Shown: piece after piece, positions 1-64,000 of the stretch
Layout of the letters: each line of letters begins with the position of its first letter
Numbering within the stretch: the stretch's first letter is position 1
Assembly (NCBI RefSeq): GCF_040938485.1
Contig: NW_027272134.1
Span: 620,001-684,000, forward strand
Direction of reading: 5' to 3'
From: Diadema antillarum
Taxonomy: Eukaryota
DNA: 64,000 bases
Program-made: the position numbers and the translations under genes
Notes under the pieces: model-generated
Database searches by the model: none
What the model was told of the DNA's origin: nothing
What the model saw: the letters and a program-made list of their open reading frames with translations, nothing else

Positions 1-221
1 ATTTTCATGAATTTCGCGAGTACAGGTGTTATTTGCAAATTAAAAAACACACGAAATTTCAACTCTGATTCCGACACGATTAATGTGCATGCATAATTTA
101 AACTTCGTTCAGTACCGTAGAATGTACTCCACAACCACGATTTCAGCCAATCACAAAATTGTCTGGAAGTCCCGATTTGCAAGAAATTAGACTCACTATG
201 AAATGCATGCTGTATACAGTA
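1..221. mobile_element. Right part of a TA-flanked MITE (TACTGT...ACAGTA type)
   Basis: ttcgcga/cacgaaattt motifs and a terminal TACAGTA at 215-221, similar in style to the copies at 18754, 53669 and 55359. Confidence 0.5.
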
Positions 222-838
222 TTCAGAAGGTAATACCTATACTGGGACTTCAGTTGGAAGAGTTTGTTTGTGATTCCTGCACATGCACAATCTCTGAAGA
301 AAATCTGTCAATTTGGCAGAACCTTGTATTGGTACTTTTGTATACAATGTATGTCCAGTATCTGTGTGCACATTTTTACAGGAAACCTAGTCAGACTCTG
401 GGTCTCCCATTGACTTATCACTGGGTATTAAACAGGTTGGTGAGAAGGGCAACTCAAATTGAACATTGGTATTTTAACCAATGTTTAAAAGGGACTTCAT
501 CTGAGAAGAATTTGAGACCACAAAGAACTTTTTAATGGGGTATATGTGGGGCATCCTTTGAAAAAGCCAACTCTGACACACACTCTCAGTCATGCAGTAT
601 GAACCACTACCTACAAGGAGTATTTTGGAGGATTACATGTATCTTACCAAGGTCCAAGTACATGTACCAAGTAATATTATACGGTACTTAACAAGATGAT
701 GAGACTACATCATTAGTACATGGAAGATGGTACTACGAGGTTTAGAAAACTGTATAAAAATTACTGCAAACAGATAAACAAACTTTTACAGACAAAATCA
801 CCTGGTGGGTTTAGCTTTATATTTCCTCAACTTATGAC

Positions 839-1739
839 TTTATTACCTCCGCCACAGGAGGAGGTTATGTTTTCGTTACCATTGGTTTGTGTGTGTGTTC
901 GTTAGTTAGTTTGTCTGTGTGCAAAATAACTCAAAAAGTCGTTAACGGATAGGGATGAAACTTGCAGGAAAGGTTGAGAATGACACAAGTAACAAACGAT
1001 TAAAAGGTGTGTACAGTTCTGGTTGAGGTGAGGATTTAGCTTTTAACATTTTGCGAGATATTCAGAAACCACTCTATGAGATGTCAACGAGCATGCAATT
1101 CTAAGGGGTATCAAAAGTTTATTTGATGAAAATCGGTTTTGAAATGGCTGAGCTATATCCAAAAACAATGTGAAACAAAGAGATCCTAATAAAAGGCGTG
1201 GCCTGTAGTCTGTTATTATTATTACTTTTTTGGATATCTCAGCCATTTGAAAACCAATTTTAATCAAATAAATGTTGAATCCTTCTTAAAATTACATGCT
1301 CTTTCATAGTTCATAAGAGGCTTCTCATTATCTCACTTAGGAATGTAAAAAACATGAATCCCTGCCTCAACCAGTACTGTACAGCCCCTTTAACTTTTGG
1401 TTGTGATTAGAGAATTTTGGGGGAATTTATGAAGGATTTTTGATATTTTGGCAGGTAGGGTCAATGAACTTGGGAGTTCAGGCTGCGCGTATTTGAGGTT
1501 TGCCTGCGCGCACTAAAGTGCGTGCTCTAGTTTCTGCTGGGGCGAGGCGCGCCGTGCAGCTGAGGGTTTATGACGTAACAAAGGCTTCTACAATTGGGAA
1601 ATCAGGCAACTTTCAGCACACAATGCTAGAAGTATGTACGGGTGGTAATCACTGATATCTCTATGGAAGAACAAGATCAGTGGTGAAAATGATTTGCATG
1701 CTTGGCGGAGGTCTGCGCTCTCAGAGTGCTTTTCTAGTT
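839..1739 (+). mobile_element. Helentron-associated (HINE/DINE-1-like) non-autonomous element, interrupted by a TTAA MITE
   Basis: 5' acctccgcc and 3' ggcggaggt subterminal inverted repeats, short GT-rich tract near the 5' end, 3' hairpin gcgctct-c-agagtgc, then ttttctagtt. Confidence 0.6.
1000..1393. mobile_element. TTAA-flanked MITE (Kolobok/piggyBac-like), nested in the HINE
   Basis: ttaaaaggtgtgtacagttctggttgagg ... cctcaaccagtactgtacagcccctttaa terminal inverted repeats; internally similar to 5494-6351. Confidence 0.75.
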
Positions 1740-3979
1740 ATCTATAAGGCAGAAAAAGGTTGTACATTGTAGGAACGATGAAGAATTGAACATGATTACC
1801 TACAATTGTGCTGTGCTGATTATTTCATTTTATTACCCGTATACATCAGACATCTGAGCTGTGGATCTACGAAATTGCATTTCCCTTGTATTACGCGCAG
1901 GATTACACGTCAGCATGAAGAGGAACAAATTTCTCATACTCCTCTCTTTGCCAAACGCCTATGGGATTTACGTGCTAAAAACGAGGGGAATATTAGAGGA
2001 ACCTGTCAGTAGTGTTACTTTTCTATTGTTTATATATCTTCCGCAGATTGTCCACATTGCTGACGTCTGAGTCGAGCAATTAGAACTGCTACTTGAATAA
2101 GCAAAAAGTCAAAGACTTCCCTGGGAACTTGAGCTCAAAGTGATGAAAATTTGCTGTTGATGAGAGTTTCTCGCGGAGAGGTCTCACAACAAAAGCGAAT
2201 TCTCATACAATAACACGTAAAATTAGAGGACGGTTGCTGACACCGCGTGCAGGCGTGTCTGACTGTGTGCGCAGGCTGGTACTCGCGCGCAGCATACTCT
2301 AGTTCGCGGCAGAGGGCAAATTCCCATACCGCAGCATGCAAAAATAGAGGACGATTCTCGGTATCGCCAATGCGCAGAAAACTTCTGTGCACGCTGAAGA
2401 GCCCTGTCACAGATGCACTGTGGGATTCCTCGGTGCCATTATCGCTTCCGGTTGTCTCGCGCGCGTCACAGCTCTAATACAATTCAAAGGAGTTATTTGT
2501 CTACTTTTACGCTGTTACTCCTTTTTTCTTGGCTATAATTCAGCTTTAAAAGAGTTGAAAGTTTCTAAAGTTTACTGATTTGCAGTCAATAGAGTCATGG
2601 TTCACTACTGCTAGGCTTCAATGTGCTGGTCACATGATGGAAAGCGAAGAAATCTTCAACAAAAAATACCCCTGGATAAAGACAGAACATGATCCGAGTG
2701 CGTATGCAGTCAAAATCGGGGCAAGTTTGTCCCCTGAGCTATCCCATAATGCATCTAAAACGCTGCTCTGCGCACAGCACCTACGTATTGGCGATACCCA
2801 GTATTGCTATGACCGTGTGAGCTGGCTGTAATATGCGCGCCGTGTACCTGAATTGTGCATCGCTCTATAGGGATTGTGTGCATGCATGTGGGTGCAGTGT
2901 AGTGCAGTGGTGTAGGGTTCCACCTGGCGCCGACTGTGGATACAGAGCTGTATATGTTACCATACCGTAAATCTGGAAGTTTACATTGTATTATGATTTA
3001 CAATAGGGTACTACTCAAGATGCATGAAATGGGTGAAAATACAATGATATGGACTGGCTGCATTCAGGGGATAAGACATTAATTGCCCTCACTATAATAA
3101 TTGTATTGCCCTCGTCTCCAACTTGGGCAATACGATTCTAGATCAGGCAATAAATGTTGTATTCCCAACAAGGCAGCCATTTTATTATCATAGAGTCTAT
3201 CAGTGCAGTAAAGTCGATATAACTAATGTCATATTCAATGTCCCAAGTTTACGTCGTCATTGTTGTCTGTTAACAATAATGAGGTTATGTACCGGTACAA
3301 TTATAAAATGGGTTCAAGAATGTAGCCAATAGGAAGCGCTGAAATGAGACACACCTCCTTCCTTTACTTCAGTACAATTGCACTGCCTGTAATCCTATGG
3401 TAGATTGCCGATCGTCTGTGCGCGCGGCGGCTCCTTTGATGAATTGCATGCATACGCGCTGTCAATCCTGTAAACAACTTCTAGTTCGGGCTGCCGGCCG
3501 GCCGGCCTGTCTTCCCTTGTGCATAACATGTGTGGCGTACGTACGTATACTCTACTATACGTACACTTTGTACAGTACAGTAGAACAAGCGTTATGGGAC
3601 CGGACGCGTACATGGAGTCACTTTGAAGAGCAAATCCAACGATTTAGCAGGTTAATTCTCACGCCGTTTTCAGAGTATGTTGTCTAGTAGGCCTATATGA
3701 GGAGTCTATATCAAGTCTTTAAGGTATAGGGTGCATATTCTATGTAAAATAAGTAAGTTTTCATGCGGGAACTTAAGTGTCCGGACACCCAACCCCCCCA
3801 TTATACTTATACTGTATGTGCGGGACTTCCGCGAGTGCGACGTGCGTAAATGTTTGGGACGAACATCTTCGGACGTCTTGACCCACAAAGGTACGTGAAA
3901 AACGCTGAAAAATGATGTTAGTTTTCGAATTTTCGACCCATTTATAAAACAAATGATGCACAGGATTATTTCGTGACAT

Positions 3980-4094
3980 TAGTGGAGGCGTAGCTCACTC
4001 TCGGGTATTTACAATGTAGTGCAACATGCACTCGGCTTCGCCTTGTGCATGTTTCACAATTGTAAATACCCTCGAGTGCACCACGCCTACACTA
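3980..4094. repeat. About 115-bp imperfect palindrome (fold-back MITE)
   Basis: tagtggaggcg..gggtatttacaat..aacatgcac / gtgcatgtt..attgtaaataccc..cgcctacacta arms around ctcggcttcgcctt. Confidence 0.65.
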
Positions 4095-5566
4095 ACACAC
4101 TCTATCCTGTGCATCATTTGTATACTACAACATGATCTGGATAATATGGCAGTGCATTGCAAGAAACATCATGTTGTGCTATCCCATTCACCAGACTTAC
4201 AAGCTTTGTACATCATATGTACAGCTATGTGTCTAGGCCCATACCCAGCTGCCTAGGGCATAGCTCATAATCAGGCAACAGTGTGCACTTTATGGCCCTA
4301 TATCATCGGTGCGAGATGTTACCCTAATCGAGCAGTGCGAATGAATTCGAGTATCTATCTGGCACCGCGGGCTCGACAGCATGTGTTCCGGTGCTGTGCT
4401 GTGTGCATGTGTGTGAGATTTTGCGCTGGGATGCAGTGTGTGCATGTGTCAATGTCATTGAGAAGAGACAAACAGGGTGCTGTGCATTGGCACACAACGG
4501 AACGCAACCAGTGGTAAACTTTCGTCCTTCATTCATGATTTGAAATGAATGCACGCTGTGTTATTATCTCAAGTAGGGGATCAATAATTAACCTTTCGCA
4601 GAGGACATTCTGTCCACTGCCTTTGCAAATTATTCTGTAAAATAATGAAGAAAAAAAATCCACAATCTTATCCCAATTCGTCAGTTTGTTGTGTTTATAA
4701 CATTGTCTACACAGTTTACTCGCCCGATCGGCCCTGACCAAAGCAAAGCAGAAACAGGGCTGTGTATCACACACATAAGCCTCACCTGCGTGGGTGGTTT
4801 GCGCGATTTGTGATGGAAGCTATTGTATCACGGACTTACTGGGCCAACTTTCTCACATTTTCCGCCATGATCATGGCAATTTTCTGCGATGTATGATGTC
4901 GTTACATACAAATGTAAAGCATGATAATCCTGCAGTGGAGAGCAAAGGCACGCAATATCGCAATCGCACAGTGTTCGATGTGTCAGCTACGCAGCTAGTA
5001 AGAAGCGCAGTGAGTGAAGCAGGCTTTTTCAGTGACCTTGAGTCCTTACCACTTGTCAAAACGGTGTTCCATACAGCAAGAGAAGGTTGCCAGCTGCTCA
5101 GTGCGCGGTGGTTCATGGGGTATCACCTTCACGTACAGGGAATGAGGTACCGATAATAAAGCCAGGGGCCGCGGCCATAAAGTGCACAATTGCCCATACA
5201 TACCTAATCACTAGGTTCCTATTACTGAGTGATATAAACTATAATTTAAAGATCTAGATATCTAGCTAGCTACCTAGTCCCTAGACCTATGTCTACTCTC
5301 TGTCTCTGTTTTAGTTCTCTAACATTAATAGTGATAGAGTCTACTACACCAACACTCAGCCATTGTTTAGGCCTACTGCTGATATTAAATACAAATTGTA
5401 CTGGGCAGGGCCGGGGCACACGGAAGTGGACAGGCATCAAAACAAACGGCAAACACATACAGTACCTCAGTCATACTCAGAAGACATCTAACGTTAAAGG
5501 GATGGTACAGTATTGGTGGAGATGAAAATTGGGCTTTTAACTTTTTGCGAGATACCAAGAAAACAT

Positions 5567-5980
5567 GGCAAAATCGTGAAATAGGCCCTACCGCAGTGCG
5601 CGTGCACCTGTGCGTTAGCAAGCAAGGGTAGGTCCTAGGGTTAGGGTTAGGGTTTAGGGTTAGGTAGAGTTGTATTTATGGTTAAATTGGCTGTTAAATT
5701 AGTCGAGGGACATTAGGGAGTCCTTCCGAGAAGAAAGGGAGGATGAAAGATGCTACGCTGTGGAAATTGGCGCCACCGCTGTATCAATTTCGCGTAAACG
5801 CCGTTTGGCGGGGCCGCATTCACGAGTATTTACTGTCGAAGGAAGCCCCACCGCCGTGCTTACCTACCGATGAACGCCACGTGGTGGGGCTGAATTCACG
5901 AGTATAAATTGGTGAGCCGCCGTAGTATTAGTAGCATATGTATGGACACGCAGTGGTGGGGCCTATTTCACGAGTATGCC
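5567..5980. mobile_element. MITE with about 28-bp TIRs and an 8-bp TSD (Merlin/hAT/MULE-like) carrying TTAGGG repeats
   Basis: TIRs GGCAAAATCGTGAAATAGGCCCTACC / GGTGGGGCCTATTTCACGAGTATGCC; flanks gaaaacat and gaaaacac. Removing it restores the host MITE alignment. Confidence 0.7.
5635..5664 (+). repeat. Interstitial telomere-like (TTAGGG)n, about 5 imperfect copies
   Basis: ctagggttagggttagggtttagggttagg. Confidence 0.85.
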
Positions 5981-7199
5981 GAAAACACTTCATGATATAC
6001 AGTCAGAATAACGTTAGGTCTATACCATTTTAAGAGGAATTCAAAGTTTATTTGATGAAAATCAGGTTTGGAATGACTGAAACACCCAAAAACAAAGTAA
6101 AACAAAACGATCGTAATGTGGGTCCCACACGTATCACACTTTATTAGAATCACTCTTTTTTGGATATCTCAGCCATTTCAAAACCAATTTTCATCAAATA
6201 AACGTTAGATTCCTCATAGAATTACAACATGCTCTTCGACACTTTCATATTTCATTCTAGAGTTCTATATGTCAGAGGTTTCTCATTATCTCACCAAAAA
6301 AAGTTAGAAACCTGAAATTAGGTCTCAACCAAAACTGTATGATCCCTTTAAAACTGTACCTTGGGCCTTGACTTTCATTTCAGTGGGGAATAGGGTCTAA
6401 GCCTAACTCAGTGAACTGTTTAATACTCTAATAATAGTAATACTAATAGGCATGCACCAGTACCAGTGCAGTGCCGTGCCAGTGCAGCACCGAGGAAAGA
6501 GAGACGTACGAACATACGTACAACTACAGAACCTCTCCGGTAAACAATCAATTGAATCAACATGACATGCAACGTTAGACTCCAGACAAACTGCGCGAGA
6601 TTACCTGAAAATGTTCCAATCACGCAAAGTTTGAATGCTTCGAATTCCATGGTAATTGTTCTAAAGTCTCATGTCACGGAATTTTGCAGCAATACTCTAG
6701 AAGACAGAAGATACTGGCAATCCATTGATCATTTTCCAGCTTCCAGTGATCCGTCACATAATTGCATGTCGATGCATTGTACGAACCACACTCGTACTCG
6801 ACCCCGCATATACATACACAGTGCAGTTACATATAGTGACGTGCATGCATGCTGATGCAGTGATCGAGCATTCGGTGCCGGGGCGGGGAACTTTAGCCTT
6901 CAATTCGCTCTTGTACAGCCTAGCAAGCTAGCTAGCTCGCAGTCAGTTCACGTTATCGCAGATTGCATCCATCCTATCCGTCCATATCGAGACGAGTCTA
7001 TTCTGTCAAGGTCATTGTAACCTCCTTTTGATTAAGAATAAAAGATCTATTGTGAATTTAACTCCAGAAAAAAAAAGCAATTATCTGGTTCCGTGAAAAA
7101 AGAACCTCTTATTTTCGATGGTAGAAATAAAATGTAATTGCTAAAAATGGAAAGCAGAAACAGCTAGAATATTCCCCATCTGGAAATGGACCGACCGAA

Positions 7200-7395
7200 A
7201 TGGGTAAAAGGGTTCGAAGCTGCCCAATGAAAGACAGCGGTAGATATGCATTGACATGGAGTAAGTACACACACCACGGCCACGCGCGCCCGCCCGTGCG
7301 GGCGCGCGTGCAATGTGCCTCATGTGTACGTGTTGTGTACGTGTGTAATGTACGTATGTGACGACGAAATCTACACAGTTAATTACAGCGCAACC
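7200..7395 (+). promoter_or_regulatory. PXMP2 promoter / 5' region
   Basis: CpG-rich; CCAAT at about 7224; GC box (CCGCCC) inside a perfect 13-bp inverted repeat at 7281-7310, directly upstream of the ATG. Confidence 0.5.
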
Positions 7396-7499
7396 ATGGA
7401 ATCGACAAAGAAAGACAGAGAAAACTCAATCCAGGCTTTGTTACGAGCTTACCTGCGACTTCTGAAGGAAAGACCGATTCTTACAAAGTCAATCACAAG
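7396..7499 (+). CDS. PXMP2: PXMP2 coding exon 1 (MESTKKDRENSIQALLRAYLRLLKERPILTKSIT)
   Basis: Kozak-like caaccATGG; donor AG|gtactt at 7500; typical PMP22 N-terminus (Y..LL..RP.LTK). Confidence 0.92.
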
Positions 7500-10400
7500 G
7501 TACTTATGTTAGTTATGTTGTTGTGTGTGTTTCATTTAGCCGTTTGCTTGACACAAATTGAGTAAACTACCGGGTCTGTGATAAGGGCAGGGACGTGGAC
7601 GCCGTGAGCTAAATGAACACCCTCCCCGCGGCTGTGCTCCGCATGACCCGCGTAACCAGTCCTCCCCCTGCCTGCTGCACGCTGGCCCAGCAGGACAGGC
7701 CCTACTTGCTATGATTAGGACGTTCGAATTCGGATTGCCCATATCGGGATATCGTGCATTATGCCATTAAGAAACCTATTTATTGTATTAACGTTAGATC
7801 GCAAGATCATCGGAACCGAGTTGTTTGTGATTTGACCGAAAGATCGGTCTGTATCTGGTCGTCAGGGATATGCGTGATGTTCCGCAGCACAGTGCAGCAT
7901 GCATGCAGCAGTGCGTCTGGCTTCATATCAATCATGGCCACGGATCCCCTCAACGGAGGAGAGTCAACAATTTTAAGACTCCTCCGGACAGACGGATCTT
8001 CTATTTCATTTGTGACTAGTTCCACCTCGTGGCAACTCATGTCTCTTCAGGTTGCAAAGATGTCGGCAGCCAAGATGTCTCCGTGACGTCTCATCACTGA
8101 CCTCAGTGCTCCGCTCCTGGTTAGGTTAGCTGGACCTGGCCTAGCCCCGGAGACCCGCCGCTCTGCGGCGGGGTCCTGGCGGCTACCCCGCAGTTTCGTT
8201 CAAGTGAGAATCACGAACAACTCCCTATTGCCACATATACGGCAACTTCACAAATAAACCATGGCTAAATGTCCATCATAAACACAGTGACAATATAAAA
8301 TGAAATATACACTACCCCATTGCCTTGGTCCTTCTCACCAATTTATCTGGAAACTGCATAATTTTCCACATTTTTTAGGAGTAGGTGGTCTGCCCTAGTG
8401 GAGAGCTTTGCTGCTATTTTGAACGTGTATATCCATCAGTACGCATCTACGCATGCGTAAACAATGACGTCAACGTTACGGACGCAAAAGGATATGAATA
8501 ATGCATCATCGCACGGTGAATATGCATCATGTAGCGAGTAATACAGCTGTCAATGCACTGCACTGAATGCATTGTGTGCGCATGTGCAAGTGATTGTGAG
8601 TTTTAGTGAGCATCGGTGAGCTGAAGATATTTGCCTTATAAGACAGCATTTTCTGCATCATAAGCAATGAAATGCATCAAACAGTCGCCGATGTGAATCA
8701 TTTAGGTTTAGTCGACCCATGTAAGTATTCCCAGTAATTTTTGTTGAAAAATTAAGGAAATACAGCGCCGGAACGGCACCCGTTTGGTACAACATTAAAA
8801 TATCGATGCCAAAACGGCGCAGCCCCAACACTGTACGTTGTACGTTGGGGCTGCTGGTCGCAGTTAGACCTGGCCTGGAGACTCATAGTCATACCCCTTT
8901 CAGTAATGCACTTGTCAATGTAATGACGCACCCCCGGACATGGGTGCGTCATGTTCATTTTTTGACTGACCACACGGGGTTTTTGATGGACACCACAGTC
9001 ACTTAAATTTTTTGATGGACAAAACGCTGCAAGTGACGAACACCACAGTCACTTTTTTGACGGACAACAGTTTGAAAGTGACGCACACCTCGGTCACTTT
9101 TTTGACGGACATCCTCGAAACATTTGACGCACCCCCGTAAATACTGAAACGATTTTTGCATACGTTTTATTCAAGCAATTTCATTTTCTTTTGGTTCGTA
9201 AACATAATTTGTAAAAGTTTCGGCAAGTTTCCCTTAATACCATGGCCCTGTAAGCACCGTACCGTCATTCACCGTACATCACGCTGCTGCTACGATATTC
9301 CGTACAGGTAGTAATGTATTCTGTGCATGCAATCCATACATGACAATCACATGTGTGCAGATGCGCTGTGTGTGTGCGGCCATTGCTAGTGCGGTACGGT
9401 GGATGCATACTGCTGCAGCGCAGGTACACACCACGCCACGGCATTCCCGCGAGTAACTACATACAGCCTAGTCGCTGTACGTAGAGATTCGCACAGCTAA
9501 CAGCGTCGCGCGTCTGATCGGGCTATCCCGCGGTTGGACTAAGTTGTTACATCGCTGAAGAGTCCCTGGTTTGAGATTGAGTATGCATGATTTCATGGGT
9601 TTGTTGGAGGGAAAATGTAAGGAGAAAGGGTGGCTTTTAAATTATTTGCTTGCCAGATTCTGGCAAGCATTTTTCCCTCTTATTCCAAAACGCTTCCCGA
9701 CTTTGATTTTCACTTGCCGTGGGAAAGCGCTCACTGTAATTTCACTCGCGGTACGTGTATCCGGTACTGGTAGCGTGCAATGCGTGCAGTTTTCCATAGC
9801 CAAGTGACGTACCAAGACGCACCCCTCGGTTCAAAATAATGTGTGTTATTTTCCATAGCCAAGTGACGTACCATGACGCACCCCTCGGTCAAAATTTTGA
9901 TCGACAATGATGGGATTTTGACGCACCCCTCAGTCAAAAATTTGACGGACAAAGCTGGTAAAATGACGAACACCTGGGTCACAAATTTGACAGACCAAAC
10001 GAGGAAATGACGCACCCATGTCCGGGGGTAGTGGGGTGAGTCATTACATTGACAAGTGCATAACTCATGCATTTCTGGCCAGCTCCTGGCCCGAGCTAAT
10101 TTGGCCCGTGCCAAGCAGTAAAAATTGCGTTCAGTAACTACAGCAGAGCCGCGCTACTTTTACGATGACCCATTCACGAACTCGGCCACGTAAGGGATAA
10201 CTGCCATGGTAACTCAGTCCGGGAAACCCGCTCATGAGGACCGCTCCCGCGTACGAGGACTGCCCTGCCTCATGAGGACCTCCCCCACGCCTCATGAGGA
10301 CTGCCCCCATGCCTCATGAGGCCCGGGGGGAACGCCTCATGAGGCCCCCCTATTCACTTCTATTCATCTCACATCTGACGTATAAATTGTCGTAACTTTG

Positions 10401-13400
10401 CACGGTGATTTTTTGTTACACACACATGTCCACTATCCATGATGAAAAGAAGAAAAAATCCTATCTGTTTTTTTTTCTTCAAAAATCGAGTTTTAATCAA
10501 CCGATGCAGAGCGCCCATTAAAACACGTGTGTTGCCACATTGCCACATTCACAGCGACTTCACAAATAAAGCATGGCTAAATTTCTATCATAAACACAGT
10601 GACAATAAAAAATGAAATATATATTACCCAATCGACTTGGTTCTTCTCACCAATTTATCTGGAAACTGCAAAAATTTATCACATTTTTTAGGAGTAATAA
10701 GCGGCCTGCCCTAGTGGAGAGACTTGCTGCTATATCCAATAGTACGCATCTACGCATGCGTGAACAATGACGTCAACGTTACGGATGCTCAAGGATATGA
10801 ATAATGCATCATCGCACGGTGCATATAAGATGAAATGAATATGCATCATGTAGCGAGCAATACAGCTGTCAATGCACTGCACTGCATGTATGCTGTGCGC
10901 ATGTGCAAGTGATTGTGAGTTTTAGTGAGCATCGGTGAGCTGAAGATATTTGCCTTATAAGACAGCATTTTCTGCATCATAAGCAATGAAATGCATCAAA
11001 CAGTCACCGATTGGAATCATTTAGGTTTAATCGACCCATGTAAGTATTCGTAGTAGATTTTGTTGAAAAATTAAGGAAATATAGTGCCGGAACGGCACCC
11101 GTTTTGTACAACATTTAGATCTTAATGCGAAAACGGCGCAGCCACCCCACAGAGAGCGGCGGCTGTCGCAGTTGGGTCTCCACAGGAGCACAGTCCAAGA
11201 TCAGGAGGGCAATCATGCACTTAAAGTTTAGGGGCCTATATTAATATAGTATTGGTAGGCTAGTAGCATCGGGCAGTGCATGTATTCTGGAACTGTGTGC
11301 ATGTGTGTGGGATTTTGTGTTGGTTAGGATGCAGTGTGTGTGTGTGTCTAATGAAAGCACTTACAGTATGCTGCATCATTTGCTATGTAAAATGCCCTTC
11401 ATCATCATGTGAAGCATGAGCAGGAACAGGGCACCGCAGAACTTGACCTAACTCAATAGACTGCTTGCACCAGCACATGTGACCATCATATGAATGTAGA
11501 CTACAAAAATTGTTTGTATTAAAGCTTGTTACCCTTGTTTGTTTTTTCCCTCACAGTGGTGTTATTGCCGGATTTGGAGACATCATAGCTCAGAGAATAG
11601 TTGACTCAAAGGCACCGTACACATTCCAGACCACAGCAGCATTTGCAGCACTAGGGTAAGGAGTGCCATGCTTCAGAATCATTGTGATGTTTTCTTATAT
11701 TCTTCGTATAGTCTTCTTATACAGTACTCATAAATGTGTGCATTACAGCCTTCCTCTTGCATAAATGGTCTTTTGGGCTAGGGTCCCATACATTGTATCG
11801 GCAAGTGTCCAGATCGAAAGTGAGTCACACTTGCCCCAGTTGCACAAACAGTAAGTAGATTTGTATCGCCCTGTTAAAGGGGAAATCCAGTCCAAATATA
11901 AGTTATTCCGATAAGAAAGAGTAAAATATTAAGAATTCAACTGTAAAATTTTGATTGAAATCGGATGAAAAATAAGGAAGTTATGACATTTTGAAGTTTC
12001 GTTAATTCTTTAGGAAACAGTTCTTGAACGGTCAATATGAATATATGCAAATGGAAAAGTGACCATGTCATCCACTCACAACTTGCCGTATAGTTTGTAC
12101 ATAAAATTTTGACATTTGTAGTTTTTCATCAAAATGCAATTATGCCTGAGGCTCAAATCCTGATATATCTAACTGATCACTGTTCTGAAGTTATTCAACC
12201 GGGAATAGCACCATGTTTCAGACTTCAAGTTCAATGACAGAAACATTGAATTTTCATCATTTTTGTACACGATCAATGGAAAATTGTGAGGTTATCATAT
12301 GACATGGTCAGCTCACTAATTTAGTCATATCCACTGTACAAGAACTGTTGTGCAGTTTTTGCAGTTTGCTCCTGCACGCTACATGATGTTTGTATGCAAG
12401 TGTTTGACTTATTGGAGCTAAATTAGAATCTGCATACCATTATTGATTTTGCTCTTTGACATGGCTTCACACAGAATGACTTCAAAATGAAGGCTTCGTC
12501 ACTACAGTGTATCTTTGGATGTTGTGATTATTAATTGGTAGGGAGAATAATTCTTGTTTGTTTAATTGCTTATTTGGCAGTTGAACTGATCTCAATGGAC
12601 AGTATTTGCAAAATGTGATGAAAACAGTGAAAACTACAGTTTCCTCTTGTTTGCAGCCCCAAGTTGCTTGAAGCAAAAACAAAAAAACACACACACAAAA
12701 AAAAAAAAGACGAAGAGTTTTAATCGGTAATCAGGATTTATACATTGTATAGACTTCAAGAGCTTTCTGTTCTTTCCAACTATGGGAAGCATAATAGGTG
12801 ACACCATGTGCATAAAGATCATATTGTTCATGTAATTTGATCATTATAGTGTGTGCTAATGTCAAAGGCTTATCTGTCAAAGTTACATCAATGATGCCAG
12901 CATATTTCTGCACAGGGATCTGTAAGTATAAACACTCTTTAACTGTTTTTTTTTTTTTTAATTAAAACAAAATGGTGTAATCTGTCATTGTTTAAATATT
13001 CAGTTGTAAAGTTTCCTTTCTTTTTTTTCACTTTAATTTTGCACTCTATTTTATCATTACAGGACATTCTTCACCGGACCACTGTCGCATTATTTCTACG
13101 CGTGGCTGCAGAAAACGTTTCCTGGTAAAGATGTGCCTACCTCCGTGAAGAAGATCATCTGCGATCGCCTCGTGTTTGCCCCTCCCTATCTGCTGATCTT
13201 TTTCTACTTGCTGGGGATCTTGGAGGTAGGTGTCTCTAAAAGAAATAAAGCAGCCTCCTTATGAATGTGGTCAAAGTAGATTTAAAGGTGTCGCTATTGA
13301 TTTTGAAGACTTAGAATCAATACTTTGTATGATATAATAAAATTTTCCTACATCATAGTCTGGTACTCTAATCAAGTAAAATCTACTCTTTTAAGCACAC

Positions 13401-15661
13401 TCCTTTGCAGTTAAGTAGTGAGCTCTGTACTACTCATGTTCAGACAGGAGAAACAAAAACTTGATGGGAGTATTTTACACATGTTAGTTCTCTCTGAACT
13501 GGATGATTACTCATTCCATTGATATCTATTAGTGCTATGGCCGGAGTCATTTGTGGTTTGATCTGTATCTTATTGATTATCATTTGTATTCAATGCTTGT
13601 ATGTTATGAGGTATATAAGAACTTTTCTCACTTTTGTAGCCCTGTTGTGGTCATCTATATACCATTGCTTATTGTGCTTTTATATATTTCAATAGCCTCT
13701 GCATCACTGAATTGGCAACACATTTTAGGAGATTTCAGTTATTTTTTTTTTCCTCAAATTAGAAATTGTTGCTAGTGCAGACTTGATGAATCTAACCAGG
13801 TCCATCTAATCTTTCTGCGGTATAGAATATACAGTGATATTTCAAAGTTGCCAGTTTGATGTGGATATGATGATTTTACAAAGCTACCCCAGGATTTGAA
13901 GGTTTCACAGAATAAAAAGAACAAACAAGCAGTCGTATGCTTTTTATCAAGGGCAATCTTTTGAAGATAAATTAGGCCAAGTGATATGATATCTTGCTGT
14001 GTGGGAGTTTGAAAACCTATCATTTTGATAGAGAAAAGGTCAACTTGGATCTTTGCTGGGAGAGGAGTCAACTGTAAGTCAAACAAGTTCAAATCATGTG
14101 GCCTCAATGTCAGTGCAGATGGAAACAAGCCCTGTTGTGGCTTTGATAAGCAATGGAATCTAATCATAGAGGTGGAAGAGAGTCTCTTTCCACCTCCCTG
14201 ATCTAATGAAGAGAAGATCCATTATGATCAAACGTGTGAATGAAAACATTGGCCTGCAGTTTCATTTTGATGATGTGTTTTGTTTGCTATTATGTTGTCT
14301 ATGTAAGGAAGGCACTTCGATGATGGCTCGTGACTCATCCTCAATTGTCATTCACGATTTCAGGGCAAAGGTCACGCAAAGTCCGTGCAGAAGATCCGAG
14401 AGACATACTGGATCGCTCTCAAGATGAACTGGCGTGTGTGGACCATCAGCCAGTATGTCAACATCAACTTTGTTCCCCTTCAGGTGAGTTTCAGTGTTGG
14501 GAGCACATTGGATCTTAGAGGAGCAGAAGGCTTGTCTGACATCTGTGAAATGTTCAGACCCACTTGACCACACATTTATCCCATCATATCATAGGATTCA
14601 TGTAGGTATAATTTTTGTTGCTATTGTTTGTGTGTTCTTTTTATGCTAAAGTGTGTTTGTTATGTACATTTATACCAAGAGCATGGAAAGCACACATATT
14701 TGCATTTGCTGAAAGCGAATTTATTATTGTATTGTCTTGCATTTTAGTAATTTATTGAAGGCCAGAAAGACGCAAAGCACTTGATCATTTGTCTGTGCCA
14801 GTTGCATGTTTTACACCAGCAAGAAGATTTACGAAAAAATAAACAAGATAACAAGTTTTGTAAAGAACAAAAAATGCAACATATTCACATGGAAAAGTTA
14901 TTTTGGTTTGGAGTAGTGACAGTTTTCTAGTGACATGGTTATTCATCGTTGGCAAACAACATCACATTTGTAGTGCTGTTGATGGGTACTTTCATAATTT
15001 ACATAGCTGAGTTTCAGGTCTCTTCCAGATGTGCAGTGTGGTGGATGTATGTAGAGTTGTTTCCTATTCCAACTCTCTCTGGAAAATATGGGAGTAGCCA
15101 TAATTGATATAACCGTAAGAACAAGAGTAATGTTATGATTTTTTGTGAAAATGGGTCAGATAATACCATCCAAAAAATTGTTCAAATTCATGAAATTCTT
15201 CCGTCGAGATGTTTTCATTGCAACTGATTGACAAATTGCCGTACATCGACGTAAATAAGCACTGAATTGATCTGTGTTTTAGTAGTAGCCATGATAAAAG
15301 AAATCATGGGCGTACATACTTGTAGGTTCGAATCCTGCACGGCTATGTATGCCCGTAATTTCTTTTATCATGGCTACTACTAAAACACTGAACAATTCAG
15401 TGCTTATTTACGTCAATGTAGGGCAATTTGTCAATCAGTTCCACAAAAAAAAAATTGTTGTTAAGTTATAACTTCATACAGATTTTGTGGAGTGGGCATC
15501 ACCCATAACTGTGTCACAGCTAATGCTATGTAAGGGTATATGGTCCTATAACTGAAATCTGTCGTAATCATCCCTGTGTCTTCTTTCAGTTTCGTGTCCT
15601 GTTTGCCAGCGTCATTGCCTTTGTTTGGACCATCTACCTCGCTGTCATGAGGAGATCATGA
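7396..15661 (+). CDS. PXMP2: Peroxisomal membrane protein 2 (Mpv17/PMP22 family), 5 coding exons, 185 aa (whole-gene span)
   Basis: join(7396-7499,11557-11655,13063-13225,14364-14483,15590-15661). All introns are GT-AG with phases 2,2,0,0 and the frame stays open. The translation contains family motifs RPILTKSITSG, GDIIAQ, FFTGPLSHYFY, DRLVFAPP, NWRVWT..QYVNINFVPLQFRVLFAS..AFVWTIYLA, recognisably PXMP2/PMP22. Confidence 0.95.
8227..8865 (+). repeat. About 635-bp direct repeat, copy 1 (PXMP2 intron 1)
   Basis: Aligns end to end with 10539-11173, from attgccacat..cttcacaaataaa to aaaacggcgcagcc..gtcgcagtt; roughly 85 percent identical by eye. Confidence 0.9.
8907..10060. mobile_element. Non-autonomous PIF/Harbinger-like DNA transposon
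   Basis: TIRs TGCACTTGTCAATGTAATGAC(G/T)CACCCC...; TAA target duplication (8904-8906, 10061-10063); about 10 subterminal TGACGCACCCCTCGGTCA-type repeats. Confidence 0.75.
10229..10350. repeat. Minisatellite with palindromic core CCTCATGAGG (about 6 copies)
   Basis: (g)cctcatgagg(ac/c) recurring every 19-23 bp with C-rich linkers. Confidence 0.85.
10539..11173 (+). repeat. About 635-bp direct repeat, copy 2
   Basis: See 8227-8865. Confidence 0.9.
11557..11655 (+). CDS. PXMP2: PXMP2 exon 2 (SGVIAGFGDIIAQRIVDSKAPYTFQTTAAFAALG)
   Basis: Acceptor gttttttccctcacag, donor GG|gtaagg; 99 nt, phase 2-2; GD..AQ motif. Confidence 0.93.
11874..12349. mobile_element. Truncated TTAA-flanked MITE (Kolobok-like)
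   Basis: Starts ttaaaggggaaatccagtcc; internal inverted aacagttcttg/caagaactgtt; right end missing. Confidence 0.55.
13063..13225 (+). CDS. PXMP2: PXMP2 exon 3 (TFFTGPLSHYFYAWLQKTFPGKDVPTSVKKIICDRLVFAPPYLLIFFYLLGILE)
   Basis: Acceptor ttttatcattacag, donor GAG|gtaggt; GP..H.FY and DRLVFAP motifs. Confidence 0.95.
14364..14483 (+). CDS. PXMP2: PXMP2 exon 4 (GKGHAKSVQKIRETYWIALKMNWRVWTISQYVNINFVPLQ)
   Basis: Acceptor gatttcag, donor CAG|gtgagt; 120 nt; overlaps ORF 14385-14567. Confidence 0.95.
15222..15440. repeat. 219-bp fold-back palindrome with a tRNA T-arm (GTAGG-TTCGAAT-CCTGC) at its apex
   Basis: Arms of about 95 bp are nearly perfectly complementary (aactgattgacaaattgcc... / ...ggcaatttgtcaatcagtt); the loop carries the B-box GGTTCGAATCC at 15325-15335. 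Confidence 0.85.
15590..15661 (+). CDS. PXMP2: PXMP2 last coding exon (FRVLFASVIAFVWTIYLAVMRRS*)
   Basis: Acceptor gtgtcttctttcag; TGA at 15659-15661; family C-terminal motif. Confidence 0.94.
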   Translation, partial: FRVLFASVIAFVWTIYLAVMRRS

Positions 15662-16389
15662 AAAGAATCTGTGCTTCTGCCTGTGAGACCGGAGCTGGTC
15701 GCTGTGCCAAAGATGTTTTCCCATTTCCCTCAAGCATTCATCGATTGGTGGTCTTCAGCATATCGCCCTAGAGGATTTTAGTCTGCTGCCGATAAAAGCA
15801 GTTTATGATGCTGTATAATGCAAAACCTCTCTCTCTCTCTGCAAATATGTAGTAATGTGTGGAGTAGAGAAACTTGCTGTATGAGATTGAGACAGAGACA
15901 AGAGTGAATTTTGATATAACATCTCATCAAATGCAAATCAGGTTGTTCATTGAGTAAGGCAATTCATTCATCATCACTACCAGGATAATGTGATTGGTGT
16001 GAATGGGCCATGATTGTCATTAATTTGATGGAGATCAAGATGTTTTTGCCTGATTTCAGCACATGTACATGGGAACTGTGTATGTTTTGTGTGCTATTGG
16101 ATTTAGGAGGGCAGCCAAGTTGTACCACTCACACATACTTGAGAAAGTATACAAACATTTTATATGATAGCAGATAGAAGTGATTCCATAAAGCATGTGT
16201 GTGTAAACAGAACATTTCTGTGAGAAGAAAAGTTCGCTGAAATGTTATGTAGCAAAACTGAGGTGCAGATATCATCTTGTGTTGTGGTGTGATAAAGAAT
16301 CTCTACAGATGTGCTTTTTGGATGTCATGCTTCCTAAACATGTTATGAAAACACTCTGCCATAACTCCACTACAGTATAATATAAAGTC

Positions 16390-16420
16390 AATAAAAACTG
16401 GAATTCAGTTGCAAAATAAA
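16390..16420 (+). terminator. Probable PXMP2 polyadenylation signals (AATAAA x2)
   Basis: AATAAA at 16390-16395 and 16415-16420 are the first canonical signals I found after the stop, implying a 3' UTR of about 0.75 kb. Confidence 0.6.
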
Positions 16421-16477
16421 CCAATTGGCACCTCCCATCAGATTGAAATTTTGCAACTTTATGTCATTATACATAAT

Positions 16478-16726
16478 GTAGCCGGGGTGACAAGACCTCG
16501 TATCTACAAAATGTCAAATGTTCAGGAGAGCAAAAAAACATGGCAGCCAAAGCACTAAATCAAATGGGATAGCCTTTCCTTTGCCATGCCGCAGTGGCTT
16601 CACTTTTTGGGGTATGACAGCTAGGATTTGGACAGGACATCACCTAACTGATTATCTGACTACTAATAAAAAAAAAAGTCATTTTCACCCAAAATTTAAG
16701 ATACAAGGTCTTGTCACCCCAGCGAC
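16478..16726. mobile_element. MITE
   Basis: TIRs ggggtgacaagacctcgtatct / agatacaaggtcttgtcacccc. Confidence 0.65.
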
Positions 16727-18753
16727 GAAAAGTATGTATCTACATATTTTTTTCTTTCACAGAACTTGTGATGAAGTGTAAATGCACTTCTGAGACCATA
16801 TGCAACCTTGTTGCTCCCATGAGAAAACGCTATGGCGTAGGTCACACAAGCATCATTATGTACGTGCATGCTGGTCTGTATACGGGTACACCAGGATGTT
16901 GCCACAGGGTTTAGCGCTGCCAGTTTATGTGGTCGTCATGTTTGGGTCGTATAGACGGGAGGAGAAGGAATGGTCGTGCATATCACTGTCACACCTGGGC
17001 ACAACATCTGGTGTACACTTTGTACATCGTATGCATGGAGGCAATATGTATGTTCTCATTGTAAAATGTCAATATTTGGATCGCGATCAGGGTCGTGTCT
17101 TTTTGATTCATCATTCTCACTGTAAAACAGTTTGAAACTTAGGTCACGATCATTTGCGAAGAGCTGACTCGTGTGTGTGTTCATGAATGTGGTATGCTTA
17201 CTATGTACAAAAGACTACGCATGATATGCCAATTCAATGCATGTATACCTCGGTGTGCCACAGCTGGTGAAATAGCAAGTAGCGACACGTGCTGTGCACT
17301 GTCGGATAACAGAGTTTGTCATGGTCAGCATTCACACTGTACAACTTTGCGCCTTTTTTGCCAAAAATCACACAAATTATTGCAATTAGGATTGGGACCT
17401 AAAGGACACAAAATGACACATTATTTGGGTTCACACTTTAAAAGCTTCAAAATTTGGGTCGTGATCCTGATCGCAAAAGAAAACTGCATGTACTTTTAAA
17501 TTGAGAGTTTAGATGACAGTAGTATTAGGTAGAATGGGTATGCACAGTACTTCACTCCTTTGCAAATAAGTTTTGTGCAATGCACATGCAGAGCATAGCT
17601 CATATTGTACCAGCCATATTTGATACTCTGGCACCTGGTGATATCATGTTATTTGTACATTTGTTTTTGTCAGAAAGAACAGATCACAAAATATCACGAG
17701 GAAGGAGAGAAAAAAAGGAGACATACATGCACACTTGGTTCTTGTAAAAGTACAAACAATTTTGTCATGAATACGTGTATTTCTAAATGAGAAAATAACT
17801 ATTATTCACTGTTGCAGACTTTGCCATATCTTTTCCCATATATTGTAATCTTGTATAAATCAGCAGAGGATGCAAAAGTACAAACCCATTAAATACTTAA
17901 GTCTTTAAAGTGATTAATTGTGGGTATGTTCATCGGGTACTAATAAACACTTTTGAGGAATAACCTGTCTGTGATTCAATGGTCAGTATAATTATACTCT
18001 CTTAATTGTCTCGATTTCTTTATCTAGATTTCTTCTTTCATACAAATGTTAACTACAACAATGATTTGTGTTTGTTGTGTTTTTACTGCACTTATTTTGT
18101 ATGGCTTTCCCTTTACCTACCTCTCTATTTAAAGAACAGTATTGTTAGAATGTCACTGTAGATGTTTCTTCCAAGTCGGCATTATAAAAACAGTACAGAG
18201 CACTCAATCATAACGAACAGGAACAAAATTTCATTACAACAGAGTAAAATTTCAAGCCCCCAAAATTATTATGTATACATCTTTGGGGCTGCGAAACATT
18301 TTTCAAGGTGGGGGAGGGGATAATGGTCAGTGGTTTCCCTCGTGTTGTAATGTAAGCCATTTCAATACAGCTTGTTAACAAGGTCACCTGTGTAGAATTT
18401 ATGCATGCTTTCTTCATTTGTCCTGCTTCCTTGAGCTTCCACTCCTGCATTTTTATGGTGAAGCTGCTGTGTCATCATCCTTTCAAACATTCTTATTCCT
18501 TATTGCACTGTACATTCTGAAACTCTGTACCCAGTATAACCAAATTGTTCAAATGTAAAAGTCTGAAAATCAGCCGGATTTCCCCTTTAATTGTGAATTT
18601 TTCCTCCTTTTTGTTTTTGGTTTTTGTTGAAATTCCCCCTCCCCCTTCAATCTCGTCAGTGGAGTTGAAATCTTTTTAAACTACAGTTGAATTAAGTGGC
18701 TGTAGTTCACATGTACCAAATCAACAACAGAAAGCAGTTTGCCATTTCAAGAC

Positions 18754-18966
18754 TACTGTAAAAGTGGATATTTTTGCGTGACTAATTTTTCGCGCTTTTC
18801 CGGGTCGGAAGAGTTTCGCGTGTTTTTAATTCCGCAGAATCAAGACATCACGCACAGGCACATATGGCAAGCAAAAATATTCGCGTGCTTTTATTTTCGC
18901 GCTAGTTTCTGGTTGCGCGAAATGCGCGAAAATTTGAACACCGCGAAAATTTCCACTTTTACAGTA
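18754..18966. mobile_element. TA-flanked MITE (213 bp)
   Basis: tactgtaaaagtggatattttt / aaaatttccacttttacagta TIRs; internal ttcgcg repeats. Confidence 0.75.
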
Positions 18967-20740
18967 TATATAGAGTATTTCAAGACTAGAGTAGACCTTG
19001 ATGGCCCAGGGTTCAGTTACAGTAAATTGTAATCACAACCTGTTTGTTCATCGTTAATCATCAACTGTCCCGGGCTTCTTGAAAGACTGCTTTGCGATTG
19101 TTTTCTGATCAGTTCGAGGTACCTGCAGGGTACACAATCCCCACTGATCACAAAGTTGCCCTGATTCAAGGCTCATCTTCCTTGGGTTCCGTTGTACACG
19201 GACTAATCTCTACACGTAGGCATTAGTCCCCTGATGGTCACAGTTTCTGTTTCTTCTTTGTTAGCCTAACAGCTCTTCTCGACTTATCAGGAAAAAAAAA
19301 AATTACTGTAGAAAGGAACAGCTCATCCATTTGTTTTGTCCAAGAGTGTATAAAATGCTCATCGTTTTGTGACAAAATATTAGCCCAGCAATATTCAAGG
19401 TCAACTTATTGTAATAGACCACATACTGGTAGTTTTTTTATCTGCAAAATTATTGTAGATTTTTTTTTTAAAATAGTATAGTGTAATTATTTGTGTGAAC
19501 AAGAATTTTGTCATAAATTAAACATATTACTAGATGCTATAAAAGTCATCTCTTAGAATTTTTGTACATTGTATAATCAATGTTTCAATAGGGTATTTAA
19601 TGTTAAAGAGCATGTTGCTTTCAAAATATAATTCAATCCAGGTATTTTGAGGAAATAACAGGTTTGGGAGATTGTAAACAGCTTGAATTTCAAAAATTCC
19701 AGCAGAAATATGGAATTTTAATATTTCTGATTTTTCTTCAAACTTATTAGACGATTTGTGAGGGTACCTGATGACAAATTTCCTGGTATTTTGTGTTGTG
19801 TGAATTATGGCATCATTGAGAATGTGATTCAAAGCCCTTTTCATTCTAGGCTCCAATATGGGTAATATTTATATCATGGTTGTACATTCTAAATAAATCT
19901 TGTAATACATTTTACTTCTACTCTGTTGCCCAATTCTGTACGTGTACCTTAATGGGTAAAATCAATCCCCTGTAACATCAGGGAATTATCAAACATGGTA
20001 TGTGAGCACCACAAAATGAACATCTTAAAAGAACACGACCCTCTCGTTTGGTGCACACTTTCGGCTGTGTGTGTGTGTGCGTGAGTGTGTGTGTGCGTGT
20101 GCATGTTTTAACGAGGACTGGATCTCCTCCAAATAGTAGTTGTCGACAAGTTTTATCTTTAGATAATATGGCTGCTGAATACCATGAAATGTCACGACTA
20201 ATGCAGTTACAAATGGAAAGACTTTTTAAATTCAATATTCAAAATTGCTTAAAATTTAGACTGATATGCTGTAAGATTTGTTGCACCACTGCTGAAATGT
20301 TTCTATGTTTCATGAGATGTTTCATTAGTTACGTTCAGATGGTGACTCTTAACTTTTGAGGATAAGCTCGTGGTCAAGTATGGAGTGCAAGTATCCCATG
20401 GTCTCTGTTGTCGAGAAATTGGTCATTTCGTCAGGAAGTGACAAAATTGTTTTTTCATTGACAGGCGACAACGTAAATTTCATCACGAAATGACAATTTG
20501 GTCAACAAAATAACAATTTTGTGACAAAAGAGACCATGCAACACTTGGCACCCATACCTAACTATGAGCTTATCTTCAAAGTTAAGGATCACCTGCTGAC
20601 TGTAACTACATGTAGTATCTTTTGCAAACATTCTGTGACTGCAGTGTGCCTCACCTGCCCAGCTCCCCCCCCCCCCAAAAAAAAAAGAGGGAATTGCCTG
20701 CACACCAACATCCTTCCAGATTGTACAATAACATGCATAC

Positions 20741-20744
<4 letters not shown>

Positions 20745-20780
<36 letters not shown>

Positions 20781-20790
20781 ACACACACTC
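20745..20790. repeat. (CA)n microsatellite
   Basis: Direct reading. Other (CA/TG)n tracts are at about 20065-20100, 25845-25860, 30486-30525, 34065-34090, 38287-38318, 41395-41425, 46505-46565 and 56015-56080. Confidence 0.95.
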
Positions 20791-20861
20791 ATGGCATTCA
20801 AATAACCTGCAACCAACACCCATACAATACCCTCAAGTTTGACAGCATCACATTACCCAGC

Positions 20862-21047
20862 TAGAGGGGAACCTTGTTATAACAAGCTGCTTTGGACCAC
20901 TGAAATGCCCTCATGATATTGGGTATCTCATTATATCAAAGATTTTTTTAAAAGAATATAAAAGGAATGTGACCTGCAAAATTACTTCATTATACTGTAT
21001 CGGGTCTCTTGCTAAATTTGGCCTTGTTATAGCGAGGTTCCGCAGTA
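20862..21047. mobile_element. Tc1/pogo (Tigger-like) MITE remnant
   Basis: gaaccttgttataacaag / cttgttatagcgaggttc inverted ends flanked by TA. Confidence 0.55.
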
Positions 21048-23467
21048 GTTGACTATAGACAAGTATCACACAAGCTGGAATGCCTCTTTTTTTAATTAAA
21101 ATTATTGAAAATCTACTTCACCATCTTTTATTTTCCTCTTGGAATCACTTTTTTTTTCCATGTGACAGCTTCAACAAGCAAACAGGTTTGATGTTGTCTA
21201 GAGCAACTGTCCGAGGCTGCCCATACCTCACCGTGATCACAAAACAAAGGAGTTCCTATCACATACATGTACACACTTCAAAGTTTGACAACATGGGAAT
21301 ATACATGCCTTCTTCAAGTGCCAAAGAAGCAAAACTGCTGTATATGCCATATATTTTGCAGGGTTCCCATTAAAAAAAAACATTGCATGTCAACCCCCCA
21401 AACCTGGAACTACCCCCATACAATCTATACAGAGGCAGAGCCCACTCTCTTCGTCATCCCACATTCTGTGGTTACCGTATTACTCTCTGAGCTTGTCAGC
21501 TTTTCTGTGAATTTGGCAATCAGTATTTTTCCCATGTTTTGACACACACAAAAAAAAGAGTCGCTTTTGAAAGGTGTGCAAAAAATATCTACACATCAGC
21601 AAAATATATGACAGAGGAATTCATCGCAGCAAAGGATGTTGCAGTACAGGGCGACGCTTTACAAACACGACTCCTTTACGTAAAATCCATACACTATTAA
21701 AACTGGCAAAGAGATTCTGCTCGGCAGGGGGCAAGGAACAGCTGCATACGAGAAGTGACTTAATCCAAGCAAGCACTGTTGCCAAAAGAACAAATCTGGC
21801 AGGGACTTCTACCTTTGAATTATACCAGAATTACAAGTGGACTTTGGCAACATACTACAGACATTTATACCTGGCATCTTTGGCCGACTGGAAGTGATGC
21901 TTAAGTGGATTGATTTACTGTCAGATTTGGCTATGACAGAGACCGCTTGAAGATGAAGGAATGGGGAGGGGGATGGGGATGGGGTACATCACGGTACACA
22001 TATGTGATAAAAAAATGAGTCACCGCCAGCAACTGCTTGATATCAATCTCTTGCTGAACCTTTTATTTTTTTAATTAAAAGTGAAACAAGAAATTCAATC
22101 TCATGGATGCCGAGTGTGCGATTTAGATTTTAAGAGGGTAGAAATGCTCTCAGTCAGCCAGTTACGGACATGGAGATCCTTCTGCAATGCAGTGTTAAAG
22201 GAACTCATACACTCCATCTATGCGCAACATTACAGCTTACACTCGCCCTTAATTCTCGAGATTGAGTAGTCTGTGTACCAGGCATCTGTTTCTATGAGTA
22301 CCAACATACAAAGTGATAGCTGCTTTTTTTTCTCTCTCATCTGAAATGTACATTTATTTACAAGGTTCTTGACACAAGAATAAATAATTCTAGCCACAGC
22401 ACACACCATGAAAGAGAGAGTCAAAGAATTGAATAAAAACTGACACTGAAATAATTCAAAAATTCTTGACTGGAAGTTCACTTCACATATGGGATGAAAT
22501 TCCTAACCACATCTTATATAACAAATTACACAATCATTAAAAAAGAATGGTTTTCTTGCAATTTACCTCTTGATTTGTTACGGCAATGACGGACGACAGA
22601 GATTTCGCTTAATTTTGAACGACTGACCATACACCATTGGGCTTCATTTGCAAAACATTACGGCAGTCTAAACTGATGCATAGTGGTCTCATGTTACAAC
22701 TAACGGGGCATTAAAGCTGGGTATTTGTGCATACATACATGTGTCTCTAGGTGTAGGTTCACATCGTATACATAATTCATCCCTGTGCATTCTTGAGGCA
22801 CAGGACATGTAAGTCTCGGGCAGCAGGACAACATGAAAAAGATTTGTGAGAAATGTCTCTGCTATTTCACCTTGAGGGTTGCTTGACCCATACATTACAA
22901 ATGTATTATTCTGATACCAATGGTGCATGGGAATCATTAATTTCGGCTGGAATACTGGATGGATTGTAATAGAGGCCAACTACCACCATTGTGCAGGTTT
23001 TATAATGCTCTCTTGAAGAACTGATGTAAGTTCTCAGCAAAATGCTGAAGGGGCATCATTTTTTAAGTGATACAAGAACATAAATCAAGTCCAGTGTTTC
23101 ACTTTGAACATGTGTTATCACTACTTCAGCAACATAAAAACTCTCGACGATGGATGTCAATGCATAATTGCAACAACAAAAAAAATTGTTAAAAGAAGAA
23201 AAAATAGAATGAATGCGTGATAAAACATGTTACAATATTTTTTTCCAACTTTTATTACACTTTCCCCGGGAGGTGGCAAGTTCAGCAGTTGTGTTTGGTT
23301 AGAGCACACAGCATATAAATTCATAGATACCTTAGTCTGAAAACTCACCGATTCTAACGTGCCGGCTACTCACATGAGAACTTTAAATTCAGAGAAAAAT
23401 ATTATGTGTCTACATTTTAAGAATTTCAGGAGATAACTCTCAGAAACTTTCACAGAGAAAGGACTTG

Positions 23468-23621
23468 CAGGGGTGGATCCAGGAATTCCGTAAAGAGGGG
23501 GCGCCTTTACAAAATTAAAGGGGGGCGCACGCTCCCTCCCCCATTTTTTTATTTTTTTTTGTTTTAAGAAAAAATAAAGGGGGGCGCGTGCCCGATGCGC
23601 TCCCCCCTAGATCCACCACTG
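23468..23621. mobile_element. CAGTGGCGGATC-type MITE, copy 1
   Basis: caggggtggatcc...gatccaccactg ends; internal ggaattccgtaaag..cctttacaaaattaaaggggg shared with 37715 and 50979. Confidence 0.7.
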
Positions 23622-24315
23622 ACTTGTATGAAAAAGCACACAATAAACCTGGGTGTGATATCTTATGTGAGATTTAAATTGAAAAGGAACAGAGCTTAGA
23701 ACCTTTTTTTACCAACCATTAAGCATCTGTGACTCTAGTGGGCAATGAACATTTACAAGCTGGGTAATTGTTTTGCCCACTTCATTCTTTTCAGTGAGCT
23801 CTACTCAACCAATGGTGGTAAACATGGTTCAGCCAACTGAGATAAATTTTTCACATCACCAAAGAGCTCATAACAAATGGCAGACACTAACTAACAGGGA
23901 ACTAATGACAATACAATCCATTATTACTTGGCATTGTTGTTTTAGGCAACAAATAAAAATACGGAAATGGAAGATGTCATATATACAAACTCGATAAACT
24001 GATATCGTTTTGCACGTGATTCGACACACTACATCTTTTTACTATCTCAAAAAGTAGCTGTTTTAACGTGTGTGTAACCATGCAATATTTCAAACCAGCA
24101 AATATAATTTAGATTGCACATTGTCTAAAAAAGACTTATAGGCAGCTTAGCCTCTTTTCCAGGAAACAAGATTTAAATGTTTCAGGTGTATATACATATA
24201 TAATATATATATGATATACATACATCTGAAACAATTAAATCTTATATCAATATGTAAATCCTTTCTCTATGCATGCCTACTGGAATGTCGTTTCTAACCA
24301 ATCACAACTGCCCCG

Positions 24316-24472
24316 TCACCGCGCAGATGTCCCTCCCGGGGATCTGTCGTGCCCTTTGTCGCGTGACCGGGAGCGTGACCTGCTGAAGGATTTCTCGTGG
24401 TCACTGTAGGAGCTGTCGGAGTGTGCTGGGCTGCCGCCGGGCCGCTCGTAGGGGACCGGCAACTTGCGGGCA
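24316..24472 (-). CDS. Srrm234: Srrm234 distal alternative last exon completing eMIC (SARKLPVPYERPGGSPAHSDSSYSDHEKSFSRSRSRSRDKGHDRSPGGTSAR*)
   Basis: Strong acceptor ctctttatcctcttttgaattggtctcttcctcggcag; phase 2 joins AG+T to give RRIT-S-ARK; TGA at 24318-24316. This reading frame is not in the supplied ORF track. Confidence 0.9.
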
Positions 24473-27400
24473 CTGCCGAGGAAGAGACCAATTCAAAAGA
24501 GGATAAAGAGTCAGCATGCAAAACATGCACACATACAACAATTGTCACAATGGCTATGTACAACTATGGCACTTGCCCCATGACCAGGGGAAATTGTTTC
24601 ACAAGCAAAACTGGACCGAAACAAATCTAGAAGGACTACTGGACCCCAGAATAGTAGTGCACGAACTGCACAAATGTTGGCAATTTTTTTGGGAGGCAAG
24701 CACTCTCCAAATAACAATGCTCCATACCATTTTTTCTGTTAGGATTCAGTATCCATACAAATTGGTTACACTGGAATCAAGTCCGACTATAAATGCCAGC
24801 ACAAATGGCGAAATGCTCTGAGAGAATTCGATGACACCACTGTCTTACTCTCTAAAATTAATAATAAAGTACATCAAAATTCTTAACGAAAACGGATTTA
24901 ATCTAAGCATAACTTTTGGCCTCTGCTATTTCATAAATAGTTGTTAACTCTTAAGAGCTAAATCCCTTGCTTATGCTTGTTAATGGCATTGTAAGATTGG
25001 TGCTAAATAGGCATAAAAATTAATTTTAAAAACCGACCTGGCACATTTTCAACTGAAAAGCAGAGTGACTTAAAAAGTTCACATGGAAACAAGCTCAGGA
25101 ATATAACTCAAAATGGAAAACTATGCCACATTTCGTCACAGAGATGTGTGTTCCTTTGTTGACAATTTGGATCTTAAAAATATATTCATCAAGCTTTAGT
25201 GTATCTCAAGTTTTGAGCTGAATTCCATACCAAGCTGTTGCTAAAGCAAACACTACACCAAAGGGTACTTATGGGTCTATTTGGACTAATTTGATGCCAT
25301 GTCTCCCATGCAGAGGTACATATTTATACGTCCTTGACTGAATGCTTCTTTTCTCAGAGCTAATGCAAACTTCTATAGGCAGGCATGGATGACTGGGAGC
25401 ACATCTTATTTATTGTCAAGCACAAGAAATTTTGACAGGTAGCATTTCTACGCTTGGGGCAAGTATTAGTATAAAACACTATGATGTTCAACATTTTCTA
25501 CGACAGATCGATGCCTACAGGGAAACTGTTCATCCAGAGCTAATGAACCATGCCATCATTTTGTCTCAACTACTTTATGTAGCACTACAAAGTCATCTTT
25601 GTGGAAAATCTGTGATGAACATTATCCACATTCAAACAATGAACAGAAGAACAATTCAGGTAAGTACTTTTTTTCTTTCAAAAAATGAATGATAGTAACA
25701 AACAACCTTCTGTAGGTCACTGATGGTTAAGTAGGATGAGTGGTGCGTTAAGGGCGTAAGTATTCGGCAAACACAAAGCGGTTAATGTTGCCTCACTCTC
25801 TTTCCACGTCAGACACATGAGCCATGGCATTGAGTCAGTGACACACACACACACACACATTGCACCTAGCCTGCCACCCTATGTTAACACTGAAATTTGT
25901 GCACAGGTTTTGTCACACACTCCAAAGCAACTCTGAACACCAACAGTTTATAAACTACCACACTGAATCAAAATTGCTCTCAAACTTATGGTGACAAACC
26001 ATGCATGTTCCCCTCTCTACCCCCACCCCCCCCAAAAAAAAAAGAATAATAATAAGTTGCTACTGAGGGAAAGAACATACCATTTGAATATCTGAATTAA
26101 TTAAACATAATAGATTTTCAGAACATTTTCATATATGCATTTCAAATCCATGCAGCCTGAATTTATGCAAACTAAAATTCATGCCAACTAATATCCTTTA
26201 AAAGAGTTTAGTCCTTTCTGCTGCTGTTTCTGTCAAGATGCACATGCACATTTTTGTGTTCTAGGGGGGCAGGCATAGACAAGAGTCGCATGAAGTTATC
26301 AATTAACGGCAAATGATTGCTTGAAAAGGTAAGCGGATGAGATATTAGGGATGAACACTCTCTATGTTATGCTACGTTGTGACTCAAGTCAGATTTAGTC
26401 AAAATATGTAATAACTAAAAATCATGATTTGAATTCAATGCACGGCTGGCAGACACACAGACACAAAGCTGTCAGAATTCCTCCAACATTAACTGTCTGT
26501 CTGCCCGCCCCCTGGCAATCGTTGAGAATGCTATAGCTATTAAAGTCAGTGGGTGCAGTTTAGAGTGGGTAAGGTAACGAGTTACACACATGTCCAAACT
26601 CCACAGAGCCGAACACTGGTCAGAGTTTTACTCTGGACAAACACTGTTAGGCTCCCCACTTGGTTTCCATGATTCACAGGCAGTCACTGTACTCAACCAT
26701 GTGACTAGTGCTCTCTATCCTATGTTAATCAACAGCCAAAAAAGAATGAAAAAGGACACAGCACGACAGCCAAATGGAACAAAATTAAGAAAGTGCTGTG
26801 TATCAAATTAATATCCCAGTGCAGTATGACTTGCTGGCACAGTAATAATCAATCCCTTATGAAAAGGTGACCAAGACAAGTGTTCCAGGCTTCTTTGCTA
26901 TATCTTATTCACTAGGGGAAAACACTATATTTTTTTGTATGGAGAACACAAAAATCATGTCAGTTAGCTCAATTTCACCTCACTCATCCTGCGAAGTTGA
27001 TAATAAAATCCTCCCCACCCCCGGGGGAAAAAAACGACAAACAAACACACAATTTTTTTTAAAAGTAAAAATCATCAGAATACTGTCAGAATAACATTGT
27101 CAAAATCCAAATTCTATGATAAAAAAAGAAAAAAATGTAAACAAAACTACAAACCCAAACTTATACATGTTTGTTGAAGCAGTAAATCTAATACATCAGC
27201 GCTTTAAGCATGTAATGGTAAGGTAACTTTGGGGCTTCCATTACTTGTTCGTTCCTGAAAAGTTCATGAATATGCACTACAGTTGTATATCATGAATTTC
27301 AAGACCATTTCATTGATATTTCATGCTACAATGGCAAGCATTACTTGAGCCCCACCTATGTGTTCTCCAAGCATCAAAACATACAGTACATAAGTGACTG

Positions 27401-30400
27401 GTTGTTGTGTCACATGGTGTGGAGTTATACCGTCACCATCCCACATACAACAGGACATGACGTGAGCGTTTTATTTGGTAGCCACCTGCACTGAAGAAAT
27501 GCCATTAGCGATGTTACACTCATTGCAGATTAGTATGGTGTCTAACTCACTGTAAAGCATTAGTACATTTTTGATTGGCAGTGAAACGTAGCCTGCTGAT
27601 GGTGTAGAGTAAGCTGCAGAGTGAAAGGTTATGGAGTTAGTTGAATAACAGCAAAAGAAACGACGAAGGTGTAACACACATTCTGCAGAGCCTGATGAGT
27701 GGGAGAAATGTGTATTAAACAGCTGTGTAACAGTGAGAAAACAGCATTAATCTATCAACTTTCATGACCTTGCTCCTCCATCACTCACACTCATAGTCAA
27801 ATCAATGATGCTGATTTCTGGGTTACCATGACAATGGGGACTTGGCCCTATTCATAACAAGTTACACTCAAACACCTATAAGGGTATGGTGAACACAAAA
27901 CAAACCAAAACTGGTATCATATCGATACATCTACACACAGACGGGACACATGGACAAACGGACATAAAAGAAGATGCAGAGAAACACAAAATTGGCAAAA
28001 GGAGGCAAGATAAAGACATTTGGACAGGATGACACTTTTAAAGTAGGACCGAGAGAAGTGGAACAGAAAGGAGGAATATGATGGCAGATGAGGGAAAGAT
28101 ACATCTTGAGAAGATGTGAAGTTATTGAAATACAAGTAAATTTTGTCACATTGATGGAATCTCTCCTAATTCAAAAGAAATCATTTTTAGTTTTGTTTGC
28201 ATTTGTTTTTTTTTTGTTTTTCTTTTCCTTTTTTGCCACACATTTATTAATTTAGAATAGGGCAGTGAATAAGCAGGAGTTTCAGTCTAATCTTTCTTCA
28301 CCACTGACTATGTAAAAGGATTTGGTTAGGAGAACTTGCTTCATTAACTTTGGGATGTGCTGTGTTAAAAAAACATGCATATACACGAGGGAGAGGAAAT
28401 ACCCAGATGACCCCAAAACATTGACATTGGCAGAATTTCTCACATACTGATATAACATACAGAACAAAGCTCCATACACACACACAACATACACACCCAC
28501 ACACAGATACACATTTGAGCATCAACAATATCGGATAACGGCAGTTAGATGACAGTCATATAACATGGTGTTAACATGCAATGTAGTACAGACATGCTTT
28601 GTGAGATATTTACTACAGCATGTTACCTACATCCATGTAGCAACAAGAGTACTTACGCTATCTACAAAACACGACATTGACATGCAAGCATGCGGAGATA
28701 AACAGAAAGGTATGTACCATGCATGCAAACAAATAACTTTCTTCTTTTTTTTTTTGATGGATATAATCAAAATCATGCATGTAAAATATGGGCAAATGTA
28801 CATGCAAAACTATACATGAAAGCATGAATAAACAAAAATAGCATGCAGGTAAATTACAAACCACCATCACAAGCACAACATCAAAATGGAAAACTTGCGA
28901 TGAAGTACAGAAAATTGCAGATCACATTTATGCCACGACATGCCGATGACGCATTTCACGGATGAAATATGTCTGATTTGTAAGCCTGCATCTTTCATCT
29001 TGCTCACAGCATGGACGGACATCTGACAAAATGATAATGACAAAGGCTTTCCGGCGAAAGCTGTAATTAGTTTCACCCTTAATCAGCATACTAGGATTTT
29101 AGCAATGTCAAAAATCTGATAATATATGCTAGTAAAGACCTGTTTTCTTGTCTCTTAGAGAAATTCTTATACCTTTTCAGAAAAAAAGGCAAATGAATGG
29201 AAGTACAGTTTGATGAAGACTAGGAATCAAACCTAAAACTTAGATCATGTATAATATGCATCCCACAAAAATCCGTCCCTGCAGTCACTGCAAAATGGGA
29301 GACACAGTCCTAATACAATGCTGTCAAACAAAGCTCAACTCAGATGAACTTTAATGAAAGAATAACATGCATGTACAATATTTTGTGGTAGGCAGCTCAG
29401 ACAATGTGCATTTGACCATGCCTGTGGCATTATCAAGTATCTATTTATGTATCTATTGTATTAATCACATATGATGACAAACCAAAATTGATATCTTGAA
29501 ATCAGCTGTTCTTGGGTACAACCAACTGCATATGTTGTGCAAATGGCTAACAGGGGTGGACTAACAAATGTACATAGTCTGTAATTTTGGTAATTTCTAA
29601 GCATTGCAATGTGTGGTCAACATCATAATGAAAGAGAGATGTCAAAGTGGATAGCAACATGGCCTTGAGCACAGACTAAGAGCTTCAGTTTGAAAAAAAG
29701 AGTTCGGCCCTGTAGATAGCCTTCTGGCAAATGCACAATGGAGCATTAGTTGATTTGCTTTTAGCATATCATTGTGCAGTGGTTTCTGTACACTGGCAAA
29801 TTCACCAACCCAGCTCCTCTGCAGTGTGACGTTCTCATGGTCAAAAGGCACATTGTCCTACATAAGGTGTAGCATGCTACAAATGATGCCTTGATACATA
29901 CGATGACAAATTCTCTCTTTGCAAATCACATCATGCAAGAAGCAGGGTGCAAGGATGAAGAAATAGTAATAGAGACCTCTTGACCCATTTTGATTTAACT
30001 TTTTTTTTTTCACACAGCAGTATAGCACTTAACTGAAAAAAAGAAGAAGGAATGACAGTACTTTGTAATTTGGACAAAAAAGAAATTGGCATTTTGTGTT
30101 TTGGTCTACTTCACAAGTCAGAAAGAACACTACCACAGTACAGTGGGCTATGCAATACACACATCAGTCTATCCCACTTTATTCCGGTGATAAAATGAAA
30201 TAAAGTGTATGGTAGAGTATAATCAGCTTGAAAGTATACAGCAGTAGCTTACCTGTCAATCAAATCAGGCATAACACATGCAAATGAGTTTGATTAGTTA
30301 GCATGCCATCAGGGCAATCTCTACTTTAAAAATGCATGTGACATGTAACATACATGAAAAAAAGAAGAAGTAAAAACTCAAAGTGTCTAGAATCAACTCA

Positions 30401-30484
30401 AGATTCTAACTATATGTAAAAGTGGACATATTCATGGGGTAGTGTCAGATGAATGTCTATGAGTTGGTATGGATGGGTGAAGTC

Positions 30485-30527
<43 letters not shown>

Positions 30528-33500
30528 TCATGCAAATCAGAGTGTTCATACCTCATTGAGATTGTGTGAAATGATACAATGTCACATAACACAAGGAAAG
30601 ACAACAGAGAAAAGACTATTAAAATGAGTGCTTGAAAGGCGTCTGATATGTGGCTGTATATTTGTCTCTGATCTTAAATGCTCTGTGACCGCATGCCCCT
30701 TGTTGCTACCTTTTCCCTGCTAGACAGGTTAAAACAAATCATCATGCCTCCTTACAAAGAGAACACCGAATGTTGATATAAAACCCACCACCCAAGAACA
30801 AGACTAAACTGCCACTAAACAGTTACCACTCTGAACACGACAAAGAAGAGCTAAAAACATTTCTGAAAAGGGGTGGGGCATAACGAGAAAGAGGGGGCAA
30901 GGGTACATCTGCACATTCTTTTCGCATTCTCACACTTATACCAAAAGCATTCTCTCACAACTGTTATCCCTTTTGCCTACCACTTGCAGGTGCAAACTCT
31001 AACAACTGTACATTGACAAATCTTGACCAATGAGCTGGAATCCCCTTGGCACGGTTCTACCGTAATGTCTAGATGTGAACGGGTCCATGGATGCTTCATT
31101 GCATCATCTGATCTGTGAATGAATCTTGTATCTATGACCCCATTTACAGTGCGAGGCTCGGTCCGCGGCTCGACCGCGACTCGGCCCAGCCCCGCTTCAG
31201 TGTAAACGCGCAAAAGGCCAAATGCGTGGCCAAAATTGGCCTCGCATTTGGCCTCGCTCTGGAGGTGGTCTCGGCCGGCCGTGGCGGCCGAGCCCGGCCT
31301 TTTCTCGGTGTAAACGCAAACTGGGCCAAATGCGCGGCCAATTTTAGTCTGGCTTCCAAACCCTCTGCCCGTACTATTTCGTTATTCAGGATATTAACCC
31401 CCTCAACATCGAAAACTAGTATAGTTTAAGGTGGTTTTGTCCTGCAAAGGATTTTTCCTTCGGCAAAGGCCTTTGCCCGAACGGCGACTTCATCGCCACG
31501 GAATCCAGTTGGCAAAGGGTCTGAAAACCAGACTATACCAAATTGCGTTTGTTTACAAGCAGAGCGCCACTACGACAAAATATTTAAAGGTTTGAATTAA
31601 AAGCGCGGCCGAGCCTGGCAGTGTAAACGGACAAAATTGCGGGGCTCGGCCCCGCAATTGAGGCTTGGGTCGGCCGCGGCTCAGCCGCGGCTTGGCCCAG
31701 CCCCGCACGCACTGTAAACGGGGTCTATAAAGGAGATTGAATATGTGTGTGGTGGCTGGCGATGAAATCTCTGGTCAATAGAAAGGAAGATCTATCATCT
31801 AGTGTGTATATATTGCTTCATGTACGTGACTTAGGGAGCAAAAGATGCACTTTTTTTTTTCAAAACTGATGTCGGTATACTGTCATAACAATAAAATTGA
31901 AACAAAAACAGAGAAAAAATAGTGTGCAAAATATGATATCTTCTGCTTTTTCTATCTTGATTGCACACTTCAATTTGATTTTTCACGCTGAATTGTTTTT
32001 GTTTCCAAAATAAACAAGGAAACATTTGAACAATGATGTAAGGCCCACAGAAAAAGGGCACCTTTTGCTTATTCAACCAGTACAGATGTGTGTGTATAAC
32101 ATGGTGAAATGTTAGGCAGTGTTAATCTGCAGCAAAGATGCTCTGCTTCTAGCGACAGAGCTTTCACAACAAGGCTTGGGCTACAAAACAACCAAGTGAT
32201 GTCTCTAGGATTTCAGTACTGCACATTCATTGCAAATCATCTATCTATCAGCTGGGAATGCGTAACAGATAACTTCAGTAATGTGACTTATAAATTGCAA
32301 TGTACCAAAATACACACTGTCCTCTCTTTTCATTTTTTTAAGTCGAATCACTTTGGATTGTAAAGCAGAATCATTTCCAGAATTATTGTGATCAAAACCA
32401 TATTTATAAACTTTCTATTGCCTTGCTGCATTAATCAGCATAACTGGTTGTTGAGTAGCACAAACTTTGGGGAAAAGCAATCAACTTTCTTTGAAGTTAG
32501 AGCTAGGAACTCTGCAGGCAGTAAATGCAGCATTCTTTGGCATTCCTGTGAGATGAAGTAAAGAACAAAAAATCAACAGAAAATATGAACTATGGTTAGT
32601 AGTGGTGATTTAAACAGACAAAGACTTTAAAGCATCCCCTACACTTTTGGAAGGCGATCGATGTTGTCACGTTTCATCGGCGGTAGTAGTGGCGGTCACG
32701 GTCCCGTGACCGCGACCGAGACCGGCTGCGATCCCTGCTGTCATCGCGCCGGCGTCGACGGTCGTCGTCGTAGTAGCCACGATCTCTGCTAGTTGATCTC
32801 CTACTGCTACAGGGAGAATGTTTATTTGCCAGGAGAGAATGGAAGAGGGGTAACCCAGCATACAACATACACCATTGTAAATCACTATACCTGTGGAGGA
32901 ATCTGATTGAATTTTCTCTTTATATTCTTCTACCTTTTCTCATTTTGTTTTGTGTTTGTATGTGTGAGACAGGGAGAGATAGAAGAGAGACGAAGAACAA
33001 AATTCTCCCGAACGAAACCACTCGTATGCTGGGCTTACAAAGTTCTTGGCAAAACCTTGACCACACTCTCAGGTACATATTTATATCTCACTTGCAGTAT
33101 ATATATCACAAAACTCAGCAGAATAATGGACAAATTTCATAATGTACTCACACAGGCCTGGCAATATTCATTTTTTTGATTAGGGGGGATTCCAAAGAGC
33201 AATCAGAGAGATACAAGGTGTATTATGTGCATCTCAATTGGGCAAACTAATCCCCAAATACAAGGACTTTTATATTTTATTGTCAGAGCATGAAGAGAAA
33301 GTTCAGCTCTCCGGGGGACCTCCCACAAAATCTGGGAGTTTTGGCACTTCTGTATAGATGCATGACTTCCTACCACCTCATCCAACAGTTATTGGTTCAC
33401 ATATTGCCAATGTGTTGGCTTGTGCATATTTCATACAAATTAGGTATTGCCATATTGGGTGTGTTCAGGCAAGCTTATCAATCATCACATCTGGCCTTTT

Positions 33501-36500
33501 GAGTACCACATAAAATTGGTCCATCTACGCTGAGAATAATCACTGGAAACATAGATACTGGAATGCATTGAATAATGCAAAATGCTGCGGAAAAGAAATA
33601 ACCAAAGAATTTTCATGACTTATCACAAGCAAGCAACATTATAAAAGAACAATCACAAGCTTTCATATACATACTGTTTACATATACCTAGATCTATATC
33701 ACATAGCTACATCTACTGATTCTTCACATGGTACAGATCACAGGTAAGCCTATCGAACATGGAACAAGATTGCTAACTGCCACACACATCACAAAATACT
33801 TACAGACACTTAACAATGAGCAGACAACATCATGCATCATAACCACACACAATCATGCCATTAACATCAACATCACGGTACATTCTATACACAAACATTG
33901 GACAAGGCAATTGAAACAACAATCTCTGTGAGAGAAATCCACAAAGTTCATTACAGAGGCCTTACATACGGTGACATGTTATCACAAAGTCTGGCAAAGA
34001 TTATCCTGCTGTTAAAACTGTGGTGCATTATCACTCTCAAACCTGGTGCATCTATAAACACACACATACACACACACACACACACATACAGACTACACAA
34101 ATACAAACTTGTGTGTTGTGTTCACACTGTGGTGATGCTACCATTGTTCTCTGCAAAACACAAGTGTAACACTCGGTGCGCTGGTCCTGGCTTCGACCCA
34201 ACGATCTCATCTCCGCACAGAGCCATAAACTGTCTGCAGTGCCTCGTTGATCGTATCAGACAAATTTACTTTCCAGTCGGGTCACTAAATATCACCTCAA
34301 ATTGTTTAAATCATCCATCTACCTTATGCTGTTTCATATTTTGAAATAGTACAGTATAGCTAAATTTGTATTTTTTAAAAATGGCTTTGTGATTTTGCAC
34401 AGCTGAGATCGATGGGTTGAATATCATCGGACTGCAAGCAAAGATTGATACCACTGCAAAACAATACTGTTACAAGTACCAATAACAAGTGCTTATACTT
34501 CTTAATTCGTTCCTGTAATAAAATTTGGTAATGTCATGTCATAGATTTATCACACCATTCATTCTGCTTCCTGAAAAAAAAAAAAAAATTAGCTAGGTAT
34601 GCACACAACAGCTTTCATAAGACTCAATTGAAGTGATGTGGGGAAGATTGCCTTCATTGTTGGCTAAACACACCTTTGACAAAATGAATACAAATTCAAT
34701 AAAGAATACTGGTATGTTCCCCCAAAATATCAAAATGATAGGCTACTAAGTTCATAAAAATTGTCATGCTATTCTGTTGAGTCAATGACATGCTGAGAAT
34801 GACCTTCAGCTCAGTCGGTTTAACACGATCTAAGAAATAATTCAAATTTTATTGTCTGAAAGGCATCACGCCATCCACTTCTCAACAACCCTTGCTTGAG
34901 TGCACACCCAGCTAAACATCACTACATCATGACTGAGGAGAGAATGCAACATGGTCCTGGATGCCCAAAGGCATTGGATCAGACCTTCATCTGGGACCCC
35001 GACGCGGGTCTTGGACCACTAACCTGGTGATTCTCCGGCGGTCCAGGAAGCTGGGCGAGTCACGCCTCTTGCGGATCGGCGAGAAGTTCTTCTCCTTGGT
35101 CTTGGAGCTGGGGCTCTTGCTGCGGGACTGGCGGCGCTGGTAGGGGGAGTAGCTCAGGGAACGGGAACGGGACCGTCGCCTCTCCTTGGAGTAACTGCGG
35201 GACCTAGTATGTTTCACGAGGAAAAGATGTTTACAGTAGCAGTTAACATCCCTCCTCACGTCTAGTGTATATGACTGGGATTCAAATAGTTCTAGGCTAG
35301 TTCCATTATTTGCACTGCAGTCCAGGCAGCACAGTCTATATGGCTGCTTCATATTTCATTATATTACAAACAGGCTTTCCATGAGTAACATAGTTTATGC
35401 ACATACTGGTACTTGAATAATAAACATATAGTTATAGTTTGAATAACATCTTTTCGTTTTTTCTTGATTCTAGAAATGATACTTTTATCACTACATTGGA
35501 AGTAGAATGGCAAAACAGTGTGATCTACTAGGACATTGTAAATACAACATTCTTACCATGTTATAATCATCACTACAAAATTTTTGAAGAGCACTCCTAA
35601 GAGAAAGCTGAAATATTTCATTTAGACCACATAAGTAATCTACCTTGTTACTGAGCAATTACAGTACTGCAGTGAAAACTCACCTATTCCTGCTCCTTGA
35701 TCTCGAGTGCCGATGTGAGCGCCTCTCCGGGGACCTGGAATAGCTCCTGGACCTGTCCGAGTCGTGGGAGTAGGACCGCCTGCTTCCGCTCTTCTTGCTG
35801 GACCGGGAGCTCTCGTCCTTCTTGTGGTGACGCTTGGACTCTGGGGAGCGCGAGTGGTGGGAGCGCCGACTCCTCTCCGGTGAAGACCTGAGAATGAAGC
35901 AATTTCACTTGGCGTCAATATTGCTGACTACTCATAGGTAAATGCTACATCCTTGCTGCAAATCAGAACTTGGATTTGACTATTCTTGGATCTCCAGACC
36001 CATAGGTCACCTTCCTTTTTTTTTTCATTTTGACATACATCAATAATTTCAGTTTGTTCTTTTTCCATCTATAATACCTATAACTTGCTTGTGAAATGTG
36101 AAATTGATCTTTGTGTATTCATATTTTTGCCTTTTATCTCAGGGAAAAACTGAAACCAAAATCTCAATCAAACTCAAACTACCAACAAAAAAAAATGAAA
36201 ATAAACCAAAGCTTACCGAAATGAATTTTTCTTTTGCTTGTACAACGCACCCAGGGGCATGTGAATAAAACAATGGCTAAAACAATCAAGCAACACTTTT
36301 CTAACCAATGCCGACTTCAGTCAGGCATGAACAAACAAAGAAGGAAACCACTTAAGACAGTGACTGTAGCAGCATTCACAGACATGGCTTACGATTCACA
36401 AAACATCCCATACTGCTTTTTCACCAGCAAGGTTTCAGGACGCAGCCTTCCTCTTAACCGTAAATCAAGAATGGCATGAAGTGAAACACTTTCCATGGAT

Positions 36501-38284
36501 GTTTCTCCCAAGAAGTATCAAGAGGAAGACGAAGAAGAAAAAAGAAACAGACAATTTTAAGTCAGTAAGATTCAAGGAAGTCCTTGCTCACCCAGCAGAC
36601 TCTCCCCCCGAGTCAGAGTCACTGTCATCCCTGGTGCGGTGGCGGTGGCTGCGCTTGCTGCTATGATGCTTCTCTGACTTGTCCCTGCTGCTACTGTGAT
36701 CATGGCAATGGAGGGGTAGCAAGAAAAAATGCACTATGGTAATCATTTTTTTTTTCTAGCTGTTGCTAGTTACCATGTTTCAAAATAAGGGGATTTCCAT
36801 TATAACCATGAAAGTGGAAATCTTCAAACACTTCCTGTGATATGAAACAAGCGCAAAAATGAAAAACACACAAATATTGTTGCTCGTTTCAACACTACTT
36901 CATATTTTGATTCCGCAGGATTTAAAACAAGCGAAATTCATCTTAAGTATCAGGCCAAGCACAAACATTTCCTTCTTGACAGTAATCAATTTGACAAATT
37001 ACCACATTTTCTTAGAGTTGCTTGACCCTTCCTGTATCAGGGACTATGGACAGAGATGCACAGTGCTATGGGGTTTTTTTGTGCCAATCAGCATCTAAAG
37101 CACTACACTGCTTTGAATCACTTTTAAAGGTGCATGGTCCCGGTGTTTTAGTCAAATGCGTACGTGGGCGCAAGGCGCAAGTTTCCTATAGAGGCCTATG
37201 CTATCGACTCCTCTTTGGCGCTTACGCTTTGCCCACTTCCCCGAGTCCGAAGAAGTCCGATTCACTGTAGTCAGTGGTCCGATCACAGTTCGGCTCATGA
37301 TTCGGCTGAGGGGGATGACAACTTCAGCAAACTTCTTTTTTGATGTCATAATAAGAAGCACATGTGCACGCATCCTGGCATTACTACAGACTGCGCAATG
37401 CGCAGAGAAGACATCGAAGGCAACGTTACTTAGCAACACCTACGCACTTTACTCTTGATGACAGCTCAACTTCGGTAATCTTCGTATCAATGCTAACGGT
37501 GATCGGCAGTATCATCAACAGCGCCCTCTACACTACCGGGACTATGCACCTTTAATTTCCTTCCAATTCACGTGACCTGAGCACACTAGGTGCTACACGT
37601 TTGTAGGCCCAATACACTTTGCACAGTCAACATTTCACTCACCATAGTATCGACGGAATGTAGTCATAAAGAGCAATTCAATAAATGACACTACTCTGTG
37701 AAAATGTCACATTGCAAGGGCGGATCCACGAATTCCGTAAAGGGGAGGTGCCTTTACAAAATTAAAAGGGGGCGCACGCGCCTCCCAATTTTTTCTTATT
37801 ATTTCTTTTGTTTAAAAAAATAATAAAGAGGGGGCGCGCACCCGGTGCGCCCCCCCCCCCCTCTGGATCCGCCACTGACTGCATTGTGTCCACAAATCTG
37901 AATAAGATGTATAATTGAAGAATGACCTCATATTACAGAAAGACATGCCTTTTGTATATATCCATAAAGGCAGTAGTCTCCTTGCAAACTATGTTAGTTT
38001 TTATGACCATACTGCAATCAATATAAAAATTGCACATCAGAAAATCATATACTGAGTTCTAGCGACTATATGTACAAGGCAATGGGAATCCAAAGCATCC
38101 CATAAAATTTCCTCCATTTTTCTTGAATGTCAGAGGCAATTGCAAAGTAACACTAGAAGAAACACTTTGTCCAGCAATTAAATAGAAACAAACCTAGTAA
38201 AAAGCCTGCCAGACTACACTGCAGTAAGTTTTCCCATTCATCTCCTCCCCCCCCCCTTTCATGAATGAGACCATTATTTTTTAC

Positions 38285-38322
<38 letters not shown>

Positions 38323-41300
38323 TTTCTATGTTGACCATAAAATTACTGTAAGCATTCAAAATAGACAACACCTGTGTTGGTTTTTTTTCACACTAACCAA
38401 CATTCTTATACATAAATTCATACTTATCAGAACTTTACCATCAAAACATTTGAGATGTGCCATGACTACATTAACCTGTTGAGGACGGTTTGATTTTGCT
38501 GCTACACGCATTTCCCATAGACGCTCGTGTGAGTATACTCGGGACTCATCCTCAACAGGCTAATATTTCACAAACCACCACATACCACTATTCTCCACAA
38601 ATAAATCAACAAATGTCAGCTATATTGCCACTGATATCACATCACACTTTGATCTGCTATCTATACAAGCATCACTCACCTTTTATGACTACTCTTCTTT
38701 TCTTTCCTACATACCAATGTGGCAGAAGGGACAAAAGGAAAGTGAACAAAAATAGTTACATACAAAATTAAGGTAAATATCATCTGTACAAGAGCAGAGT
38801 TTTCTAATAGTTTTTGAACTGAGCTACAAAGTGTTTGCATGAAAGGTGTAGAAGTCATGGTCCTAGCTGAGTTTTGAGCTTGAATTACAGAAATCCAGTC
38901 AGCCTTCAGTAATGGGTTAGCGCTGATGATGAGCTGTGACACACAGATGAGAAAAAAAAAGCCACACAAAACAAAAATATAAAAACACTACAATTAAACT
39001 ACAAAGCAACTGGAGTGGAATCTAAGACAGCTGCGATGAAGTTCAGAATGTTCACAGCAGTGAGGCCATGTGCCATTTACCAATTCAAATTGTGAAATGC
39101 ACAGTCTAAACAGACATTTATACCAGTTGATGTTTGATTCTGAAGGAAATGTGTCTAAAGTATGTGGCAGTACCGGTACATGTCTGGTAAAACAATACAA
39201 TAATCAGCCTTTATTTAAAAGGCTAAGGTTTCCTGTGCTACGTAGTAGCATAGCTACCATGGACCATGGCTCAGGGTTAGTCTCGTTTCCCAGGCTGAAG
39301 GTACTGCAAAGGTTAGAGCTTAAATCTTGTTATATGAGATGGAGGTTGCTATAACTCCTGAATTAGTTACAACTTCTGGAACAAAATTTTTAAATTTCTA
39401 CATTTCTAAAACAAATTTCTAGATAAACTTTTTACATTTGGTGCCTAATATGCTGTTAACGTTCCCATACCCTAGTAGGCACCATTTCCCAAGTTTCAAT
39501 ATGGATATCTAGCATCACTTACTCTAGTCTTTCAATTATATACTTATGAATTTATCCTGAGCCAGAATCATCTTGGTATCTTTCAAAAAGGATCCTCTAT
39601 CCTACCACACAATCAACTCTCATAATGAAAAAGCTGAAAATGTACTTTTGATATTTGAAGTCATCTTGAAAATATCATTCAGTATATGAGATGACAGAAA
39701 CTGGAGCTACCGGTATGTTGTAAGGTATGGAGGAACGTTATTGAGAGGACAGATCACGAGGAATTGAAAGAATTTCTACGATTTAAAGATGAGTATTCCT
39801 TCCGTGGCAGCAGAAAATTTTCCAGCTCTTTAAAAGCGTCTATGTACCAATATGACTGCCTACTGCCTACTTTTTAAAATGGTTTACGCTGCTTTTAGCA
39901 TTCGAAAATGAAAAAAGAAAAGTCGGCTTGCGTGAGTTTTTTTTTTTTTTTTTTTGGATGACTCTTACTTTGTGTGTGGCATTCTAATGTATAGAGCTAC
40001 AGATGCGTGTGTGCGGGTAGGTTTGACATGCAAGATTAAAGTGGTAACACGTGAATAAGACTCTGATCGTGATTTTCGTGCAAAAATCTGCATTTCAGCT
40101 GTTACACTACGCTTTACTCATTTGCCTTTGCACCGCATTCAATTCAACTGATGTTGGCATAACACATGGAATGACACATTAGAAACTATTAAAACTGAAA
40201 TGGAATGCATTAACATTGGAAAATAATTCCCCCCAAAATGGATCAAAATATATGTATGATTGCACACAGCAAAGAATTATGAAATGGCAGAGCAAAATGC
40301 AGCTTTTTGTTGTTGTCTATTTGGATATCTGAGGGGTTTCTTTAGAAGCACAATGCCACCAGAGCATATGAATTACATAGACAGAGACCAATTTCTTTTT
40401 TTTTTCCTTGTTCGCTTACCAAAAGTTTTAACTCTGCATCATTTCGATTCATGAAATATTTGTTTTTCCACCGCAAAATGGCAACTACAGCATTCCCAGA
40501 CATTGTCATAGCACATCAAAGAACTTTAGTTGCTGCACAGTCATCCTTTACACATTGTTGTAAAAGACTACAAGCTAGTTAAAGCCATTGTAAACACCTG
40601 CCTAGCTACATGTATGTTCCTCTAAAAACTAGCTACTAACAGGTCTTTACCCCAGTAACTTGAAGTCTGACTAGAAATAATTCCTCCTCAATGAAATGAC
40701 AATAACATGATTTTTCAGAACTTATATATATATATATATACATGTGGATGTATGAAAAATTAATCCCATGCATAATCCCATCAACAACAACTATAAAAAT
40801 TCTAAGACAACCACCCAGCTTATCTGAGATATCTGTAGATTGGTTGGGGGGGGGGGGTGTTTCATCAAGCGTTTTGTCATATATTTCTTCTGACAAACTG
40901 TTTTAAGCTACTGAAATCCTTGCATCTGATTGGCTGAGAGCAATTTTGTCAGAAAAAAAAAATATCAGACACAACGCTTGCTGAAATGCCCCCCAGATAT
41001 GTTGATGTTTCATTGATTCAATGTGTAGGTAATCTTATAATTTTTTTCTCTTTTTGGCACATCCAGTTCACTGGACTGAGTATTAACACAAAATAACAGA
41101 TAATTATCATGTTATGATTAAAGATCGATTTCAAACACTATGAAATAGACATATAAATGGCACCCTCCATGCAACACATCCTAGAATAGTATGCATCTTA
41201 GATGTGCTTGCGGAAAAATGTAAAACGACTATAAAGAGTGACCAGAGAGGTGTGTTGTTTGTTTATACATTGTAGCATTCAGGTGCCAGACTAAAGCCTC

Positions 41301-41392
41301 CCACATTTCCCTTTCTTGGTGGATGGTGCCTTATACACTCTTGCTTTATCATTCAGTTTCTTTCGCTTGTTGTTTTTTCCATGTGTGTGTGA

Positions 41393-41427
<35 letters not shown>

Positions 41428-44400
41428 AGTGTGCGGATGTGTGGATGTGCAGTTTGTAGTACACCCCTCACAAATTTTTTTTTGGGGGGGGCGCAAGAGG
41501 TGGGATGAAAACATTCCTTCATTTTCTATTTTCATTTTTCATGGAATCATGCCCCGCTTCACCTTAACAAACACCTTAGTGGGGATAGACAGTTTAAACT
41601 CCAACCACTTTTTACCTGCATGAGCTAATGTAATTTTCCTGAATTAACACAGCCCTGCTAAATAACAAAACACTGAACTAGGTTGAGAACCAGGAGTTAA
41701 ATCAAACCAAATATTTGATTTCCCTCCTATATCCCTGTTTATGTCATGTTTCTTCTTTTTTTTTTTGGGGGGGGGGGGTGGTAAGGGTTAAGGGGGTACT
41801 GGGAAGTAAAGAATAAAAAAAACAAAAACTGAAATTCAAACCCCCAGGCACCCATGTTGTGTAAGTGGTCACTTGAACCAACTCTGATCTTTCCATACTA
41901 AATGCATGTACACAACAGAAACTAAGTTGTCAAAGTCATCACAGTACCCAGGATTTGCATAGCATTTCATCAGACTTAACGGTGATGAGTGAATGGACAA
42001 TATAAGCACAGCAATAGACTTTTTGTGCACACGAGCAATACCTGTGTTTTTTACTCTTTTTCCTCTTTCCAGATCTATGTGAAAGCATGTCATATTATAG
42101 AAAAAGAAACATGGGACACAATTAGAAATGTATTTCTTTTTTTTTAGCAATCATTAAAACAAATCAAAGGACAACAACAACAAAAGTAACACACATAGCT
42201 CTACATAGAATGACAACAGTTAAACAAAAAATAAACACAGATGGAGATATAAATTCTTTTTTTTTTTTTTTTTTTTGCTGGACCAGGAAAGAAAGAGAAA
42301 TCATAGTTGTAGATGGACAGTCCAAACACACGCAACACACATGAAGAACAGACGTGTGTTAGGAATGAATGCACACTTGCATTAGGCCAAAGAACGTCAT
42401 ACCGAGTACGACTTGCAGCATAGCCAAGGGAACGTGGGAGGAGCCAAGGGGGTGGGAGGAGCCAAGGGGTGTGGGAGGAGCCAAGGGGGTGTAGGAGGAG
42501 CCAAGGGGTATGGGAGGGGGAGGGGGAAGGGTGGTGGGATATTAAAGGACGTGAAAGATTCACAGCAAGCCAGCAAAGCACAGAATAGAAAATAGCGGGG
42601 TGGAACCTGAGGCCATTTAAAGCATCATCGTTCAGGCAAAGGTCTCTTCCTACTCACAACATACATGTATGCAAAGAGTGCCACACGTGTAACGCACTGA
42701 CAGGGCTAGCAGGAACAACTCGGAATCTTGACATGCTTTAATCTCTAAGCCTTATGCTCCGACTGAGGTCCTTTTATTCACTGCAATTTTGGTTAGTTTT
42801 TAAAAAGAAATACCAGTATGTATATTCAACCACATATTTAATAACAAAATGATGTCAAGTTTGAAATATCTACACATAGTACTTCATAGAAATTGATCAA
42901 ATCTGTAATTCACCTATACTTGTCACCTTAGGACTATTGTTACAAGAGACCATTTTTTAAATAACAGGTTGGTATATTTTCTTCTTCTTTTCTGAGAGAG
43001 AAATATGACAATAACTGTTTTCGATGCACATTCTTTTCCGAAAGCCTAATCAACTAAACACTAGGAAATCAGTCATTCCAAGTTATTCCTGGGCACTGCA
43101 TTACACTCTTTATTTGGCAAATATGAAACACTCATGCGGTCGAATAGATGAAACAATATGGTATTTTGGTTTTTGAGAATGGCACAAAGCATTTTATAAG
43201 TGATGGGCCTAAAATATGGTGGGATTTAGAAACTGGTTCTTGTACACAGGAAGACAGGGCCTATTAAGATTTTCCAATTAAATTATAGCTTTGAGGTTTC
43301 TAGCAATGTTATACCTTGCATCCATTTTCATGTTAGCTTTTTTTTCTGATAGCATGATTATCAAATTACATTCTGGGGAAAAAAAGTCATGTTTGTATGT
43401 ACATATATATTTTTTAGAATTTTTAGATATTTTTGGTTCTGTGAAATAAAATTGTAAGAGAACGCTTCCTCTCCCAATTTGCAAATTTACTATAATTATG
43501 AAGTAGAAACTACAAAATGTAGCTGGGTTTTGCATGTACATTAATTAAAAGTAATAGTGACTAAACGATAGCTGTTTATCACAAACGTTCTTTCACTTTG
43601 CCAGAATTGGTGGGCTATTTCAGTGATAAACAACAAGTGCTACACTATTTGTAAATGGTATATTGTCAAAAGAGGTTGAACTCGGCAAATCAGGAATTAA
43701 TTCCAAACATATATACACCACTTGACTTGATGACAAGAAAACCTCATTTCTTTCCTACCTGAGCACAACTGATGCAACTGCAGTGACATATCATTAAAAG
43801 TGGTAAAAATTATTAAACATATGATCAGAAAGAGGAAATATACTCTCGCTCGCACTCACACATATTATATATACACATATAAACACACAACTTCAGAGGA
43901 ACACAAACAAGATAATAAAAGTATTGGCACACTACCAAGTACCATACATTTGGATCTTTGTTTGTGTACTCTCAAAGACAACACTTATACACAATAAATT
44001 CCAATTCATATTTCATAGAATTGTACCCAAATGTAATCTGAAGATGCCACAAAGATGTGGTTATTCTAGAGAGAAAAGAAATTCTGTCATTGCATGCTAA
44101 TGTTTACGATGTATTGTATTTTATTAGTTATCTTTTTTCATGTGTTCTCTTGATTGCTAATTCAGCAATCAATTAGAAATGTCTTCCAACTTTTTAATCA
44201 CAAATGGAATTCACAATGAAATGAGAAGCAAAATAAGAAAAAAAAAAAACACATACACAGCTACCTAGATTGCAAAGTCCATTGCAAAGAGGGTGTAACT
44301 TCAGCTTCACTACAATAACACAGTAATATGAACACTGTATACACAACACAACAGACAGATAATACATTTGTTAAGTATCGCACAACAAAGCATGGAAATG

Positions 44401-46515
44401 AGTTGGACATGAGCAACTGTGACAAAGTGTTGGCTACCAGTGACCTATATTTATACATGATATAATAACAAGGAAGAGATTCTACATGTATAAATGTAGA
44501 CCAACACCCTGTTAAATTGCAAAGTATTTTATGGAGTGCATCTAATGTTGAATGCATGTTAACCCATGGTATATGATTAGCAAAGTGAATCAATTATCTC
44601 CCACCCAACACACCTCAATGAAAGTCACCAAATGATGCATTTGAGTACAAAACATGTTGCTACATTCAGCTATCTGTGTAATTCTTTTCCAATAAGAGTA
44701 TTCATAATTTATGACTTCCATTTGTCAACATGCATTATGCACATTTGAAAAATAACAAAACAAAAAAACAAAAAAGTGCACATTCAAAGCAAGCTGGAAA
44801 ATTACAGAGTTGTATTATAGCTGAGATGATGATGTATACTTTACCATTGCCTAATGCTTGTGGGTACAAATTATACTTACTACTGTCACCAGCTGAAATC
44901 AGATTATGTATATACACTGCATACTGCACGGTAAACAGATAAATTGGATCCCAGTACATACTACCCAGAATATACCAACCCTAGATAGTCATACCAAATA
45001 CTAAATAAGTACAGGTGTAGATGTTTATTTGAACAGTAAATATAATAATTTGGTAAAGCAGACTTTAGCTTTTCATGGATACCTTCACCATAGTCTTCAA
45101 GTCTATCATGACAGCAACTCAAAACAACATATTTTATGTTTTCCCACAAAAAGATTTGTAATCTTTAATAGAATATCTGTCTCATCATATTAAAAGAGGG
45201 AGAATGTGATAGAATTTCAGTACAAGGCTATGTGTGATATCAAATAGTTTATGTTAAAGTGGCCATTGCTAAACTGACTAGGTGTTAAATGGGGCCATCT
45301 ATATTGCATTTACTATACTACATGTACAAGCATGATGATTTTTCATGTTTCTATTGGAATATGTGGTGCAAAGATTTCGCCGAATAATACCGGAGCATTA
45401 TTCAAATTTTGTGTTATATGAATCCCATATAATCCAGTCAAAACTATGCTCCATATCATATTGAATGGCAACAAATGTATTAATGAATTATTTCATGTTG
45501 AGTTCTAGATGATATTCAACACATTTATTTGGGTGCTGGTCTAACTGGTAGTGAAAAGGCAACCAAAAGAATAAAGAAAATGGGCAAAATATGAAAGAAA
45601 AAAAAATGCAAAAGATGACTGAAAACAAGACTAGCTTCATGGATATTCAGTGACAGCATGCAGCAAGAGTAGTGCAGCAGCCTTAAAAATTGTGGAAAAA
45701 CTAGTTTTAAACTCAGCATGCATTAATCAGACCCCGACATCAGGAGGAAAAAAAAAAACACCATTGTTTGAAAGAAATGCAGGAGGAATGAATACCACAG
45801 AAATAAGAGAGTGAATAAAAAGATGGGCAATACAATAGAAATAGTGCCAATACACATTCAATGTAAACTTTAAAAAAAAAAGTAAGAGAGATAAAACAGC
45901 ATGGATTTATTGTGACATACACATACTAGTAATCCAGACATAATACATTTGTATACAAAAGACTGCAATGGAATACTTTGTACCGGTATTTCCCATACAT
46001 AGGCAACAAAGTCAGGTTGACTAGTAACCTATCAATCTAGTCAACTTTAAAAAAAAAAAAATCTACATCTTCAGGAGACCAACTCAATACAATCTGGTGT
46101 AGATAAGAATGTTTCGCCGCTGTGACTACACATGATGTAGTGAAGTGCACCTAAGATGTAACTTGAGCATGTGAAATGTAGGAGTAATGATTTGAATATG
46201 GGCACCCACAGCTCAGTGTTTCATATTGAGTTCTGCAGAGTGACTGGAATACGTTGTGATTCCAAAAAAACTACCAGTCCATACATTGATTTGAGAATAA
46301 TCCGAGTCAGGGGAATAAGAGAACAGGGAGGCCTGTTTAAGTGCTGTGACTTAAACTCCAGAAGTGACTTTCAAGATAAGGCAGGTAGGTCACTGCACTG
46401 TAAAGTCACTCCTATCCCATATCTTCTATTGCACTACATGTCTGTAAGGCATTCATATCACCTACAATTGTATTTCCCTCTCTCTCTTTCTCACCCACCC
46501 ACCCACACCCACACC

Positions 46516-46557
<42 letters not shown>

Positions 46558-49500
46558 AACACACAAACACGGGTGCATTTTCCACATGCACATAGGTAAA
46601 TGCTTTGATCTTCACTTCAATGCAGACCTAAAAATGAACATTATAAACAAAAATCTGAATCACACAATACCTTCATCAGATTTAATCAAAATTCAAAAAT
46701 TGATCGATCTAAGCAGCAACGTCTATTCTTACATATGATATGTGAACAAATTTTATCTTCTGCTTCTGTATCCACTGCTCAAAATGAGAAATCAGTCTTT
46801 CCCATACTCATGGCTGTATTGTGTGCAGAGCAATATCACGACGTAAAATTTAGATCTCTGTTTCATCCTACATTAATGAGTTTGTTTTCATACTGAAAAC
46901 AAATCTTGCTCTTTCCAAACCTGTCATTTTACGTAGCATTGCATATGATTAATTTCTACACCATGAATTCATCTTGAAGTTGAGGTATTGTAACGCCATA
47001 TATTTTGGGAGTCTAATTTTTCACAGAATCGGGACTTCCTGACAATTTTGCCAGTTATTAAATTTGTGATCTTGGAATAAAAATGGAAAAATGTATGCGG
47101 TGTGCACATCGCATTCATGTCAGGATCAGCTTTAGTGGTTATTTTCACACATTTTTGCATTGGCGAATAGCACCTGACTCTATATTAACGAAAATAACAA
47201 CCCTGCGAAATATATGGCATATACAGTACCTACCTAATTTCTCCCGTTTAATATGATATCAAAACATCTGGATTATAGATTAACCAAGAGTATCAAATAC
47301 TTACCTTCACACTCAATCATTTGTTGCAGAACTGATTTGTTTTCATGAATTAAAGACTACACAAACAAAATGCACCAGCAATGATAGGAGTTTGTAGATC
47401 TATGGCATTAAATTTTATTAAATGGCTACAAAGAACTGATTAAGCTTGCCTAAAAATGTGCCTGAGCACTTGTAGAAGTCTACCAAATAGACCTGTTTTC
47501 TAATATATATCCAAATTCTAGGTATATCTTTGTACGAAAAGGTTCTTCTTAGCGAGCAGAAAGCTTGCCAATAGCTTGCTCAACATGACAACTACCAATG
47601 CATGCAAACTAATATCACTGCATTGTAACTGTCAGTCAAGGGCATGTTGGGGAAAAAAAACCTCACAAAAGCAAAGCTTATCAATCAAACCTCTGGGAAC
47701 AGATTTCCACAAATATGAATTTATCAGTAAACAGGACCACTTCCAAACATCTGGGGGTGCGCTCTGCAACCCAAGAAGCCACTACAGAAATCGGTATGCC
47801 CATATACCAACTAAGAACCGGCCTATCCCTTGGATTTCTTGCCTAAGAACCTTTTTTTTTTAAAATAAAAACAAGAGGAAGAAAACTCTATGAAATGTAC
47901 TAACCCAACAACCCCAGCACTGTGAGTATATGGTAGCAGTTTGGTGCAAACTACATCGCTAAACTCAACGTTTCTTTTCCTGATACTCTGAAAACATCTG
48001 TTCCTTCACTCAGCACCCAAAGATATTGTGTGCGTAAATGTAAAGCATGTATAAGCGGGTATGTGTGACAGTGATTTTAATACGGTACTTGAATGAAGCC
48101 CATCTCAAAGAAAGCACCAAGCCTGGGCATATAAAACCCACTAGCAAACCACTGCTTGCTTGCTGCACTTAATACCCACAACCATACACAGGAAATATAC
48201 ATACAAAGAATTTGAATTTGGTGTATGAAGTTTATTATGTATGAATAATTAAAGGTTTCATTTACAGTCACCAAAACATTGTGCACTTATATTCCAGCAG
48301 AGCAATTCATCTACAGCAACATGAAAATTGACAAAATTCAGATTTCTGTTTTTCAGTGCCACAAATTAAAGCAGTTTGACTTTACTGCATTACTACCAGC
48401 ACCAAATCAGATAAGAAATAATATTCTGTTCTTGTCAACTTACTCATGCATCCCTTTCAAAGTGCATTGTTTTTAAGACATAATGTGTGGGCATGTGAGT
48501 GCTGAATGCACAACTTTTCCACCTATCAATATTTCTGCTGCTTTGTGACAAGATGTGGGGGCACTTTACCACCCATATATGGATGCTGGCCATTACACCA
48601 GTTTTACAACTGACTGCATGATGGTGGGAGACCCCCAGCTGCAGAGACTCGCAAAAACTAAGTTAATCATTCCCTCTTTTACTACTGATAACTTCCCTCT
48701 GTACGTACGGTATAGCCCACACATGAATGATGAACACGCAGGCTACAAGATCTCCCTCATACTGGTCGCCACACAGCATTTCTCCTATAGCATCGTTCCA
48801 AAATATCTCAGCATCACATGAAACGGTTTTGGGGCTTCTAATTCGAATTTCTAGTCACAAAGCTGCAAGTGTGAGGCTTGAAGATGAATTAGCTATTCCT
48901 ATATTCAACCAGAGGATTCAAACATTGAGGATGTGTAGCTTGCTTTGGCCCCTGCCATAAGAATTAGTTGTGGTGTTTAATAATGGCAGCTAGATTTTGA
49001 AATTAAATTGCAACAATTTCAACTATCCCCCACACTAAGGCTGTGTACGTACCCAAAGATCAAGTGTGTCTATGTAAGTATGTGGTGGGTGTGGCATGTT
49101 TGTCGCAAAGGTAGTTTGAATCAAATCCATTGTTTTGATATAATCCACGGACCAAGCGTGAAGTAGAGGTACCTTTCGCATGTGTGTGAGCACAAGTTTG
49201 TAACTGGAAGTCTGCAGATGATGTGTACACAATGCACTGGCTAAATTTAAGCTACAATGTACCTTTGTGAATTCTGGAGATTTAATATTTTTGCTATCAC
49301 TATTTTCTTATTATCATACTTCAGGCGTCAAAAATGAGGTCACACACATCACAATGGAGTCATGATAAAATTCTTTATATTCTATAGTGACTGCTTCAAA
49401 CATCTAGGTTCTCTCTTTTAATGAACATGCCCAAATTATTGATTCACACCAAAAAAATTCTTTCCCATTTTTTTTTTCTTCTGGTATTTTTAGTTACATA

Positions 49501-52500
49501 GCATTTGAACACTGCAGATTACAAAATTGCTCCAATGTTGCCAAAAAAAAAATCAAACAAAAAACAAACAAACAAAAGTAAGTTGGCCTCAAGATGATTA
49601 TTAAATACTTTTGGGTGATGGCCCTGCAGAAATATGAGCACAGAAGGAATAGCCCTTGCTTTGACACTTGTTACCCTTTGAAATAGTTAGGATTGTTAGA
49701 GCTGATTTCTTTGGTAGTTCACTTTTAGAATTGCATCTGCTATCCGTATGTGCGTAATACAAATGGTGGGTTTTTTTTATGCTAATCTGATCCATCATCA
49801 GGAAAACTTGAGTTCGTTATATAAGAGGGTGGAGGCATAAAAATCATTCCATCTAATTGACAAAATGACACTTAACAATCTGTACAGAAACTATACAATA
49901 TTTGCAAATCAAAGATGCTTCAGCAAGTGTGTATACTATGTTATTTTTTATCTTCATTTTTTTTATACAAAAGAGCACTTAAATGTCCATCCACCAACAC
50001 ATCTATTCAACACTGTTAATAGATTTGTTCTGTAGCATTAAGCATAATACATACACACACACAAAAAAAAAGCTGTACATCATAGGATATCATGTATCAA
50101 CCCTATGTGGAATATTCAACAAGAAAAATACATATATACATTGTATTAATGAAAAAGAAATTTTCCTACCTGGGAGAGTTGCATACATTTTGTTTCTCCA
50201 CAATGAGTTCAAGCTTGACAACCAAACGAACATTACAAACAGATTAATAGTAAATGTTTGATTTTTTGAGGCAATAATGTTCCACACCTGAGATGAAAGT
50301 GACTTTCAATGCTGGTATTTACACGAAAAAAGTTGGTAAAAAATATAATATAGAGAGCAGAAGGGACAGAGAAATCCTGCCATTCAGTTGCGCCCAACAT
50401 AAGGCCAGGCATTGAAAGTATGTTGTAATGGCAGCTTCTATTATAGTCAACAGGAGCTCATTTTGACCTGGCTGCATTTAAGGTAACAAGCAGCATCTAA
50501 TTTCATAAGCTTCATTTTTCTTCCTTGGTATATAAGCCATTGTATGGCATCGTAGTTCATCAAAACAACCCACGAGCACACTCCAAACAACTCTACCCCT
50601 TGATGGCCTTAATTAGAAATGAGCTACAATACTATTGGTCTTCTCATGACATGGGGCTACCAACATTCATTCCCCTTCGCCCATCACAATCATGGAGACT
50701 TTGAAGATCAATCAGAGACAGACGTGCGCAACGCAACATGCATCTCAATGGGCAAAAATGATTCTCACATCGCAGAGATTTTCATATTTTCTTTACCCAG
50801 ACCTGAAAAATATCAGAATGAGGGAGACTTGGAGACCTCCTCCCTCTTAACACCCCCCTCCCCCCCCCACCCCTGATCGTTTTGATCTACTCTCTTTCAA
50901 CCGCAATTTCTTACAGTATATTTTCTAATGAGTAATGATGGAGCTAATCTGACCAAGCACGGCGTCTCTGGCCAATAGCAGTGGCGGATCCAGAGGGGGG
51001 TACACCAGGCACGCACCCCCTCTTTAGTTTTCGTTTCTTCTTTTCTTTTCTTTTTTCTTCTCTTTCAAGGCTGTCGTATCTTCAAGCTATATGCTTATTT
51101 GATGACAGTCTTCTGCATTCACACTCCCAATACATGTGCCATAATTCAGTCTGATCATTTGATTCACTTTATCCCGATTGATTCCCAATTGACGTGTTAT
51201 TTTATTCTTTTCTTTAATCTGTACACATAAATCTCAGTTTTATTTTCAGATGTACACACTGTATGTTCTATTGTCTTGTAAACAAAAAGAAATGACTGTA
51301 TTTCATTTGTAATATATATTCGATGCACAAAATTCCTAATAAATTCATTTGAATTGAAAAAAAAAAAATGAAAAGACAACAAATGGGAGTGTGCGCCCCC
51401 TTTAATTTTGTAAAGGCGCCTCCCCTTTACGGAATTCCCGGATCCGCCCCTTAGAAATCACTTGGGTTACAACTCCTCTACCCTATCACTTCAAAATACA
51501 GCACAGAGCAGGAGGAAAAGTTGCTGGTTCTCGGCACGCAGCCTTGCCAACTGGCATAGAGCTGAAATTTAGAGAGAATGTGTCCCACTCTCAGTTGGGC
51601 TATGACTGAGCCTGCACTTTTAAATGGCAAGGGATGTAGTGGAGGTTTCCCCTCATCTTATATCTCTAGCACTGTCCACGCCAACACTTAATTCAATTCA
51701 AAGCCACAGACAGGCATCGCAGGACAAAATGAGACTAACTTCACTCTCGTACCTTTCTCTACCATTCGGGATACATTATGAATCATGTCCAGGAGGAGTG
51801 TTTCAGAAGGAGGTTCGCAATCATTTCAAGCTGAAACATCAGCAATCAGTACTGCAGCAGCCAAAAAACCACAATACCACTTAGGATTATTCCTATTGTC
51901 ACTGCATCAACTGCATTTATCATCACATTTAATGTTAACTGCAAACACCACTGTGAATTGGGGACCCAAAAAACATGGCTGACCTAGAATGACGCAAGTT
52001 CAATAACTGTATCCACACTGCCAATTTTTCCTGCCATTAATGCACATGCATATACTATTTACATACAAATTAACAGCTACATTGTACGGCTGTGAGTAAT
52101 GAGGGGAAGAAACATCAATATTGATGACGTGTTATTTACATATTACACTCTAAAAATCCACATCTCTCAGTCATGATATCATGTCTTGTGTGTACCAAAG
52201 AAATGTTTCAATAAAATGAAATGCATACATATCTTGTTTTGCGCCAGTGTTTTTAGCAAGGAGGAAAAGAACAAAAAAGAAAAAAAAAATCTATTTTTTA
52301 TGTCCACTGAAAGCTTGCATATGTCTTCGTGGGAGAACGAAAAACAAAATAGGGGAGAGAGAATAATATAGAGTATTAAGTAAATGCGTGTGAAGGCATT
52401 GCCATTATCATTACAGCAAGTGTCAAAAAAAGGAAAAGAAAAACACAGCATATCCTTCAGGTTATCAAGATGTGATTACTCAAATAAATTAACTTTGATG

Positions 52501-55500
52501 TTGGATATAGACACACTTTGAAACAAATCACTGACATACGTATTTATAATTCAAAGAAATCTGCAATACTCGACGTTCCACTCACTGTCGTATGTCATCT
52601 TGACCAGCGTGTTTACCGCTCATTCCAAAATTGAACACATTTTATATTAGCACGAGCGACAGATGATTCCACTCCTTACAGTAGGTTACAGACAAATTCT
52701 CCACATACATTGCCAATACACTTATCACTTGTAACCACACAAAGCCGCTGAATACGTTCCAGGATACGTGACAAAATGCAAGAGTATATTCAAGACCCCG
52801 AGGGCGGTTAATACATGGTCAATCAATAACAGCGATCTACGGAGGTGTTAGGCTAGGCACTTGATGTTTCGATTTAACGATAATGGGTTTTTTCTTTTGT
52901 TTTGTTTTTTGTTTCTTTTAAAAGCATGCAACACAGAAGAGAAGCAATGACAGGAAGAACACACAGGAATAGTGAGGGAACTCTTACCTGTGCTTCGACT
53001 TATGAGACTTCTTCTTCTTCTCCTTTCGTGCCGGTGAGTGACTTTCTGATCTGAGTTAGGAATGCACGGTCAAAACAATAATTACACATCTCCTAAACTC
53101 TGGATGGCAAAAAAAACTAGAAATGTCGCTATGGCGACTGGTATGCCTCCGTCATAATGCATGATTCTCCTAATAGGTCTATAGTTCATGTGGCCAATGT
53201 GTGATTACATTTTCACAAAATTTGGAAAATATTTAAAATCACGTGTTTGTCACAAATGTGTTGAATGTTCACCTTCCTCGACCTATGTTTAATTGGATGA
53301 ATAGGAGAGCATATATTTGGGGATTTAAGAACTTAACTTGACTTTGACCCTTTCATAAGTTTATGCATTGAGTAATTTTCAAGGCATGGAGAAAAAATTT
53401 GAAATCACCTCCATAGACTACTGTGCTAGAATTATTCTCAGACCGAGAATAAATGCAATTATCATAGATATCTTCATAGTTAATGTGTTACTTTCATTAT
53501 TTTTGCATTCTTGTTTGTTTTGTCATCCATCTGAACATAATTAGACTGGTCAGGCAGCTCAGTTTTAGAATTTTTTAAATCGATCAAACACAATGTTAAT
53601 CAGTGGCTTTTAACTGAAGTTTATGGGTCTAACATCTGTAATATTATAAAAATATTTCATTTTTGTTATACTGTAAAACATGATATACTCGCGGCATGAA
53701 TTTTTCGCGAATTGGAACCGACAGCCTTTTTCGTGGCATGAAATTTTCGCGAAGTGCCACTGGCGTTCAATGCATATAGTGTAAACAAGGACTTTCGCGT
53801 GCATTTTAATTTCGCGAATCTTGGCGCTAGCAAAATTCGCAAAATTAAAGTGCACGCGAAAATTCCTCGTTTTACAGTATCATAAGGACCTTTGTGACCT
53901 TTGACCTTTGACCCCAAAATACCAGTGAATATTTGTCTTGTCATACTCTACGGACTCTACAGAAGGACGGACGGATGGACGACCCGAAAACATAATGCCT
54001 CCGGCCACTTCGTTGGCGGAGGCATAAAAAGGGTAACAGTGGTTTGCTTGGATACATAGACATGAAACCACTTCTAATCTAAAGCATTCATACTCCCCTT
54101 GAGATGACCTCAACTTCTACTCATATTCTGGTGACCCATCAGTATCCCTCTAAATAACATTAGCACATTATATATGTCATCTGCATTTCACCTGTCAGGT
54201 TGCAAAATGAGGGAGGCAAAATTGGAGAAACAAGCAATGGACATCGAGTGCTATTCACACCAGGAGCACTTAGCTAATACATCGACCTTGAGTAAAAGCA
54301 GGAAACATATTGCTATTATTCTGTAAAAGTGCACTTTTATCCTGATGCATGAAATTACCCTATAAACTAGCTCTCATGCCTCAACTCATGCCTAAAGAGG
54401 GAAAGTGGCACTCTGTCATGATTAATCCTTTTTGTCACACCAAAAAACGGACAACTCAATAACTCAATTCCACGCAGCGCTCTAAGTGACACTATTGTTG
54501 ATTTACGATGCCAATTCCAGGCCACTAATATCGTGCAGTCTTTGTGCGCCATTTATTCAATGAAGCGTCAAGTGGCATTAACTGATCTCTGAAGTGTACA
54601 GGCATGCATGGGGAAGTTCATCGATGCCAATCCAAGTGTTCGCATTCTGTATATGTTTCACCGACGTGCCATCAACACTGCAGTGTAAGCCCTAGCAGCT
54701 AGTTGCTCTCAGTAACGACAGCTTCCGTTACAGTGAAAAACAAAAATCATGGACTAGTTTACTGACAAGCTCTACTTGGCTCACATGTGAAAAAATTTCC
54801 AAGCGAGTAAGGAGGAAAAACTACATTATGAAAAGGTGTGCAACCAGAAGCATAACGTTGCACCCTTTTTCTTTGGACTGCTATTGTAATGCCACTAATT
54901 AGGACTGTCTAATTGTCCTTGGGATGGCAAATCTGCTAATAGCGTTCACAGCATGCATTTTAGGGCATGATAATTACACAGTGTGGAGCTCCATTCTAGA
55001 GATGTTTCTTGTTTTGTTTTTTTTTCCATCACCTAACATTCCATCTAAAGGACTTTCACATACATGTACAGCTGGATCACATTCACTGTGCTGAACCCCT
55101 TGACATCTTGTACGAGGTATGTGACTGGACTATTTTTGAGGGTTTTTTTTCCCAATTCTTGCCAGTTTTTTATTGATCTAATATTCTTGTGAAAGAATTT
55201 CGACAATCTCTGCATTGAACAATGACAAGCATGAACAATAACACGCTAAAAGGACACACTCAATAGGCTGCACAAAGAATGCAACCTATTATGACATCAT
55301 CAGGGATCTCATCACCTGACTGTTGGTTACAAAGGGGCCCTTCTAATCACTGAATGGATACTGTAAAACATGATATACTCGCGGCACGAAATTTTCGCAT
55401 ATTGGGGCCGACGGCCTTTTTCGTGGCAAGAAATTTTCGCAAATTGCCTCTTGCGTTCAATGCATATAGTGTAGATAAGAAATTTCGCGTGCATTTTAAT

Positions 55501-58500
55501 TTCGCGAATCTTGGCGCTCGCGAAATTCGCGAAATTAAAATGCACGCGAACATTTTGCGTTTTACAGTATTATACAGTGGAAAAGAGCACAGAAAAACAG
55601 TCCCATACATTTTGTGACAATTGTCATATAAGTTAAATTCTTTGATCATACACTACCAGAAGAAAAATCACACAAATATGATGGAAAATGAAAAATGCAA
55701 CCAAGAGGACAGGGTTTCAAGCTCTCTTTTTTTAGGTCTAAATGCAGGGAAAGGCATTTCTGCCAGCCACAAGAAACATGTTAAGAAGCTGATCTCTAAC
55801 CTGCTCCTGTGACCACTTTTCTTCTTCTTCTTCTTTGGAGGTGGTGATGGTGAACGACTAGGTTCTCGGAGTATCCTGGTAGAAAGTAAAAAACACACAA
55901 ACAAATTATGAGATGCATTATAGTTTTTTGTTGTTTCTTCAATACAATACAAAAGGCCACACACATCACAAGGGCTGCTAAAAAAAAAAATGCTTGTTTC
56001 AAGACACAAACATAAACACACACACACACACCACATGCATGCATGCACCCCCCCCCCCCCCCCACACACACACACACACTCCCTCTCTCTCTCATTCACT
56101 CACTCACAAACAAATCTGACCCATGGCGGTGAGTTGGTGAATTTTACACGATAAAATGTACTACATGCAATTTCCTGCAAAGTTTTTTTCTTTGTGCTGG
56201 GGAGGGACCATTCACATAAGTCCCAAAATAGTCATGTAACGAATCAACCCTAATTCAAGACTTGTTATACCCAGCAAAAAGGTTCGGAGCTGAAGTATCT
56301 TTTGCAACAATGTGTAAATATTCATAATCAATTCACAAAAATCTCAAAGATTCATTAAAAAACAAACACCCCCTTTTTTTTTACATGACCAAATGTATTA
56401 CATGCAATTAACAATGTTATGATTTCTTCTTTTTTTTTGTGCTGGGGAGGTACCATTCACAGAAGTCCCAAAATAGTCATGTAATGAGTCAACCCTAATT
56501 CAAGACTAGAGTTGAATTGATTATGACTATCTAGACATTGTTACAAAAGATACTTCAGTTCATCACTGCTGATAATGATTTACAAAGAAATTATCAATGA
56601 CAAGCTCTAAAGAAAGATATCTTTGTAACAACCGAAGACATCAACATCTGAGATACAAATGACTACATATCAAATCATTTGTGACTTACTCATATTTCTT
56701 CTCAGCCATTGCCTTAGCCTCGGCTTCCTTAGCCTTTCTCTCTGGGTCAAAGGAACTGCCGTCGATGTAGCCATCTTTGATACCAAACGCTTCCCTCAGC
56801 TTGGCATTCTGTTTCTCTTTGGCCTCAGCAATCTCATGCGAATCTGTCAAGCTGATGAAACATGGTCACGCATTTACAAAATGATCATGACAATAATGAT
56901 AATCATCATCATATCACAATCATAATCATAATCACAATGATGGATTTATTAACGATCATTAAAGGACAAGTTCACCTTCATAAACATAAGGATTGAGAGA
57001 ATGTAGCAATATCAGTACAACACATCATTGAAAGTTTGAGGAAAATTGGACAATCCGTTCAAAAGTTATGAATTTTTGAAGTTTTTGTGCAGTAACCGCT
57101 GGATAAGAAGACTACTGCAGTGTGTGAATAACTTAGATGTCACATGCGTACAACAATATAAGGAAAATATAAAGAGAATTTCACAAAATTTCATCTTTTG
57201 CAAAAAGTACACATTCCCCCGACTCGTTACCGACAAATGTTATGGGTAATATTATTCCCCCTGCCTTTAGAAAGAGTCAAGTCAAGTGCTCTTTTATTAT
57301 GCGGAAAAAGTGAAAATATGTTGAATTTTCTTTACATTTTCTTTATACTGTTGTACGCATATGACTCACAAGCTGTAGTAGTCTCCTCATCCAGCGGTTC
57401 CAACACAAAAATTTTAACAATTCATAACTTTTGCATCGATTGTCCAATTTTCCTCAAGCTTTCACTGATGTGTTCTACTAATATTGTTGCATTCTCTCAA
57501 TCCTTATGTTTATGAAGGTGAACTTGTCCTTTAACGATCATTATCATCATCATCATCATCACAGCACTGTCCACACCATATCATACGAGACATGCTCATA
57601 TGGAACCAACGTTACCGTAAAACAAACTGCATCCATTTCATGGAACTGTCAAAAGTGCTTTGCACACACTAGGAGATTAATTGACTATGGAATGTGTGAA
57701 ATATAAAATTCTTCCAAACTGATATTGGGTGAAAGTCTATCAAAACATCTAAATGCAAGCCAGAAGCGCCCACACGTCTGAACATCTTTCACCCAAAGAT
57801 GCATCAAAATGCATTACATGCTATTCAGAGGTTACTGCATCAAAACCAAATGAAAGTCAATGAATTCATTATTAACCTGAATGCCAGATATTAAGTATTC
57901 AAGTAATCGGACACTTGTCCTACAGGACTGCAACTTGCATCCAATTCAATTTCACAAGAATAACAAAGGAGAGAGAAAGAGGAGATAAACTACAACTGAC
58001 CTTGCTCTTTCCGGTGTCGCTTTGCCAGCCAGGTCAGCAATGCCTTCTTTCTCAAAGAGCATCTTTCTGAAAGCAGCCACTTTCTTCTCTATCTCCTCCT
58101 TGGAATATGTTCTGCACAAATAATTCAAGAAATACCAACAACATGATAAGGTAGAATTACATTTTGTTTAAATACCATGTGGTATCTAATGTGTCAGATT
58201 CACAAAAAGAGCTACCATGTGTACTATGACACAAATATAGAGCCATTCAGCAATTTTCCTCCAAGGTAAATTGTACTTTGCATTGCTAATGAATAACTGA
58301 ATTCAGCTTTTAGATATTAGTTTATGTACATCAGGAAATGACTTACTTACATACTCTGGCCATCATCCCTACTTATAAATGTACACAGCAGATTCACAAT
58401 CCCTTTATACCATCAGAGCGAGACATAATTTATCTGCAGCATGTAGTCATCGGTTGTAACAAATACTACTAAGTATTGTTATAACTCAATGCTCTCTTCA

Positions 58501-59030
58501 GTAACTCTTCTGTAAGTCTTTCTATTTTTGCTACTATCCATCCTCTTCTTCAGGCCCATATCTCTCCTAGTCATCCATCAATCAATTTAGCCAGTAATAT
58601 ATCAATGTACCCATCCATTGAAGTATTATCACTTGATTTTCTGACAATTGTATCTTTAAAAAGATCATGCCATCAATATCATTGAATCCCTTGAGAGAAA
58701 TCACTGATTCATCAGTCCTTGACCATCAGTTTTTAAACCATCACAGATTTGGTCGACATAGATGGCATGTCTTTGTCATCATCCTACTCACCCCTGCTCC
58801 TCCATCACCTCCTTCATCTCGGCACACTTCAGCTCCACCTGCCTCTTCCGCTTGTGGGCCAGGATCTCCTGGTTGGGGGGCCGGTAGAGGAGCGCCTCCG
58901 CCTTCCGGATCTCCTCCTCCGACTTGTAGTCCACCTTCTGTTTCTGGTTCCTCACCAGGGCAAAGTTGCGCTGGATGTAGCCATTGGTGCCACTGCCCCG
59001 AGCCGTGGCCAGGCCGACCCCGTTGTACAT
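24316..59030 (-). CDS. Srrm234: Serine/arginine repetitive matrix protein, SRRM2/3/4 pro-orthologue (cwf21 + RS + eMIC); about 430 aa (eMIC isoform) or 422 aa (RS-only isoform) (whole-gene span)
   Basis: complement(join(58792-59030,58001-58111,56690-56851,55801-55875,52988-53050,36592-36693,35684-35887,35024-35203, then 32674-32806 OR 24316-24472)). All junctions are GT-AG, all phase 2, and the frame stays open. The N-terminus MYNGVGLATARGSGTNGYIQRN matches SRRM2/Cwc21; the C-terminus RRDSPSFLDRRRITSARK matches the SRRM3/SRRM4 eMIC motif. Confidence 0.93.
30178..30183 (-). terminator. Probable poly(A) signal of the proximal (non-eMIC) Srrm234 isoform
   Basis: First canonical AATAAA on the - strand that I found after the proximal stop (about 2.5 kb downstream); followed by GU/U-rich sequence (tgtgtgtattg, gtgttctttctg). 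Confidence 0.5.
31136..31725. mobile_element. Harbinger-like GC-rich MITE with a nested MITE
   Basis: TIRs gaccccatttacagtgcg / cgcactgtaaacggggtc, 3-bp TSD tat; internal gtgtaaacg and cggcccagcccc repeats. Confidence 0.72.
31347..31533. mobile_element. TA-flanked MITE nested in 31136-31725
   Basis: TA-gtctggcttccaaaccctctgcc / ggcaaagggtctgaaaaccagac-TA. Confidence 0.65.
32674..32806 (-). CDS. Srrm234: Srrm234 proximal alternative last exon, RS/RD tail without eMIC (SSRRSTSRDRGYYDDDRRRRRDDSRDRSRSRSRSRDRDRHYYRR*)
   Basis: Acceptor cattctccctgtag, correct phase 2, TGA at 32676-32674; GC-rich island inside AT-rich DNA; matches the end of ORF 32674-32868. Confidence 0.87.
35024..35203 (-). CDS. 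Srrm234: Srrm234 penultimate exon: RS repeats plus first half of the eMIC domain (FSPIRKRRDSPSFLDRRRIT)
   Basis: Acceptor gaaacatactag, donor AG|gttagt; 180 nt; part of ORF 34987-35352. Confidence 0.93.
35684..35887 (-). CDS. Srrm234: Srrm234 RS-rich exon (SSPERSRRSHHSRSPESK...RHSRSRSRN)
   Basis: Acceptor tgcttcattctcag, donor AG|gtgagt; 204 nt; RS/SP repeats. Confidence 0.9.
   Translation of the reverse strand, partial: VFTGEESALPPLALPRVQASPQEGRELPVQQEERKQAVLLPRLGQVQELFQVPGEALTSALEIKEQE
36592..36693 (-). CDS. Srrm234: Srrm234 exon (SSRDKSEKHHSSKRSHRHRTRDDSDSDSGGESA)
   Basis: Acceptor catgatcacag (with tandem NAG alternatives), donor GG|gtgagc; 102 nt; GC-rich, S/R/H-rich. Confidence 0.85.
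37715..37877. mobile_element. CAGTGGCGGATC-type MITE, copy 2
   Basis: caagggcggatcc...ggatccgccactg; same internal sequence as 23468-23621. Confidence 0.72.
40845..40995. mobile_element. Palindromic MITE
   Basis: gggggtgtttcatcaagcgttttgtc / gacacaacgcttgctgaaatgccccc. Confidence 0.6.
42422..42530 (+). repeat. G-rich minisatellite, unit about GGGAGGAGCCAAGGGG(G)TGT x5
   Basis: Five agccaaggg cores at 18-20 bp spacing, followed by G-runs. Confidence 0.85.
50979..51452. mobile_element. CAGTGGCGGATC-type MITE, copy 3 (opposite orientation, about 300 bp longer)
   Basis: cagtggcggatccagaggggg ... gcgccccctttaattttgtaaaggcgcctcccctttacggaattcccggatccgcccc. Confidence 0.68.
52988..53050 (-). CDS. 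Srrm234: Srrm234 exon (SESHSPARKEKKKKSHKSKH)
   Basis: Acceptor cattcctaactcag, donor AG|gtaaga; 63 nt, phase 2-2. Confidence 0.88.
53115..54030 (-). mobile_element. Helentron-associated (HINE/DINE-1-like) element with nested MITE
   Basis: On the - strand: 5' tttttatgcctccgcc..ggccggaggcat hairpin, ccgtccgtcc tract, 3' subterminal cggaggcata, hairpin gtcgc-cata-gcgac, end atttctagtt. Confidence 0.65.
53669..53879. mobile_element. TA-flanked MITE (211 bp), copy A
   Basis: tactgtaaaacatgatatactcgcggc...tttacagta; highly similar to 55359-55569. Confidence 0.8.
55359..55569. mobile_element. TA-flanked MITE (211 bp), copy B
   Basis: Same length, termini and internal gtgcattttaatttcgcgaatcttggcgct as copy A. 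Confidence 0.8.
55801..55875 (-). CDS. Srrm234: Srrm234 exon (ILREPSRSPSPPPKKKKKKSGHRS), Lys-run/NLS-like
   Basis: Acceptor ttttactttctaccag, donor AG|gttaga; 75 nt, phase 2-2. Confidence 0.88.
56154..56507 (+). repeat. Local duplication: about 110-bp direct repeats at 56154-56262 and 56391-56507
   Basis: aaatgta.tacatgcaatt...gtgctggggagg.accattcaca.aagtcccaaaatagtcatgtaa.ga.tcaaccctaattcaagact occurs twice. Confidence 0.85.
56690..56851 (-). CDS. Srrm234: Srrm234 exon (LTDSHEIAEAKEKQNAKLREAFGIKDGYIDGSSFDPERKAKEAEAKAMAEKKY)
   Basis: Acceptor gtttcatcag, donor GA|gtaagt; 162 nt; conserved H..AE...K.N..LR.AFGI...Y.DGSSFDP block of SRRM2. Confidence 0.95.
56959..57534. mobile_element. TTAA-flanked MITE with long TIRs (Kolobok-like)
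   Basis: ttaaaggacaagttcaccttcataaacataaggattgagagaatg / cattctctcaatccttatgtttatgaaggtgaacttgtcctttaa; complementarity extends beyond 100 bp. Confidence 0.85.
58001..58111 (-). CDS. Srrm234: Srrm234 exon (TYSKEEIEKKVAAFRKMLFEKEGIADLAGKATPERA), end of cwf21 domain
   Basis: Acceptor ttatttgtgcag, donor AG|gtcagt; 111 nt; resembles SRRM2 YEEQQIQEKVATFRLMLLEK. Confidence 0.93.
58792..59030 (-). CDS. Srrm234: Srrm234 first coding exon: SRRM2/Cwc21 N-terminus and start of the cwf21 domain
   Basis: ORF 58788-59030 MYNGVGLATARGSGTNGYIQRNFALV...HKRKRQVELKCAEMKEVMEEQG; donor GG|gtgagt. An acceptor cctatag 14 nt before the ATG (exon starts at 59044) implies an upstream non-coding exon. Confidence 0.96.
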
Positions 59031-61479
59031 GGTGCCAAGCTACCCTATAGGCTAGAGCCAGGAAAGGGGAGGGGGAATCATATATTGATAATTGAAATAT
59101 CGCTGTCTGTACATAATGTATACACATACATTGTATGAGTATGTGTGTGTACCTGCATGTCTTGGTAGCATGGAGACATTAATTATGTAATGTACACATA
59201 ATGTAATGCAATGGAAAGGTTGGTTCGATCAAATCAATCTTCATTGGCAGCCAAACAGGGAACATTTGAAAATCTCAAGTGCACTCATAAACCTGCTAGG
59301 ATAGAATTGCCAGTCAGCAAATACGGTAGGTGAAATGAAGTGTACAAGTTGTATGCCCACTCAGTGGATGTACGTTCAACTTCAGTCGAGATTCTTCTGC
59401 TGTGTATGCGCTGCATACAAAGCTGTACATAATCCATTACAAGGATTCCCACACTTCTGTATCTGAGTCGGGCTGACCTATTCATTACACACATGTAGTC
59501 TGCCCACACTACTGGGTCTTTAATTGACAGGCTGGTTTTGGCATATTACAAGGTGGGTATACAAATGTACATGAATCCATTCAGGTGTCTGATGGTGTTA
59601 GACAAATTCAGCCAAACACCATACATTTAACAACTTCTTACGATACAAAGTGCCAGCATGGTTGATTTTTTTAGCCCATGAAGTTTGGTACATGCATACA
59701 ATTTTGTGTCTGAGAAGCCAGAATCATGTTTTCATACACATTTTTAAAAATGCATATTTGTCAACAGACTCAATTTTGACTTTAAAGCCGTTGGACTAAA
59801 TTTCCTCCACCACAGATGTTATGTGGTCTTAGCACAGAACTTTGATGTTTCACGTCTGATGCCTAGGCACATCTACATGTACAGCGGAGTAATGATACAA
59901 TGGTGCACACGACTGAATCAAATTTTCAGGAGAAAACCCCCATGTACTGTACTCAGTCTATTTCACACTCCTGAAATAACCAAAGGGCACTGTGACGTAA
60001 TGCTAGACAAATTGAGAAGGGAAAGGAAACCTGCACTGGCTATCACTGAATGAAAAGGAAAGTGGGATCAATATATGCAAATGAGGCATGGCAGTTGGTC
60101 AATCCATGAGAGCTTTATTGATTTCTACTCTGTTTACATTCAGCTAACAAACACACTCAGGTTCTGTCATGGAATTGCATGAAGATACACTGTACTTTAT
60201 GAGCGACCTATGGCACTTGAAACAACCACGGCAACATACATTAGTATAAAAGTAACTAAGTACCTACAGAAGATCAGCCAATGCTACATGGCAGTTCACA
60301 ACACATTCACATGGGTCAATCTACGTAGGTACATCTTAACCAAGATCAAGGATAGAAAAAAAAAATCATACAGCATGAAAGATGTTTATAGAAGTATGAC
60401 ATTCTATTGATGTCCTTCCAGCTGACTGCGGTCACATATTCTGTAAGAAACCAAGACCACTTAATCTACAAGTTTGTAGGCTAGCTTTACAAGTATCTTG
60501 TTGACCCCCAGCACCTAGCTGGTATGGGTAATGATTACTGGTACACTCCTCAAGAGGAAAGTACATCGTATCTATCAATCAGTAATACTGTATGTCAAGC
60601 CTGGGAAGGAAGCGTGGTATCTGTTAGAATGTGCTCAGACTGTGGGAAGATCTCTTGAAAATATTTGAGATTCTTTTCATTTTCAGTCAGGATGGAGAAG
60701 AAACTGTGAAACAGCATGCAGACAAGATCTGTGATCTTTATCAAGAAAATCAATATCAAATAAAAGGACTAATGATTGCTGTACTTTGACAAGCTCGGGA
60801 GGGGGTGTAACTATCATAAACAATGCACTTCAACACAGCATCTAGAGAGATTACAGATTAATTCTCCCATCAACGTGTTATGGATTTTACACATGACACG
60901 TGGCATGATTAAGCAGCTAAAGCGTCACTGCAGTTGAGGATGTGGTAGAGTTAGGCAGGGCAAACTACCTTCTATTCAAACAGCCATCACAGTGACCATA
61001 GAATTGATGTTTACATGACCTCCAAACATGTACAAACTCACTCTAAATATCCAGCAGCCTCGAATATTTGCATCTGAGTGAGATTCAAGTCCAGTAGAAC
61101 AGGAATTTTTTCACCGTTTTGACACTTGACTTCTACACTTCTCTGCGTTGCACAGGAGCAGACAGCGCATCATGGTGTAAAAAACACGTTCATGGCAGCG
61201 ATCGCCGCGATTGATCTGAATGTAGTGCTATCTCACAGCGATCAGAGCAAGTTCTTCTATGGTATCTTTAAAAAGATAATACTTTTTCTGACTTTCTCTC
61301 TGCTTGTACTGAGTCACAGTAGTGATTGAGGATGGGGTTGTTCATGTTGTGTGTGAGTGTGTGTGTGTGCACACGCACACATGCATGCGTACGGTATGTG
61401 TGAGGGTGTGTGTGTATGTGTGTGCATGAAAGAAGATTGTGAAAATTGTGGTTATAAAACAAGGGTGAAAGAATATAAA

Positions 61480-62093
61480 GCCTTTTAAAAAAGGCTAGGA
61501 ATTGGGGGAAAAGGAAATGAATGAAAATGTGTTAAAAAAACATGGAAAAAAATGAAACAAAAGGTTTACAAAATAGAAAGTTCATTAAAAGATAATGGAA
61601 GGTAAGAAAGAAGAGAAACTTGCATTGTAATGGAAAGCAAGGGAGAGATGGATATAGTTTGTAAAGGAAAGAGGAAAGCAAAGAGAAAAATATAGATTGA
61701 AAACAGACAAGCACCAGGTAGAATAATAGAATGAGAGATGAATCAAGACAGGATGAAAGCAAAGATGATTAGGAAGGAAAGAAAGAATTATACATGTTGA
61801 AAGGAAATTAAGAAAAGGATTCATTAGAATGAAAAGATATTGGAGAGGATCGAAAAGATATTGGAGAAGATCGAAAGGAAAGACCCTTGTTAAGTTGTAG
61901 TTGGAGGGAAAAGCAACCAAAGGAGGGAAACAAAAAACGATTAGGCAGACAGTACAGTTAAATAGGAAATTGAGAAAGTTAAACTAAAGGAAAACCACAA
62001 AGAATTGATTGATAGGAAGGAAAGGGAAATTTAGGTATAGATTCTACCTGAAAATGAAAGAAGAAAGATAGAAAAAAAAGAGAGAAAGATATA
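61480..62093. repeat. Purine-rich (GA/A) low-complexity tract including a 21-bp tandem duplication (61832-61873)
   Basis: About 600 bp with very few C on the + strand; gaaaagatattggaga(g/a)gatc x2. Confidence 0.75.
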
Positions 62094-62300
62094 AGTGGCA
62101 GCACACACTTGCACATGCATTTCGCTTTGGAACTACAAAATGCAAGACTAACGCAAGACTTGGCCGAGGAAAAGAGTTAGCCTTTCAACGACACCATAGA
62201 AAAAACCGCTGTGTCGCGCGCTACATTCAGACCAAAATGACCAACCCTGCATGCGCTAAACATATTCGTACTGTGCTTGTGTACAGAGCAGCATATTTCA
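62048..62300 (-). promoter_or_regulatory. Probable Srrm234 promoter / non-coding first exon region
   Basis: CpG density rises abruptly; ACTACA-type motif at about 62131; possible donor CAG|gtagaa at 62048/62047. An upstream exon is required by the acceptor at 59044. Exact boundaries are not resolved. Confidence 0.35.
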
Positions 62301-62665
62301 AGCAAGCAAGATTTTCTACCAATTTTCCGACACTCGTAATATGGGTACCGGTACTAAAAGTGTTAAAACTTAACGTCTAGTCAACTTTGGAGACCCAGAT
62401 GCAAGTACTTTAGGTTAGATCTACTGTACTGAATAACAAAGGGTGAGTTTGTGTGTGTTTGGAGGTCATTTGACAAGACAGGTGCAAAAGTACACTAGCA
62501 CCAAATTCTATGCTCCCAACTGAACTGTGGCACTAAATCGCCAAAACAAAACCATAAACCACCAAAGAAACACGTCTTCACAACTTTTCATTGTCAATTT
62601 CGTCCAAAAATCAGCTCACAAAAGCCTGGAGATTTCCTTTCTGTAGCAATTTAATATGCTACATA

Positions 62666-63464
62666 CCGTTAGTGCACCAGTTTTCGACAGGACCCAGATT
62701 TCGACACCCAGCAGATAATTCTTATTGAATTTTATACTCAGTACAAACGTCTGACTTCAACAATCAACCAAGTTATCAATCACATTTCTAGTCTTATATA
62801 ATCACCATTTGTCACTTGTCATCATAATCCGACGATAGAATATTTAGGAGAAAAGCAACACAGTGTCAGCAGAAATGTTGATGTCAGCCATTTTTAGGGG
62901 TTCAAAACAATATGACGCATTTTGTATACATCGCCGTAAAATGAAATTCACCCATGCCGGTTATCTTACTTTAGTATCAGTTTGTTTGCCAAATCCTGAT
63001 GTTTGATTTCATAGTATAGATCGTCTTTAGTAATTTCATGGCTGAATTCGTGATAAATGAGCAAACTTGTAGAAAGAGTTGGCTTTGAGAATGTGGCACC
63101 GGATTTCGACATTCCCATATTAAGACACGTTATAGAGGAAAATACAAGTTCTTGCGCTGGTATGATTGCTGGTTTGCGTCCACAATGCAGTGTACGCGTA
63201 CTGTACGCGCCCTGTGATTTATGTGTGATGCGCGCTGCATGATTGTGTCGAAAAATGATGCTGGGTGTCGAAATCTGATGCCAGCAACGGCGTGACGGAA
63301 ATGGCTTAAAATTGAACACGAGTGCATTCGTTGGGAATTCGTTCAAGGCATATTATTACTGGCCTTAGTGGCTCAACTTCATATCGAAATTCCGAGGTAA
63401 AACGGTGCGGTATTGACGGTAAACAAGGAAATGTGCTAAGTGTCGAAAACCGGTGCCCTAACTG
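62666..63464. mobile_element. About 800-bp non-autonomous Tc1/pogo-like element
   Basis: TA-ccgttagtgcaccagttttcgaca / tgtcgaaaaccggtgccctaactg-TA; second inverted pair cagatttcgacacccagca / tgctgggtgtcgaaatctg. Confidence 0.72.
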
Positions 63465-64000
63465 TACATTAAGCTACAATAATTATCAAATGCTAAAGAC
63501 AGCCAAATTATGCCTAGCATAACGCTAGATGCTGAAACGTCTAAAATTATGCCAGAAAGCATCATCCATAGTGTTTGTACCTCCGTGGTTATGCCAACTC
63601 TGGCAACCATATTCAGATGACACAGACTTTTATACAGTCTGTAGTGTAGTCCATGTAGCTGAGTATAGTATTGAGTGCGAGTGCATCTCAATTTCATCCC
63701 ATTGCCCATTGGCATCATAAACACGTAGGCCTAGCCAATACAGTCATTACACACACACACTGCGCTCGCACTGCACTGTGTGACTGCGCTGGTCAGCAGG
63801 CTATTACCTACAAGAGACTCTGCAGGTTTATCACAACATTCTGCGCATTCTTTCCTGCATAGCGACCAAAATCATACCATAAGTAAAAACTCAGATATTT
63901 CAAGATCACCGCTAAATTCATTCTAATTCAATAAACAAATAAAATCACTCACAATATGACGAGTTGTTTCTCACTTTGTCGCCGTTTTATCTACGTTGAT

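Follow-up and report, generated by a model that had tools for sequence, protein, structure and literature searches.

The window, a stretch of 64,000 nucleotides from the echinoid Diadema antillarum, contains a Srrm234-type gene (an SRRM2/3/4 pro-orthologue) with a cwf21 N-terminus, an RS-rich middle and an eMIC. One part of the eMIC/SRRM_C domain is encoded in a shared exon and the other in a distal last exon. The sequence carries the shared donor, the proximal non-eMIC exon and the distal eMIC exon that make up the alternative-last-exon architecture of non-vertebrate Srrm234. This architecture has already been published; the finding is correct without being new, and it adds no new principle. 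According to a published evolutionary review, the alternative last-exon arrangement of Srrm234 is the ancestral bilaterian state. This echinoid appears to keep it, with one Srrm234 gene providing a general splicing factor and, via the distal exon, a microexon activator.

We consider it very likely that echinoid Srrm234 has two routes to a last exon, yielding a general isoform and a neuronal isoform that activates microexons. A single gene on the minus strand, running from 59030 to about 23250, would supply nine shared coding exons for the cwf21 domain, for a middle rich in K, S and R, and for the first eMIC half. In one route the donor at 35024 would be joined to the near exon at 32806, where the transcript would end, giving a protein of 429 aa whose eMIC is truncated and whose tail is of the RS/RD type. 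In the other, the near exon and its poly(A) site would be skipped and 35024 joined to 24472, 10.5 kb further on, giving a protein of 437 aa with a complete eMIC. Both junctions are presumably used in D. antillarum. From Drosophila and published evolutionary work we infer that the near-exon isoform would be the general spliceosomal form, and that the choice would be a contest between proximal splicing with polyadenylation and distal splicing. By the same analogy, the predicted eMIC isoform would be restricted to neurons and would promote the inclusion of microexons there.

Gene structure and the shared donor

The coding exons and the elements around them are listed in Table 1. All 10 coding exons of the eMIC isoform have AG/GT borders, and the length of every internal coding exon is a multiple of three. 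Exon 1 alone matched the Pfam cwf21 profile (PF08312) with 29.9 bits against a cut-off of 23.2, and is 95% identical to residues 1-80 of the S. purpuratus protein; the domain runs on into exon 2, as in orthologues. The R+S content of exons 7-9 is 35-58%, indicating that an Arg/Ser-rich central region is present. An Rfam search of positions 20000-62000 gave no matches.

Table 1. Features of the Srrm234 locus, in window coordinates
Feature	Position	Strand	Description
Coding exon 1	58792-59030	-	ATG at 59030, MYNGVGL...MEEQG, start of cwf21; donor GG/GTGAGT
Coding exon 2	58001-58111	-	111 nt, TYSKEEIEKKVAAFRKMLFEKEG...
Coding exon 3	56690-56851	-	162 nt, SHEIAEAKEKQNAKLREAFGIKDGYIDGSSFDPERK...
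Coding exon 4	55801-55875	-	75 nt, ILREPSRSPSPPPKKKKKKSGHRSR
Coding exon 5	52988-53050	-	63 nt, SESHSPARKEKKKKSHKSKH
Coding exon 6	38680-38706	-	microexon, 27 nt, RKEKKSSHK; S. purpuratus counterpart likewise 27 nt
Coding exon 7	36592-36687	-	96 nt, RS/K-rich
Coding exon 8	35684-35887	-	204 nt, RS-rich
Coding exon 9 (shared exon)	35024-35203	-	RS repeats, then first half of eMIC (FSPIRKRRDSPSFLDRRRIT)
Proximal alternative last exon, coding part	32674-32806	-	RS/RD tail ending HYYRR, then TGA
Conserved stretch just 3′ of proximal stop	32525-32673	-	conserved with S. purpuratus: GTAGGGGA, TACTAAC-like box, pyrimidine run, CACAG/GAATGC
Candidate proximal poly(A) signal	30178-30183	-	sole AATAAA/ATTAAA within 3.2 kb 3′ of proximal stop; 2.49 kb from stop
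TGCATG cluster	28575-28847	-	7 sense-strand copies in 273 nt, between proximal poly(A) signal and eMIC exon
Distal alternative last exon, coding part	24316-24472	-	second half of eMIC (SARKLPVPYERP) and S/R tail, then TGA
Candidate distal poly(A) signals	23251-23553	-	AATAAA at 23553 and 23256

On the minus strand the shared exon begins at 35203, after an AG at 35205-35204, and ends at 35024 ahead of GTTAGT. Its end reads ...KNFSPIRKRRDSPSFLDRRRIT (...RRRIT) followed by AG, two bases of a split codon, at the donor AG/GTTAGT. Joining this donor to the proximal acceptor (...ctgtag/C at 32806) keeps the frame and gives SSRRSTSRDRGYYDDDRRRRRDDSRDRSRSRSRSRDRDRHYYRR, an RS/RD tail, with the stop codon TGA at 32676-32674. 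Two more in-frame AGs follow this acceptor (tag/cag/tag), so that 32803 and 32800 may serve as tandem acceptors too. The distal acceptor (...ctcggcag/T at 24472) is likewise joined in frame, giving SARKLPVPYERPGGSPAHSDSSYSDHEKSFSRSRSRSRDKGHDRSPGGTSAR and a TGA at 24318-24316.

A preliminary description of this DNA had placed a split-codon donor at the end of exon 35203-35024 and two acceptors in frame with it, and had assigned an RS/RD tail to the 32806 join and the end of the eMIC to the 24472 join. Re-reading of the sequence bore out the exon, the donor and the acceptors, and the translations agreed. The description had also pointed out that the eMIC frame is absent from the list of open reading frames, which is correct but trivial: the frame stays open for 58 codons and contains no start codon, and the open reading frame listed there (24294-24563) is in a different frame. 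Its statement that annotation easily misses the exon held only in part, as the RefSeq models of S. purpuratus and Apostichopus already contain the eMIC exon. Several public models do mis-join or truncate this 3′ end, and the exon structure given here therefore helps to correct annotation. It also gives the exact positions needed to assay the junctions in sea urchin neurons.

The near exon and the 3′ ends

The conserved stretch just beyond the proximal stop is a candidate for a small intron in the 3′ UTR, or may represent a third acceptor. At the other end of the gene, the distal AATAAA at 23256 lies inside a short block with a weak alignment to S. purpuratus.

The near exon might act mainly as an internal 'poison' exon that is spliced onward to the far exon, in which case both mRNAs would have the distal 3′ end. 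Such a join of the two exons is seen in an old S. purpuratus model (P0299), which uses a GT 5 nt past the stop, but its near exon is in the wrong frame and the model looks like an ab initio artefact. Here a GT is found 3 nt past the stop (AAC/GTGACA), with a conserved GTAGGG about 30 nt further on. However, in all nine constitutive donors position +4 is A and position +5 is G, a combination that neither of the GTs near the stop has. Onward splicing would also fit the distance of 2.5 kb to the sole canonical poly(A) signal, and a consensus ACAG/GTAAGC (30254-30247) lies 65 nt before that signal; this site is not conserved in S. purpuratus, where the GTAAGC is not present, and it was dropped as a lead. 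Drosophila has both modes, with onward splicing as in isoform G, whereas the RefSeq isoforms of Apostichopus and Haliotis terminate in the near exon. A mainly internal role thus seems to us unlikely, and we favour the near exon as an alternative last exon. The two uses are compatible, and both can coexist.

Conservation of both tails and of the eMIC

The eMIC isoform is colinear with S. purpuratus XP_003726265.1 ('serine/arginine repetitive matrix protein 2 isoform X1'), with 89.4% identity over 433 aligned residues. The S. purpuratus protein has the same 10 coding exons and the same RRRIT/SARKLP junction, and an Mpv17/PMP22 gene neighbours Srrm234 in both species. The same near RS/RD exon is present in the S. 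purpuratus genome, at a distance of 1.2 kb compared with 2.2 kb here, and the far exon is found at 7.8 kb compared with 10.5 kb. A near RS/RD exon followed by a far eMIC exon occurs in the same order at all three other echinoderm loci (S. purpuratus, Apostichopus and Antedon). Across echinoid, holothurian and crinoid loci the near exon has the same acceptor and frame, and it stops at the same place after a Y-rich ending, (Y/H)(Y/H)R(R). In Apostichopus (X4 versus X1/X3) and in Haliotis (X3/X4 versus X1/X2), a single gene is annotated with isoforms of both tail types. Read from the genomes compared, the exon structure, the frames, the identity of the domains, and the echinoderm-wide conservation and order of both tails are clear.

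In comparison with S. purpuratus, in which synonymous sites are saturated and introns cannot be aligned, dN was 0.07 and dS 1.42 for the shared exon, and dN was 0.23 and dS 0.80 for the distal exon. For the proximal exon, 23 of 38 differences are at third codon positions. The substitution patterns indicate purifying selection on both tails.

The preference for third codon positions, together with the features that the near exon keeps across the echinoid, holothurian and crinoid loci, argues against the eMIC isoform being the sole real product of the gene. The annotations of Apostichopus and Haliotis contain equivalent tails, and another is found on a Logan assembly contig (P0155). It is true that the S. 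purpuratus search yielded a current RefSeq model for the eMIC isoform only, and that the eMIC was present in all four Antedon isoforms retrieved, but we regard it as very improbable that the near RS/RD stretch is a frame in decay or one that is open only by chance. When the last 119 residues of the S. purpuratus protein were compared with the protein collection, no echinoid transcript fragment came up, and searches with the full-length Haliotis and S. purpuratus proteins found no protein from the window's own species. A search for sequencing runs matching the distal exon and its UTR gave none.

The Pfam SRRM_C profile matched the shared exon alone with E=3e-07. After the distal join the match was 56.6 bits (E=4.1e-15) and covered profile positions 30-67 of 67, reaching the end of the profile, whereas the proximal join gave 37.1 bits and positions 30-59 of 67 only. 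In an alignment of echinoderm, mollusc, arthropod and fish sequences, all the invariant eMIC columns (R..SPS....RRITSARK.P..Y) are kept. The eMIC core is K-L-P here and K-R-P in most animals in the same alignment, a difference that might bear on activity. Although R and S abound in the region, a composition that inflates weak matches, the idea that the eMIC match is a chance product of low-complexity sequence can be dismissed, given E=4e-15 with the profile end fully covered, an exact non-repetitive motif (RRITSARK.P.PY) and a whole protein colinear with its orthologue at 89% identity.

The domains, the orthology and the echinoderm loci all agree with the preliminary description, which had identified the locus as Srrm234 with an eMIC completed through a distal last exon. 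The comparison with SRRM_C and cwf21 that it had proposed gave matches to both profiles, SRRM_C being completed only by the distal join. Secondary sources likewise support its statement that alternative last exons switch on the eMIC in invertebrate Srrm234 genes (Torres-Mendez et al. 2019, Nat Ecol Evol).

Known systems and a candidate regulator

Drosophila melanogaster Srrm234 is likewise one gene with cwf21, an RS region and an eMIC, the latter encoded partly in a shared exon and partly in a distal alternative last exon. The same donor also leads to a proximal non-eMIC exon, as here, and the part of the eMIC encoded in the last exon is essential (Torres-Mendez et al. 2022, Sci Adv, PMC8797185). 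The Drosophila 3′ region is compact, with a minigene of about 1.2 kb, in contrast to the distant far exon of the present gene. Vertebrate SRRM3 and SRRM4 (nSR100) have the same eMIC core, as seen in the fish SRRM3-like rows of the alignment, and belong to the same Pfam family, SRRM_C. According to the literature, however, the vertebrate eMIC is found in separate genes switched on transcriptionally in neurons, whereas here it belongs to an isoform of one ancestral gene.

In human SRRM2 (SRm300) and yeast Cwc21 an N-terminal cwf21 is followed by an RS-rich region, as in the present protein, and by homology the near-exon isoform would be the counterpart of this general spliceosome component. SRRM2 is far longer than the protein of about 430 residues described here. 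It is without the eMIC (review). A search for literature linking the eMIC with sea urchin found none.

The sole new lead is an enrichment of UGCAUG, which offers a testable regulator of the last-exon switch. Hexamers were ranked without bias by their joint sense-strand enrichment in the region from the shared donor to the eMIC exon in two echinoids, this window and S. purpuratus. Of 2179 hexamers TGCATG came first, and no U-rich hexamer was prominent in the same comparison. Part of the TGCATG cluster (28709-28604) gives a weak alignment to S. purpuratus. Other motifs were dropped because they are not conserved in S. purpuratus: two TGCATG and several UGC lying 45-60 nt before the distal acceptor, and one UGC lying 18 nt before the 27-nt microexon.

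The Drosophila switch has been shown to need ELAV/Fne and U-rich sites, whereas here UGCAUG is the prominent element in the sequence. Because TGCATG has the top rank in both echinoids, and seven copies lie 3′ of the candidate proximal poly(A) signal, we tentatively suggest that the switch from the near to the eMIC exon in echinoids might be controlled by an Rbfox-type UGCAUG-binding protein, and not by ELAV alone. If so, a deuterostome invertebrate would have Rbfox upstream of its microexon programme.

Shared exon and the two last exons

The borders and frames of the shared exon of Srrm234 and of its two proposed partners, a near exon starting at 32806 and a far exon starting at 24472, were read on the minus strand, and the coordinates in the preliminary description proved exact. 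The shared exon is preceded by AG and followed by GTTAGT; it reads ...KNFSPIRKRRDSPSFLDRRRIT and leaves two bases of a split codon, AG, at its 3′ end. Both joins are in frame, as had been claimed. Joining to the near acceptor (ctgtag/C) yields a 44-residue RS/RD tail ending in HYYRR, with a TGA at 32676-32674, and joining to the far acceptor (ctcggcag/T) yields SARKLPVPYERP..., 52 residues, with a TGA at 24318-24316. The corresponding isoforms contain 429 and 437 residues respectively. The near acceptor is a triple tag/cag/tag in which all three AGs are in frame, an arrangement also present in S. purpuratus. The observation on the Srrm234 last exons is confirmed.

The far ending had been described as the neural-microexon activator domain, eMIC (Pfam SRRM_C). 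The shared exon alone passes the SRRM_C cut-off, scoring 31.4 bits and matching positions 23-55 of the 67 in the profile. With a 51-residue peptide spanning the distal junction, the score rose to 56.6 bits (E=4.1e-15) and the match extended to position 67, whereas the equivalent proximal-junction peptide scored 37.1 bits and its match ended at position 59. The far exon alone therefore completes the domain. When aligned with echinoderm, mollusc, arthropod and fish SRRM3-like sequences, the C-terminus kept all invariant columns (R..SPS....RRITSARK.P..Y); its sole peculiarity, K-L-P in place of K-R-P, is common to the window, S. purpuratus and Apostichopus.

Gene structure and orthology

A cwf21 start, sought with Pfam as had been suggested, was found in an 80-residue ORF (59030-58788, MYNGVGL...MEEQG). 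This ORF was compared with 1.8 billion representative proteins, and two word-indexed searches carried out next arrived at S. purpuratus XP_003726265.1, a 442 aa protein named 'serine/arginine repetitive matrix protein 2 isoform X1' that carries cwf21 and SRRM_C. It is colinear with ten exons in the window and 89.4% identical to the eMIC isoform. All internal exons are multiples of three, and each border cuts a codon after its second base.

Features of the Srrm234 region. Borders of coding exons were picked by a script as canonical AG/GT sites that keep the frame, with alignment to the orthologue.
Feature	Position	Strand
Coding exon 1	59030-58792	minus
Coding exon 2	58111-58001	minus
Coding exon 3	56851-56690	minus
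Coding exon 4	55875-55801	minus
Coding exon 5	53050-52988	minus
Conserved intronic block	52400-52201	minus
Block around 33-nt exon	42109-42028	
33-nt cassette-like exon	42074-42042	minus
Coding exon 6, 27-nt microexon	38706-38680	minus
Coding exon 7	36687-36592	minus
Coding exon 8	35887-35684	minus
Coding exon 9, shared	35203-35024	minus
Conserved post-stop stretch	32673-32525	minus
Donor-like ACAG/GTAAGC	30254-30247	minus
AATAAA/ATTAAA	30183	
TGCATG cluster	28847-28575	sense
Aligning block within cluster	28709-28604	
Coding exon 10, far eMIC exon	24472-24316	minus
Mpv17/PMP22-family blocks	15661-14358	

Because protein identity is 89.4% while introns at the two Srrm234 loci gave no alignment and synonymous sites are saturated, the window belongs to an echinoid with kinship to S. 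purpuratus but clear divergence from it. Two blocks matching an Mpv17/PMP22-family gene lie in the window; this family adjoins Srrm234 in S. purpuratus and also in Apostichopus, so synteny is conserved.

Conservation of both endings

The loci of S. purpuratus, Apostichopus japonicus and Antedon mediterranea all share the layout described for the window: a shared exon terminating in ...RRIT with AG/GT, a near RS/RD-rich open stretch and a far eMIC exon. The near stretch lies 0.5-1.7 kb downstream (2.2 kb in the window) and ends in FYRR*, DYHR* or DYYRR* (in the window, HYYRR*); the eMIC exon lies 5.3-7.8 kb downstream, as against 10.5 kb. RefSeq lists the two endings as isoforms of a single gene both in Apostichopus (X4 versus X1/X3) and in a mollusc, Haliotis asinina (X3/X4 versus X1/X2). 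Between the window and S. purpuratus, third-position differences were 25/36 in the shared exon (dN 0.07, dS 1.42), 23/38 in the near exon (dN 0.19, dS saturated and unestimable) and 19/41 in the far exon (dN 0.23, dS 0.80). These codon-position counts indicate that both tails are under maintaining selection in the proposed frames.

Four public models mishandle the 3′ end of Srrm234: P0299 (S. purpuratus, old), P0179 (Dreissena), P0244 (Plakobranchus) and P0019 (Paralvinella). Their faults include taking the near exon as internal, a wrong frame and a stop at ...RRITR.

The described precedent is Drosophila Srrm234, in which the portion of the eMIC encoded by the distal exon is essential, the switch is governed by ELAV/Fne in neurons only, and ectopic eMIC expression is harmful (PMC8797185). 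The architecture has been presented as the ancestral bilaterian state (PMC10551640, pointing to work of 2019). Our literature search found no paper connecting eMIC with sea urchins, and the C-terminal 119 residues of the S. purpuratus protein retrieved no echinoid transcript fragments from the protein collection. Since the principle has been published and RefSeq already contains the eMIC isoform of S. purpuratus, we regard the finding as correct but not new. Gene structure and homology support the interpretation in the preliminary description. By orthology, the same last-exon mechanism would operate in Diadema antillarum, with both junctions used, a proximal poly(A) site in the corresponding position, and neural restriction and microexon activity of the eMIC form.

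Proximal 3′ end, last-exon choice and other conserved elements

Within 3.2 kb past the near stop there is a single AATAAA/ATTAAA. About 65 nt upstream of it is ACAG/GTAAGC, preceded by a tgctaac box; no other consensus-like donor occurs in the 8 kb that follow the near stop, and the corresponding S. purpuratus region has no site of this type. The first 150 nt past the stop are conserved with S. purpuratus, and in both echinoids run in the order GTAGGGGA, TACTAAC-like box, pyrimidine run, CACAG/GAATGC; this stretch may be a small 3′UTR intron or a third acceptor. Given this stretch and the donor-like site, the near exon may be used in a fly-like poison-exon mode, although the GTs beside the near stop lack the A+4/G+5 present in 9/9 constitutive donors.

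The region from the shared donor to the eMIC exon (35023-24473, minus) contains 19 sense and 6 antisense copies of TGCATG, a density of 1.80 per kb as compared with 0.79 per kb further upstream in the gene, with seven copies clustered within 273 nt. Counts in S. purpuratus are 16 versus 7 (2.05 versus 0.73 per kb upstream) and in Apostichopus 8 versus 1; Antedon gives only a weak trend. A block inside the cluster aligns weakly to S. purpuratus and keeps several motifs. An unbiased test over all hexamers placed TGCATG 1/2179 by enrichment shared between the two echinoids, and the top fifteen included no U-rich hexamer. UGCAUG is the recognition motif of Rbfox, and we infer that an Rbfox-type protein might set the last-exon choice in this gene.

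Three further elements lie within the gene. A T-rich intronic block of 202 nt, located some 600 nt past exon 5, is 83% identical to S. purpuratus; it has no clear exon borders and no match in Rfam. Coding exon 6 (RKEKKSSHK) is itself a microexon, measuring 27 nt both here and in S. purpuratus, and sits between introns of 14.3 kb and 2 kb; the UGC located 18 nt upstream of it was rejected as an element, as it is not conserved in S. purpuratus. The 14-kb intron that separates exons 5 and 6 holds a 33-nt cassette-like exon, bounded by AG and GT, that is absent from XP_003726265.1. When the exon phase of the gene is applied, it reads SGKRKKSKKH in frame with no stop. Together with its flanks it is 90% identical to S. 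purpuratus, exceeding the identity of the constitutive exons, and probably represents an alternative exon that has been conserved.
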